Part shown: positions 1-64,000 of the stretch, one piece after another
Position numbering within the stretch: position 1 is the stretch's first letter
Layout: every line of letters starts with the position of its first letter
Assembly: GCA_000004695.1 (NCBI GenBank)
Contig: CM000151.3
Span: 2,016,001-2,080,000 of the forward strand
Direction: 5' to 3'
DNA: 64,000 bases
Origin: Dictyostelium discoideum
Taxonomy: Eukaryota
Notes under the pieces: generated by a model
Database searches by the model: none
Seen by the model: the letters and a program-made list of their open reading frames with translations, nothing else
What the model was told of the DNA's origin: nothing
Position numbers and translations under genes: made by a program

Positions 1-1900
<1,900 letters not shown>

Positions 1901-2377
1901 TTGTCGTTGGAAGAAAACAATTAAAAAAAAAAAAAAGAAAAAAAAAAAAGGAAAAAAAAAAAGAAAAAAAAAAAATTCTAAAAAAAAAATCATAAAAAAA
2001 AAAAAATCATAAAAAAAAAAATGTATTTTTTTCTATTAAAAAAAGTTTCGACATTAAGTTTACATTTTAATAATCGATTATTAAGATTTTTTTTTTTTAT
2101 TTTATTTTTTTTTAAAAAATGGATTTTTGAACCAACTTACACCAAGTTATTTTTATTTTTATTCAAAGAAAATGTATAAAGTTTTTTTTTTTTTTTTTTT
2201 TATTTTTTTTTAAATTAAAAACTTAATTTAACCAATCAATTGATATTTTTTTTCTTTTTAGATACTTTTTTTTTTAAAAATTTCAAGCTTTTCTTTTTTT
2301 TTTTTTATTTATTTTTCCTTTTTTTTTTATAACAATGATTTAATTTTAATTTTATTTATTTTTAATATGAATATAGT

Positions 2378-2559
2378 GTATAAAATAGAGCACCCAAAAA
2401 TACAAAACGATGTGAAATATAAAAAAAATGAGTGTAACCATTCTGTTTTTTGAAATTTTTTTTTTTTCTAAAATTTAAATCTATTTTTTATTAATTATGG
2501 ATACAATCATTTTTTTTTATTTTATTTTATATTATTTTTGAGTGCTCTATTTTTGTATA
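2378..2559. repeat. Inverted repeat pair (arms 2378..2408 and 2533..2559, about 20 of 21 identical) enclosing about 125 bp of AT-rich DNA; a MITE-like or hairpin element
   Basis: The left arm is tgtataaaatagagcacccaaaaatacaaaa. The reverse complement of the right arm is cagtatacaaaaatagagcactcaaaaataat. Both arms are GC-containing islands in an otherwise A/T homopolymer-rich intergenic region. Confidence 0.5.
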
Positions 2560-3069
2560 CTGAATTCAACGATTTAATTTCAATGAAATGGTTGCCAAAA
2601 AAAAAAAATTCAAATTAGATTAATTAATTGATTAATAATATTCTGGATAATTAAGGAGATTGAATTGTTTTGAGTTTGTTGGGATTTAATTTATTAAAAA
2701 CTCTTTATCCAATCAATTTTTTAATTGGGGCGAGCAACATAATCCATTGGTTAAATAGTTTATTAATCATTGAAGGTTCTTTTTTTTTTATTTGAATATA
2801 CTGATAATTTAGAACAAGTATTTGAAACTATCTATATCTTTATTAAAAAAAAATATTAAAAAAAAAAAATAGGTAATATCTACTTGGTCGTCCATTAACT
2901 CGTTCCTTTGAATTTAATTTAATGATCAATTTCTTTATTAATTTCAAATCCTAATTCTATTATTTTAAGTTTTGAGACTAATTTTTTTAAAACTGTCATA
3001 ACAAAAACAAAGAAAATAAAAATAAAAAATCTTTAAACTTTTTTTTAGTAAAATAAACTAATTATTTAT

Positions 3070-3870
3070 TTAAGCAACGGTTTCGATTTTTTCACCACGT
3101 CTCTTGAGGGCAGCGTTACGTTCATCAACTCTTGAACGTCTGACACCTTTACCGGCTGGGAGGGAGACGAAAGTTTGGGAGGCTTTACCAATGATGAAGA
3201 CGTTAGATAAACGAGTGGCGAATTGATGACCAGCAGTATCGGTAACGTGAACGATATCGAAGGAACCTGGATGTTTTTCACGGTGAGTGACGGCACCAAC
3301 ACGACCTAAATTGTGACCACCAACGATCATACATAAGTTGTTGACTTCGAATGGGATGAAAGCAGTGATTTTACCTGATTCAATATCGATTTTAATGGTA
3401 TCGTGGATTGAGATGGCTGGATCTGGGTAACGGATGGTACGACCGTCATCAGTGTGGACGTATGGGATACCTTGGTTACCAGTTTCAACACGGGTGACAC
3501 GGGCTAATTTGAATTTAGCTTCTTCTGGGGTGATTCTTTGTAATGTGAATCTACCTTTTGGATCAAAGAGTAAACGGAAATTTTCCTTGGTCTTTTCAAT
3601 TGAGATGACATCCATGAAACCAGCTGGGTAGTTTGGATCGGTACGGACTTTACCATCAACTTTGACGAGTCTTTGCATTAAGATTAAGGTGACTTCCTTT
3701 TTGGTTAAGGCATACTTTAATCTGTTTCTTAAGACGAGGATTAATGGGAGACATTCTCTTAATTTGTGTGGACCACTTGATGGTCTTGGTGCCCATTTAC
3801 CAGATAATTTATCTAACATCCAGTGATTTGGAGCTGCTAATCTTTTTAAATGTTTCTTTGGACCACGAGC
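3070..3870 (-). CDS. rps4: 40S ribosomal protein S4 (eS4), main exon; the initiator ATG lies on a separate upstream micro-exon
   Basis: The encoded protein [43 protein letters not shown]...GEKIETVA matches eS4 unambiguously. The frame extends upstream as [17 protein letters not shown] to a tttttttttatatag acceptor at 3871-3872, so the first exon is just ATG, which is common for Dictyostelium ribosomal protein genes. Candidate ATG exons are 4301..4303 (ATG|gtatgg, giving a 430-bp intron) or 4245..4247 (ATG|gtcaat). Codon usage is C-biased, typical of highly expressed genes. The stop TAA lies at 3070-3072. Confidence 0.9.
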
Positions 3871-4829
3871 CTATATAAAAAAAAAGAAGAAAAAGGAGAG
3901 GAAAAAAGAGTCGAAATAATTTAGTTTATATTATTAAATATAATTACGTGATTTGATTAATTTTGATGAAATTTGATCAAACACACAAATTATTAGGACA
4001 TGAATAAAAAATGAAAAAAAAGTTAGAGAACTAAATCTTTTTTGATTTTTTTATTTTGGAATTACCGACTCTTTAAGTATCTAACCACATCTTACAATAA
4101 TCAAAACAATCTCTTATCCGGATTAGGGATTGATATTGGATTGATTTGAGAAGGAGCAGTGTACAATAATGAGAGAACCAAATTGATAACAGATTATGCT
4201 AGTATTAAATGATTTCGTAAATGGGTGAACCAATTCAGATTGACCATATAAACTGATAATTTTAAACTGTTATACTATTATAGATTCATAAATCCCATAC
4301 CATCTTTGTATATGTTTTTTTGAGGAATCGACAAAAAGGATGAATGAAAAGTTGAAAATAATTTTTAAATACCCTCGCGTAAAAAAAATTTTGAAAAAAA
4401 AAAAATTGAAAAAAAAAAATTAAAAAAAAAAAAAATTTCCGAAATAATTGATATCGTTACTGTCAAAATTTTTCAACCTTTTTTCTGTTTCATGTGTTTT
4501 TTGAATTTAATTAATATCCATACTTTATTTTTTTAACAAAAAAAAAAAAAATAATAAAAAAATAATAAAAAAATAATAAAAAAATAAAAATAGTAAATTA
4601 TTTTATTATTTTTAATATATAAAAAAAAAAAAAACCCTTTTTAAATACCAAAAAAGAAATAAAAAAAAAAAAAAAAAAAAAAAAAATTCAAAAAAAAAAA
4701 AAAAAAAAAAATTAAATTTCATATTTTTTTTTTTTATCCTATAAAACAAAGCCTGACTCAAAAAAAAAAAAAAAAAAAAATATTTGTTTAGATCTCATTA
4801 AATAAATCTTAAATGATACATTTTAAAAT

Positions 4830-7503
4830 ATGACAAAACCAATATTTAAAAGTAAAACCAAACCATTAGGGTGGTCTAAAATATCAAGTAAGGAAGTTAT
4901 TAATGAAGATGAAGAAGAAGAGGAAGGAGGAGAAGAAGGAGGAGAAGAAGAAGAAATAGATAATAATAAAAACAGTAATAATAGTAGTAGTAATAGTAAT
5001 AATAATAATAATGATAACAATAATAACAATGGTGAAGAAAGGAAGGTAGAAAAAGAAGAAGAGAAAGAAGAAATTAATCATTATAGAAATCAATTTGAAA
5101 AAGATTTATTAGATATGGAATTAAAAGCATTAAATAGAGAAACAATTGATAATATTTTAAGTGGTTTAAATTCCTATGAAATTTTTAAAGAAGTTAATTT
5201 CGATTTTGAAAAGTTATATTCAATAATTATTAGTGAACCTCCACCATTATTTGATACTTTCTTTGATTCAGTATCTTCATTTGAAATCTTCTTTACAGAT
5301 TGTTTAATTCTATTATGTAGTAATTTCCCAGACGGTATTGATACATCAATTACACGTCCAAATTTTAATGATTTTTATAATCATTTTAAAGATAGGTTAG
5401 TAGTATAGTAATAATAATAATAATAATAACTATTATTATTTTTCACTGATTATAATATTTATAAAATAAAATTACTAATATATTTCTTTTTTTTTTTTTA
5501 AAAAAAAAAGAGGAGTTATAAATAAATATATTTCAAGAGAAAATATTCACAAAGCATTAAATGATAAGTTAATGACAGATTATTTTAATTCAGGTATATA
5601 TTTAGGATTGTTGGATACTTTAGATATAGCAGCCATTAGATTTATAACGATATTTGGAAAGTTTTTATCATATGAGGTTGTAGAGACAATCAGTAATTCA
5701 TTATTTAGATATAGAACAGACAAAATTGAATTTCTATCAGATATTATTAGAGAATTATTATTATGTAATGAAAAATATAGAACATTATCAAAAAGTTACG
5801 ATTTAGTTCAAAAGAGATTACAAAAAGAAGAATTTACATTTATTAAAGTGTTTGAAGATGATGATCCAAAATTATTCTCAGCATTATATCAACCCCCTGA
5901 TATAATCAAGTTAATTACAGAACCAGAAAAAGATTCAGGGTTTTGGTGTATGATTGGAATATTTAAATCAAAGAGGATTTTAGATTATCTTATAAGAACT
6001 GAACCAAGTAAGAGTTGGTTCAAAGGTAAAGAATCTGATTACTTTTTTTCAATAGCGGAAATGGGTGGAAAATATTTCAATTGGACATTATTGGAACCAA
6101 AATTAATTAAAAAGGAAGTTAATCAGAAATCATTAAAAGGTGTAATACCACCAAGGGAATTGAATAGTCAACAACGTAATACTCAATTCTTTCGAGTTTT
6201 CAATGGAGTTACAGGGTTCAATGATATACGGTTTGTTTATGCCAATCCATCATTAGCTCAACATGCAATAAAATTTATTCAAAAGGTGACTGAATGTGGT
6301 CTATTTTTAAATACTGATGTAAGAAATGTTAGAGATTCCATACCAAATTCCAATAGTTTTCTATTTAGAAAATTCTTAGAGGTTAATTTTTTCTATAGAT
6401 ACGAAAAAGACAATGAGGTATATCAACATCAACCAACTGAAGAAAACTCACTCTTATACTCAACATCAATCATTTCAAGAATTGTGGAAATGGAAGTAAC
6501 TGATCTTTTATCAGTGGTTCTTAAAAATTTAACTCAACAAGGTTGTTCATTAGCACGTGAAGCCGTTGATGAGAGATCTTTGTTAAGTACAATTCATTCG
6601 GATAAATACTATAATAGTTCAATTGTGGTATTACATAATTATTGGCCAATTCCACCAAAGTTTTGTGATTGTTCAACATCATTTATTTCAATGGCCAATG
6701 GTAAATTGCCTAGAACCTATTCTGGTAGCGATGGTGTTATACCTTATATATTTTTCGCTAGAAATCATTTAACACTTGGATTCTTACTATCAATTCATAA
6801 TAATATCACCGATACCATTGATATTAATCATTGGATTTCCGTTGCGATATCTGGTGGACTTTATTATGACAAAGAGGAAATCTTTAGGAAATATCCATTA
6901 CTTCAAAAAGAATCTACACTTCAAAAATATCCAAGACCAGTTAATATTTTAGAATTTCAAACTTTATTAGAAAATAATGAGTGTATCGAATATATCGCCA
7001 GAACTTTCATTAAAGAAATTCCACCTCATGAAGTACCAACTGTTAAACATTCAGATTTACTCATACTCTTTGAAATTTCAGTTATGAAAAAAAGATCAAT
7101 TAGATCAAAAGAATCACTTCAAGCTGAATTAGATTTAATTGAAGAAGAAAAAAGAGAAAAGAAAAAACAAAAAGATAAAAAGAAAAATAAATCAAATCAA
7201 AATCAAAAAAATAATAATAATCAAAATAATCAAAGTAATAATAATAAAATAAATTCACCATCATCAAATAAACTCACTCAAAATGTTACTCCACCATCTT
7301 CACCTGTAAATATAATAACTTCATCATCAACTACATCATCAAGTACATCATCAACAACATCATCAACAACATCATCAACTATAGAACCAAAACCGCCAAC
7401 ACAAACATTACCAATAAAAACATCATCACCAACCAAACCAGAATCACAAAAACCATCAACTCCTGATCCATTAATCCCCAAATCTTCAAAATCAACTACA
7501 AAA

Positions 7504-7581
<78 letters not shown>

Positions 7582-7708
7582 GAAAATAGAGAAATGGCTT
7601 TAGAGGTTATAAATGAAATGGAAAAAATTGAAATTGAGGAATCATTATTATCAACATCTTCTTTGGTACAACCACAACAACAATCACAACAATCACAACA
7701 ACAACAAG

Positions 7709-7800
<92 letters not shown>

Positions 7801-9240
7801 GAAAAACAACAAGAACAACAAGAACAACAAGAATCTATTCAATTAAATCAAACCCTAACACCAATAATACCAGATTTTCAAATTGGTAAATTTAAATTTA
7901 GTAGAGACGAAAATAATATAATAGGGAGAGGATCAAATGGTACATTAGTATTTAGAGGAATTTGGAATGACAGAATACCAGTCGCTGTTAAACAAATGCA
8001 AAAAGCTTTCAATCCTCATATTAGTAAAGAGATTGAAGTATTAATTCGTTTAACGAGTAATAATTGTTCAAATATGATTAGATATATAGATCAAGAAGAG
8101 GATCAATTATTTGTTTATTTAGGTTTAACTTTATGTGAAGAGTCATTACAAGATTTAATGGAATCTAAAAGGTATAAAGAATTTATAGAGAAAACCACCA
8201 CTACCAATATTACAACGACTTTTAATAATAATATTATTGATGAAAATTTATATGAACAAAGAATATTAAGTCTTTTTAAAGATGTTATTAATGGAATTAA
8301 CTTTTTACATTGCCAAGATATTGTACATAATGATTTAAATCCAAGAAATATTTTAGTACATAAGGGTAACTTTGTTATATCAGATTTAGGACTTAGTAAA
8401 ATGCAAGTTGAAACATCATATTCATTTACAAATAATGCACCAACTGGTCAAGAAGGTTATCATCCAATTGAAGTACTTCAAGAGAAACGTAAAACTAAAT
8501 CAGTGGATATATTTTCATTGGGTTGTATTTTATTTTATCTTTTAACCAATGGTCAACATCCATTTGGTAATAATAAATTATTAAGAGTTGCAAATATTGT
8601 CTATGATAAACCAGATTTAGAGCCATTGAAATTTAATGCACCTGCCTTGGATTTAGTTAGATTAATGATTTCCCAAGATGAAAAGAAAAGACCAACCATT
8701 GATACCATACTTAATCATCCATTGTTTTGGTCAACTAATGAAAAAATCAAATTTTATGAATCTTCTTTAAACCTTTTAAAAGATCCAAATAATTCTCAAT
8801 CAAAACATAGTAAACTATTGAATTATTATCAAAATGATAATAGTGGTGGTGTATTATTTTTATCAAAACCTTGGAATCAAATTATTGATCCATTTTTAAT
8901 TGATCATGTTGAAAATAATAATAATAATAACAATAACAATAACAATAATAAACAAAACTCTAAAAAGTTAGCAATAGTTGCATATCAATACGATCAAGTT
9001 AGAGATTTAGTTCGTTGTATTAGAAATTCCTTGGTTCACCATAAGGATATATTAAGATCAATCACTCAACAACAAAACTTACCCCCATCCTCAAAGGAAT
9101 TTGCCAATGATTGTCTAAAAAGTCAAGAATCTGTACTATTATATTTCGAATGTAAATTCCCTGACCTATTATTTCATTTATATCAACAATTTAAAAAATC
9201 AGATTTCAATTCTAAAGATTATTTAAATATAAAGTTTTAG
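4830..9240 (+). CDS. IRE1-like (irl family) protein with a Ser/Thr kinase-like domain followed by a KEN endoribonuclease domain; exons 4830..5395 and 5538..9240, about 1421 aa
   Basis: Exon 1 ends AAAGATAG|gttagt at 5395 in phase 2 and exon 2 begins after tttcaag at 5538, giving ...[21 protein letters not shown]. The intron 5396..5537 is 142 bp and AT-rich. The C-terminal region aligns to the IRE1 kinase ([12 protein letters not shown] glycine loop, [38 protein letters not shown]). It then continues into a KEN domain (NHPLFWS...[22 protein letters not shown]...[17 protein letters not shown], compare IRE1 HPFFW...VRDLLRAMRNKKHHY...FVCYFTSRFPHLL). There is no luminal or transmembrane part. Poly-Gln (CAA)n and poly-Asn tracts lie in the linker. 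Confidence 0.8.
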
Positions 9241-9585
9241 TTTTGTTTTTTTCTTTTTTTAATTAAATAAAATTTGTAAAATTTGAGCTTTATATTTTTT
9301 TGTTTTTAATTTATTTAATTAATTACAATTTCTGGTTTTTTTTTAAAACATTTAAATATCGTTAATAAAATGATTATTAAAACAAGAATAAATTTAAATA
9401 GAAATCCAAGATATAAAAAAAAAAAATTAATTTATTAATAAACAATGATATTTTTCTTTTTTTTTTTTTTTTTTTTTATACATTAAGTAAATGAGTAATA
9501 GTACCATCTTAAATAGAATCTATTTTATATATTTTATTTTTAATTTTTTTTTTTTTTTTAAAAATTTTTTTTTTTTTTTTTTTTT

Positions 9586-11977
<2,392 letters not shown>

Positions 11978-12795
11978 TTTTCTTATCTATTATTTTACTT
12001 TTATTAACACTCTAAAAATGAAAAAATTATATAATAGTAATGTTAATATAACCCTATTTAAATTTTATTTATATGACAATATAAGACAAAAAAAAAAAAA
12101 AAACAAAAAAAAAGAAATTACATGATCAATGTGAGGTGCAATAATGATTAAAAAAAAAAAAAATAAAAAAAAAAATAAAATTAAAAATTGAAAAAAAAAA
12201 CACAAAAATTGAAAAAAAAAAAAAATAAAAAAAAAACCAAAAAAAAAAAAAAAATAAATTATGTATGCAATTAAGGGTATAACCCCTTGAAAATTAATCA
12301 TAAAAAAGCCATTCAGTGATGGGTTTAAAAGTCTTCAATATTTTACAGTTTTTTTGAAATCAGGTTTATTTTTTAATTTTTTTTTTTTTTAATTCTTTAC
12401 ATTTATTTTATTTTTTTTATATAAGAGTTAATTAAAAAAAAACAAAACAAAGCAAAACAAAATAAACAAATAAAATAAAATAAAATTAAAAGAAAATTAA
12501 ATAAACCACATAAATTTCATTTTTATTTTTATTTTTGTTTTTATTTTTAGAATGGATAAAACTTACTTATTACTAATATTTTATTTTAATTTCTTATTTA
12601 CCCACCTTTTCAAAATGAAATTTTCAAACAGAAAAACTAAAACTAAAAAATAAAAAAATAAAAAAAAATAAAAAAAATAAAATAAAAATAAACTGCAATG
12701 TTGGCAGAAAAAAAAAAAAAAAAATCTTTTTAAAAAGTTTTCTTTTACTATTTATTTAAAAATATAAAAATTAATGAGGGTGGACTATTTATGTG

Positions 12796-16812
<4,017 letters not shown>

Positions 16813-17227
16813 CTTGATATACCTATCTCTATCTCTTCTACCTCCTTTATTTTTTTTTTTTTTTTTTAAAAAGATTTATATTGGATGACCTTTTTTTTTT
16901 TTTTTTTTTTTTTTTTATCAATAGTTCCTTTATTATTTATTATTTATTATTTATTACTTTTATTATTTGTTTTAATTTATTATTTATTATTTTTTTTATT
17001 TGTTATTATTTATTATTTATTATTTTTATTTTTTGATTAGCAATTATATATATTTATTTATTAATTAATATCTGATATTATAATAATTAAATCTCCAAGA
17101 TTTTTTTTTTTTTTTTTTTTTCAAATTTTTTTTTTTTTTTTTCCTAAAAAATAATATACAATACCACAACAACAGGTATTAAATAAATAAATAAATATTT
17201 GTACACAATTAAATTAAACCTAGTTTG

Positions 17228-17258
<31 letters not shown>

Positions 17259-17293
17259 TTGATGGGTTATTTTAAAATTTTTTTTTTTTTAAA

Positions 17294-17326
<33 letters not shown>

Positions 17327-17509
17327 AATTTTAATTTTTTTTCCTTTAATTTTTATTATAAATTATTTTCATATGAAAAACTTTTTTTGGTTTTGTTTTG
17401 GATTTGATTTGATTTAATTGTTGGTTTTATATATATAAAACTATAATTTTAAAACCTAAGTGGTTTAATAATTTTTTTAATTTTAAAGTTTAAAAATATA
17501 AAATGCCCG

Positions 17510-17568
<59 letters not shown>

Positions 17569-18014
17569 TAAATTACTAATTTTTATATTAGTAATAAAAT
17601 AAGAGTGGTGTAGACAATACAAATTTTTAAAAATAACCACATATTATCATTTTTTTATTTTTTATTATTATTTTATTATTTTATTTTAATTTTTTTTTTT
17701 ATTATTTTTTATTTTTTATTTGAGAAGAATTGAGAGTAATGATGATATTGGCACACACACACACACACACCTTGTACCCCAATTCACAAGCAATTGAATA
17801 ATTGATATAAAATTATTTTTTATTTTATTTTTTTTTATTTTATAAAAAAATAATAATAATAATAATAATAATAACATATTAAAAAAAAAAAGAAAAAAAA
17901 AAAAAAAAGAAAAATAAAAAAAAAAAAAAAAATTAATTAATAATTTTTGTATCCATTGTGAAAATATTATTTAATTTCTACTTTTTCTTTTTTTTTTTAA
18001 ATTTATTGTTTTTC

Positions 18015-18139
18015 TTATTGTGAATCAAAAACTCTATCAAGTTTTCTATTAATATCATCGGTTGTCTCAAATGGAACAAAATTCTTTTCTAAATGAATTT
18101 TTTCTAATCTGCACCTAATAATTTTAATTTTAAAATGAT

Positions 18140-18214
<75 letters not shown>

Positions 18215-18472
18215 AATAAATAATTTTATTTTTTATTTTTTTTTTTTTGATTTTAATTTATTTTTACTTACAATTCTTTAAATTGATCATAAGATCTCCC
18301 AATTATATTTTTAGCTTCGGTTTTTAATTTCAATTTTAATTCTTGGTCTGGTATATCAAATTTCAATTTATTTAAATCATTAAAAGTTTTTAAGAAATTC
18401 TAAAATAAATAAATAAATAAATTAATAAATATGTGTGTTTTTGTTTGTGTTTGTGTTTGTGTTTGTGTTTGT

Positions 18473-18531
<59 letters not shown>

Positions 18532-20271
18532 ATATATTCTTACAGTATGTTTTTTAATTATTGATTTAACTTCATCTTTTTCTTTATTTGATTTATTAGT
18601 TATTAAAATATCAGCTATAGTTTTCCAAAATGAATTTAAAACTTTAATTTCATTATCTAAACAAGTTTCAAATTCATGTAGTATATGATTTGCACTCGCC
18701 AATTCATTATTTTCAAATTGTTGATTCGATAAGATTTTAGATTGTTTTAAAGAGGTTGAAATATAATGATAATTATTAATTTGAAAAATTACAGATTTAA
18801 TTGGTGGTTTAAAGAAATCAGTTGCAGGTTGAGTTGGAAAATCTTTTTTCGCTCTACCTTGTAAATATTTAATTAAATTTTTTAATATCTTTTCTAAGAA
18901 ACCAATAAATGATGTAGGTAATATTGTTGAAGATGCAGAATTTGATGATGATGATGATGATGATGAAGATGAAGATTTACTATTTGAAGAGGTTGATGAT
19001 GGTGCATTACTATTGCTGTTACTATTATTATTATCTTGACCTTTTAATAATAATTCAACAGAATGTTTATATTCAATTAAACGTTTAAAATAATTGATCA
19101 TATTTGAAGAGATTTCATCAACAGTTGCATCAGAGATGATTTCTTTTCTATTTGAACTTGAAATTTCTTTTTCTTCATCCAATGAGAAATCTAATAGAGA
19201 GGCACAAGTATCTTGTAAATGTTTAATTTGAGTTTTTAATTCACTAATATGTTTACCATCTCTTGAACTGATTGCAGTGATAAAGTCTGGTAATAGTTTA
19301 GTAAAAGTATCGAATAGATCTAGTAATGGGAAAATACTGAAGATTTTATCACCAGGCGTTTTTCTTACTTTAATGATTGGTTCAGTGGTTTCCAAGAGTA
19401 GTTCATGGGCAGGGTCAATGATTTCGTCGAGAATCAATTGATATTGGTTGCCAAATAATTCACTTGCCAAATCGTACTCTATCTGATAGAGACGCAATGT
19501 TTCTTGAACGTAGGAAATCAGTGGATGGGATCCCTTGACGTAGGCGAGGTTCTTGGTTTCACTGGTTTGTTTTATGAATTTCTCAGGCGCCATTTTACGG
19601 AGTGACAAAAGGATGAATTTCGATCGCTTATCTTTATACTCTTTTAAGAATGCATTGTAATGTAGTTTTTCAAATAGTTCAATATATTTGGAGATCTCTT
19701 CGACGTGGTTGGGTAGGATGATTGCTAGATAACGCTTGGAGTTGGGTAACTTCGCTATGGTGGTTGGGTCGACCAAATTGCTGATTTTGAGAAGCAATGA
19801 CTTGAAGCTGGTTTCAAGCTCGTTCAAGCCGGTGGCTTTCAATTGTTTCAAAGCGTCCATCACCTTGTCTGACGACTTGAAGTGCGATTTCTCGGCAATG
19901 TAGTCGATGGCATTGCCGACATGCTCCAATGCCAGCATGTACGACACGTAGTCTCCCTTGGCGCCGTCGTTGATTTTGGAGTCGATCTTATCGACGTCGA
20001 ATTTGTCCAGTACCGATTTCACCTGCTCCATGGTGGAATTAATATTATTGAAAATGCTCGACCACTCATTCATCGATGCATTGATGGGAGCCACATCCAT
20101 CTCCAATTGGGACAAGCCTTCATTGAATCGATCCAATATATAAATCATTTGCTTTGACATTGAATTGTTTTTCTCTAATTGCTCTTTTATGAATTGTAAA
20201 TCACGTTTATCATTCTCCAATTGGTCGTCCTGTTCGGTCAATTCCGAGGTCGCATTGTTTTTCCACGACAT
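18015..20271 (-). CDS. exoc7: Exocyst complex component Exo70 (exoc7); exons 18544..20271 (ATG at 20271; the frame stays open further upstream to 20400), 18272..18399 and 18015..18114, about 651 aa from this ATG
   Basis: The body aligns to Exo70 (NDKRDLQFIKEQLEKNNSMSKQMIYILDRFNEGLSQLEMDVAPI, compare human EEETLSFIRDSLEKSDQLTKNMVSILSSFESRLMKLE). The track ORF ending RIYFF* actually ends at a ACT|gtaaga donor (exon end 18544). Two further exons, NFLKTFNDLNKLKFDIPDQELKLKLKTEAKNIIGRSYDQFKEL and CRLEKIHLEKNFVPFETTDDINRKLDRVFDSQ*, reproduce the Exo70 C-terminus (human ...VEQVGDMIDRLFDTSA*). The introns are 18400..18543, holding poly-T and (GTTTGT)n, and 18115..18271, holding (GAT)n. The upstream boundary is ambiguous, as described under findings. 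Confidence 0.8.
18136..18213. repeat. (GAT)n microsatellite of about 26 units inside the last intron of exoc7
   Basis: A perfect trinucleotide run. It is flanked by the GAATT|gtaagt donor at 18272 and the attattag acceptor at 18115. Confidence 0.95.
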
Positions 20272-20407
20272 TACCACCAAATTACTGCTTTTCAAAGCAC
20301 CTGTAGATTGAACTGTTGTCACAGAGTATTCAGAGTTTAATAGATTTCTAATATGCTCAAACTCCTCATCATCAGCTTCTGTTGGTGTCGCATAAAATAG
20401 CTAATCA

Positions 20408-20935
20408 TCAACATATTCTTTGATAACTTGGTATATTGGACCCCCATCTTGTAGACGATGCACTAGATGGTTTACGTGAATGACCTTTACTAAATACACT
20501 TGCACCTGGTTGTGGTACAACTGGTGATAATGGATTCTTATTTAGCATCATCATTGACATCATTGTATTTAAATTTTGTGCTGATGCTTGTTTACCTAAA
20601 TATGAAAATGGTGATGTTGTTGATGTTGCTGTTGGTGTATTTGATGATGGTGATGTTGATTTATTTGTATGTTGTTGTTGTTGTTGTTGTAATAATGATA
20701 AATTTGCTGAATTTCTTTTTGGTAATGTTGGTGATGTTGATTTTGTTGATGGTATAGTTGGTAATGATGAAATTCCAACAGATGATTTTAATCCTCCACC
20801 ACCACCACTACTACCACTATTTGGTGGCATACCTAATGATGTCTTTAATCCAGTTGGTGATGTAGGTGAAGGTGCATTTGATTTCTTTTGATCTAATACT
20901 GATAATCTTGCACTTAATCTTGGTGGTGCACTCAT
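20408..20935 (-). CDS. Ser/Thr/Pro-rich ORF of 175 aa with a genuine ATG; it directly abuts exoc7 in a different frame, so it may be the 5' part of exoc7 disrupted by a frameshift, or a separate small gene
   Basis: There is a real ATG at 20935 in tttaaATGAGT context with a very AT-rich upstream region. The encoded sequence MSAPPRLSARLSVLDQKKSNAPSPTSPTGLKTS...SRKPSSASSTRWGSNIPSYQRIC has typical Dictyostelium low-complexity composition. Its TGA at 20408 lies only 5 nt upstream of a TAG at 20401-20403 that closes the exoc7 frame, and no intron-sized splice solution exists between the two frames. Confidence 0.4.
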   Translation of the reverse strand: MSAPPRLSARLSVLDQKKSNAPSPTSPTGLKTSLGMPPNSGSSGGGGGLKSSVGISSLPTIPSTKSTSPTLPKRNSANLSLLQQQQQQHTNKSTSPSSNTPTATSTTSPFSYLGKQASAQNLNTMMSMMMLNKNPLSPVVPQPGASVFSKGHSRKPSSASSTRWGSNIPSYQRIC

Positions 20936-21249
20936 TTAAAAAAACAATATAAAAATATAATTATATTATATATTATATAATTATATTATATGTTTTTTTT
21001 TTTTTTTTTTTAATATTACAAGTTTTATTGTTGAAAATTAAAAAAGAGAAATAAAATTATATTATATGTTTTTTTTTTTTTGAATTTTTTTTTTTTGTTG
21101 ATTTTTTTTTTTTTTTTTTTTTTTTAATTTAATTAAATTTTTTTTTTTTACAGAATAAAAAACCATTTTTCGTTGTTTATTTCATTTTTTTTTTATTTTT
21201 TTTATTTGTTCTTCATCCAATAGATGAGTTGAAAAAAAAAAAAAGGAAA

Positions 21250-23714
21250 ATGGCTAATGAAATAATTACACCTACTGAAGGTGAATTAAAAAGTAAGTAT
21301 CCCCTTTTTATTTTTTTTCATTTTATTTTTATAGTATTTTAAATTAAATTATTAATTTTTATTATAACATAAAAAAAAAAAAAAAAAAAGCTATCATTGA
21401 TAAAACAGCAGCATATGCAGCAAAATTAGGTGAGAGTTTTGAAAATAAAGTTAAACAAAGAGAAGGACACAATGCAAAATTTAATTTTATGAAAGAAGGA
21501 GATCAATATTATCCTTATTATAGAAATAAAATTGTAGAGAATAAAGCAAAAATTCAAGCAGATGCAGCAGCAGCTGCCGCAGCTGCAAATCCAAAAACTC
21601 CTTCTACTACCACCACCACAACAACAACCACAACAGCAACAACACCACTACCAACAGCAACAGCAACAACAACATCACCAACTCCAACAACATCATCAAC
21701 TATAGTACCAGTACCTCAAACAAATTCAACTCAACAACTACAACAACAACAACAACAACAACAACAAACAACACCAGTATTTGAAAAACCACAACCTCCA
21801 CCCCCACCACCACCAAAAAAAGAACCAACACAACCTGATCCACTTTTATATATTTTAGATGTACCTGATTTTATGACCCCATTAGAATTGTAAGTTGTAA
21901 AATTAATTAATTTTATTGTATCTATCATATTAATTTATTAATTTTTTTTTTTTTAATAATTATTACTCTCTAGAGATACAATTAGATTAACAGCACAATT
22001 TATTGCAAAAAATGGTGATAGTTTTTTTATGGAATTAGCAAGTAGAGAAGTAAAGAATAGTCAATTTGATTTTTTAAAACCAACCAATCATTTGTATGAA
22101 TGGTTTAGAGCATTGGTAGAATCCTATGCTCAAATTATATATCCACCACAAGGTATAAAGGAGCAATTAAAGTCAAACTATTTCTCCAATAAACAAACCA
22201 TTCTAGAGAGAGCAATGAATCGTTGTGAATATAATCAACTCAAAGAGATTGAGGAACAAAAGAAAGAGGAGCGTGAGGATGAGGAGAAAACAATCATTGC
22301 CTCAATTGATTGGCATGATTTTGTAATTGTAGATACCATTGAATTCAATGAGGATGATTTAGACGACTTACCACAACCAAGAACATTTGACCAACTGATT
22401 GCTGGTGATACACCATTTGGTGGCAGTGATTTCGATAATGATGGTCATGGTTCAAATGGTAAAGGTGGTCAAGATATGGAGATGGAGATGGATATGGAGA
22501 TGGAGATGGATGATGAAGATAATAATAATAATGAGGATGAGATTGAAGAATCATCATTATCGTCAACAAATACAACAGGTAATTTACCACCAAAAGATCA
22601 ATCAAAATTAAAAATTGTTAAAGATTATCAAAAATCAAATTCATCTGTTAAATCTAATGCACCAACAAAATTAACTCAGTTATGTCAATTTTGTAAACAA
22701 GAGATACCATTGGACGAAATGCAAGAACATATGAGAATTGAATTAATTCAAAAACAACAAAGAGATTCGAGATTGGGTGGTGGTGGTAGTAGTAATAATA
22801 ATAATAATTTAACAAATACTTTAACTCAAGATGACGATATCGCAAGAAATCTTCAATCATTTGCAAGTAAAAGAGTTGATATCTTTGGTGAAACAGAATC
22901 TTCTAAGAAACAAGATGAACAACCAACTCAAGCACCAAAAGTTATTTGGGATGGTCATTCTGGTAGTATTCCAAGAGTACAAGCTGCTCAACAAGCTGCT
23001 CAATTAGCTGCTCAACAAGCTGCTCAACAAAAAGCTGCTGCTATTGCTGCTCAACAAGCATCTCAGCAACAAGCATCTCAACAACAACAACAACAATTAC
23101 AACCACCACAACCAATTGGTATTCACCATCATCCACAACGTCATTTACCACCAGGTATGATGCCTCCTGGAATGATGCCACCTGGAATGATGCCACCAGG
23201 TATGATGCCACCTGGAATGGTACCACCACCACCATTTGGTATGATTCCACCTGGAATGGTACCACCACCACCACCAGGTTTAATGATACCAACTGCACCT
23301 CCAGGATTAATGATACCACCAACACAACAACAACAATTACCTCCCCAAACAAATACATCCCCATCCTCATCCTCTTCAATTAAAGTTGAAGAACCTCAAT
23401 CTAAAAAGTTAAAGATTGATGATGTATTAATTCCTGAATCAGTTTGGTTACAAAATAATCCAAACCCTGTCAATTTAACAGTAGAAATGGCTGATAAAAG
23501 TAATATTTATCAAATTACACTTCAACCAACCGATAGTATATCTTTATTAAAAGAGAAAATTAAAGAACTTAATGGTATGCCAACTAATAAACAAAAATTA
23601 CAAGCTCCTGGTTTATCAATTTTAAAAGATACTTGTAGTATAGCTTTTTATAATTTAAAATCATTAGCAATAGTTACTTGTGGTCAAAAAAAAAAAGGCG
23701 GTAAAAAGAAATAG
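21250..23714 (+). CDS. sf3a1: Splicing factor 3A subunit 1 (SF3a120/Prp21-like) with two SURP domains and a C-terminal ubiquitin-like domain; exons 21250..21292, 21391..21889 and 21974..23714, about 760 aa
   Basis: Exon 1 is MANEIITPTEGELK with a A|gtaagt donor. Exon 2 begins after aaaaaag with SURP1 (IIDKTAAYAAKLGESFENKVKQREGHNAKFNFMKEGDQYYPYYRNKI) and ends GAATT|gtaagt. Exon 3 begins after ctctag with SURP2 (IRLTAQFIAKNGDSFFMELASREVKNSQFDFLKPTNHLYEWFRALVESY). It carries a PPGMMPPGMM proline-rich region and the ubiquitin-like fold (IYQITLQPTDSISLLKEKIKELNGMPTNKQKLQAPGLSILKD) before the stop at 23714. The introns are 98 and 84 bp. Confidence 0.8.
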
Positions 23715-23837
23715 TTAATAGATTAATTAATAAATAAAATAAAATAAAATAAAAAAAAAAAAAAAAAAAGGATAGAAAATAATTAAGTAAAAAAAAAAAA
23801 AAAAAAAAATATTAAAAAACAATATTTAAAAATAGAT

Positions 23838-23869
<32 letters not shown>

Positions 23870-25161
23870 ATTAATAAAACATTTATTTAAATAACAATCC
23901 ACAGACAAATTACAAATTTCATCATTTAAATTAATTTGAAAGATCGAAGAAATATTTTTATTTTTATTTTTATTTTTATTTTTATTTTTTATTTTTTTTT
24001 TAAAAAATAAATAATTATAATAATAAAATATTGGAAATATTTATTTTCCATTTTATTTTATTATTTATTTTTTTTAATTTTTTAATTTTTTAATTTTTAA
24101 TTATTTTTTCTTTCAACACACACACCACCAAAACCACGCATTTTACTATTATTAGGATAATTTGCATATAATAGATAAAATATATCTCATTAAAATATTG
24201 GTGTTTTTGTGTTGTCTGTTCTTAACTTTTTTTTAAGGTTTTGAACAAAGTGTTTTTTTATTATTTTTTTTTTACTAAAAATATTTTGATATGGAAACTG
24301 TAGTGTGTTTGTTTTTTTTCATTTTTTTCATTTTTTCAACACATAAAATGGTGTTCTAAAATTAAAAAAAATAAAAAATAAAATAAAAAATAAAATAAAA
24401 AATAATTATTTATAGAAAATATTATACAAAAACCACAATATTTTCACACACACATTTTATATAACTACCCACACCAAAAAAAAAAAAAAAAAACACTTTT
24501 TTTTTAAATGTTTTATATTATTATCAATTTAATTTTTTTTTTTTTTTTTTTTTTTTTTATCATTGTAGAAACAAATAGATAGTTTTAAAATTTTTTTTTT
24601 TTTGTAATCTGTTTAGGTTTGGGGTTTTTTTTAAATAATTTATTTTTGTACTCTTTAATGAGTAATAAAAATAATAAAAATAATAATAATAATAATAATA
24701 ATATAATAGTTAAATTGTAATATATCATCATAAACTATAACAATATTTAATGTGTGTGGTGTTGTTATGTTTTGTTTTAATATATATATATATATTTATA
24801 AAATAATATAATAAAATAAAATAAAATAAAAATAAAATTAAAATTAAATATAATAAAATAATAAAAATAAATTCATAAAATAAAAAAAAATATTTATATA
24901 CTTTATATGTGCCTTAAATATTATTGGTTTTTTTTTATTTTTTATTTTTTTTTTAAGATTAAAATTATTTAACAATAATACACTAGTTACATTTATAATA
25001 ATAAAATCAACTATTAGTAATTGCTGATTGATTATCATATAACAATAAAAAAAAAAAAAAACAAAAAAAAATAAATAAACAAACAAACCTCACAAAATAA
25101 TATTTTTAAAAATAAATAAATTATTAATTGGTGTGATATAATTTTTTTCTTAGTGTTTTGG

Positions 25162-25199
<38 letters not shown>

Positions 25200-25458
25200 C
25201 TTTCTCTTTATTTTATAAATAAAATAATAAAATCATTTGCTTATTATTGCAATAATAAATATTTTAAAATAAATAATTCACTCAAAATTTAAAAACAAAA
25301 TCAATTAAACTATTTCTTTTTTTTTTTATTTTTTTTCTTTCCAACAATTATTTTTTTTAAAAAAAATAATTATTATAAGAATAATTATAAGAATAATTAT
25401 AATAATAATTATAATAATAAGAATAATAATAATAATAATAAAATAATAATTATATATA

Positions 25459-26274
25459 ATGGCAACTTCAACAACAACAACATTAAATTTTCAAATAACA
25501 ACAATAATTATACAAATAACTAGTGAAAATGTAAGTTTTAAATTTAATTATTTTTTTTTTAATCTAATCTTCAAAAAAAAAAAATTTTATGAGGTGTTCA
25601 TAATAATCTTCATAGTTTATTAATTCTTTTTTTTTTTTTTTATTTTTATTTTTTTTTTTTAAAAAATATAGGCAGATAAATTATCAATCGAAAATTCAAT
25701 AAAATCATTTAATTCATTAATTGGAAAAACATATAAAGATAGTCAAATATCAATAGCATTCAGAGAATCATTAACAAAATGGATTGAAATTTCAAATAAT
25801 AGAAATTTTGTAACCAATAAAGTTTTAGAGAATTTTTTAAAGTTTATTCACCAATCTACTTTATTTAAAACATTAAAATTTGATGAATTTATTGGTATGT
25901 GGTTTTCTTTTTTTTTTTTTTTTTTTGTTTGAAAAAAATTACTTGAATTATTTATTAATACATAATTTTAATAATAATTTAAAATTATAATAATTCCTTT
26001 AAAAATATATAGAATATATGAAATGGGCAGAAAGTGAAGATAGGTTAAGAGGTGAAATTGCAATTAATATTTTATGTACTATGGAAGGTTATTCATATTT
26101 TAAAAATTTTGAAAATGGGTTAGATTTTTTATCACAATTTGATTATTTTAAATTATCAATTACAGGAAGTTTTTTATTTTTATTTTTATTACTATTTCTA
26201 AAAAAGTTATTTTTTATTTTTTATTTTTTGTATTATTACTATTTTTAATAATTATTTAATTTTTTATTTTATTA

Positions 26275-26309
<35 letters not shown>

Positions 26310-28097
26310 CAAAAAAAAACAGACTGTTGATAAAGTTAATAAATTTTTAGAAATTTTATTAGAAGAAGATTCAGATTATATAAATATAGAATATATACCA
26401 ATGATGGAAAATATTTTAAATAGAGTTTATTCAACAAATTTATCTACAACATTAATAAAACCATCTCCAAGAATCTTTAATTTCATATTGAATTTAGGAA
26501 AATTACAAGTTGCTGATATTGAAAATCATAAAAAGTTCATTCCAATGTTACGTTCACTTTTGGCAATTTTAGCAATTAATAATATTTCATTTTTAAAATT
26601 AACAAAATTCATTTTTCGTTTAGTTCATATAATTTGTGATATACCACTTTCAAATTATTCTTTTGAAAAAAGACAAACAATTTTTAAAAATCATTATTCT
26701 TCAATTATTCCATTTATTTTTGAAAATTTTATAAATGTAATGTATAAATAAATAAATAAATAAATAATATAAATAAATAATATAAATAATAAAAATAAAT
26801 ATTAATTTTTTTTTTTTTTTTTAAATTTTATATAAAAAAATAGTGTAAAGATGATTTAAATATATTAAAAAATTTATTTGGTGAAATTGTTGAACAATTT
26901 TCATATCAACATTTATTATCATTAATTCAAAATAATAGATTTGAAAAGGTAACATTAAATATTATATCATCATTGAATGCTGGACCAACATTGGAAAAGA
27001 ATATAATGTCAATATTTAATACAATAGTTTGTTTCATTAATTATGATATTCTAAGGGATGATGCATATCAATTACTTGAACATCATATGGCAAATTTTGG
27101 TTGTTACTTGGCAGAGTTACATTCATACATTTTACCATTGGTTTATAAACAACAACATAATTTCCCAATATCAACTTTTAAAGCTTACTTTAAATCTCAT
27201 GAACTTTTAACATTATCACAATTTCCAATTTTATTTAAAAATTTATCAACAACAAGAATTGATATTATTAATCATACTTTATTAACACATAATAAAGAAA
27301 TTATTGAAACTGTAAGTTTAATAATAATTAATAATAAATAAATAAATAAATAAATAATAATAATAATTACTTACCCCTCCCCCCTTTTTTTAAAAAATTA
27401 ATTTTTAAAGCATTTTTATAATTTTATACCAAAATTATTAGAAGTTTTATTAGATAATACTATTGAAAGACCATATTATGTTTTACCAAGTATTGGATCA
27501 TCAATTCAAACAATTGGAAAGAATGAATTTTTTGATAAAGTTGTATTGAATATTTCAAATCATTTATTTTCAATAAAAGTATTAAGATTAGATAATTATG
27601 ATGTTGGTTCAATTGGTGAGATTATATTGGGTTTATTTAAAATTTATAAGGCATATTCAAGGGATTATGTTAATCTTTGGAATTTAGGTATTAATACATT
27701 TTTATATTATTTAAATACAACTTCAACTACAATGTATTTAATACCATATGTAAAGGATATATTAGAGAAGTATCCAATTGATTCAATACCATACGTTAAA
27801 CAATTTGAAGAGAAATTATTAAAGAATTTTGAAATCATTTCAATAAATTCAACAAATAAAGAAATCATTGATCAATATATAGAACTATTTGAAAAGTTAT
27901 CCACTATTAAATATTTCAATTATCTATATAATTATAATTTAAAACCACCCCAATTACAATCATCTTTAAATTCTTCAAATGGTTCTTTGCCAAATTTCAC
28001 TCCTCTTCAAAAATCACAATCAATAAATTCTTTCTCTGGTTCTTCTTCAAATAATTCATTATATAAATCACAATCAATTACAATAATTCATGGTGGA

Positions 28098-28131
<34 letters not shown>

Positions 28132-31100
28132 CATCATCGTCATCTTCAAATGTATTAAATAATAGTAGTAACAGTTTAACAAAATCAACAAGTAATGGCG
28201 TACTATCATCATTTGTAATTCATAAATTTACATTAAATAAGATAATTGATTCTTTAAAATTAGTTAATAGTAAATTTAAGAATCATAAGATTAATCATTC
28301 AATTTTAAAGATTATAGCATCATTATTTAATGAATTTGGTATGGATAAGAAAACTGGTAATATTAAACATATAATTGGTATTTTGAATCAACATGAAATT
28401 GTAGACTTGATTAAATCTTATAATTTAAATAACTCTTTGATTTTATCATCAAATTCAATTTATCAATTGTTTTCATTGGATATGGTTAATGGTATTGGTA
28501 ATGATATTAAAATCTTATTCAATCAATTAGTTAAAGAATCACGTTCTTTCATTTTACAATATTCAAAACAATTCATTAGAGATTTAGTAATAAACTCTGC
28601 TTTAATTGATCAAACTAGTTATGGTAATCAAAATAGTCTATTCATTGGTGACCAGAAATTCAATCACATTCGTTCCTTTTTTAATTTCATTATTTCAATT
28701 AATGGTGACACAATTAATAATTATCTATTGGAAGTTTTATTATTATATTCAAAATATTCAAAAATAAATAATAATAATAATAATAATTCAACTTCTTTAT
28801 CATCACTCTCTTCCTACTCATCAAAGAATTATTATAATCAAGGTAATGAATTATTGGAGAAATTAATTTGTTTTTTAATTGAAGATAATAATCATTTCCC
28901 ATTAAGTCAATCAAATTTAGATTATATTATTCAATTAAGAAGTAAAACTTCTCAACATTTTGTTGAAAGAATTTGGAAAGTTTATGGATTAGAAACTCTT
29001 AAACGTTCAAAATATTTCGATCGTTATTATGAAGTTGTTTCAATTAGTAATACAAAATTTAAATTATCAACAGCTATATTAAATAATATTAATAATAATA
29101 GTAATAATAATACTACAACTATTAATGTTCCAACAAGATCACCATTATCACCAAGACCTTCTGATAATAAAGATTTAACAAATGAAGTTTTACCATCAAG
29201 TAGTAGTAGTTCTATTAGTAGTAGTGGCGGTGGTGGTTCAACCCCATTAGATTCATCATCAACAACAACTACTCCTTCAAATTCATCAGTTACAAGTAAT
29301 AATGGTGGTGATGGAAGTAGTAGCAGTGGCAGTAGTGTGACAAGTAGTGTCGTATCATCACCAGTTGTTGGTGTAAGTGGTGGTGTTAAAACTACATCAA
29401 CTTTAACAACAATTACAAAAACAACATCAGTTGTCGAAACTAAGGTTAATAGATATTCAAATATATCTGGTAATGGTGACATTATTAAATCTTCAACTAC
29501 TGAAATCCTTGAAAAACCAACACAAATCTCATCGGTAACTGAAACTAAAGTTAATAGATATGCAAATATCTCTGGTAATGGTGATATTATTAAACCTTCA
29601 ACTAATGAAGTCCTTGAGAAACCAACACAACTCTCATCGGTTACAACTTCAAAAGCTACCAATAGTACACCAGGTGTTCATACTGCTGCAGGTATTGAAA
29701 TTCTACCAAATAAACAAAATCGTTATTCAAATATCTCTGGTAATGGTGATATTCAAGAATCTGGTAAAACTACATCATTAGCTTATCTTGATAAACCTTC
29801 TTCTTCCTCATCATCATCAAATGAAAATAAAGTTGATCAAACTGCTTCAATTCATAATAATCCTTCAATAGCTACTCATACAACTGGTAGTAGTCATAGT
29901 TTCTTAAAACCTTCAAATAGTGGTGTAAATGTTTTAAATAATGAAATTTATAAACCAACTTTAATTTCCCAAAATTTAATAAATAATAAATTATTATCAC
30001 CAACTTCAGCAACAACAACAACTACCACAACTACAACTACTACATCACCATCATCGTCAACAACAACAACAAACAATTATAATAAAACATCAACAAGTAT
30101 TTCACCAACAATTTCATCTACATCATCAAATTATTCATCACCATATGAATCATTACCACCAAGTCCATCAGTTTCAACAACAATGATTAAACAAAGTAAT
30201 TTTACAAGATCACCATCAGGTAAATCATATCAATTTATTAAATTAAAGAATCATATTGATGATTATGGTTTCTTAATTTTAAATGAATCAAATAAACCAG
30301 TTGTACAACTTGATTCAAAATTGATAAGTTTAATTATTAAACATTATGTAAATGATTTAACAATTGATATAAAGGATAAAATTGATATATTAGGTACAGT
30401 TTCAAGAGAATTCTTTAAATTATTATCAATTGAATTATCAAATCTTAAAACAATTTGTCATTTCATTAGATCAAAACCATTGGTAAATGAATATGATACA
30501 ACTCAATTATCAGATTACTCTTTAATTAAATCAATACCAAATTGTTTTTCAATGGATTCAATTCATAAATTTCCTTTAGTTTTTATTTTATCAAATCATA
30601 ACAAATTATTTAATCAAGTTAATACATTAGAAATTAATCCAAAATCATTATATACTTTTGATTTAATTAATTCTTCAGAACAACAACAACAACAACAACA
30701 ATATCCATTATTAAAAAATTTAATAATTACAAATAATGTTGGTGAATGTGTTAATCCATCATTTAATGGTGAAGATATTGCTTTCCAATGTTTAAAAAAT
30801 TATATTGATCAATTAGAGAGATTGGATTTAAATTATAATTATTCAGGTTTATCATTGGATGGTGCAATGGATTTGGAAAAAGATTTAATAGATTGTCAAC
30901 TTTTAAATGAATTAAATTCATCAAAGAATACTCAATTAAAAACTAGAATCTCTTTGAAGTCAATTCATTCAATGTCAAGTTTAACAGTTTTGTATAATAA
31001 TTTATTATGTAAAAATTTGAAAACACCAATGGTGCCCACTTCAAACACTACTACTACGAATCCTACAATTGTTCTTGTTGAAAATGGGGTTAGTATTAAT

Positions 31101-31835
31101 CAATGTAAATCAATCTTGATTGATGTTAAATTATCAAAACAATGTAAAGATTCAATAATTGATGGTGAACAACAATTTAAAGTTCAAATGGTACCTTTTT
31201 TTAGATCTTTAGATATTCATTATCCAGAGAATGATTTCATATTTAAGCATCCATCTGATAGTTATTTAAATTTACAAAGTTTATCAATTAATTTAAATAC
31301 TAGTACTGCTAATATTGGTAATGGTGGTGGTAGTGGTTCAAATACTCCTTCAAGATCTTCACCAATTCCAGGTGGTGCTGGTGCTGGTACTGGTACAAAT
31401 ATTGGTAATTCACCTGTTGGATTTTCACAATCAACATTTTTAAATCTATATTTAAAGAATAAGAAAATTAAATTATCAAAATTAAAGTTTAAAACCAATT
31501 CATTATCTTTAATTAATCAATTGTTAACTCAATCTCAATTTGAATCATGTTCAAACTCAATTAAAACAATTGAAATTTTAATTGATTTAGATACAAGTAC
31601 AATTCATTATGATCACATGTCTATCATTAATGGTGATTTCTTTGCTTCAGATTTAAATCAATTATTTTCCATTTTGGAAAAGAATAAATCAATTGAAAAG
31701 GTTATTATTTCAACTTCAAATGATCACAATGATATGATTTTCATTGATAGAGATCATTGGAATAGAATTAATACTGGTTCTTTTAAACCAATTAGATTAA
31801 ATTCTTTAAATTTGTTTGAAAGATTTTTATCATAA
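25459..31835 (+). CDS. Large multi-exon gene of unknown function (about 1900 aa) with helical N-terminal exons, a long Ser/Thr-rich centre holding tandem 37-aa repeats, and a C-terminal region with LRR-like periodicity. Exons are 25459..25530, 25672..25894, 26012..26167 (tentative end), 26351..26736 (tentative start), 26844..27311 and 27411..31835
   Basis: The ATG at 25459 is followed by 24 codons and gtaagt. Exon 2 runs from atatag|GCAGATAAA to ATTG|gtatgt. Exon 3 begins after tatatag with EYMKWAESEDRLRG. The exon 4 frame is continuous from at least 26351 (or the cag acceptor at 26321) through MMENILNRVY to AAT|gtaatg at 26736. Exon 5 runs from aaatag|TGTAAAGAT to GAAACT|gtaagt at 27311. Exon 6 begins after tttaaag at 27411 and runs to the stop at 31835. 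All phases are consistent except the exon 3/4 junction, which needs a weak GGAA|gttttt donor. I recognised no domain. The centre carries three repeats of ETKVNRYSNISGNGDIIKSSTTEILEKPTQISSVT. Confidence 0.55.
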
Positions 31836-32227
31836 ATTATCAATTAATAAAATAAATAAAAAAAATTAAATAATAAAAAAAAATTAAAAAAAAAAAAAAA
31901 AAAAAAATTAAAGTGTAACACAATAATCCTATTCTTAATTTTTATCATTTTAAAATTCAATTCATGATTATTCACTGATTAAAATTAAAAAATTAAATTA
32001 AAATAAAATAAAAAATTAATAACAAACTTCCCCACTGAATTAGTACCATATTTAACACAAAACTTATTAAATTTTTTTAAAAAAAAAAAAAAAAAGAGAA
32101 TAAAAAGGTGGAATTTTTCAAAACAAATTATTTTATTATATTTTAAAAATAATTATATCTCTTATTATTTTACAAAAATAAATTTATTACTTTTTATTAT
32201 TGTTTAAAAGAAAAAAATTAAAAACCA

Positions 32228-32593
32228 ATGTCTAATCAAAACAAGTTTATCTGTAAACATATTGGTTGTGGTAAGGAATTTGCTCATTCAAGCTCAAGAA
32301 CTCGTCATCAAAACTCTGTTAAACATAGTTGTTGTGATAATTTATTTAAGTGTTACCCTGAAACTGTTGATCCATCATCTCGTGTTAAATGTCGTCATAC
32401 AAATTGTAATCAATGGGGTCACACTAAACATAGAACTCGCCATGAGAAATGTGGTATCCACAGCAAACCATGCCCTGATGTTTTTTGTGTTGCATGTACC
32501 AGATCCGATGAATTTGTACGTGGAAAACCATGGGTTGAAGATTTTGATCTATTACAATTACCTCCCTTCCATTGCTTTTTTAAATTTGCCTAA
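32228..32593 (+). CDS. Small Cys/His-rich protein of 121 aa with two atypical C2H2-like zinc-finger motifs
   Basis: This is a single ORF with Dictyostelium-like codon usage. It encodes FICKHIGCGKEFAHSSSRTRHQNSVKH (C-x4-C-x12-H-x5-H) and KCRHTNCNQWGHTKHRTRHEKCGIH, plus further Cys pairs. The ATG sits in aaaaccaATGTCT context and flanking DNA is AT-rich. Confidence 0.5.
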   Translation: MSNQNKFICKHIGCGKEFAHSSSRTRHQNSVKHSCCDNLFKCYPETVDPSSRVKCRHTNCNQWGHTKHRTRHEKCGIHSKPCPDVFCVACTRSDEFVRGKPWVEDFDLLQLPPFHCFFKFA

Positions 32594-32717
32594 CAAATTA
32601 AATGACTTAATAATAAATTAAATTATTTAATCAATAAAAATAATAAATAATAAATAATAATAAATATTAATTTAAAATAAAATTATAAAAATAGACTGAA
32701 AATTTAATAATTTTGAT

Positions 32718-32750
<33 letters not shown>

Positions 32751-32951
32751 TAAGATTTTGATCAATTAAAATTATTGCCTCCTTTCCATTTTTTGTTATT
32801 TAAATTTGAATAATAAATTAAAATGATCGTATTATTAAAAATAAATAATAAATATTAAAAAAAATTGTTTGTAATAATCTTATTATTTTATTAAATATAA
32901 AAATTGGTAAATTTTTAATAAATTAAAATAAAATAATATAAATTATTTTTT

Positions 32952-33699
32952 TTATACGCTTGGGAGTGAAGTCTTTTTATTATTATCTTGTTTCAAAAAT
33001 TTGACAAACTTTAATTATTAAATAGAATAAAATTGGTTAGAAAATAATTTTAATATATATTTTTTTGGGGGGTGAAAAAATAAAAAAAAACTTACACCTT
33101 CTAGATCTTCATAGGAAAGACTACCTTCTTTGTTAGTATCAATTTGTTCAAAAACGTAATCAGTAGTTTTCTTTGAATTTCCGCAACCTAGTTCATCAAG
33201 TTTGGTTTTTAATTCGTGATGGGAAATCATTTTATCATTGTTTTTATCGAATCTTAAGAGGAAGCTTTCAATATCAATTTCTGGTTTATCTTGGAATTTA
33301 TCACAGTTTTTAGAAATTTCTCTATCATCAATGTCATTGAAACAGATTGACTCATCTAATTTTTTATTCAAAGATTTAAAGAGTAATACAGCCAATCTTT
33401 CTGGATTTTTTGAATCTGAAATAAAAAAAATAAAATAAAAAATAAAAATAAAAATAATTAGTTTATTGTTATTTTTAACATTCAGATAATAATGATAAAT
33501 ACTTACTCTTTTTTAATAATTGAACAATTTCATCAATTGAATATTGACGATCTTTATCTAATTATTTATATATTGGATTTTAAAATTAGTATAATTAACT
33601 TCATTTCTTTTTACAAATAATTAATATATAATTACTTTTATCACATTTCAAAATTGTTGGTTTAATTTCATTTAAACAATGTTCTGAAACTGATGCCAT
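32952..33699 (-). CDS. EF-hand calcium-binding protein of about 163 aa (cbp-like); 4 exons, 33636..33699, 33507..33557, 33096..33415 and 32952..33008
   Basis: Exon 1 is ATG at 33699, MASVSEHCLNEIKPTILKCDK, with donor A|gtaatt. Exon 2 is (N)KDRQYSIDEIVQLLKK with donor A|gtaagt. Exon 3 is SKNPERLAVLLFKSLNKK...FDKNNDKMISHHELKTKLDELG...IDTNKEGSLSYEDLEG with donor GGT|gtaagt. Exon 4 is FVKFLKQDNNKKTSLPSV*. There are three clear EF-hand loops (DKDRQYSIDE, DKNNDKMISHHE, DTNKEGSLSYED). The introns are 78, 91 and 87 bp. The track M at 33395 is a TTG codon. Confidence 0.7.
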
Positions 33700-34384
33700 G
33701 TTTTCTTTTATTATTGAGATAAGGAATAATTAATAATGAATGAATGAATAAGAGGTATAGGAAAAATTATAATTAATTTAAAAAAAACAATAAAAAAAAA
33801 ATAAAAAAATTATTTAAAAGCAAAGAAAAAAAAAAACAAAAAAAAAATGAGAATAATAAAAATAATAATAAAAAAATTAAATAAAATTAAATTAAATTAC
33901 AAGTGTGGTAAATTTGTAAACACACATCAATGTTCAAAACAAATCTCATTACCACAGCTTCCTTATTTTTTTGGGAAAAAAAATAAAAAAAAAATAAAAA
34001 ATAAAAAATAAAAAAATAAAAAAAAAATAATAAAAAATAAATTTCTTTAGGTGGTCAATATTTTTTTTCTATTTTTTAATAAATCAAGATTAAATTCATT
34101 TATTTTTGGATCTGAAAAAAAAAAAAAAATAATAAAAAAAAAAAAATATAAAAAAATAAAAATTTTTTTCATTTGTTATTAAAATTTGGGAAAAGAAAAT
34201 GAGTCTGAGAAAACTAAAGGGTAATTATATAATTATACGAGCACCAAATCCTTTTTATTTTTAAGAATTTCTTCTTATATTGAATTGTTTTTATATTTGT
34301 ATTAATTAATTTCCTACTAATTGTTCTTCAAAATAAAAAAACAATTACAAAAAATGGTAAATAATAAAATTTAAAAAAAAAAAG

Positions 34385-34432
<48 letters not shown>

Positions 34433-35219
34433 ATAAAAAATATATGGAATTAAAAGAAAATATATTTTTTTTTATTTTTATCACTATTTTTTAAATCAAT
34501 TTTTTATTTTGGAAATAATTATAAGTGATTTAAAGGCGACTTATTTATTCTGAAAAAAAAAATTAAATTTTTTTTTTTTTTTTTTTTTTATTTATGATCA
34601 AACGAAAATTTTTTTACTTTTTTTTGTTTTCTTAAATTCTGGTTTCAAATCTTTAAATCAAAAATTCTTATTTTATTTTTAATATAAAAGAAATTTTTTT
34701 TTTTTTTTTAGCTCATTCAAAAAAAAAACAAAGTATATACCTTTAAAATAAAATAAAAAAAAAAAAAAAAAAACCAGCTTTTAAAATATAAAAAAACAAT
34801 AAAAATTATTATTAAAAAAAAAAAATTTATTTAATATTTTGAAAAAAAAAAAAAAAAAAAAAAACATACAAATTAATTAATTGTTTTTTTAATTAGATAT
34901 CTTTTTAAAAATAGGTTATTTTATGTCAATGTGGGTTATTTATTTTTTTTAATAGATATTTTGTATAGTTATTGGTTTATTTAGTATGAATCGGTACTAA
35001 TCCAATTGCCAGAGAATGAAAGGATGTTATTCTATTTAAGATATATCTTTTCATTCTCGGGCATTGTTGATAGGTAGATTTAAACAGCTGTTTCACTAAA
35101 TAATTTATTTTTTTAAAAAAATAAAAAAAACTATTTTATACATTAAACACAAAATAAAATATGGAAATTTTTTAATTTTCAATCAAGGTAAATAATAAAA
35201 ATACTTTTTATTCCAATAA

Positions 35220-35260
<41 letters not shown>

Positions 35261-35968
35261 TTTTTACTAATATTAATTTATATTATAGCTTGATTGGTAT
35301 AAAACAAAAATTAAAAAATCAAAGTTTAGTGAACTGTATTTTGCTGAAATCAGTGTGATTGTGTTTGATAATCCCAAACAAAATCCCAAACAAAATCAGA
35401 AACAATATAAAATAAAATAAAATAAAAATAAAAAAATAAAATAAAAAAAAAAACAAAATAATTATTTTTTATTGTTTTGAAATTTCAGATCCATTATCTT
35501 TTTTTTTTTGTTAAATTTATTAATATTAACTATGATCCAATAAATATTATTGGTTTTATATATTCCAACATTTTTCGATTTTGGATCAATTTTTCAATAT
35601 AAAGAATCAGAGAAACTAACAAAGTTTGTAATTTATTTTTTCATTATCAATAATTTTAATTTTATTTTTCAAAAGATTTCAAAAGAAATTTAGAGTGATT
35701 CCTTTTTTGGAATATAACGAATAAAAAAAAATAAATAATAAAAAGAATAAAAAAAAATAAAAAAAAATAAAATTTGAAAAAACAGATAATAGATTGTCAT
35801 ATACGGATAATTGGACATTCTACTTTAATTTGATTTGATTTAAATTTTTTTTTTAAATTTTTTTTTTTTTAAATATTTTCTGTATAGATATAAAAAAAAA
35901 AAAAATTAAAAAAGTTTTATTTATATATATAATTTATAAATTGTTGGAAAAAATATTATTTTTATAAA

Positions 35969-38900
35969 TTATAAGCCAATATCACATTTAACAAACTGTT
36001 GATCATAATAAAAATCATCTTCTTGATTAATATTATCATCTTCATTGTAATAATCACATTCCCAACCATTTTCATTACAATCAAATAAATCATCTTGATA
36101 ATATTGGTATTGTTCTTGTTCTACTCCTACATCATCTTTTTCTTGGTAATCATTATAAAAGAAATCTTCTCCTTGATAATCATCAAATGAGAAATTACGT
36201 TGTTTATCGTTAAAATCTTTTTCAAATTCATCAAATGTTAAATTTCTATGATTGAAACCATTACCATTACTATTATTATTATTAAAAAACTTCATTAAAT
36301 TTTGTATATCTTCACGAGTTGAATCTGATTTTGAAATTATTTTTTTAAATTCTTTAATTAATTCATCTTGATCTCCAACTATTTGTAAATTAGTTTCAAA
36401 TACCTTATAATAAGATTCATCAATCTTTGCCAAGAATACTAAAGTATGTAAAATTTGAAAATTAATTTGATAATTATTACTTTCATCTGATAATAAATTT
36501 TTTAATAATTGTTCAAAAAACTATAATAATAAAATAAATAAAAATTAATAAATGTAATATGATTATATGTTATTATTGAAATTAACTACTTACTTTTAAT
36601 TTTTTAAATTGATTTTTTAATTTTTTTGAACATTTAATTGGATTATGAAGTGAAATGATAACATTTGCCAATGGTATATAAAATTTAATTGATGGATTTA
36701 AAAACAAAGCAACTTTAATACCATTTAATAATGTTGAAATAACCTTATCATTCATTTTAATATTTAAAGATAAAGTAACTAAAAACTTTACAACTATTAT
36801 ACTAATTTGTAGAAGTGTTGTTAAAAAATGAGGATTATCAATACAAAGATTATGAAAAATTGGTAAAAGGTTTGATAGGGATTCAATGATTTTTGAATTT
36901 AAAATACAACCAATTCTAATTACTGATGGATCATTCTTTTCTTTTACTTTATTTAAATTTGTTTCTCTCTATCAATAATTGTGAAATTCTTATAAGGGTC
37001 TGAGAATTTATATGAATTTACAATTATTTTTAAACATTTTAAAACTGAAACATATGACGGCTGATCAGTTTCAATCACTTGAACTTTACCAAAATCTACT
37101 AAAAATTTATTAACTGTTTCAATTGGAATTAAATCTGGTGCTTTTCTAAATCTATAAATTTCTTCAAGTATTGTATAATCCATTATACCATCATTTATTA
37201 AATAATTATTTGAAAATAATTTTAAAAACTTTTCATGATTTGGTTTAACAATTGTTGATTCAATATATTCATTCTCTATTTCATTAAATAATAACATTTC
37301 TTTTTGTTTATAATTATCATCAATAAATTGGTATTGTTGTTGGTGTGCTTGATTGTAATTATTTATTTCATCCATTGGTATTGCATTTTCATATGACTCG
37401 TAATTTGATGATTCATTATCTTGGTAAATATCAATTTGTTGTTCTTGCTCTTGTTTTTGTTGTTGTTGCTGTTTTGAATCTTCATTACTATTTCCAAATT
37501 GTGTATATTCAATACTAATATTAAGTTCATCTTCAATTAGATCCTCTTGGAATATATCCATTTCAATTTGATATTTTTTATGAATTTTATTTTTTTCATG
37601 ATTGCTAATTAATTCAATATGACCATTTTGATTTTTTGGGTGAATTGAATAATAACTTGGTGGTTCATCACTTGGAAGTGTTGTTGTTGTTGCTTTTGTT
37701 GTTGGTGTTGTTATTGCTTTTTGATATAAATTATCGTTATTTAAAAACATATTACATGATAGTAATAGTGGTTGTTGTGGTTGATGTTGCTCTTTGACTA
37801 CCAATTTTTCAAAAATTGGTTGATATTGCTCTTTGACCACCAATTCTTCAAAAATTGGTTTCATTTGTAAGAAATCCAACATTTCTACAATATATTTTAA
37901 TTTTTGTTCATCTCCACCTTGATTGTAACAATTTAAAAAAACAATAGACCTTAATTGGCAAAGTGGAAAGTTGTTAAAAAAATCTTTAATTAATTCTACA
38001 CAATACTATTTAAAAAAAAAAAAAATAATAATAATAATAAAAGTGTGTTAATTTAAATAATTTTTTTTATAATATATATGTATTAATACGTACTGTAATA
38101 ATTAAAAATGGGGTTTTAATTGGGTCTGAAAGGATATTAAAATCAATATCTCCAGAAACAAAACCTTTGTTTACGACATCAATATCGAAACCATTTGATA
38201 AATTTGATTTCAATATATAATTCTGATTGAAAATTTTAAAAAACTTTGAAAAAGTAACTTTTTCAATATTTAATTTTATTGAATATGATAAACTCTTTTT
38301 ATCAACGAAATCATAATGATTTGAAATCGAGTTGATATCAAGGAATTGAATTTCCTTATAATTAATATTACAATCTTGGAAATATGATAAAAAACTATTA
38401 TTTATTATAGAATTAATATAATATAATAAACAATAGTATATTTCTATATATATTTGTAAAAGATTTAAAAATTATATATTAATATTCAAATATAAAAATA
38501 AAAAAATAAAAATAAAAATAAAAAAATAACTTACCACAAGATATATTTGATTTTATAAATTGAAAGTCATTTTCACTTTGGCAATTTAATATTTTATTTT
38601 TCAATGATTTTGAATCTTTACTTGAAAGATATAAAAGTCTTTCTACTTGTATTAAAATATCATAATTTTTGTAATCTTGATATTGTAAATTTGAAATTAA
38701 TTCAACTGAATTATAAATTTCAATTATTCTATTTTTTAATGGAATATCAGTAACAACCGATTCTAATAATCTTAAAAATTTATCTTTTTTTTCAAATGCA
38801 TCATATTGAACATATCGAAAACATTGAACCTAAAATAAAAAAAAAATAAAATAAAATAAAACCAAATTAGTTTTTTTTTTTTTTTTTTTTTAAAGGAAAA

Positions 38901-39275
38901 AAAATACTTGCATCTGGATAACCTAATAAAAAAATATTAATGAATAAAATTTCATCATTAAGAGTTGATTTTTTAATTTTATAATGAGTTTCAATTGATG
39001 TATCACCAAGTGTTGAAATTGTTAAAAGTTTCCATAATTCAATAGAGTTTAAAGAAAATGATATGGATTCTTGAATTTCTTTATAATTAAAATTTAGTTT
39101 TGTTCCGCATATATATTCTTGAATGAAAAGATTTTTTGATTCATGGTCATTACCAAAAATTAAAAATCTTTCATTTCGATTATTATTAAAAGTTGATTTT
39201 AAATTTTTCACATTTGATGTGGTTAAAGGCGCTGATAAATTATTTAAAATTAAATAATTTTTGAAATAAATATCT

Positions 39276-39310
<35 letters not shown>

Positions 39311-39385
39311 TTTTTTTTTTATTAAATTAGTTTGGGAAAGTAAAGAACTTTTTTCAATTAAAAGATTCTTTATTTTTTTTTCCAT
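35969..39385 (-). CDS. Multi-exon gene of unknown function (about 1050 aa). It has an N-terminal P-loop-like segment lacking GKS/T (ERFLIFGNDHESKNLFIQEYICG), a Gln-rich middle and an ARM/HEAT-like C-terminal half ending in an acidic Tyr-rich tail. Exons are approximately 38908..39385, 38762..38535, 38374..38094, 38005..37022, 36968..36594 and 36520..35969
   Basis: There is a real ATG at 39385. Junctions are supported by gtaagt or gtacgt donors and polypyrimidine-ag acceptors with consistent phases. These are TGTG|gtaagt at 38535 to ccaag|AT at 38374, ACA|gtacgt at 38094 to aaatag|TAT at 38005, and AAA|gtaagt at 36594 to tatag|TTTTTT at 36520. Two junctions are weaker. Exon 1 to 2 uses GCAA|gtattt to a ttattag acceptor at 38763. 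Exon 4 to 5 changes frame and needs a 53-77 bp intron ending attattgatag at 36969 (donor ATT|gtaaat at 37022 or TCA|gtttta). The track pieces 38867..39385, 36953..37882 and 35969..36433 are all parts of this gene. Confidence 0.5.
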
Positions 39386-39528
39386 TTTCTGATTTTTAAG
39401 GGTTTTTTTTTTTTTTTATTTTTTTTTTTATTTTTTTTAATTTTTTTTTTGTTCGCTTCCAATAAAAAAAAAAAAAAATAAAAATCTAAGTGTCTGCAAA
39501 TTTTGAATTAATAACTGGTTTTTTTTTG

Positions 39529-39562
<34 letters not shown>

Positions 39563-39991
39563 AAGGGGTAGGTTTTGAGAGAGATGCCTTTGGAAAATGT
39601 TTTGTTTTGTTTTAAGTCGACTTAAAAAATATCCTTTTTTTTTTTTTATTATTAATCAAAAATAAAAAAAATAAAAAAAAAGATTTGTTGCTCTTTTATG
39701 ATTAGTTTTGCGCATATGTATGTGTGAATAAAAAATAGAAAAAAAATAAAAAAAAAAGAAAAAAAAGAAAAAAATAATGCTGTTTTGTTTTAGAAATTGG
39801 CGAACTCAAATTCTAACGGGCAAATATTTTTAGTGAAGAAAAAAAAAAAAAAATAAAAAAAAATTAAAAAAAAAAAATACCTATTATTTTATGATAGAAA
39901 AAAAAAAAAAAAAAAAAACACACAAATTATTTATTATTTAACAATATATGTTATTTTTGACATTGAAAAAAAAATTATTTTAATCCTGGAA

Positions 39992-40022
<31 letters not shown>

Positions 40023-40743
40023 TTTATTTATTTAACATTCACAAGATGTGTTTCACTTCCAAGATATAAAACCAATATTAACAAAGAGGTGTTTTATTTG
40101 TCACGATATTGATTGTACATTTTTTTTTTTGTATTTTATCGTTTTTTACCTTTTTTATTTCACAACACTTAAATCACAAAAATGTAAATGTGAAAAAAAA
40201 ACCCACACTCCCAAAGTGTTTAGAAACTTTTATTTATAACTTTTTGATTCACTCCAATTTTTTAAATGGACAAAAAAATAAAAAAAATAAAAAAAATAAA
40301 AAAAATAAAAAAAATAATTTTCACTGATTTATTTTTATATATTTTTTTTATTTTTTAAAAAACTGGTTGAGAGGTACCATTGCTTTTAATTTCAGCTATA
40401 TTTACCTTTGAGTAATTATATTTTTTTAGAAAAAAAAAAAAAACAAAAAAAAAAAAAAAAAAAACTTAATTTTATTTATTTTCATAATTAATTTTAAAAA
40501 CTTTATTTAAGGAAATTTTAAGACTCCTTTTTTTTTACAATAGAAATTTATTAATAATTTTAAAATAAAAAAAATATTAATTTATTTAATAAATTAGATA
40601 ACTCATTTGTTTATTTTTTTTTTTTTTTTCCTTTTTTTTTTTATTTTTCAATTTTTTTTTTTATTTTTTATTTTTCAATTTTTTTTATTCTTTTATTTTT
40701 TTATTTTTTAATTTAAAATTAAAAAATCAATGTAGAGAAATAT

Positions 40744-41388
40744 ATGTCTACACAATCACCAACTTCAACAAATAATAATATTAGTAATATTGCAAATCAA
40801 TGTAATAAAAGGATTGCAATGGTATGTGCATCCAATCAAAATCGTAGTTTGGAAGCACATCATTTATTTGTAAAGAATGGATTTAAGAATATAAGGTCAT
40901 TTGGTACATCAGCACATTGTAAATTACCAGGACCATCAATTCATCAACCAAATATATTTTCATTTGGTACACCATATCAAGAGATCTATACATCACTAAA
41001 GAATCAAGATCAAGAACTTTACATTAGAAATGGTTTATTGAATATGTTGGAACGTAATATCTCTGTTAAACTTGCACCAGAGAAATGGCAAGAAGAACAA
41101 CAATCAAAATTTGAAATCGTCTATACATTTGATCAACGTGTTTACGATGCCGTCATTGAAGATCTCTTACAAAGAGATGTATCCTCCTCACTATTACAAC
41201 CTGTACATATAATCAATTTACAAGTTAAAGATACTCACGAAGAAGCTGTAGGTGGTGCACAACATGCTTTAGAAATTACTTCAATCATTGAAAAAACTCT
41301 TAATTGGGAAGAGAAATTAGATCAAATTTTAGAAGATTTTTATAAACAAACTTCAAGACAATTTTTACATACTTTAATGTTTTATTAA
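40744..41388 (+). CDS. ssu72: RNA polymerase II CTD phosphatase Ssu72
   Basis: A single-exon ORF of 214 aa. The active-site motif AMVCASNQNRSLEAHH and the whole length align with human SSU72 (VCSSNQNRSMEAH...SFGTGTHVKLPGP...ERVYD...HEEA...TFLHT). Confidence 0.9.
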   Translation: MSTQSPTSTNNNISNIANQCNKRIAMVCASNQNRSLEAHHLFVKNGFKNIRSFGTSAHCKLPGPSIHQPNIFSFGTPYQEIYTSLKNQDQELYIRNGLLNMLERNISVKLAPEKWQEEQQSKFEIVYTFDQRVYDAVIEDLLQRDVSSSLLQPVHIINLQVKDTHEEAVGGAQHALEITSIIEKTLNWEEKLDQILEDFYKQTSRQFLHTLMFY

Positions 41389-41413
41389 AAAATAAAAAAA
41401 AAAAAAAAAAAAA

Positions 41414-41444
<31 letters not shown>

Positions 41445-41583
41445 AATAATAATTATAGTTTTTTAAAGTATGTTTACTATTTTTATTTTTATTCTTTTAA
41501 TTTTATGTTTATTTTATTTTATTTACTTTTATTTTTATTTTTTTTTATTTTTTTATTTTTAATTTTCCAAAATCTCTTATAAT

Positions 41584-44371
<2,788 letters not shown>

Positions 44372-44761
44372 TTTCTTTTCTTTTTTTTTTTTTTTTTTTT
44401 TTTTCTAAATTTTAAAATTTGGTCAATTGAAAATAAAAAAAAAATAAAAAAGGGTTTATTTATTGAATTCTCTTCAAATGATTAAAATCAATAAAAAAAA
44501 AAAAAAAATTAATTTTTTTTTTGGAGGCAAAAAAATTCATTTTTTTTTTTTTTTTTTTTATTTTTTTTTATTTTTTTTTATTTTTTTTGAAAAAAATTTA
44601 AAAAAAACTTTTTTTGAACATGCACTTTTTTGGGTTGTTTTTCTTTTAAATTGTAAACCCACTTGAAATAATAAAATAATAGATTTGTTTAATATTAATT
44701 GTTTTTTTTTTTTTTTGATATATATTATTGTGGAAATGTTGTACTTCAAATTATATAAATT

Positions 44762-44806
<45 letters not shown>

Positions 44807-44889
44807 AAGTTAATTTAAAAATAAAAAAATAAAAATAAAAAAACAATTTGTTAAAAATAAAAAAATAAAAAAAATCTTTTTTTATTTTT

Positions 44890-44927
<38 letters not shown>

Positions 44928-45112
44928 CCTTGCTAACGTCAACCCTTTTTTTTTTTTTTTTTTTTTTTAAATCGTTTTTTAACACTCTATATATAATAAT
45001 TATTATTTTTAATTATTTATTTCTTTAAACAAATAATAAAATAATAAATGAATAAAAAAAATATATAGAGTAAAATAATATATATATTTTTAAAAAAAAA
45101 AAAAAAAAAAAA

Positions 45113-48100
45113 ATGAATTATAATAATGATTTATATTCTAGAAATAGATGGAGTAAAAATAATAACAATACCAATAATAATAATAATAATAGTTATAATA
45201 CCCATCATATTAATAATGATATAAGTAATAACTATAATAGTAATAATACAAATATATTTAATAAATCCTATTCAAATAATAATAATAATGATAATAATAA
45301 TAATAATTATAATAGTGGTGTTAATAATAATTATAATGGTAGTGGTTCAATAAAAATTATACCACAATTTATAAAAATTTATATTTTCAAAATTAATAAT
45401 AATAAATGGGTACAACTTTTAAAAAGAATAATTAGACAATTAACTCAAGGTAAATTGAAAAAGATATTTTTGGTTTTTCAAGTTTTAGTTTTATTCTTAT
45501 TGTTGGAACATACTTTAAATAAATTTCAGCGTACAAATGATAGTGATTCAACATTGATTGGTTATCGAAATAATTTATGTTCACCTTATGGCAACGTTGG
45601 TGGAATAGAATACCGTGACTCTTTTTCAGAGGTTTTTAATAGAAATCATCTAAATCAATTATTAAATAATTATAATATCGATCGGGATATATTATGTAAT
45701 TATGGACAACAATATCAATTTAAAAAGTTTATTTGGTTATTTGTCGATTCATTAGCACATGATCAGGCGTATGATATGATTGAGCCATTTAAAGAGAATT
45801 CCAATGTTTATAGGGTACTTAATCATGGCTTCAAATTCTCCACTGCCATCTATACTACATTCTTTACTGGTAAGATTCCGACAAACTATGCAGGTAAACC
45901 AATTCAATCGGATAATATATTCTATCAAATGAAGAGAGCTGGTAATCATATGCATTTCGTTGGTCCGGAATTCCCTGCACCAGCATTGTTGGCCGATTCA
46001 CCATCCACCAATCGTTACTTTGAAGAATTCACCATTGTACCCGACGAAACAAATCTATTCTCACAATTGTTTGATCAAGCCAATTCAAATCCAACATCAG
46101 AATCTGTGGCACAGAGATTGAATCAGTTCACAAATGATGGTAGAAAGAGTGTAATGTTCACCACCAATCTATTGGATGATAAAATCCATAGAAATGGTAA
46201 AACTCATCCACCAACATTAAGATTACTATCAACTCTAACTAAAAACATACCATTGTTGAAGAAATGGTTGGCCGATAATCCAGATTACTTATTCATTTTA
46301 AATAGTGATCATGGTGGTAGTAAAACAGGTGGTGTCAACGAAGGTGATCTTCATGGTGCTAAAGATGGTGGTAATGAAGGTTTCTTTTTATTCTACAATG
46401 AAAAACATATAGCATTACAATCGAAACAATCACAACAAATCGATGATAGACCTTGGTTGGATACAGTCGATGTTGCTCCAACCATTGTCAAATACTTTAA
46501 AGATACCAATATACCTTTAGAATCATTGGGTTTGGTCTCCTCTGGTCATTACAATGATTTAAATTCACCAAACATCAATAAAACTGCAATCTATATGGAT
46601 CTATTAATCAATGCAATTCAAATCAGAGAATTATGTCTTTTAAAAGGTTTCCCCTATAGTGAAAGTGATTTCGAAAGAGCAATTTCTTTAGGTACATCAA
46701 TTCAATCTCATCAATTATCTGATAAAATAGATCAACTTAAAAACTTTATTATAAACATTAAAGAGCCAATGGTTGAATTTAAAAAATTCCCTTTAAATTA
46801 TTTAATTTTCACTGGAATTTTATTATTTTTAGTACAGGTAATTAATTTATTTATTTCTAATCTTTTTTTTTTTTTTATAAAAATTATTAATCTTTTTTTT
46901 TATTTTTTTTTTTTATATAGATTATAAATTTAAAGATAGAAATTTCACAAAATGATATTTTATCATTATTAAAGAATAATTTTTTACCAACTGTATTCCC
47001 ATATTTTTATATCTATATTGACTTTTTATTTTTAAAATTCGATTACCATAAACATTTTACAAATGTTTTCAATTTTTATTTCATAATTATTCCAGTCATA
47101 ATTTTATATTTAATTTATAATTTAATGATAGATAAAGTTAGTAATAATCTTAACGAAGATAATGAAGAATTTATTAATAATAATGATATTGATGAAGTTG
47201 ATATTATTTCTCAAGAATTACAACAACAACAACAACAACCTCAAGTACCTTTAATTCATATGAATCAACAACAGCAACAACAATTACAAGTAGAAATAGC
47301 ACCACTTGAGGAAATTTCTTTAGATGATTATAAACAACCACAATCACAACAACAACAACAACAATCACAACCCTCATCAAATGGTATGATTGCTTCGTCA
47401 GCCGAATCATCAACAGCTAATGTACCAAATACTCCAATTAACCAACAAGAACCTATTTTCATACCACAACAACTACAGCAACCACAACAACAACAACAAC
47501 AACAACAAATTGAACAACAACAACAACAACAACAACAACAGCAACAGCAACAACAACAACAATATAATAGTAATAATAATAATAATAACCAACAAGAAGA
47601 ATTAACACCATCAATGTTAGGTAATATTAATTCAAAAATTGAATATGAATGGTTAAATGGTATAGCATTTAATATTTTCTTTGTAGTTGGAACATTTGTA
47701 TCAAGTCATTTCATTATGGAATTTTTACCTATGATTTATGAAAGTTTAGAATCATTTAGTTTTTATACAAACTATTTTATTTTATATTATTTCATTTATA
47801 TTTTAACAATAATTAAAACCATTCAACTTGATAATAGTAATAATAATAATAATTATAATAATACTAGTGGTAATATTTTATTAAATAATCCAATTAAATT
47901 ATTAAATTCAATGCAAACTAGATTATTATTTTTAAAGAGTGGTGGAGTTTATTTGATAGCAGCAACATTATCATTATTTTATGATATTAGTGGTATACCA
48001 TCAATAATGCAACTATGTTATTTGATATTATTGATTCAAGTTTTGATTTTGGTTGCAATGGGTAATTTAATTGACGAATTATGTTTCATTTCAAGTATAT

Positions 48101-48834
48101 TGGTTTTCATAGTTAGTACAGATAGTCAAAGATTTTATTTATTGGTTTTGTTTGTTCCACAATTATACCTACTTTCAAATACTTATTGTAGTGGTGGTTT
48201 AACAAGTTGGAAGTTATCATTACAAACTTCTTCATATGGTGGTAAATTAAAAGCACTCTCGAGAATGTTGGCTTTGTTTATGATTGTACTCACCATTCAA
48301 TCTTATATCCTTATGGGTGGTCAATTCAATATGAACGTCGATGTTAGAGCTGGTAATGTAGGTCTATTAAATATGGAAGATTATCCAACTTTCTCTGGTT
48401 TCTTAATGGTTTTCCATAAATTGGGTTACTTTTTTATTTTAATTACTTTCTTATTTAGATTTGTAAAATCATATAATCAACAATATCAACAACTTCATCA
48501 TTATCATCATTATAATAAACAGCAACAACAACAACAACAACAACAACAACAACCACAACAACAACCACATCATTTAATTCATAATCATGATAATATCTTT
48601 AATTTATATGATGAATTGGAAATAAAGAGTTGGTTATTTAGAATATTGGCACAGAAATCAATTGTTTTAATGTGGATTTTCAATTTTAATTTTTGGCAAT
48701 ATAAAGATTATTTAGATTGTTTTATTTCAACCTTAATCATTTCAATCGTTACCGTTGGTTTTGGTGTTTGTTTATGTTTTGATGAACTTTCAAAATATTT
48801 AAAACCAAAAGTTTGGAAAATATTAAACAAATAA
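45113..48834 (+). CDS. GPI ethanolamine phosphate transferase (PigN/PigO/PigG family); exons 45113..46837 and 46921..48834, about 1212 aa
   Basis: It has an Asn-rich N-terminus and a TM helix. The sulfatase or alkaline-phosphatase-like catalytic region follows (KKFIWLFVDSLAHDQAYD, FILNSDHGGSKTGGVNEGDLHGAKDGGNEG). Exon 1 ends GTACAG|gtaatt, the intron is 83 bp, and exon 2 begins after tatatag at 46921 in phase 0. Exon 2 continues as a long multi-pass membrane domain to the stop at 48834. The track split at 46927/47125 arises from the intron and the absence of an earlier ATG. Confidence 0.8.
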
Positions 48835-49167
48835 ATAAATAAATAAATAAATAAAAAAACAATTCATTTATTATAATTTTTATTTTTATTTTTTTTTTTT
48901 TATTTTTTATTTTTTATTTTTTATTTTTTTTTTTTTTTTTTTTTTTTATTTTGTGTTGGTGACTTATTTTCAAAGGTCATGTTTAAAATTTGTAATAAAT
49001 TCACTGATAAAAATAAAAAAAAATCCCCCTTTCGATTTAAATTTTTAATAAAAGATAAGATTTTTTTTTTTTTTTAAAAAATTAAGAAATTTATATTATT
49101 TAATTCCCACTTTAATTAATTTTTTGTTATGTCATTTTTTATTTAATTTTATTTTTATAAAAAAAAT

Positions 49168-49201
<34 letters not shown>

Positions 49202-49310
49202 CGTTAAAACGGCACAAAAATTTTTTTTTTTATTTTTTTTTATTTCATTTTATTTTTTTTAAAAGTTTATTTTTAAAACAAATTCTATATATATATATAA
49301 AAATAAAGAA

Positions 49311-51345
<2,035 letters not shown>

Positions 51346-51474
51346 AAAAAAAAGAATTTAATAATATAAAAAAAAAAAAAATAAAGAATATTTGATTATT
51401 TATAATAAAAAAATAAAAGAATAAGTTTTGAAAAAAATAAGAACATTTTAAAATATTTTAGTTTTATTTATTTA

Positions 51475-53478
<2,004 letters not shown>

Positions 53479-53718
53479 CTCTTTTAAAGATATTTATTTA
53501 TTTATCTTTTTTTATTTAGTGAAGTGAAACTGTTTAAGACAATAATAACATTTTTTTATTTTTTTTATTTTTTTTTATTAACAAAAATAAAAAAAAAGTT
53601 CCATATTTCCAAGAAATTTTTCGACAATTTATTTTTTTTAATTTTTTTTAATTTTTAAATTTTTTTTTTTTAGTCTTGTTTTATTTTTTTATTTGGATTA
53701 TTAAAATTAAAAAGCTGT

Positions 53719-53979
53719 ATGACATCTTCAAATGAGATAATTATTTTAGATGATGACGATGATGATGATAGTGAACAACAAAAAACACCAAGATTTCAAG
53801 TAAATAATGGAGCTGAAACAATGAAAAATTCAAATTCCGATATTAGAAAAAAAGTAAATAAAACAATTGTAAATAAAAAAAGAGAGTTATTGGCGAACAT
53901 CCATTCAAATAGATTTGATCGAATAGATAATAAAAAGATAAAAAGTGTTAATGACAATAAAACCAAGAATACCAACAGT

Positions 53980-54043
<64 letters not shown>

Positions 54044-55154
54044 GTGATGGTAATAAAACAACAATCCCAACAATAACCACTACAACTAGTAGTCCCAAAA
54101 ATATTATTTGTATAGATGATGATGACGATGATGCTATTGTAAATAATCTTAATACAAATAAAATAACAAGTAATTCAACAAAAGAAATAGTGCAAACAAA
54201 ACAAACGACACCAACAAAAGTACAGTCACCACGTTATCATAATAGTAATAGCAATAAAAGTCCCAATGCAAAATCAAATTTTTTAGCAGATATACACGAA
54301 AAAAGATTAAATATTGGTGATGGTGGTATTACAATCGATGAGAATTATCACAACGTTTCAAATGGAGATAACGATTCCTATCGACCAAATAATAATAATA
54401 ATAATATCAAAAGTAACAGTAACAGTAATAACAATTCAGATAAAATTAAAACTAATAAAGAACCATTTAATTTTCAACAATCACTAGACTTGAAAAAACA
54501 ATTGAATTCAATTAGAAATGAACAACATAAAAGCTATAGAAATGATAAATTAAATAAAAAGAAATTCTTTGACCTAAATGATATCGATACACTTCAAAAA
54601 CAAGAATTACAGAATAGAATGATTTCAGCATCAATGGAAACAACAATACCAACTGTTAATAGAAACGCTATTCATACAATTGATAATACTATATTACATC
54701 CTGAAGCAATTGGTAGAAAAGCATTGGAGTTTTCAAATAAATTTAGAAGTGCTCAAGGTAAACCATCATTAATTTGGAATCAAACTATTTATCATATAGG
54801 TGTTGAACATAGTAAAAGTAAGTATATAAATAATATATTATAACAATAGCAATAGCAATGATAAACATTAACATTTAATTATAATATATAGACATGGCAG
54901 AGAAAAAAGTTGCTTTTGGACATGATGGATTTAATGATAGAGCTAAAAGATACCCATTCCCATCAAGAGGAGCTGGTGAAAATGTTGCTTATACAAATGA
55001 TCCAGATGATATTGCAAATAAAGTGGTAAATGGTTGGATTAATTCACCTGGACATAGAAAGAATCTTCTTGGTAATTTTAATGTTTGTTCAATTGGCGTT
55101 TATAAAAATAGTGAAGGTTTTTGGTACTTAACTCAATTATTTGGTCTTCAATAA
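53719..55154 (+). CDS. CAP/SCP/PR-1 domain protein with a long acidic Asn-rich N-terminal region; exons 53719..54817 and 54892..55154, about 453 aa
   Basis: Exon 1 starts MTSSNEIIILDDDDDDDSEQQ and runs to the N-terminal part of the CAP domain (ALEFSNKFRSAQGKPSLIWNQTIYHIGVEHSKS). It ends A|gtaagt at 54817. Exon 2 begins after tatatag at 54892 and holds the C-terminal CAP part (NGWINSPGHRKNLLGNFNVCSIGVYKNSEGFWYLTQLFG). The intron is 74 bp. I saw no N-terminal signal peptide. Confidence 0.7.
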
Positions 55155-55217
55155 TAATTTAATAAACAATATAATAAATAATAAACAATAAAATATAATA
55201 ATAAATAATAAATAATA

Positions 55218-55347
<130 letters not shown>

Positions 55348-55498
55348 GGAGAAACATATCATAATATGTAAATTAGTTTTTTAATATATTCTGAAATGTT
55401 TTTAAATAAATATAATACAATGTATTTAGATATTATTGATATTTTATTGATATATTTTATTATTACATGTGTGTTAAAACTTTATATATATATTTATT

Positions 55499-55747
55499 TT
55501 ATTCGTCTTTAAGTAAAATGACATCAACATTGTCGTGAACACGTTGGAGTAAGATTTCACCTTGGAAAGTGATGATACCTCTCTTTTTAGCAGCTTTGAG
55601 TGTACCAACTAATGCTTCGAAAAAGTTTGCAACATCATCATCATTGAATAAAACACCATATTTGACAGAGTACTTTCCATCAGCACCCTTGGTTCCAAGT
55701 TTTTTAATAAATTTGACTAATTCCTTAACTTCGTGATCAACGTCCAT
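55499..55747 (-). CDS. cosA: Costars family protein of 82 aa, homologous to the ABRA/STARS C-terminal domain
   Basis: A single exon, MDVDHEVKELVKFIKKLGTKGADGKYSVKYGVLFNDDDVANFFEALVGTLKAAKKRGIITFQGEILLQRVHDNVDVILLKDE. Its size and sequence fit Dictyostelium Costars. There is a real ATG at 55747. Confidence 0.8.
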   Translation of the reverse strand: MDVDHEVKELVKFIKKLGTKGADGKYSVKYGVLFNDDDVANFFEALVGTLKAAKKRGIITFQGEILLQRVHDNVDVILLKDE

Positions 55748-55928
55748 TCTTTACTAAAAAAAAAAAAAAAAAGTATTAAAACCCAAATAAAATACTTCTG
55801 ATTTATTAAAAAAAAAAAAAAAAAAAAAATCATTTAATGATCACACATACATATATGCTTTTACAAAAATTTTTAATGAAAATAAAAAAAAAAAAAAAAA
55901 AAAACAAAAATAAAAAATCAAAAAAACC

Positions 55929-55985
<57 letters not shown>

Positions 55986-56142
55986 AAAACCCAAAATAAA
56001 ATAAAATGAAATTAATTAATAAAACCCCTACATGATTAAAATAATGCTAAATTAAATAAGATAAATTGTTTTTTATTTTATTTTATTTTATTTTATTTTA
56101 TTTATTTTATTTATATTATTTTATATTATTTTAATAGTTTAT

Positions 56143-59100
56143 TTATTTTGAGTATTTGGCAAGGATATGATTGAATATCATTTGGATCAGGTTATTTTCA
56201 CCACCATTACCATATGACCCAATTGATTGAAGGAATGATATTTGTTCTTTTGAGATACCATAGGCTTTTTCAAAATTGTATTTTTGATCAAAGTCTAAAG
56301 TGTGGAAAGTTCTTAATTTAATACAAACTTTTTCATTAGAATCCATCACCATACGCTTCCACTGTTTAAAATTAACTTCTTTACAATTTCCACCTTTTTC
56401 ATTTTTTAATACTTGGAGAATTTTAACAGAATTAATAACTTCACCATAAACATTATAGATCTTTAATGAAGAATCTGAAGAATCTTTAAAGTTATCATTA
56501 AACATTATTTTAATTATATTATCGGCTACCCAATTCACAGGTGAACATAATAAATTAATATCTACTTCTTTATCAGATGGGAAATAACCTAATTTAAAAC
56601 TTGATTGAAGCATCAATTGAGTGATATCACCATAATGACCAATACCAGTATCAGGATTTGAAAATATACTTGGAGCTCTAAATATAATTGATGGAATTTT
56701 AAATCTTGATGATGCTTCAGTTAATAAAAATTCAGAAATTACTTTACTTTGCATATAACCTGTTGGTAAATTATTTATTGTTTCAAGTTTTGGAGTTGCA
56801 ATTGATCCATTAAATTCTTGATTGTAAAATACTGAAAATGTTGATATTGTAAGTATTGGTTTTGGTTGGTGGTGTTGTTGTTGTGTTGGTTTACCAAAAA
56901 GTGAAAGTTTAATAATTTCTTTTAAACTATTAACATTTACTTGTTTACATTCGTAATAATTTGCTCTTAGATTAATATCAGCACCACTATTTAAAAGTAA
57001 ATTTGTATTGTTTGAAATTAATGAATAATTATAATCAGATAAACCAAACTTCTTTTTAGTTAAATCTCCAACAATTGGTATAATTTTTGAAAGATGTTTT
57101 TCATTTAATTGTTTATAATATAATTGATGATGTTTTAAATTATTCAAAATCTCATCAACTGGATTACTAGATTTACTTTTATTTCTTAATAAACAATAAA
57201 CTACTGAACAACATTCCATTTGAATTAAATACCAAAGTAAATAAGCACCTAAAAATCCTGTACTACCTGTTAAAAATATTCTTAATTCATTTTCTTTAAA
57301 TTCTTTAATTTCTATTTGATTTCTTATTGAATTTGATGAAATTAAATTAAATTCATCATCATCAAGTTTAATTTCATTTTTCCAAAATTCTTCAGATTCT
57401 ATTGTTTTATTTTCAGGAATATTATTATTTTTTTTATTTTGTCGATGTTGTTGTTGTTGTCCATCACCAATTTTTAATTTTAATTGATTTGTAATTAATT
57501 TAATTGATGATGATATTGTGTTTGATTGAAGTTGTTGAATTGTAATTAAACTAGAGTAGATTTCTTTATCAATCCAATTTTTTAATTGAACTGTTAATAG
57601 TGAGTCTGCACCATACTCAAGTAATCTTAAATCTTGATTAATCTTTGATACTTCAATAGATAATAGTTCTGATAGTTTATTTAAAAATAAACTATCTATA
57701 CTTGTGTCATTTTCAATTTTTTTATTATTTGTTAATTCATTATTTTCAATTAGATTTGTAATGAAATCGAATTTATGTATCATTGGATGTTTTTTATAAT
57801 GTTCAAATAAAGTTTTAAAATTAAATGGTGATACTATTAAATTTGTAGATTGAAAAACATTTTGAATTTGTGAATCTAATAAACCCAATATCATATTGAT
57901 AGGTAATGGATACAAACCTTGGCCATCTAATAGCTGTGCAATTGATTCATTTCTTGAAACTAAACCTGCAGATTGAACAGATCCATAATTTGTACAAATT
58001 GAAGGTAAACCAATTGATTTCCTATATCTTGATAATGAATCTAATACTCTATTAGAACAAACATAAGAACATTGATCAACTGAACCAATTATTGATGCAA
58101 CTGATGATGATAATATAAATTGTTTTAATTTCCAATTTCTTTTTATAGATTGATTATGTAAATTAATTGCACCCATTGTTTTTGCACCATGTGAAATTTC
58201 TAAACTTTTCATATCGATTTCATTTACACCACAAAATGTAAATTCAAATGCAAAATGAAAAATTGAATCTATATTTGTTATTGTTTTTGAATTTCCATTT
58301 AAAATTTGATCAATTGCATTATCAACACTAATCGAATTACTAACATCAACACTCTTAAAATGAAAATTAATATGTTTATTCTTCTTTATTAATAATTCTA
58401 AACCCCATTTCATTGATGATTTTGAAAGAACTATAATATTTTTAACATTTTCTGAAAATTTAACAATCCATTTTAAAATTTCTAAAATAATACCAGACTG
58501 ACCTGTTACTAATATTGTTGAACCTAAATGATCTTGATTATTACTATTAATTTTATAATTTGTTTTTAAAATTGAAAAATTTGAATTAATTTGATTTTTA
58601 TGAACATCAATTAAATCACTTAGAATGTTAATATCATTATTTACAACTATTTTACCAATATGTTTACGTTTATTAATATATTCAATTGCTACTTTAATTG
58701 TTGAATTTGAAAATTCAGTAATTGGCATTAAGTTTAATTCATGATTTTCAATAGCTCTAGTTATTTTCTTTAACATTCTCTGTATTAATGTTTTTTCAAT
58801 AAATAATAATTCAACATTATGATAGCCAAAATTATATTTAAAATTATTATTATTTATATATTCATTTGGATTTAAATGAGTGATTGATAAATCTACAATT
58901 CTACCACCAATATTTAAACATTTGAAATTTGAATCCATATAATCACTTGATAAAGTATTTAATATTAAATCTACACCATGTTTATCTGATTTTAATTGTT
59001 TTAATTTTAACTTTATCTCTTCTGAATAGTCTTTGTTCATTGTTGAATAAATTCCAGTTATAAAATCACCATAGGTATTGATAAGGTATTGCTCTTTCTC

Positions 59101-62100
59101 TTTTGAACCTACAGTAACGAATATATGTGATTTATGACCTTTCCATTTCAATATATTCAATGCTGATAATCCTATACCACCTGAACCTGAATGAATTAAT
59201 ATTGATTCATTTCTTTTAATTTTTAAATTTCCAACATTAAATATTGAATGATATGATGTTAAATAAACACCTGGTATTGACGCTGCCTCAATATGATTAA
59301 TATTAGTTGGTTTATGGTAAATCTGATTGTAATCAACTATGATATGTGTTGAAGTTGTATCATAACCAATACCATAAATTTGATCGCCTATCTTGAAATC
59401 ATTAATATTACTACCAATGGCTGAAACAATACCTGAAAATTCCAAACCAAATTCTGGATCATTTATATCATTATTATGACTAACCATTTCAGGTGGTAAA
59501 AGTCCACAATAAAGTAAATAATCTTTATAATTTATACCAGTTGCCTTAACATGAACTTCTAATTGATTCTCTTTTAATGATTTCTTTGAATCTAAAATAA
59601 ACTCTAAATTTGGTGATAGTTTTGCATATAATTGATTGATATCATTTACAAATGATTCAGATATAACAAATGTTTTATTTAAATTTGAATTTCTCTTATA
59701 TCTTTCATAATAAACTTTGTTATCTCTAATTTTAAATTCTTTTTGAATGAATTTATTTGAATCTAATAATAATTGAATAGTATTATTTAATTCTTTATTG
59801 TTTATTGATTTTTGATCAAAATCCAAAGAGAATAAATTAAGTTGAGGAAATACTTCAAAATATCTTGCTGCACCAATTACCGAAGCTGATAAATAATTAA
59901 TATTATCAGAATTTAATGTAATTAAAACATTTTTACATTTTAAATTATTTGATAATAATATTTGATTAATTTGAATGTATTCTAATGTTACAAATTTGAA
60001 ATTATCAATTGTTAATTGATTAATTGCTTTTGTAAAATAAACAATTGATTTATCAGTAATAATTGATTTTTTAATTAATTCATTAAATTGTTGAACATTT
60101 GAAATTGTTGTTGTTGATACCTCTTTAAATAATGATAATTCATTATCACCATAGATAATGATATTATTATTATTATCATCATTAATTTGAGTAATTGTTT
60201 CAATATTGTTTAAATTTGAATAGATTGAAGGCTTTTGAGTATGTATTACATAAAAACTTGGTATTTCAATTGACATTATAACTTTAACTTCATTAAAACT
60301 ACAATCTAATAATAAATTATTCCAAGATTCTTTAGGCATACAACATCTATCTTTTCTTATAGTTAAATCTGTAAAACACCACCATTGATCGAATACACCG
60401 AATATATTATCTAATAAAATTGATTTATAAATTGGTTCTACAAATACAAGTTGACCATTTGGTTTTAATATTTCATAAATTTGATTAATTGGTGGTTTTA
60501 ATTGTTTAACTACATGTAATACATTTGACATTATTACAAAATCATAATATGATGGTTTTAACATTTGTTCAGTAATTAATTGCTTTTCAAGATTTAATGG
60601 TTTATAAATGATATGAATATTTTGATTTATATGTGAAAACTTGGATTTGGCATCTGGAATGAAGGATGGTGATATATCACTCCATGTATATTCTATATCG
60701 ATTTCACTATTTGGAAATTCTATCAATAATTCATTGATTTTATTTAATACAATCAATGATAATGATGCTACACCACCTCCAAATTCTAATATTCTAAATA
60801 CCATCTTTTCATTTAAATTTGGTAAAATTGATTCACTTATAATATTAGCAATCACTTGATTATGAATTTTAAGAATATGATAATTTGAATAGAAATTATC
60901 TAACATTCCATTGTCAAATAATGATTGAGGTGTATCATTTGAAGGATCGTCATCTATCAATGGAAATAACAATTTTGCAACGATTTTTGTTGATTTTAAT
61001 AATATTTCATAATGTTCTATATTATTTTCATTATAATAATGTTGATGATCATCAACATTATTAACATCAATAACACTATCTTTTAAGGTTTCAAAAATTG
61101 ATTTGAATAATTTTGAATGTTTATCATCATTTAAATATTTTTCAAGTAATTGAATTATATCCATTGATTTGATTATTTCTATATTAAGTTGTGGACATCT
61201 TTTAACTATATTTGAATATAATTGATTTGAAATGAAATTTTTCAAAATTGAAATGTCATAATTTTTAACTTTTTCATTCATCCTATCAGGTTCATCAAGT
61301 TGTTGAGTGAATTTTGAAGGTGATGGTATTGGTGAATCAATTAATTGATTATATGTTGAATATAAATCATTTAATGGTGGTTGTATTATTGATGAATCTT
61401 TAATTATTGTTAAAGATTTACATACTAATTTATTCATTTCAATTAAAATTCTACCATCTTCAAACATAACTATGATTGAACTTGAAAATGAATCTCCTAT
61501 TCTTTTAAAACTATATGAATATGAATATAGTTTAATTTCTTTATCAGATGATAATTCTAAAAATGATGGTATATTTGATGAATAATATTTAAATCCTTCA
61601 ACTTTTTCAAATACTAATTGACATTGTTCATCAACTAATCCAACTGAACTATGTAAACAAGAATCCAATACTGATGGTGTGAAAAGAGTTGATGATGATG
61701 GTTTAATTGGTATAACAGCTAATGAACAATCATCACCTAAGTAACACTCTGAAACTGTTTGAAATTCACCATTGTATGATAATCCAGTTTTTGATTTAAT
61801 ATTTTGATATAATTCATTCTTTGTTAATTTTGTTAAATTACATTTATTATTAATTAATTCTTGAATATTATACTTTTTATTTACATTATTACCACTTGTA
61901 AATAATTGGAAATTACCATTTGATGATTGTACCCATTCATTTGATTTATTATCTTTAAAATGGAATTGTACTTTAAATTCAGTTTTACCAGTTTGAAATA
62001 TATTTGTTTGTAAACATTGATTAATACCATCTATTAAAATTAATGGTGATTTAAATTCCATTGAACCAATAGTCAAATCTTGTGATGGATATAATTTCAA

Positions 62101-64000
62101 TAGATTATCAATATAACCACAACCTGGGAAATAGTATTTACCATTCACAATATGACCTTTAAGATATTTGAATGGTTTCTTACTAATATCAATAAATGTT
62201 TGATATGATTTAACATTTGGTGAACTTTCAATTAATGAAAAACCAAGTTGGTCAATTGGAGGTCCTTGAAATTTGTGTTTTTGTTGAACTAAATCTTCTT
62301 TCCAATATTTTTTATCATCCCATTGATAATTTGGTAATATTATTTCTTGATTATTATTATTATTAATTATTTGCTCATCTTTGAATTGTGATTTAAAATT
62401 GATGTTATATCGATTATCACAATAAAGTTTAGCAATTGTTTTTTGAATCTCTTGAATATCATTCTTTTTCTTATGAAGTGCTGAATATATTGAAACTTTG
62501 AAATTAGTTTCTTCAGTAGTTGACAAAGATGATACAGGTATCATTTGTTTTAAATAAAACTGTAATGTTGGATGTGGTGCTAATTCAATGAATACAATTT
62601 CATTTCCTAATTTATTTATTTCAATATGTTTATATAAATTTGAAATTGTTTGGGAAAATTTAACTGGTTTTATTATGTTATTATAAACATATTCGGAGTT
62701 GAATGGTGTTGTTGAAGATTCGTATAAATTTGTTGTTACTGTTGAAAAAATTGGTATTGTTGGTGATTGATGATTAATGTTTAAATTTAAGATTTGATCT
62801 TTTGTAATCTTTTGATTTGAAGTATGGAAAGATGATAATGAAGCTAACATTGTTGAGAAAATTCCTTTATCTTTTAATTCATTTGATATTTGATTTAATT
62901 GTTGTTCATTACCTCCCAATACAATTGAATTTGGTGAATTGTAACATGCAATTTCAATATCTGGGTATTTAGTTGAATAATTTGATGATAAATAATCTTC
63001 AGAACTAATACCAATTGATAACATTCTACCACCATTACAATGTGTTTCAATTTGTGCTAATGATCTATGATAAATTAAATAACATAAAGTATCCAATGTA
63101 ATCATACCTGAGCAATAGGCTGCTGGAATTTCACCTAAACTATGACCAACTATAAATGATGCTTCAATACCCCAATGTTTATATAATTCGAATAATGATA
63201 TCGTTAACATACAAACTATTGGTTGTGCAATTGTTGGATGTTGAATACTTCTATCTCCATCATCTATAATTGATCTAAATTTATTTAAAACTGAATATTC
63301 ATAATACTTTAATAGTTCATCATCTAATAAATCCATTGATTTTTTGAAAATTGGTTCATTATTATACAATTCCAATGACATTGTATTATATTGTGAACCT
63401 TGACCCGCAAACACAAATACAGTAATTGGATTATTTTGAACTTTTGACATATTTGATGATTGTGTATTAGATGTTTGAATTTTATTTGTTGATTCAATAT
63501 TTTCACTAAATTCATTCCAATTTGAAGCAGTAACTACACAACGTTGGTAAAGTGAACTTGATTTACTAAAAATTTGTTGTTTAACAAACTCTTTAAAATC
63601 ATTTGATTTTTTAAACAAATAATCATTAACCACCGATTCATACTGTTTTAATGATTGTACTGAATTTGCAGAAAATGGTACTAAATACTGTTTTTGAGTT
63701 TGTAAATTTTTTAAATCTTCACTATGTGTGCAACTGTTTTTGTTGTTGTTGTTTTTATTGTTACCTTTGTATTCTGATAAAATTAAGCAACAATTTGAGC
63801 CGGTAATACCAAAATTATTTAAAATCATTGAAAAATTATCAGTTTTTTGGAGATCTTTGAAATGGATAGGTTCTGTAACAACTTTTAAATTCCATTCGTC
63901 AAATTTAATTGATGGATTTGGATTTTTAAAATTAATATTTGGTGTTAGATATTTGTTTTTAAACATTAAACAACATTTAACCAATGATGCAGAACCTGAA
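56143..64000 (-). CDS. Type I highly reducing polyketide synthase, partial (the N-terminus lies beyond the window end). Domains are KS(C-terminal part)-AT-DH-cMT-ER-KR-ACP plus a C-terminal NAD(P)-dependent reductase
   Basis: The frame is open from the window end at 64000 to the stop at 56143; the track M at 63984 is a TTG. Motifs are the KS end [14 protein letters not shown], the AT signatures [10 protein letters not shown] and GHSLGEI, the DH motif [14 protein letters not shown], the methyltransferase [14 protein letters not shown], the ER motif [21 protein letters not shown] and the KR motif [18 protein letters not shown]. The ACP motif is [17 protein letters not shown], and the terminal reductase shows [18 protein letters not shown] and YMQSK. 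Confidence 0.9.

Follow-up and report, generated by a model that had tools for sequence, protein, structure and literature searches.

To our knowledge, IRE1 and RNase L represent the two known ways to couple a protein kinase fold to a KEN (kinase-extension nuclease) domain. IRE1 is membrane bound and uses phosphotransfer, whereas RNase L is soluble, ligand driven, and dead as a kinase. RNase L has canonical ATP binding and was reported to be inactive as a kinase (PMC4718504). In the yeast mutant Ire1(D797N,K799N), kinase activity is undetectable and the RNase is still activated through nucleotide binding (Rubio et al., 2011; PMC3082176).

In Dictyostelium discoideum, an expanded IRE family counts seven members, placed in the "Other/IRE" class, all with RNase(L) domains, and only IreA appears to be membrane bound (Goldberg et al., 2006; PMC1420674). 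For the other six, namely, IrlA-F, the same work lists the motifs VA(V/I)K, HNDLNPRN, and DLG. All six are rated "a" (active) in its Table S2, which is a prediction, and they are named among the kinases likeliest to accept Tyr, having no Ser/Thr at position 201. The catalytic-loop parallel with RNase L, the KEN catalytic residues, and the N-terminal domain are not discussed there. No functional, biochemical, or genetic work on irlA-F was found in the searchable literature.

Gene identity and structure

The window analyzed here is a 64,000-nucleotide stretch of the D. discoideum genome. By its sequence, the locus of interest is irlA, one of the six genes for soluble IRE1-like proteins; the gene, its motif changes, its solubility, and its RNase L-type domains were already known and tabulated in 2006 (PMC1420674). 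Its parts, in window coordinates, are as follows:

4830..5395 (+): irlA exon 1, an open reading frame with donor AG/GTTAGT that encodes aa 1-188 and two bases of codon 189, covering the acidic, Asn-rich N-terminus and the beginning of the N-terminal domain
5396..5510 (+): irlA intron of 115 nt, GTTAGT...AAAAAAAAAAG, whose junction restores the reading frame
5511..9240 (+): irlA exon 2, ending in a TAG stop
5070..7152 (+): Irl-specific N-terminal domain, predicted all-alpha (helical-repeat), aa 81-736, split by the intron
7153..7869 (+): low-complexity linker, aa 737-975, Lys/Glu-rich and then S/T/P-, poly-N-, and poly-Q-rich
7870..8727 (+): predicted IRE1-type protein-kinase-fold domain (Pfam Pkinase at 7912-8727, aa 990-1261)
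8797..9204 (+): predicted KEN RNase domain, HEPN-type, aa 1285-1420 by Pfam

The spliced translation of exons 1 and 2 is a product of 1431 aa. Over the approximately 400 N-terminal residues given for the published IrlA (DDB0231216) in Table S2 of the kinome paper, which include the N-terminus encoded by exon 1, the two are identical, and the tabulated VAVK, HNDLNPRN, and DLG of IrlA agree as well, such that the residues and motifs compared contain no difference (PMC1420674). The initial annotation had described about 700 aa of unrelated sequence upstream of the kinase domain. This estimate has to be corrected, and exon 4830-5395 and the 115-nt intron had been missed. The upstream region is about 975 aa long and consists of a conserved domain (~650 aa) and a low-complexity linker (~240 aa). 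The kinase and KEN coding region occupies 7870-9237 (+) with every motif in frame. A sequencing or frame artifact was ruled out because the paralogues and related genera carry identical motifs.

Kinase domain and catalytic residues

The kinase domain matches Pfam Pkinase with an E-value of 1.2e-35. In phmmer comparisons with IRE1 (yeast, E 1.7e-43; human, E 5.7e-42), the catalytic and DxG loops pair column by column, which bears out the alignment to IRE1 proposed in the initial annotation. The IrlA catalytic loop lies opposite iiHRDLKPQNilv, and isDLGlsk lies opposite isDFGlck. The motifs located in this way are:

7924..7941 (+): glycine-rich loop GRGSNG, aa 994-999
7981..7992 (+): VAVK, with the beta3 Lys K1016
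8029-8031 (+): alphaC Glu E1029
8326..8349 (+): catalytic loop HNDLNPRN, aa 1128-1135, placed by alignment to IRE1
8383..8472 (+): activation segment, from DLG (8383-8391) to PIE, the APE equivalent

As first proposed, both Asn substitutions are inside the catalytic loop: N1129 is found in place of the HRD Arg, and N1132 in place of the gamma-phosphate Lys (PKA K168, yeast Ire1 K799). The position of PKA T201 is occupied by Q1169 in IrlA, and every Irl-type sequence compared has Q or H there. The glycine loop and the VAVK Lys (K1016), which had been described as intact, are indeed kept, together with E1029, D1130, N1135, and D1147, and both Mg ligands are among these residues. An Arg (R1134) is present at Asp+4. 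The activation segment of the Irl proteins is full length and contains a conserved S/T-x-F/Y cluster (ETSYSFT) and an APE-like end.

Pseudokinases are operationally defined by the loss of K72, D166, or D184; with K1016, D1130, and D1147 present, IrlA falls outside this definition. It also departs from the pattern of active Ser/Thr autokinases, HRD(L/I)KPxN with Thr at PKA-201, by having HNDLNPRN and Q1169. In tyrosine kinases, the loop reads HRDLAARN, and the Arg at Asp+4 stands in for the absent Lys. By analogy, R1134 may compensate for the Lys change in the Irl catalytic loop rather than leave the loop crippled.

These features are shared widely within the family. IrlA-F all read HNDLNPRN, as do seven Irl-type sequences of D. 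firmibasis, D. purpureum, P. violaceum, T. lacteum, and Acytostelium, five further dictyostelid species, and GRGSNGT is invariant in 8/8 Irl-type kinase-domain sequences. The nucleotide-binding residues (glycine loop, K1016, E1029, N1135, and D1147) are intact and invariant across Irl-type sequences. The HND-type sequence of Clastostelium reads HNDITPRN, and the Asp+4 Arg is found in every HND-type sequence. The paralogue sequences and motifs used in these comparisons came from the supplements of the kinome paper (PMC1420674). The homologue search was rerun without low-complexity sequence, as poly-N words dominate otherwise, and gave five matches; the searched collection apparently does not contain the proteins of D. 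discoideum itself (exact look-up negative).

The DLG motif emphasized in the initial annotation is present at 8383-8391. As a sign of inactivity it was rejected: IreA and the Acytostelium Irl proteins carry DMG, and the NDR kinase NdrA, predicted to be active in the same table as IrlA, carries DLG (PMC1420674), so this motif is uninformative on activity. The AF2 model of the kinase-KEN module, made with 10 sequences, has a mean pLDDT of 58.6 and values below 50 in the KEN domain, for which reason we took the active-site geometry from the alignment alone.

KEN RNase domain

The C-terminal domain matches the Pfam profile Ribonuc_2-5A (KEN) with an E-value of 1.6e-9 and a score of 38.4 bits, above the cut-off of 23.3. 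In a single-sequence search of the PDB, the KEN domain alone has no significant match (E ~0.5); the significance of the assignment derives from the profile. The features of the domain are:

8914-8949 (+): 12-Asn insertion
8983..9039 (+): predicted RNase active-site cluster, with Y1347 at 8983-8985, R1360 and N1361 at 9022-9027, and H1365 at 9037-9039
9022-9039 (+): RNSLVH, an Rx4H HEPN motif

Y1347, R1360, N1361, and H1365 are in register with Y892, R905, N906, and H910 of human IRE1 (pattern Y-x12-RN-x3-H), and all four are conserved in Irl homologues from the five other dictyostelid species. The RN...H cluster recognized at the outset is therefore retained, and the catalytic His is the first one of RNSLVHH (R+5), which matches IRE1 H910 and RNase L H672. 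The HEPN motif is defined as Rx4-6H (PMC3710099), and R1360-N-S-L-V-H1365 shows this spacing; the Arg is followed by a polar residue, and the domain is of the all-alpha type. The predicted RNA-cutting site of IrlA is intact.

N-terminal domain, linker, and solubility

The N-terminal domain is conserved over its whole length in the family alignment. In an exhaustive search of 1.84 billion representative proteins, it was found in Irl-type proteins only (E 6e-35 to 7e-8), and all proteins so found are from dictyostelids. The N-terminal domains of the six paralogues are large and divergent, and the N-terminus of IrlA has weak but significant blastp matches to those of IrlC and IrlD. No match was obtained in Pfam for five family members at E up to 10, in a word-based homologue search, in a profile search against PDB sequences, or by hhalign against the N-terminus of Acytostelium P0002. 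For ankyrin repeats in particular, the hhalign probability of a match to the RNase L ankyrin domain was 0.3%, and with an HMM built from the RNase L repeats the Irl sequences scored no better than shuffled ones. A Foldseek search of the PDB returned insignificant matches to generic alpha-solenoids (best E 0.01, TM 0.15-0.24). Q, N, and S account for 56, 44, and 33 of the 239 linker residues, respectively.

No transmembrane segment or signal peptide was found in IrlA. Kyte-Doolittle means over 19 residues reach at most 1.55, the segment with this value holds two Asp and one Arg, and the N-terminus is charged. Together with the published description of the Irl proteins as non-membrane (PMC1420674), this agrees with the earlier statement that a luminal sensor and transmembrane segment are absent, and supports a soluble IrlA.

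Possible mechanisms

The reading that we favor, with a probability of roughly one half, is that self-association of IrlA in the cytosol would activate its RNase, with the kinase fold serving mainly as a nucleotide-dependent dimerization switch. The N-terminal domain would bind a ligand or partner, or self-associate, and thereby gather molecules in the cytosol. With Mg-ATP or Mg-ADP bound, the kinase-fold domains would then form back-to-back pairs like those of IRE1 and RNase L, and this pairing would assemble a KEN dimer capable of metal-free RNA cleavage via Y1347, R1360, N1361, and H1365. Phosphotransfer by IrlA is probably weak, absent, or re-specified because the whole family has replacements at three sites: the gamma-phosphate Lys, its partner Thr201, and the RD Arg.

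On the side of such a switch we count the conserved RNase site residues, the intact nucleotide-binding residues, the parallel with the RNase L loop, the replaced T201 partner, the precedent of yeast Ire1(D797N,K799N), and the Irl-only N-terminal domain. On the other side are the kept D1130, the full-length activation segment, the invariant Asp+4 Arg, the published "active" rating (PMC1420674), and the additional loss of the catalytic Asp in the yeast double mutant. The initial annotation had proposed a cytosolic nuclease with a pseudokinase-like regulatory domain. Its first half agrees with the solubility and the kept KEN residues, while its second half is at odds with the retention of the residues by which active kinases are called and with the published rating; a pseudokinase-regulated nuclease is thus a reasonable hypothesis rather than a conclusion.

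A real possibility, which we place short of even odds, is full kinase activity: IrlA would trans-autophosphorylate in the manner of IRE1, and this step would license or attenuate its RNase, with the Asp+4 Arg substituting for the Lys and with a specificity that may lean toward Tyr or be dual. The presence and invariance of K1016, E1029, D1130, N1135, and D1147 would fit such a kinase, as would the intact activation segment with its conserved hydroxyl residues and the invariance of R1134 in every HND-type sequence, that of Clastostelium included. The kinome survey predicted the Irl proteins to be active with likely Tyr acceptance, and it rated Haspin, with HNDLHFGN and no Lys, as active (PMC1420674). 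However, RNase L, a member of the same family with amides at both corresponding loop positions, binds ATP canonically and is nevertheless reported to be inactive (PMC4718504). Without the RD Arg, a phosphorylated activation loop would also lack its usual contact, and the residues equivalent to PKA R165, K168, and T201, which interact with one another, have changed together.

It is improbable that the Irl proteins are catalytically silent decoys or partners that use the kinase-KEN interface to heterodimerize with membrane-bound IreA and adjust the unfolded-protein response. They do share an IRE1-like kinase-KEN module with IreA, which is their sister branch in the kinome tree (PMC1420674) and forms oligomers upon ER stress (PMC6025073), but a silent protein is not expected to keep the RNase Y/R/N/H and nucleotide-binding residues in five other dictyostelid species, and six paralogues whose large N-terminal domains diverge are more suggestive of separate inputs than of a single common partner. 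Least credible is a place for IrlA in the RNase L lineage itself, as an ankyrin second-messenger sensor joined to a pseudokinase and KEN domain and derived from a common soluble ancestor: the analogous loop substitutions, the solubility, and the same domain order speak for it, but Pfam, hhalign (0.3%), the PDB profile search, and the ANK HMM give no ankyrin signal, Foldseek gives generic alpha-solenoids only (best E 0.01), the kinase-KEN module resembles IRE1 far more than RNase L, the DFD and truncated activation segment of RNase L are absent, and the N-terminal domain sits on a disordered linker of ~240 aa rather than a short structured one. Convergence of the catalytic-loop changes is more likely, because RNase L is a vertebrate protein and the Irl N-terminal domain was found only in dictyostelids.

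Beyond a self-associating nuclease, one may speculate that amoebozoans independently evolved their own counterpart of RNase L in the Irl proteins, a proposal that we consider unlikely. It would comprise six fast-diverging cytosolic sensors, in each of which a degenerate ankyrin-like domain would bind a pathogen or stress ligand or a second messenger, a non-phosphorylating but nucleotide-binding kinase fold would dimerize, and the KEN domain would carry out RNA decay in a professional phagocyte. Dictyostelium is genetically tractable, and with its six irl genes one can ask directly whether phosphotransfer is dispensable in a natural K-to-N variant of IRE1 and what role cytosolic KEN nucleases have outside vertebrates.

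Comparison with IRE1 and RNase L

The kinase-KEN module of IrlA is IRE1-type by sequence and predicted fold. The best 41 Foldseek matches of the predicted fold are all IRE1, and RNase L is absent among the best 50; it is likewise absent among the best 60 PDB sequence matches. IRE1 (yeast Ire1p, human IRE1alpha/ERN1, and Dictyostelium IreA) is the best match to both kinase and KEN domains, which share with it the glycine loop, VAVK, the alphaC Glu, the hinge L-x-L-C, the HxD Asp, the Asn, the DxG Asp, the length and pattern of the activation segment, the RNase Y/R/N/H, and the KEN domain directly following the kinase domain. The differences are that IrlA lacks the signal peptide, luminal sensor, and transmembrane segment of IRE1, has HNDLNPRN, Gln, and PIE where IRE1 has HRDLKP(H/Q)N, Thr201, and APE, and carries a predicted all-alpha N-terminal domain and a long low-complexity linker unrelated to IRE1. 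The yeast mutant Ire1(D797N,K799N) resembles the Irl proteins in that K799N is their natural Lys-to-Asn change. It differs in having also lost the catalytic Asp, which the Irl proteins keep, in being membrane bound, and in its main phenotype, a failure to switch off.

The catalytic loop of human and pig RNase L reads HQDLQPQN (checked with PDB 4OAU and 4O1O; the RNase L structures considered were 4OAU, 4OAV, 4O1O, and 4O1P), with amides at the HRD-Arg and catalytic-loop-Lys positions as in the HNDLNPRN of Irl. Both proteins are soluble, have the order of N-terminal repeat-like domain, kinase fold, and KEN, and have identical Rx4H spacing (RNLGEH in RNase L, RNSLVH in IrlA). Pairwise similarity between IrlA and RNase L is weak, at 38 bits over the C-lobe and KEN domain. 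RNase L has DFD and Gln at Asp+4, whereas Irl has D(L/M)G and Arg; its activation segment is truncated and without APE, whereas that of Irl is full length and IRE1-like; it binds 2-5A through ankyrin repeats that are readily recognized in its sequence, whereas sequence methods detect no ankyrin signal in Irl; and a short, structured linker joins its ANK and kinase domains, whereas the linker of IrlA is disordered and ~240 aa long. The earlier view of IrlA as more like RNase L than IRE1 is accordingly upheld for the catalytic-loop amides and solubility, but not for the sequence, fold, and full activation segment, which are of the IRE1 type.

To the published description, the present analysis adds the amide parallel with RNase L, the IRE1-like segment, catalytic Asp, Mg ligands, and Asp+4 Arg that set Irl apart from RNase L, and the invariance of these motifs in the seven Irl-type sequences of the five further dictyostelid species. 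The Irl proteins thus lie between IRE1 and RNase L, being soluble and having RNase L-like loop changes, an otherwise complete IRE1-like kinase domain, and a family-private N-terminal domain.

Gene structure and genomic neighborhood

The window is AT-rich (G + C content = 22.9%) and contains the poly-Asn and poly-Gln tracts that are characteristic of Dictyostelium. The long open reading frame (ORF) continues upstream over an intron to an ATG at 4830, and the spliced product has 1431 aa. The initial annotation overlooked exon 1, such that the first 209 residues were absent, and ~975 residues, rather than ~700 aa, were found before the kinase domain.

Features of irlA (window coordinates, strand)
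4830-5395, +, exon 1, starting ~740 nt 5' of the long ORF
5396-5510, +, intron placed by spliced translation (115 nt, AT-rich, GTTAGT...AG)
5572-9240, +, long ORF
7924-7941, +, GRGSNG
7981-7992, +, VAVK
8326-8349, +, catalytic loop HNDLNPRN, aligned exactly with IRE1 HRDLKPQN/HRDLKPHN
8383-8391, +, DLG, aligned with IRE1 DFG

IrlA (DDB0231216) is included in Table S2 of the Dictyostelium kinome paper (PMC1420674). The spliced translation is identical to this entry over the ~400 N-terminal residues compared, and the tabulated motifs (VAVK, HNDLNPRN, and DLG) are those of the window gene. This N-terminal identity and motif match identify the locus as the known gene irlA. Its neighbors are unrelated housekeeping genes, in a set that includes a polyketide synthase, and no tRNA genes were found in the window. 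The PX and Vps5-type BAR domains of the convergent sorting nexin are in separate ORFs, with an intron probably between them.

Other features of the window
3070-3819, -, ribosomal protein S4 (S4e)
9586-10958, -, sorting nexin downstream of irlA (PX domain, 10716-10958; Vps5-type BAR domain, 9589-10446, E = 1.5e-65)
12796-15162, -, ORF of 788 aa, no Pfam match at E = 1e-5 or better
18523-20322, -, Exo70
22029-23714, +, PRP21/SF3a-like splicing factor with ubiquitin domain
27546-31835, +, ORF of 1429 aa, no Pfam match at E = 1e-5 or better
41584-43086, -, SUN-domain protein
45113-46927, +, ORF of 604 aa, no Pfam match at E = 1e-5 or better
56143-63984, -, polyketide synthase ORF by domain matches (acyltransferase, methyltransferase, ER/ADH, KR, ACP, and terminal reductase), at least 2613 aa, running past the window end

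Kinase and KEN domains and their conservation

Pfam identified a protein kinase domain (E = 1.2e-35) and, C-terminal to it, a Ribonuc_2-5A/KEN domain (E = 1.6e-9; 38.4 bits versus a cut-off of 23.3). Together with the IRE1 alignments, these matches establish that the motifs reported initially are all real and that the substitutions fall inside the catalytic loop, column for column with IRE1. The alphaC Glu (E1029) is also present. The KEN segment [21 protein letters not shown] pairs with human tYkggsvrdllramRNkkhHy in a gap-free alignment; therefore, Y1347, R1360, N1361, and H1365 correspond to IRE1alpha Y892, R905, N906, and H910. A run of 12 Asn codons (8914-8949) lies within the KEN domain; it precedes the catalytic Tyr by 10 residues and falls approximately where IRE1 has a substrate-contacting helix-loop element; homologues carry other inserts at this site.

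According to the kinome tables, VA(V/I)K, HNDLNPRN, and DLG are found in all six D. discoideum Irl paralogues and two chromosome-2 duplicate copies; the IreA motifs are VAVK, HRDIKPHN, and DMG. Homologues were recovered from D. firmibasis, D. purpureum, Polysphondylium violaceum, Tieghemostelium lacteum, and Acytostelium subglobosum. All seven that include the kinase domain have GRGSNGT, VA(V/I)K, HNDLNPRN, and D(L/M)G, as well as the activation segment D(L/M)GLSKM-x-V-x3-(F/Y)-x-(F/Y)-x4-6-(T/S)G(Q/H)-x-G(Y/F)-x-P(A/I)E. Of these seven, six also have the KEN motif Y-x12-RN-x3-H, as does an eighth sequence, a D. purpureum fragment without the kinase domain. The exception among the seven, P0002 from A. 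subglobosum, has a gene model without the RN-x3-H segment and a 290-aa N-terminus with no match to the profile of the Irl N-terminal domain; this may reflect an incorrect gene prediction or a true family member whose RNase is dead. Since the motifs are common to paralogues and other genera, the catalytic-loop changes are a fixed signature of the family that is under purifying selection, rather than the decay of one copy.

A 493-aa kinase-KEN protein (P0008) from the transcriptome of the protosteloid amoeba Clastostelium recurvatum (EukProt) has HNDITPRN and DMG without a large N-terminal domain, which suggests that the HND/PRN loop variant predates the dictyostelids and the Irl N-terminal domain. 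ENA contigs of 0.38-1.76 Mb encode another, distinct set of eukaryotic kinase-KEN proteins (P0003-P0006 and P0014), which are short (~507 aa) and apparently soluble. Most of these keep the canonical HRDLKPQN, DFG, and RN-x3-H; therefore, soluble IRE1-like proteins occur with and without the catalytic-loop changes.

N-terminal domain

No signal peptide or transmembrane segment was found in IrlA (maximum 19-residue hydropathy 1.55), in agreement with the kinome paper (PMC1420674). For residues 81-736, Pfam gave no match and a word-based search found no homologue. In an exhaustive phmmer search of 1.84 billion representative proteins, the only matches were four full-length Irl-type proteins from other dictyostelids (E = 6e-35 to 7e-8). 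The published IrlC and IrlD N-termini match IrlA weakly but significantly, and those of other Irl paralogues link to one another. These Irl-only matches, together with the N-terminal domain alignment (A2), point to a domain that is family-specific, conserved along its length, and fast-evolving. Tentatively, it may adopt an ankyrin-like fold.

Nucleotide switch or active kinase

N1129 takes the place of the Arg of HRD, making the Irl proteins a "non-RD" kinase fold, and N1132 takes the place of the Lys contacting the gamma-phosphate of ATP. This Lys is yeast Ire1 K799, which is reported to coordinate the terminal phosphate and to be needed for phosphotransfer (PMC3082176). The usual partner of that Lys, the Thr of IRE1 "GTxGW" (PKA T201 position), is replaced by Gln or His throughout the Irl-type sequences; this non-Thr residue was read in the kinome paper as a hint of Tyr specificity (PMC1420674). 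DLG, initially listed as an altered motif, is uninformative because DMG is found in IreA, and DLG in the NDR kinase NdrA, which the same table predicts to be active.

RNase L is, to our knowledge, the only well-studied pseudokinase of the family. Its catalytic loop (sequence verified against PDB chains 4OAU_C and 4O1O_A) is HQDLQPQN in human and pig alike, so that amides occupy precisely the two positions substituted in Irl. ATP binding by RNase L is canonical, yet the protein does not phosphorylate (PMC4718504). Likewise, yeast Ire1(D797N,K799N) has undetectable kinase activity, yet its RNase is still activated via nucleotide binding (PMC3082176).

An active, re-specified kinase is only slightly less favored. 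The catalytic Asp (D1130), the Mg ligands (N1135 and D1147), the Lys-Glu pair, and the G-loop are all kept in Irl, and the hinge is IRE1-like (L-T-L-C). The activation segment and C-lobe are complete (DIFSLG, RPT), whereas RNase L reads DFD and its segment is truncated, with APE missing. Moreover, Arg is invariant at Asp+4 (R1134) in Irl, a position taken by His or Gln in IRE1 and by Gln in RNase L. The catalytic-loop Lys is also missing from tyrosine kinases with an HRDLAARN-type loop, which rely on an Arg at Asp+4. All six Irl proteins were rated "active" by the kinome authors (PMC1420674). The initial proposal of a pseudokinase-regulated nuclease thus gains from the RNase L loop and the yeast double mutant, but the canonical catalytic residues, the full activation segment, and the "active" rating speak against it. 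A kinase fold serving mainly as a nucleotide switch is ranked slightly ahead of the re-specified kinase.

Going beyond sequence, homology, and conservation, we infer that input to the N-terminal domain (ligand, partner, or self-association) would raise the local concentration. The kinase folds would then take Mg-nucleotide and pair back to back, and the KEN domains would dimerize and cleave RNA via the Rx4H/Tyr/Asn site, based on HEPN chemistry (PMC3710099).

Comparison with IRE1 and RNase L

In 2006, the kinome paper (PMC1420674) already reported irlA and the expansion of its family, the absence of a membrane anchor, the domain of RNase L type, and the precise variants at VAIK, HRD, and DFG; our literature searches found no functional studies on any irl gene. 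This work adds the position-by-position parallel between the Irl and RNase L catalytic loops, the features that set Irl apart from RNase L (Arg at Asp+4 and full activation segment), the conservation of the RNase site across genera, the confinement of the N-terminal domain to Irl proteins, and its tentative ankyrin-like fold. These are useful leads on an understudied family, not a discovery.

The description of IrlA as more like RNase L than IRE1 holds for architecture, as both are soluble with a large N-terminal domain, but not for the kinase-KEN module, which is IRE1-like by descent. IRE1 is the best sequence match to this module, and yeast IRE1 (E = 1.7e-43) and human IRE1 (E = 5.7e-42) are the nearest relatives with solved structures. 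All 16 top solved-structure sequences are IRE1, and the following match is weaker by 22 orders of magnitude; RNase L matches the C-lobe and KEN with only 38 bits. IreA is the sister branch of Irl in the published Dictyostelium kinase tree (PMC1420674). In a fold search with the AF2 kinase-KEN model, which is only moderate (mean pLDDT 58.6, KEN <50), 41 IRE1 chains ranked ahead of any other kinase and RNase L was absent from the top 50 matches. The linker between the N-terminal domain and the kinase (~240 residues, rich in K/E, S/T/P, N, and Q) also resembles the flexible tether of IRE1 more than the short, structured ANK-side linker of RNase L.

Follow-up and report, generated by a model that had tools for sequence, protein, structure and literature searches.

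The exoc7 locus and its interrupted reading frame

The window analysed here, a stretch of 64,000 nucleotides of the Dictyostelium discoideum genome, carries the gene exoc7 on its minus strand. The 5' end of this gene is occupied by an open reading frame (ORF1) that starts at an ATG at 20935, just downstream of very AT-rich DNA, and ends at a TGA at 20410-20408, with a second TGA immediately after. It encodes 175 amino acids, rich in Ser, Thr, and Pro. The exoc7 frame itself is closed by a TAG at 20403-20401, 4 nt beyond the end of ORF1 on the minus strand. Past this stop, the frame remains open for 43 codons (20400-20272, LFYATPTEADDEEFEHIRNLLNSEYSVTTVQSTGALKSSNLVV), up to its first ATG, at 20271. 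The GC content of the junction (20200-20499) is 0.365-0.39, against 0.09-0.125 in the true intergenic DNA at 20900-21199, and the junction is therefore coding-like. These observations agree with a previous sequence-only reading of the locus, which had given the same coordinates for ORF1, the TAG, and the ATG at 20271, and which had described the stretch preceding this ATG as GC-normal, open, and unlike intergenic DNA.

The features of the locus are given below, where P0003 is the public protein model of strain AX4, L004 is a near-identical D. discoideum locus, and L001/L005, L002, and L003 are loci of further relatives.

20498..20935, minus strand: first part of exoc7 exon 1, with the start codon at 20935 and the S/T/P-rich N-terminal extension; identical to residues 1-146 of P0003
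20778, minus strand: single T, giving Val53 in place of Gly; L004 and all three outgroups have G
20401..20497, minus strand: annotated 97-nt AX4 'intron', coding for VFSKGHSRKPSSASSTRWGSNIPSYQDYVDEE; holds the probable error patch
20419..20421, minus strand: AAA run with one extra A (aligned at 20421), producing a +1 frameshift; TATCAAAGA in the window versus TATC-AAGA in L004, L001/L005, L002, and L003
20416, minus strand: A where the relatives have C or T in the locus alignment; GAA replaces the Asp codon GAC/GAT
20408..20410, minus strand: TGA ending ORF1, an out-of-frame stop reached only through the extra A; with the four edits described below, the frame reads past it
20403..20404, minus strand: TT, versus AG in L004 and L001/L005 (GG in D. 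citrinum); GAA GAG (Glu Glu) becomes GAT TAG, with the in-frame stop at 20403-20401
18544..20400, minus strand: rest of exoc7 exon 1, with the conserved acidic motif, Exo70_N, and most of Exo70_C
18400..18543, minus strand: genuine intron of 144 nt, GC 0.12, GTAAGA..TTTTAG, needed to reproduce P0003
18272..18399, minus strand: exoc7 exon 2; its splicing reproduces P0003
18115..18271, minus strand: genuine intron of 157 nt, GC 0.18, with a (CAT)n run; assigned from the sequence and from splicing to P0003
18015..18114, minus strand: exoc7 exon 3, with the stop codon TAA at 18017-18015; assigned in the same way

Both Exo70 domains are recognized in P0003 and in P0012, the protein encoded by L004: Exo70_C (PF03081) scores 133.8 and 133.6 bits, respectively (cut-off 24.1), and Exo70_N (PF20669) 32.4-32.5 bits (cut-off 23.9). 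When ORF1 alone was compared with Pfam, no family was matched.

Exo70 in other dictyostelids

A homologue search recovered 11 other dictyostelid Exo70 proteins (P0001, P0002, and P0004-P0012). They come from two further D. discoideum assemblies, two D. citrinum assemblies, two EukProt entries, and five species, namely Polysphondylium violaceum, Tieghemostelium lacteum, Acytostelium subglobosum, Heterostelium album, and Cavenderia fasciculata. In 11 out of 11, the equivalent of ORF1 and the Exo70 domains form a single polypeptide with no break at the junction, and ORF1 is thus to be regarded as an N-terminal extension of Exo70, rather than as a separate gene. The part encoded by 20498..20935 is collinear and homologous with the N-termini of these same proteins. 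All 11 share the sequence ...GHSRK..S..RWGSNxPSYQDYVDEELFYxTPTEEDDEEFExIRNLLNSEYSVTT..., and the motif hit by the lesions, SYQDYVDEELFY, is almost invariant among dictyostelid Exo70 proteins. The residues that would be deleted or unlinked if the lesion were real are those of the extension that vary least among Dictyostelia, and the AX4 model is the only recovered dictyostelid Exo70 to lack VFSKGHSRKPSSASSTRWGSNIPSYQDYVDEE. A comparison with other dictyostelids had been proposed together with the sequence-only reading; it helps to resolve the case, the break being absent from the relatives.

These data bear directly on the view that two genes are stacked here, one for a 175-aa Ser/Pro-rich protein and the other for an Exo70 starting at the ATG at 20271. 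ORF1 does have its own ATG, AT-rich upstream DNA, and its own stop, and an ATG is indeed present at 20271. Nevertheless, ORF1 aligns collinearly with the N-terminal region of Exo70, as one ORF, in every relative, it has no Pfam match of its own, and the AT-rich spacer expected between neighbouring genes is missing, given the GC contents reported above. In addition, a database look-up of the exact products (the 175 aa of ORF1, 599 aa from a GTG start, and 582 aa from the ATG at 20271) found none of them on record, which also speaks against this arrangement. Two stacked genes are, thus, highly improbable.

Programmed recoding, in which ribosomal frameshifting and stop-codon readthrough would yield full-length Exo70 from the sequence as written, could draw on the overlap of the two frames by a few nucleotides and on the open, conserved DNA past the stop. 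However, it would need two events within 20 nt, a frameshift and the readthrough of the TAG. Moreover, the shift and the stop are absent from every relative, including the one that is 99.45% identical, and there is therefore no conserved recoding signal. The probability of this explanation is close to negligible. As far as the compared sequences can tell, the comparison with relatives contradicts both stacked genes and programmed recoding.

The AX4 gene model and its 97-nt 'intron'

The window, once 20497..20401, 18543..18400, and 18271..18115 are removed, translates exactly to P0003, the 840-aa D. discoideum AX4 'exocyst complex subunit 7' (EAL71133.1, XP_644917.1, Q558Z9). The window is, thus, the AX4 reference sequence, and its public model already bridges the two frames through a GT-AG 'intron' at 20497..20401, a point that the sequence-only reading had missed. 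As these 97 nt are treated as an intron, the model is devoid of VFSKGHSRKPSSASSTRWGSNIPSYQDYVDEE, and their removal costs 32 conserved residues.

The GT..AG boundaries of 20497..20401 restore the reading frame, but 81 other pairs (40-500 nt) do so too, and frame restoration by this particular pair therefore carries no weight. All 82 pairs that join the frames without a stop in this size range have a GC content of 0.33-0.40 (0.36 for 20497..20401), versus 0.12 and 0.18 for the bona fide introns of the gene, so that none is intron-like in composition. The earlier statement that no plausible GT-AG intron joins the two frames is, thus, right as regards composition and wrong as regards size. The donor of 20497..20401, GTATTT, is weak, the two real introns of the gene starting with GTAAG. 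The homologous 96 nt in L004, L005, L002, and L003 consist of 32 open codons, and third codon positions account for 13 of their 15 variable sites, which shows that the segment is constrained as coding sequence. In summary, 20497..20401 is not AT-rich, it is under coding constraint, and it is not an intron in the relatives. A search of the published literature for comments on the exoc7 model found none.

A near-identical locus and the lesions at the nucleotide level

The locus L004 (GCA_054883475.1, JBTAPE01) shares 99.45% identity with the window along 22.9 kb and encodes an intact Exo70, P0012 (KAM9951979.1, hypothetical protein ACTFIT_002666, 872 aa). It has neither the extra A nor the TAG, and requires no 5' intron; its structure is taken to be the true structure of exoc7. 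The independent sequence of the stretch that the sequence-only reading had called for is, thus, available in this assembly, and its intact gene, together with the dictyostelid comparison, resolves the case. Within exoc7, the window and L004 differ only at 20778, in a patch of four changes, and in an intronic poly-A run of unequal length. Apart from V53G and the 19-nt patch, the coding sequence of exoc7 matches that of the intact L004 gene exactly. A pseudogene was, therefore, rejected, no relaxed constraint or further lesions being found along the gene.

The patch was delineated by aligning the loci of four relatives to the window. The window reads TATCAAAGAATATGTTGATGATTAGCTA across it, versus TATC-AAGACTATGTTGATGAAGAGCTA in two D. 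discoideum assemblies and TATC-AAGATTATGTGGATGAGGAACTA in D. citrinum, and the intact sequence at this position is CAAGACTATGTTGATGAAGAGCTA. The patch thus amounts to four changes in a span of 19 nt, namely one A too many in 20419-20421, C>A at 20416, and AG>TT at 20404-20403. The frameshift results from the extra A, and the TAG from the TT. At both positions of 20404-20403, L004 is identical to the outgroup L005. The TAG is itself a second lesion, overlooked in the sequence-only reading, and the relatives have GAG or GAA in its place. That reading had also missed the position of the indel, which the alignment places in the AAA run (20419-20421); the G5 run (20441-20445) was considered as the site of the frameshift and discarded on this ground.

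With the four edits, the window encodes 872 aa, identical to P0012 except for V53G. The real exoc7 product is, thus, most likely a continuous protein of 872 aa, reading ...PGASVFSKGHSRKPSSASSTRWGSNIPSYQDYVDEELFYATPTEADDEEF..., and the T at 20778 (Val53) is probably a further isolated reference error. The 872-aa sequence contains the peptide WGSNIPSYQDYVDEELFYATPTEADDEEFEHIR.

Holland et al. 2025 (PMC12745789; PRJNA1300491) assembled AX2-214 and genetically distinct wild isolates using Nanopore and Illumina data, and the accession series and locus tags of GCA_054883475.1 fit this project. The reported diversity of D. discoideum has a mean of 0.003 and a median of 0.0014 (bioRxiv 10.1101/2025.10.22.684067), which predicts roughly 14-30 private substitutions in 19.9 kb. 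Only 1 was found in L004, which argues against a wild strain; from this near-absence of private changes, L004 is probably the NC4-derived strain AX2-214.

A probable error signature across the neighbouring DNA

The differences between the window and L004 were polarized using L005, a more distant 'D. discoideum' assembly, as the outgroup, over 19,901 ungapped sites. Of the 28 substitutions that could be polarized, the window carries the derived state at 27 and L004 at 1 (binomial p=2.2e-7). L004 is also identical to the outgroup at all cleanly aligned non-homopolymer indels (20421, 12933, 11890, 17466, 16872, and 15534). The one exception, at 17424, sits in a scrambled patch (17420-17530) that differs among all three sequences. 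Wherever the D. citrinum loci can be aligned, they bear out this polarization. Natural lineages would be expected to accumulate about equal numbers of derived changes, and errors in L004 would not be able to restore the outgroup state systematically, so that this one-sidedness is the pattern expected of errors in the window.

Furthermore, the window-specific substitutions are strongly clustered: 22 out of 28 have another one within 40 nt, whereas 2.5 would be expected at random and no more than 10 were obtained in any of 2000 trials. In the great majority (26 out of 28), the new base is the same as a neighbouring one, for which the background is 0.605 (binomial tail estimated at ~1e-4). This one-sided, clustered, neighbour-copying pattern is that of sequence errors, not of evolution. 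Other patches of differences occupy 23691-23728 and, following a long poly-T, 17420-17530. Within the same 23 kb, at least one other reference frameshift is probable, at 12933, and the neighbouring sf3a1-like gene has an altered C-terminus.

The density of window-specific differences, 1.4e-3 per site, cannot be accounted for by laboratory mutation, as the mutation rate of D. discoideum is 2.9e-11 per site per generation (PMC3466296). The same study reported 1916 candidate differences from the reference shared by at least two of three AX4-derived lines, attributed to reference errors, differences between clones, or mutations during the growth needed to found the lines (PMC3466296). It relied on mapping 31-nt reads with at most one mismatch (PMC3466296), and could, therefore, not detect a patch of four changes.

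Mutagenesis is another conceivable origin of the changes. The nitrosoguanidine treatment in the history of AX3 is a possible source of clustered real mutations. Yet, among the first 15 window-specific changes, our own tally counted no more than 3 G:C>A:T transitions, and this source was set aside.

A real lesion or a reference error

The rival to be weighed most carefully is a real lesion private to the AX3/AX4 lineage, arising through a single complex mutational event in exon 1. AX3/AX4 and AX2 are separate derivatives of NC4, and a complex mutation private to AX3/AX4 is for this reason conceivable. Cells would then obtain Exo70 either through removal of the 97 nt as a new intron, with an in-frame loss of 32 aa, or through initiation at the ATG at 20271, without the extension. 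Several observations are in line with such an event: the window does differ from an intact, near-identical assembly; a frame-restoring GT at 20497 and AG at 20401 exist; the TT change makes the acceptor context T-richer (ATTAG versus AGAG); and an Exo70 starting at 20271 would keep both Exo70_N and Exo70_C.

Nevertheless, the patch has the same signature as ~24 other window-specific differences nearby, in coding and non-coding DNA alike, namely that of window-derived, clustered, and neighbour-copying changes, and the measured mutation rate (PMC3466296) rules out that all of these are real mutations. The composition and donor of the 'intron' (GC 0.36 and GTATTT, versus 0.12-0.18 and GTAAG in real introns) also weigh against this rival, as does the loss or unlinking of the most conserved part of the extension. 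In addition, the exocyst has been reported to be probably essential in Dictyostelium, attempts to knock out sec15 having failed (PMC3315810), which also counts against this rival. A private lesion is, thus, considered unlikely. It is slightly harder still to accept that AX4 and AX3 truly carry the lesion while the exocyst is kept through 97-nt splicing or an extension-less Exo70. If true, the case with splicing would be a laboratory-timescale conversion of a coding segment into an intron, rescuing both a frameshift and a nonsense mutation.

The best explanation, to which a probability of roughly 85% can be given, is that the exoc7 break is an error patch in the AX4 chromosome 2 reference, bridged in the annotation by a false intron. 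Under this explanation, there would be a single exoc7 gene, whose first exon starts at the ATG at 20935, and ORF1 would be its lineage-specific, low-complexity N-terminal extension. Sanger-era base-calling or consensus errors in 19 nt would have created the +1 frameshift and the TAG. Gene modellers would then have reopened the frame by declaring 20497..20401 an intron, giving the 840-aa public model without 32 conserved residues. The true gene would comprise three exons (20935-18544, less one extra A; 18399-18272; and 18114-18015) and encode 872 aa. Genuine AX4 DNA would, judging from the compared sequences, be free of the lesions: it would read ...AGTTATCAAGACTATGTTGATGAAGAGCTATTT..., versus ...AGTTATCAAAGAATATGTTGATGATTAGCTATTT... 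if the lesion were real. Four miscalls in 19 nt of otherwise clean coding sequence are, however, unusually bad for a finished reference, which counts against the error explanation. Among the three options offered by the sequence-only reading, an assembly indel in an N-terminally extended exoc7 is, thus, the one that survives, a closely stacked small gene and an unusual recoding event having been discarded.

The biological interest of this finding is small, and its practical value, which lies in correcting a gene model of a model organism and in pointing to further errors of this kind in the vicinity, is modest. In the D. discoideum Exo70 of UniProt, RefSeq, and dictyBase, a dictyostelid-specific N-terminal region is probably short of 32 residues, which belong to its best-conserved portion. 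Any construct, knock-in, alignment, or peptide search built on the public Exo70 model would inherit this gap. An outgroup-polarized comparison of the AX4 reference with the new long-read assemblies would probably uncover numerous other short introns that are false, along with incorrect protein tails.

Comparison with known systems

The Exo70 proteins of the other Dictyostelia (P0002 and P0004-P0011) share the same order of parts, that is, a low-complexity S/T/P-rich N-terminus, the conserved motif RWGSNxPSYQDYVDEELFYxTPTEEDDEEFExIRNLLNSEYSVTT, Exo70_N, and Exo70_C. Their low-complexity part varies in length and sequence, and none of them has a frame break. The AX4 model (Q558Z9) describes the same locus and the same DNA as the window, but calls intron 97 nt of conserved coding sequence, whose product is present in every other dictyostelid Exo70.

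Annotated 'introns' that bridge frameshift errors are a general artefact of draft and early finished eukaryotic genomes. The exoc7 'intron' has the common features of this artefact: it is a short GT-AG segment with a length that is not a multiple of 3 and an exon-like composition, it overlies a frameshift, and it deletes conserved residues. Unlike the usual case, the exoc7 patch also carries a stop codon created by substitution, besides the indel.

Further differences between the reference and related assemblies

Besides exoc7, two genes carry differences in their coding sequence, and a third has one in an intron:

Window position 12933: in a minus-strand gene that occupies 14083-18102 and encodes 1129 aa in L004, the corresponding locus of the closely related D. 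discoideum assembly GCA_054883475.1.
22029-23714, plus strand: sf3a1-like ORF, with its 3' end affected by a patch at 23691-23728.
11890: additional G, close to the beginning of a PX/Vps5-domain gene and inside an intron (GTAAGTTAATTAATTG...).

In the alignment, a run at position 12933 is one A shorter in the window than in L004 and in the outgroup L005, a more distant assembly locus also labeled D. discoideum. Because of this missing base, the C-terminal tail of the encoded protein reads ...HL* in the window, versus ...SLTHK* in L004. The missing A probably represents a second frameshift error of the reference, giving rise to a wrong protein tail. Within exoc7 itself, position 20778 is a lone T in the window, compared with a G in L004 and all three outgroups, which places Val53 instead of Gly in a low-complexity region of the product. 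The T is probably a further single-base error of the reference.

Within the 38 nt of the 23691-23728 patch, five differences are specific to the window. Two of them lengthen an A run, so that the tail of the sf3a1-like product reads GQKKKGGKKK in the window versus GQKERGGKKK in L004 and the outgroups, and the remaining three are A/T changes immediately 3' of the stop codon.

Non-coding differences are also found. A very long poly-T tract is immediately followed by the intergenic stretch 17420-17530, which contains about 25 differences specific to the window in 110 nt; L004 is identical to the outgroup at nearly all of these sites. The stretch looks like a poor-quality read segment that was retained in the reference. 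The additional G at 11890, relative to L004 and L005, is intronic and, therefore, has no coding effect.

Composition and introns of exoc7

Exon 1 of exoc7 comprises a GC-rich island (19400-20100), where the GC content reaches 0.42-0.505 against a window mean of 0.23, with codons atypical of D. discoideum (e.g., GGC GCC AAG GAC TAC GTG TCG). Both introns harbor microsatellites: a (CAT)n run with about 25 units in the intron 18115-18271 (approximately 18140-18215), and (CAAACA)n in the intron 18400-18543 (approximately 18440-18475). In the first of these introns, the window and L004 have poly-A runs that differ in length by 10 nt.

A conserved motif upstream of Exo70_N

20272-20470: conserved motif, approximately residues 155-215 of the repaired exoc7 protein.

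This motif, RWGSNxPSYQDYVDEELFYxTPTEEDDEEFExIRNLLNSEYSVTT, is located N-terminal to the Exo70_N domain, and is kept in all the dictyostelid Exo70 proteins examined. Its acidic core, DDEEFEHI, may resemble an Atg8-interacting (LIR/AIM) motif.

Follow-up and report, generated by a model that had tools for sequence, protein, structure and literature searches.

A stable predicted RNA foldback restricted to Dictyostelium discoideum in an AT-rich intergenic spacer of chromosome 2

Introduction

MicroRNAs (miRNAs) of Amoebozoa are mostly intergenic, are less AT-rich than the surrounding spacer and have precursors of 75-125 nt (PMC11014262). They are largely species-specific and are subject to rapid gain and loss (PMC11014262). 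In D. discoideum they depend on DrnB and RbdB and derive from capped Pol II primary transcripts (pri-miRNAs), which start 116-281 nt before the 5p arm, at a G preceded by a T-rich run (PMC6161686). Class I RNAs are shorter (42-65 nt), have their 5' and 3' ends held together by a short stem, carry an 11-nt motif and are conserved across Dictyostelia (PMC7919456). Genes of this type are expected to have a DUSE at a distance of about 60 nt before the start, or else a DUSE with a TGTG box 60 nt downstream (PMC7919456). The D. discoideum genome also contains 1,770 perfect palindromes of 19-80 nt, most of them non-coding and with no function assigned (Drewell et al., 2023; PMC10111430).

Here we describe an imperfect hairpin in an intergenic spacer of a 64-kb window of D. 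discoideum DNA; the window is the whole stretch that was analysed, and all positions refer to it. An earlier note had proposed that a segment of roughly 140 bp in this spacer is a small non-coding RNA gene resembling Class I or snoRNA-like RNAs, with a DUSE-like motif close by. The general idea behind this proposal is reasonable: a structured, GC-enriched island in an AT-rich spacer is a candidate non-coding RNA.

Materials and methods

RNA folding and stability scan

The hairpin was folded as RNA on both strands, and the minimum free energy (MFE) of the plus strand was compared with that of 200 dinucleotide shuffles. For the stability scan all sliding 100-nt windows of the 64 kb were folded on both strands (12,782 folds; mean -10.1, standard deviation 5.6 kcal/mol).

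Sequence searches

Rfam 15 was run over the whole window, and at E<=10 on the locus and on its orthologue in one of the divergent strains. The window was scanned for DUSE matches, for the Class I motif and for tRNA genes; the tRNA scans included the related loci. C and D boxes were read from the sequence on either strand of 34950-35120.

Comparison with known miRNAs used the high-confidence criteria of Liao 2018, namely a hairpin energy below -0.2 kcal/mol/nt and at least 60% of the miRNA duplex bases paired (PMC6161686). Mature and hairpin sequences were taken from Liao 2018 (Table S1 and Fig. S2), Meier 2016 (Table 2) and the supplements of Edelbroek 2024; the list of Avesson 2012 (ddi-mir-7089 to 7105, thug-S miRNAs) and 7131 were left out of this comparison.

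Comparative loci

Synteny was traced through Ssu72 orthologues. The D. discoideum loci came from GCA_054883475.1 (L001 and L004) and from two more divergent strains (L007 and L008); those of relatives came from D. cf. discoideum (two loci, L005 and L009), D. citrinum (L002), D. dimigraforme (L006) and D. purpureum (L003). The D. purpureum contig ends 1.9 kb upstream of ssu72 and is uninformative. A covariance model was built from three nearly identical alleles of the hairpin and was run on all fetched loci.

Results

The locus and its spacer

The 64-kb window is typical of dictyostelid DNA. The hairpin lies in a spacer of 2.27 kb flanked by two minus-strand genes, in agreement with the earlier description of more than 2 kb of intergenic DNA. 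The coordinates of the main features are given in Table 1. The GC content of the hairpin is 32%, against 12-14% in flanks of 0.5-1 kb; the island is real, although the term 'GC-balanced' that had been applied to it is too strong for 32%. The statement that the segment has no ORF on either strand holds in substance; mechanically, a 39-aa GTG ORF can be called on the minus strand at 34977-35096. This ORF is unrecorded in assembled public runs, which served as a proxy for transcript contigs. A protein search with the neighbouring 309-aa exon gave zero homologues, and no tRNA gene was found in the window or in the related loci.

Table 1. Coordinates of the hairpin, its parts and the neighbouring features in the 64-kb window.
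Feature	Position	Strand	Remarks
EF-hand gene	ATG ~33699	-	Bounds the spacer; 1.3 kb from the hairpin
Spacer segment carrying the hairpin, found in D. discoideum sensu stricto only	~34230-35620		~1.4 kb; from alignments
T-run ending in G	34569-34596	+	~400 nt upstream; loose pri-miRNA start motif of Liao 2018 (PMC6161686)
Second T-run, then AG	34693-34712	+	Upstream of the hairpin
'DUSE-like' motif aaataACCCACATtgac	34925-34941	-	Not a usable DUSE for the hairpin
Full imperfect hairpin (foldback)	34984-35085	+	41 pairs including 4 G.U; GC 32%
5' arm, near-perfect upper stem	35008-35027	+	Includes the arm 35009-35023 of the earlier note
Apical loop with 3-bp mini-stem	35028-35042	+	Site of strain differences
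3' arm, upper stem	35043-35062	+	Includes the arm 35047-35061 of the earlier note
1027-aa gene	Stop ~35954-35969	-	Bounds the spacer; 0.9 kb from the hairpin
ssu72 (DDB_G0272871)	40744-41388		Single exon; identical to the D. discoideum AX4 gene, chromosome 2

Several other features were noted in the spacer. A GC-richer block at 33903-33965 (…AGTGTGGTAAATTTGTAAACACACATCAATGTTCAAAAC…CTCATTACCACAGC), about 200 nt upstream of the EF-hand ATG, is conserved in D. cf. discoideum and D. citrinum, unlike the remaining spacer, and is likely to be a promoter element of the EF-hand gene. On the plus strand, 35188-35288 has the form of a 101-nt intron (AAG/GTAAAT ... TATAG/CTT) with a length-variable (AAT)n tract. 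Its GT and AG are kept in L007 and L008, no ORF spans it, and in L007 the downstream 'exon' carries a 20-nt deletion; if real, this candidate intron would be part of a non-coding transcript, which might include the hairpin as well. The 12-mer ATCCCAAACAAA is repeated in tandem at 35371-35394, with two copies in the window and three in L007. This repeat includes a DUSE-like TCCCAAAC on the plus strand, 60 nt downstream of which nothing is GC-enriched.

Hairpin fold and stability

The sequence quoted in the earlier note is present at 34988-35097, and the two arms of its inverted repeat, CCAGAGAATGAAAGG (35009-35023) and CTTTTCATTCTCGGG (35047-35061), are exactly as it stated, with 23 nt between them. 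Watson-Crick pairs account for 13 of the 15 positions, and there is one G.U pair in addition. The 15-bp stem is the core of a larger imperfect hairpin of 41 bp on the plus strand, which consists of one continuous stem, interrupted by bulges of only 1-2 nt, and a small apical loop.

The plus-strand RNA has an MFE of -36.1 kcal/mol, compared with -19.1 +/- 3.3 kcal/mol for the 200 dinucleotide shuffles (z -5.2; 0 of 200 as good). This corresponds to -0.354 kcal/mol/nt over 102 nt and to -0.368 kcal/mol/nt over 96 nt. The folding that the earlier note had suggested thus gave a structure stronger than the one it described: the hairpin is real, lies beyond chance and had been understated. The minus-strand RNA folds less stably (MFE -26.5 kcal/mol, z -4.1), since each of the four plus-strand G.U pairs turns into an A.C mismatch.

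In the stability scan the hairpin ranked second among the 12,782 folds. The sole better window is a coding repeat with 53% GC, so that the hairpin is the strongest non-coding structure in the 64-kb window. Other stable 100-nt folds (-44 to -29 kcal/mol) were seen on the minus strand at 23181-23280, 23341-23440, 37791-37890 and 46121-46220; all four lie inside long ORFs, on repetitive coding sequence such as the PPGMM repeats of a 561-aa ORF.

Between 71 and 95% of the bases are paired in any 21-nt window of the arms (81-95% in the upper stem). Each 21-nt window starting at 35000-35008 has about 90% of its bases paired, and those starting at 35040-35047 have 90-95%. On this predicted fold the 5' upper stem (Table 1) together with 35003-35007 is the most plausible candidate for a 5p small-RNA region, and the 3' upper stem the most plausible candidate for a 3p region.

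As DNA the two arms are about 78% identical, with 32 Watson-Crick matches, four transitions, one transversion-type mismatch and a few indels of 1-2 nt. With arms of only this identity the repeat is not a fresh perfect palindrome; if it began as a perfect inverted duplication, it would predate the split between the D. discoideum strains. Each of the four transitions is a G.U on the plus strand and an A.C on the minus strand. This pattern is a weak hint (P ~0.06, about 1 in 16) that the plus-strand RNA fold is the one that has been preserved.

Class I, snoRNA and DUSE features

The proposal of a Class I or snoRNA-like gene under a DUSE promoter failed on every testable feature. The DUSE-like motif lies about 10 nt from the interval 34935-34950 that had been assigned to it (Table 1). 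Within it, ACCCACAT at 34929-34936 on the minus strand, with CCCACAT at 34929-34935, has one mismatch to the DUSE consensus [AT]CCCA[CT]AA. The motif is on the strand opposite to the hairpin and is oriented away from it, and a minus-strand gene driven by it would begin at about 34870, in a poly-A/T tract. Exact DUSE matches number three in the window, against 10.6 expected by chance, and none of them is within 6 kb of the hairpin. Read on the plus strand the motif becomes CAATGTG, which is similar to the TGTG box of Class I genes; no DUSE is found 60 nt upstream of it.

The 11-nt motif of Class I RNAs, which we take to be CCTTACAGCAA (CCUUACAGCAA-like), does not occur anywhere in the window, whether exactly or with one mismatch. 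The fold is a continuous 41-bp stem of 96-102 nt, unlike the 42-65 nt and short terminal stem of Class I RNAs. No C box (RUGAUGA) or D box (CUGA) was read on either strand of 34950-35120. There is no H/ACA pseudouridylation pocket in the single hairpin, with its bulges of 1-2 nt, nor any Rfam snoRNA match, and an ACA at 35084-35086 is incidental. The Rfam check that had been proposed found no family at the gathering score anywhere in the window. At E<=10 the locus and its L007 orthologue gave only generic hairpin models at chance level (mir-973, MIR1509 and mir-7398, with MIR1444 on a strain allele).

Like Class I RNAs, the hairpin is a small GC-enriched island within the AT-rich intergenic DNA of D. 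discoideum. The length, the short stem, the 11-nt motif, the DUSE at about -60 and the dictyostelid-wide conservation of Class I RNAs are all missing here. The geometry predicted for the hairpin fits a pre-miRNA or a foldback rather than a Class I RNA or a snoRNA.

Distribution in strains and species

The gene order 121-aa gene, EF-hand gene, gene of about 1000 aa and Ssu72 is kept wherever the fetched sequence spans it, which holds for every locus but the short one of D. purpureum. D. discoideum has 2.27 kb of spacer at this place, and the other species have only about 0.4-0.8 kb. Each of the four D. discoideum assemblies examined carries the hairpin, in identical form in GCA_054883475.1, which is about 99.5% identical to the window over 20 kb. 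BLAST, multiple alignment and the covariance model all fail to find it in the corresponding spacer of D. citrinum, of D. dimigraforme or of either D. cf. discoideum assembly. The conserved synteny that the earlier note suggested looking for in D. purpureum was thus checked in closer relatives, and the hairpin is not conserved beyond D. discoideum. The alignments place it in a segment of the spacer that is found only in D. discoideum sensu stricto (Table 1), parts of which (34230-34430 and 35450-35720) differ between strains.

In the two divergent strains the hairpin carries two or three point changes and a 6-nt insertion at its 3' base. G35026T, beside the apical loop, shortens the apical stem in these alleles, and the loop itself varies between strains by a 1-nt indel and one substitution. 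L008 alone has G35069A, which breaks the C35002-G35069 pair of the lower stem on the plus strand. The stretches 35003-35025 and 35045-35066, the likeliest to form a small-RNA duplex, are invariant in both strains. Neighbouring unique sequence (34851-35200) has an identity of 0.86-0.98 in bins of 50 nt, a single 19-nt deletion in L007 aside. The stem is no more conserved than these neighbours, and a selective signal is therefore undetectable among the D. discoideum strains.

The alignments also brought out local irregularities. Over the 265 nt of 34537-34801 there are about 45 differences from GCA_054883475.1, in the midst of kilobases that hardly differ; the other three D. discoideum assemblies concur at these sites, mostly with G or C where the window has A or T. 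This cluster suggests low-quality reference sequence or local hypermutation. In L007 (about 3480-3700) and at the equivalent place in L008 a non-homologous, GC-richer block of about 250 nt replaces 34230-34430 of the window; Rfam and tRNA searches of the replacement block gave no match. Positions 35450-35720 are missing in the two divergent strains, and the spacer is an indel hotspot. In D. dimigraforme (L006, 2936-3683) the EF-hand gene is called on the strand opposite to that in all other species, which suggests a local inversion or a different gene call.

Comparison with known miRNAs

The folding energy of the hairpin, -0.35 to -0.37 kcal/mol/nt, is below the limit of -0.2 kcal/mol/nt, and the 71-95% pairing of any 21-nt arm window exceeds the 60% required of a miRNA duplex, the position of the duplex being hypothetical. 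All published D. discoideum miRNA hairpins, at -0.51 to -0.73 kcal/mol/nt, are more stable than the hairpin described here. Small RNAs have been surveyed deeply in published work, and no match was found among the mature and hairpin sequences of the three published sets that were compared. None of the motifs found upstream of mir-7095, mir-7098 and mir-7104, three loci on chromosome 2, occurs near the hairpin. Full-text literature searches with 11-16-mers of both arms returned nothing or unrelated siRNA and primer matches, and a 24-mer of the 5' arm had 0 matches in JGI metagenomes. Within the window no target or parent sequence was found: arm 21-mers have no match elsewhere at up to four mismatches, save AT-rich ones from the apical loop.

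Two T-runs on the plus strand upstream of the hairpin recall the pri-miRNA start motif (Table 1). Such motifs number 101 in the window, and the chance of having one within 500 nt upstream is about 0.3; with this many motifs the upstream T-runs are not discriminating and are not evidence.

The precursors of D. discoideum miRNAs (ddi-mir-1176/1177, 7097 and 1178-1185) thus share with this locus a single imperfect hairpin of about 100 nt, an intergenic position, GC enrichment, species specificity, a T-rich run ending in G upstream, and energy and pairing values on the same side of both limits. They differ from it in that the present hairpin is less stable per nucleotide, matches none of the sequences compared and is a predicted fold.

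Discussion

The reading that we favour, and to which we give about an even chance, is that the hairpin is a young D. discoideum-specific foldback that would be a competent substrate for Dicer (DrnB) and is probably neutral or weakly expressed. An imperfect inverted duplication would have arisen in the spacer segment of about 1.4 kb that is peculiar to D. discoideum. The plus-strand RNA is predicted to fold into a 41-bp hairpin of 96-102 nt that resembles an amoebozoan pre-miRNA in size, position and composition. If Pol II transcribes the spacer, the nuclear DrnB/RbdB microprocessor would cut this hairpin into duplexes of about 21 nt, the most plausible predicted source of which is 35003-35025 paired with 35045-35066; hence the term 'proto-miRNA'. 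A neutral or weakly expressed state is more likely than that of an established regulatory miRNA.

Other explanations share part of this evidence. It is possible, though we would not expect it, that the locus is already a bona fide expressed, DrnB-dependent miRNA gene with a capped plus-strand Pol II pri-miRNA, either unannotated or within the Avesson 2012 series ddi-mir-7089 to 7105. Its geometry, intergenic position, GC enrichment and species restriction match those of amoebozoan miRNAs; the duplex-forming parts are invariant in the divergent strains while the loop and the base vary; at 290-400 nt upstream there is a T-run followed by G, a spacing similar to that of pri-mir-1176 (281 nt); and the sole Rfam signals are weak generic matches to miRNA precursor models. 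Against such a gene stand a stability per nucleotide below that of every known D. discoideum miRNA hairpin, the want of a match in Liao 2018, Meier 2016 and Edelbroek 2024, the absence of the mir-7095, mir-7098 and mir-7104 upstream motifs from the vicinity, and a conservation no greater than that of the flanks. The narrower version, an unannotated expressed miRNA gene born in D. discoideum after the split from D. cf. discoideum and D. citrinum, is rather unlikely. The gene first proposed for this segment, a small non-coding RNA of Class I or snoRNA type driven by a DUSE, has next to no likelihood left: the GC-enriched island and the CCCACAT heptamer about 50 nt from the hairpin base speak for it, but the motif is mismatched and misdirected, and sister species lack the hairpin, whereas Class I RNAs and snoRNAs are conserved among them. 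Judged from the sequence, the hairpin is not a DUSE-driven Class I RNA, snRNA or snoRNA gene.

A mobile element (MITE-like, or related to thug or to some other DNA transposon) could have left the hairpin as a fragment or foldback that came with the 1.4-kb segment and has no host function; we consider this improbable. Such an origin would suit a hairpin within a lineage-specific insertion of complex indel history among strains, and thug-S elements do yield hairpin-derived small RNAs in D. discoideum (PMC4894637, PMC6161686). However, neither the hairpin nor the segment has a second copy within the 64 kb or within the nine related loci (about 180 kb), low-complexity A/T aside; no target-site duplication is evident at the hairpin base; and there are no nearby tRNA genes to attract TRE elements. 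A transposon origin is therefore unsupported in the sequence covered. A cis-acting role, as a distal promoter or insulator palindrome of the EF-hand gene, a termination or processing hairpin of the 1027-aa gene, or a DNA cruciform, is more improbable still. The position between two minus-strand genes, the significant fold of the minus-strand RNA (z -4.1) and the persistence on that strand of the L008 G35069A pair, as G.U, would accord with it. Sister species, however, keep both genes in the same order without the hairpin and with a spacer of 0.4-0.8 kb, and the promoter-proximal conserved block is elsewhere, at 33903-33965. Distances of 0.9-1.3 kb, moreover, are long for Dictyostelium UTRs, which counts against a cis-acting element.

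A proto-miRNA foldback, as we favour, can be set beside two further systems. The perfect palindromes of D. discoideum (Drewell et al., 2023; PMC10111430) are likewise non-coding inverted repeats in an AT-rich context that form a stable single-strand hairpin; they are perfect and measure 19-80 nt, whereas the present hairpin is imperfect, has about 100 nt and more G/C, and is not listed in that catalogue. The plant 'proto-miRNA' model, in which young miRNA genes are born from inverted duplications, has in common with this locus a long foldback that is confined to one lineage, is not conserved beyond a single species and has arms that have partly degenerated (about 78% identity here). It differs in that no parent or target gene resembling the arms was found within the 64-kb window.

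Should the foldback be inert, it would be one more palindrome of an AT-rich genome, and it would show that a strong hairpin with GC enrichment is insufficient proof of a non-coding RNA gene. Should the miRNA-birth reading be true, the locus would provide a dated de novo birth of a miRNA within a lineage-specific spacer insertion, together with natural wild-strain variants in the loop, in the base and in one pair of the lower stem. If DrnB-dependent small RNAs are produced from it, it would be a concrete young locus whose presence and absence are already mapped in close relatives. The turnover of amoebozoan miRNAs is very fast and most of them are species-specific (Edelbroek 2024), and a young locus of this kind would bear on how they are born.
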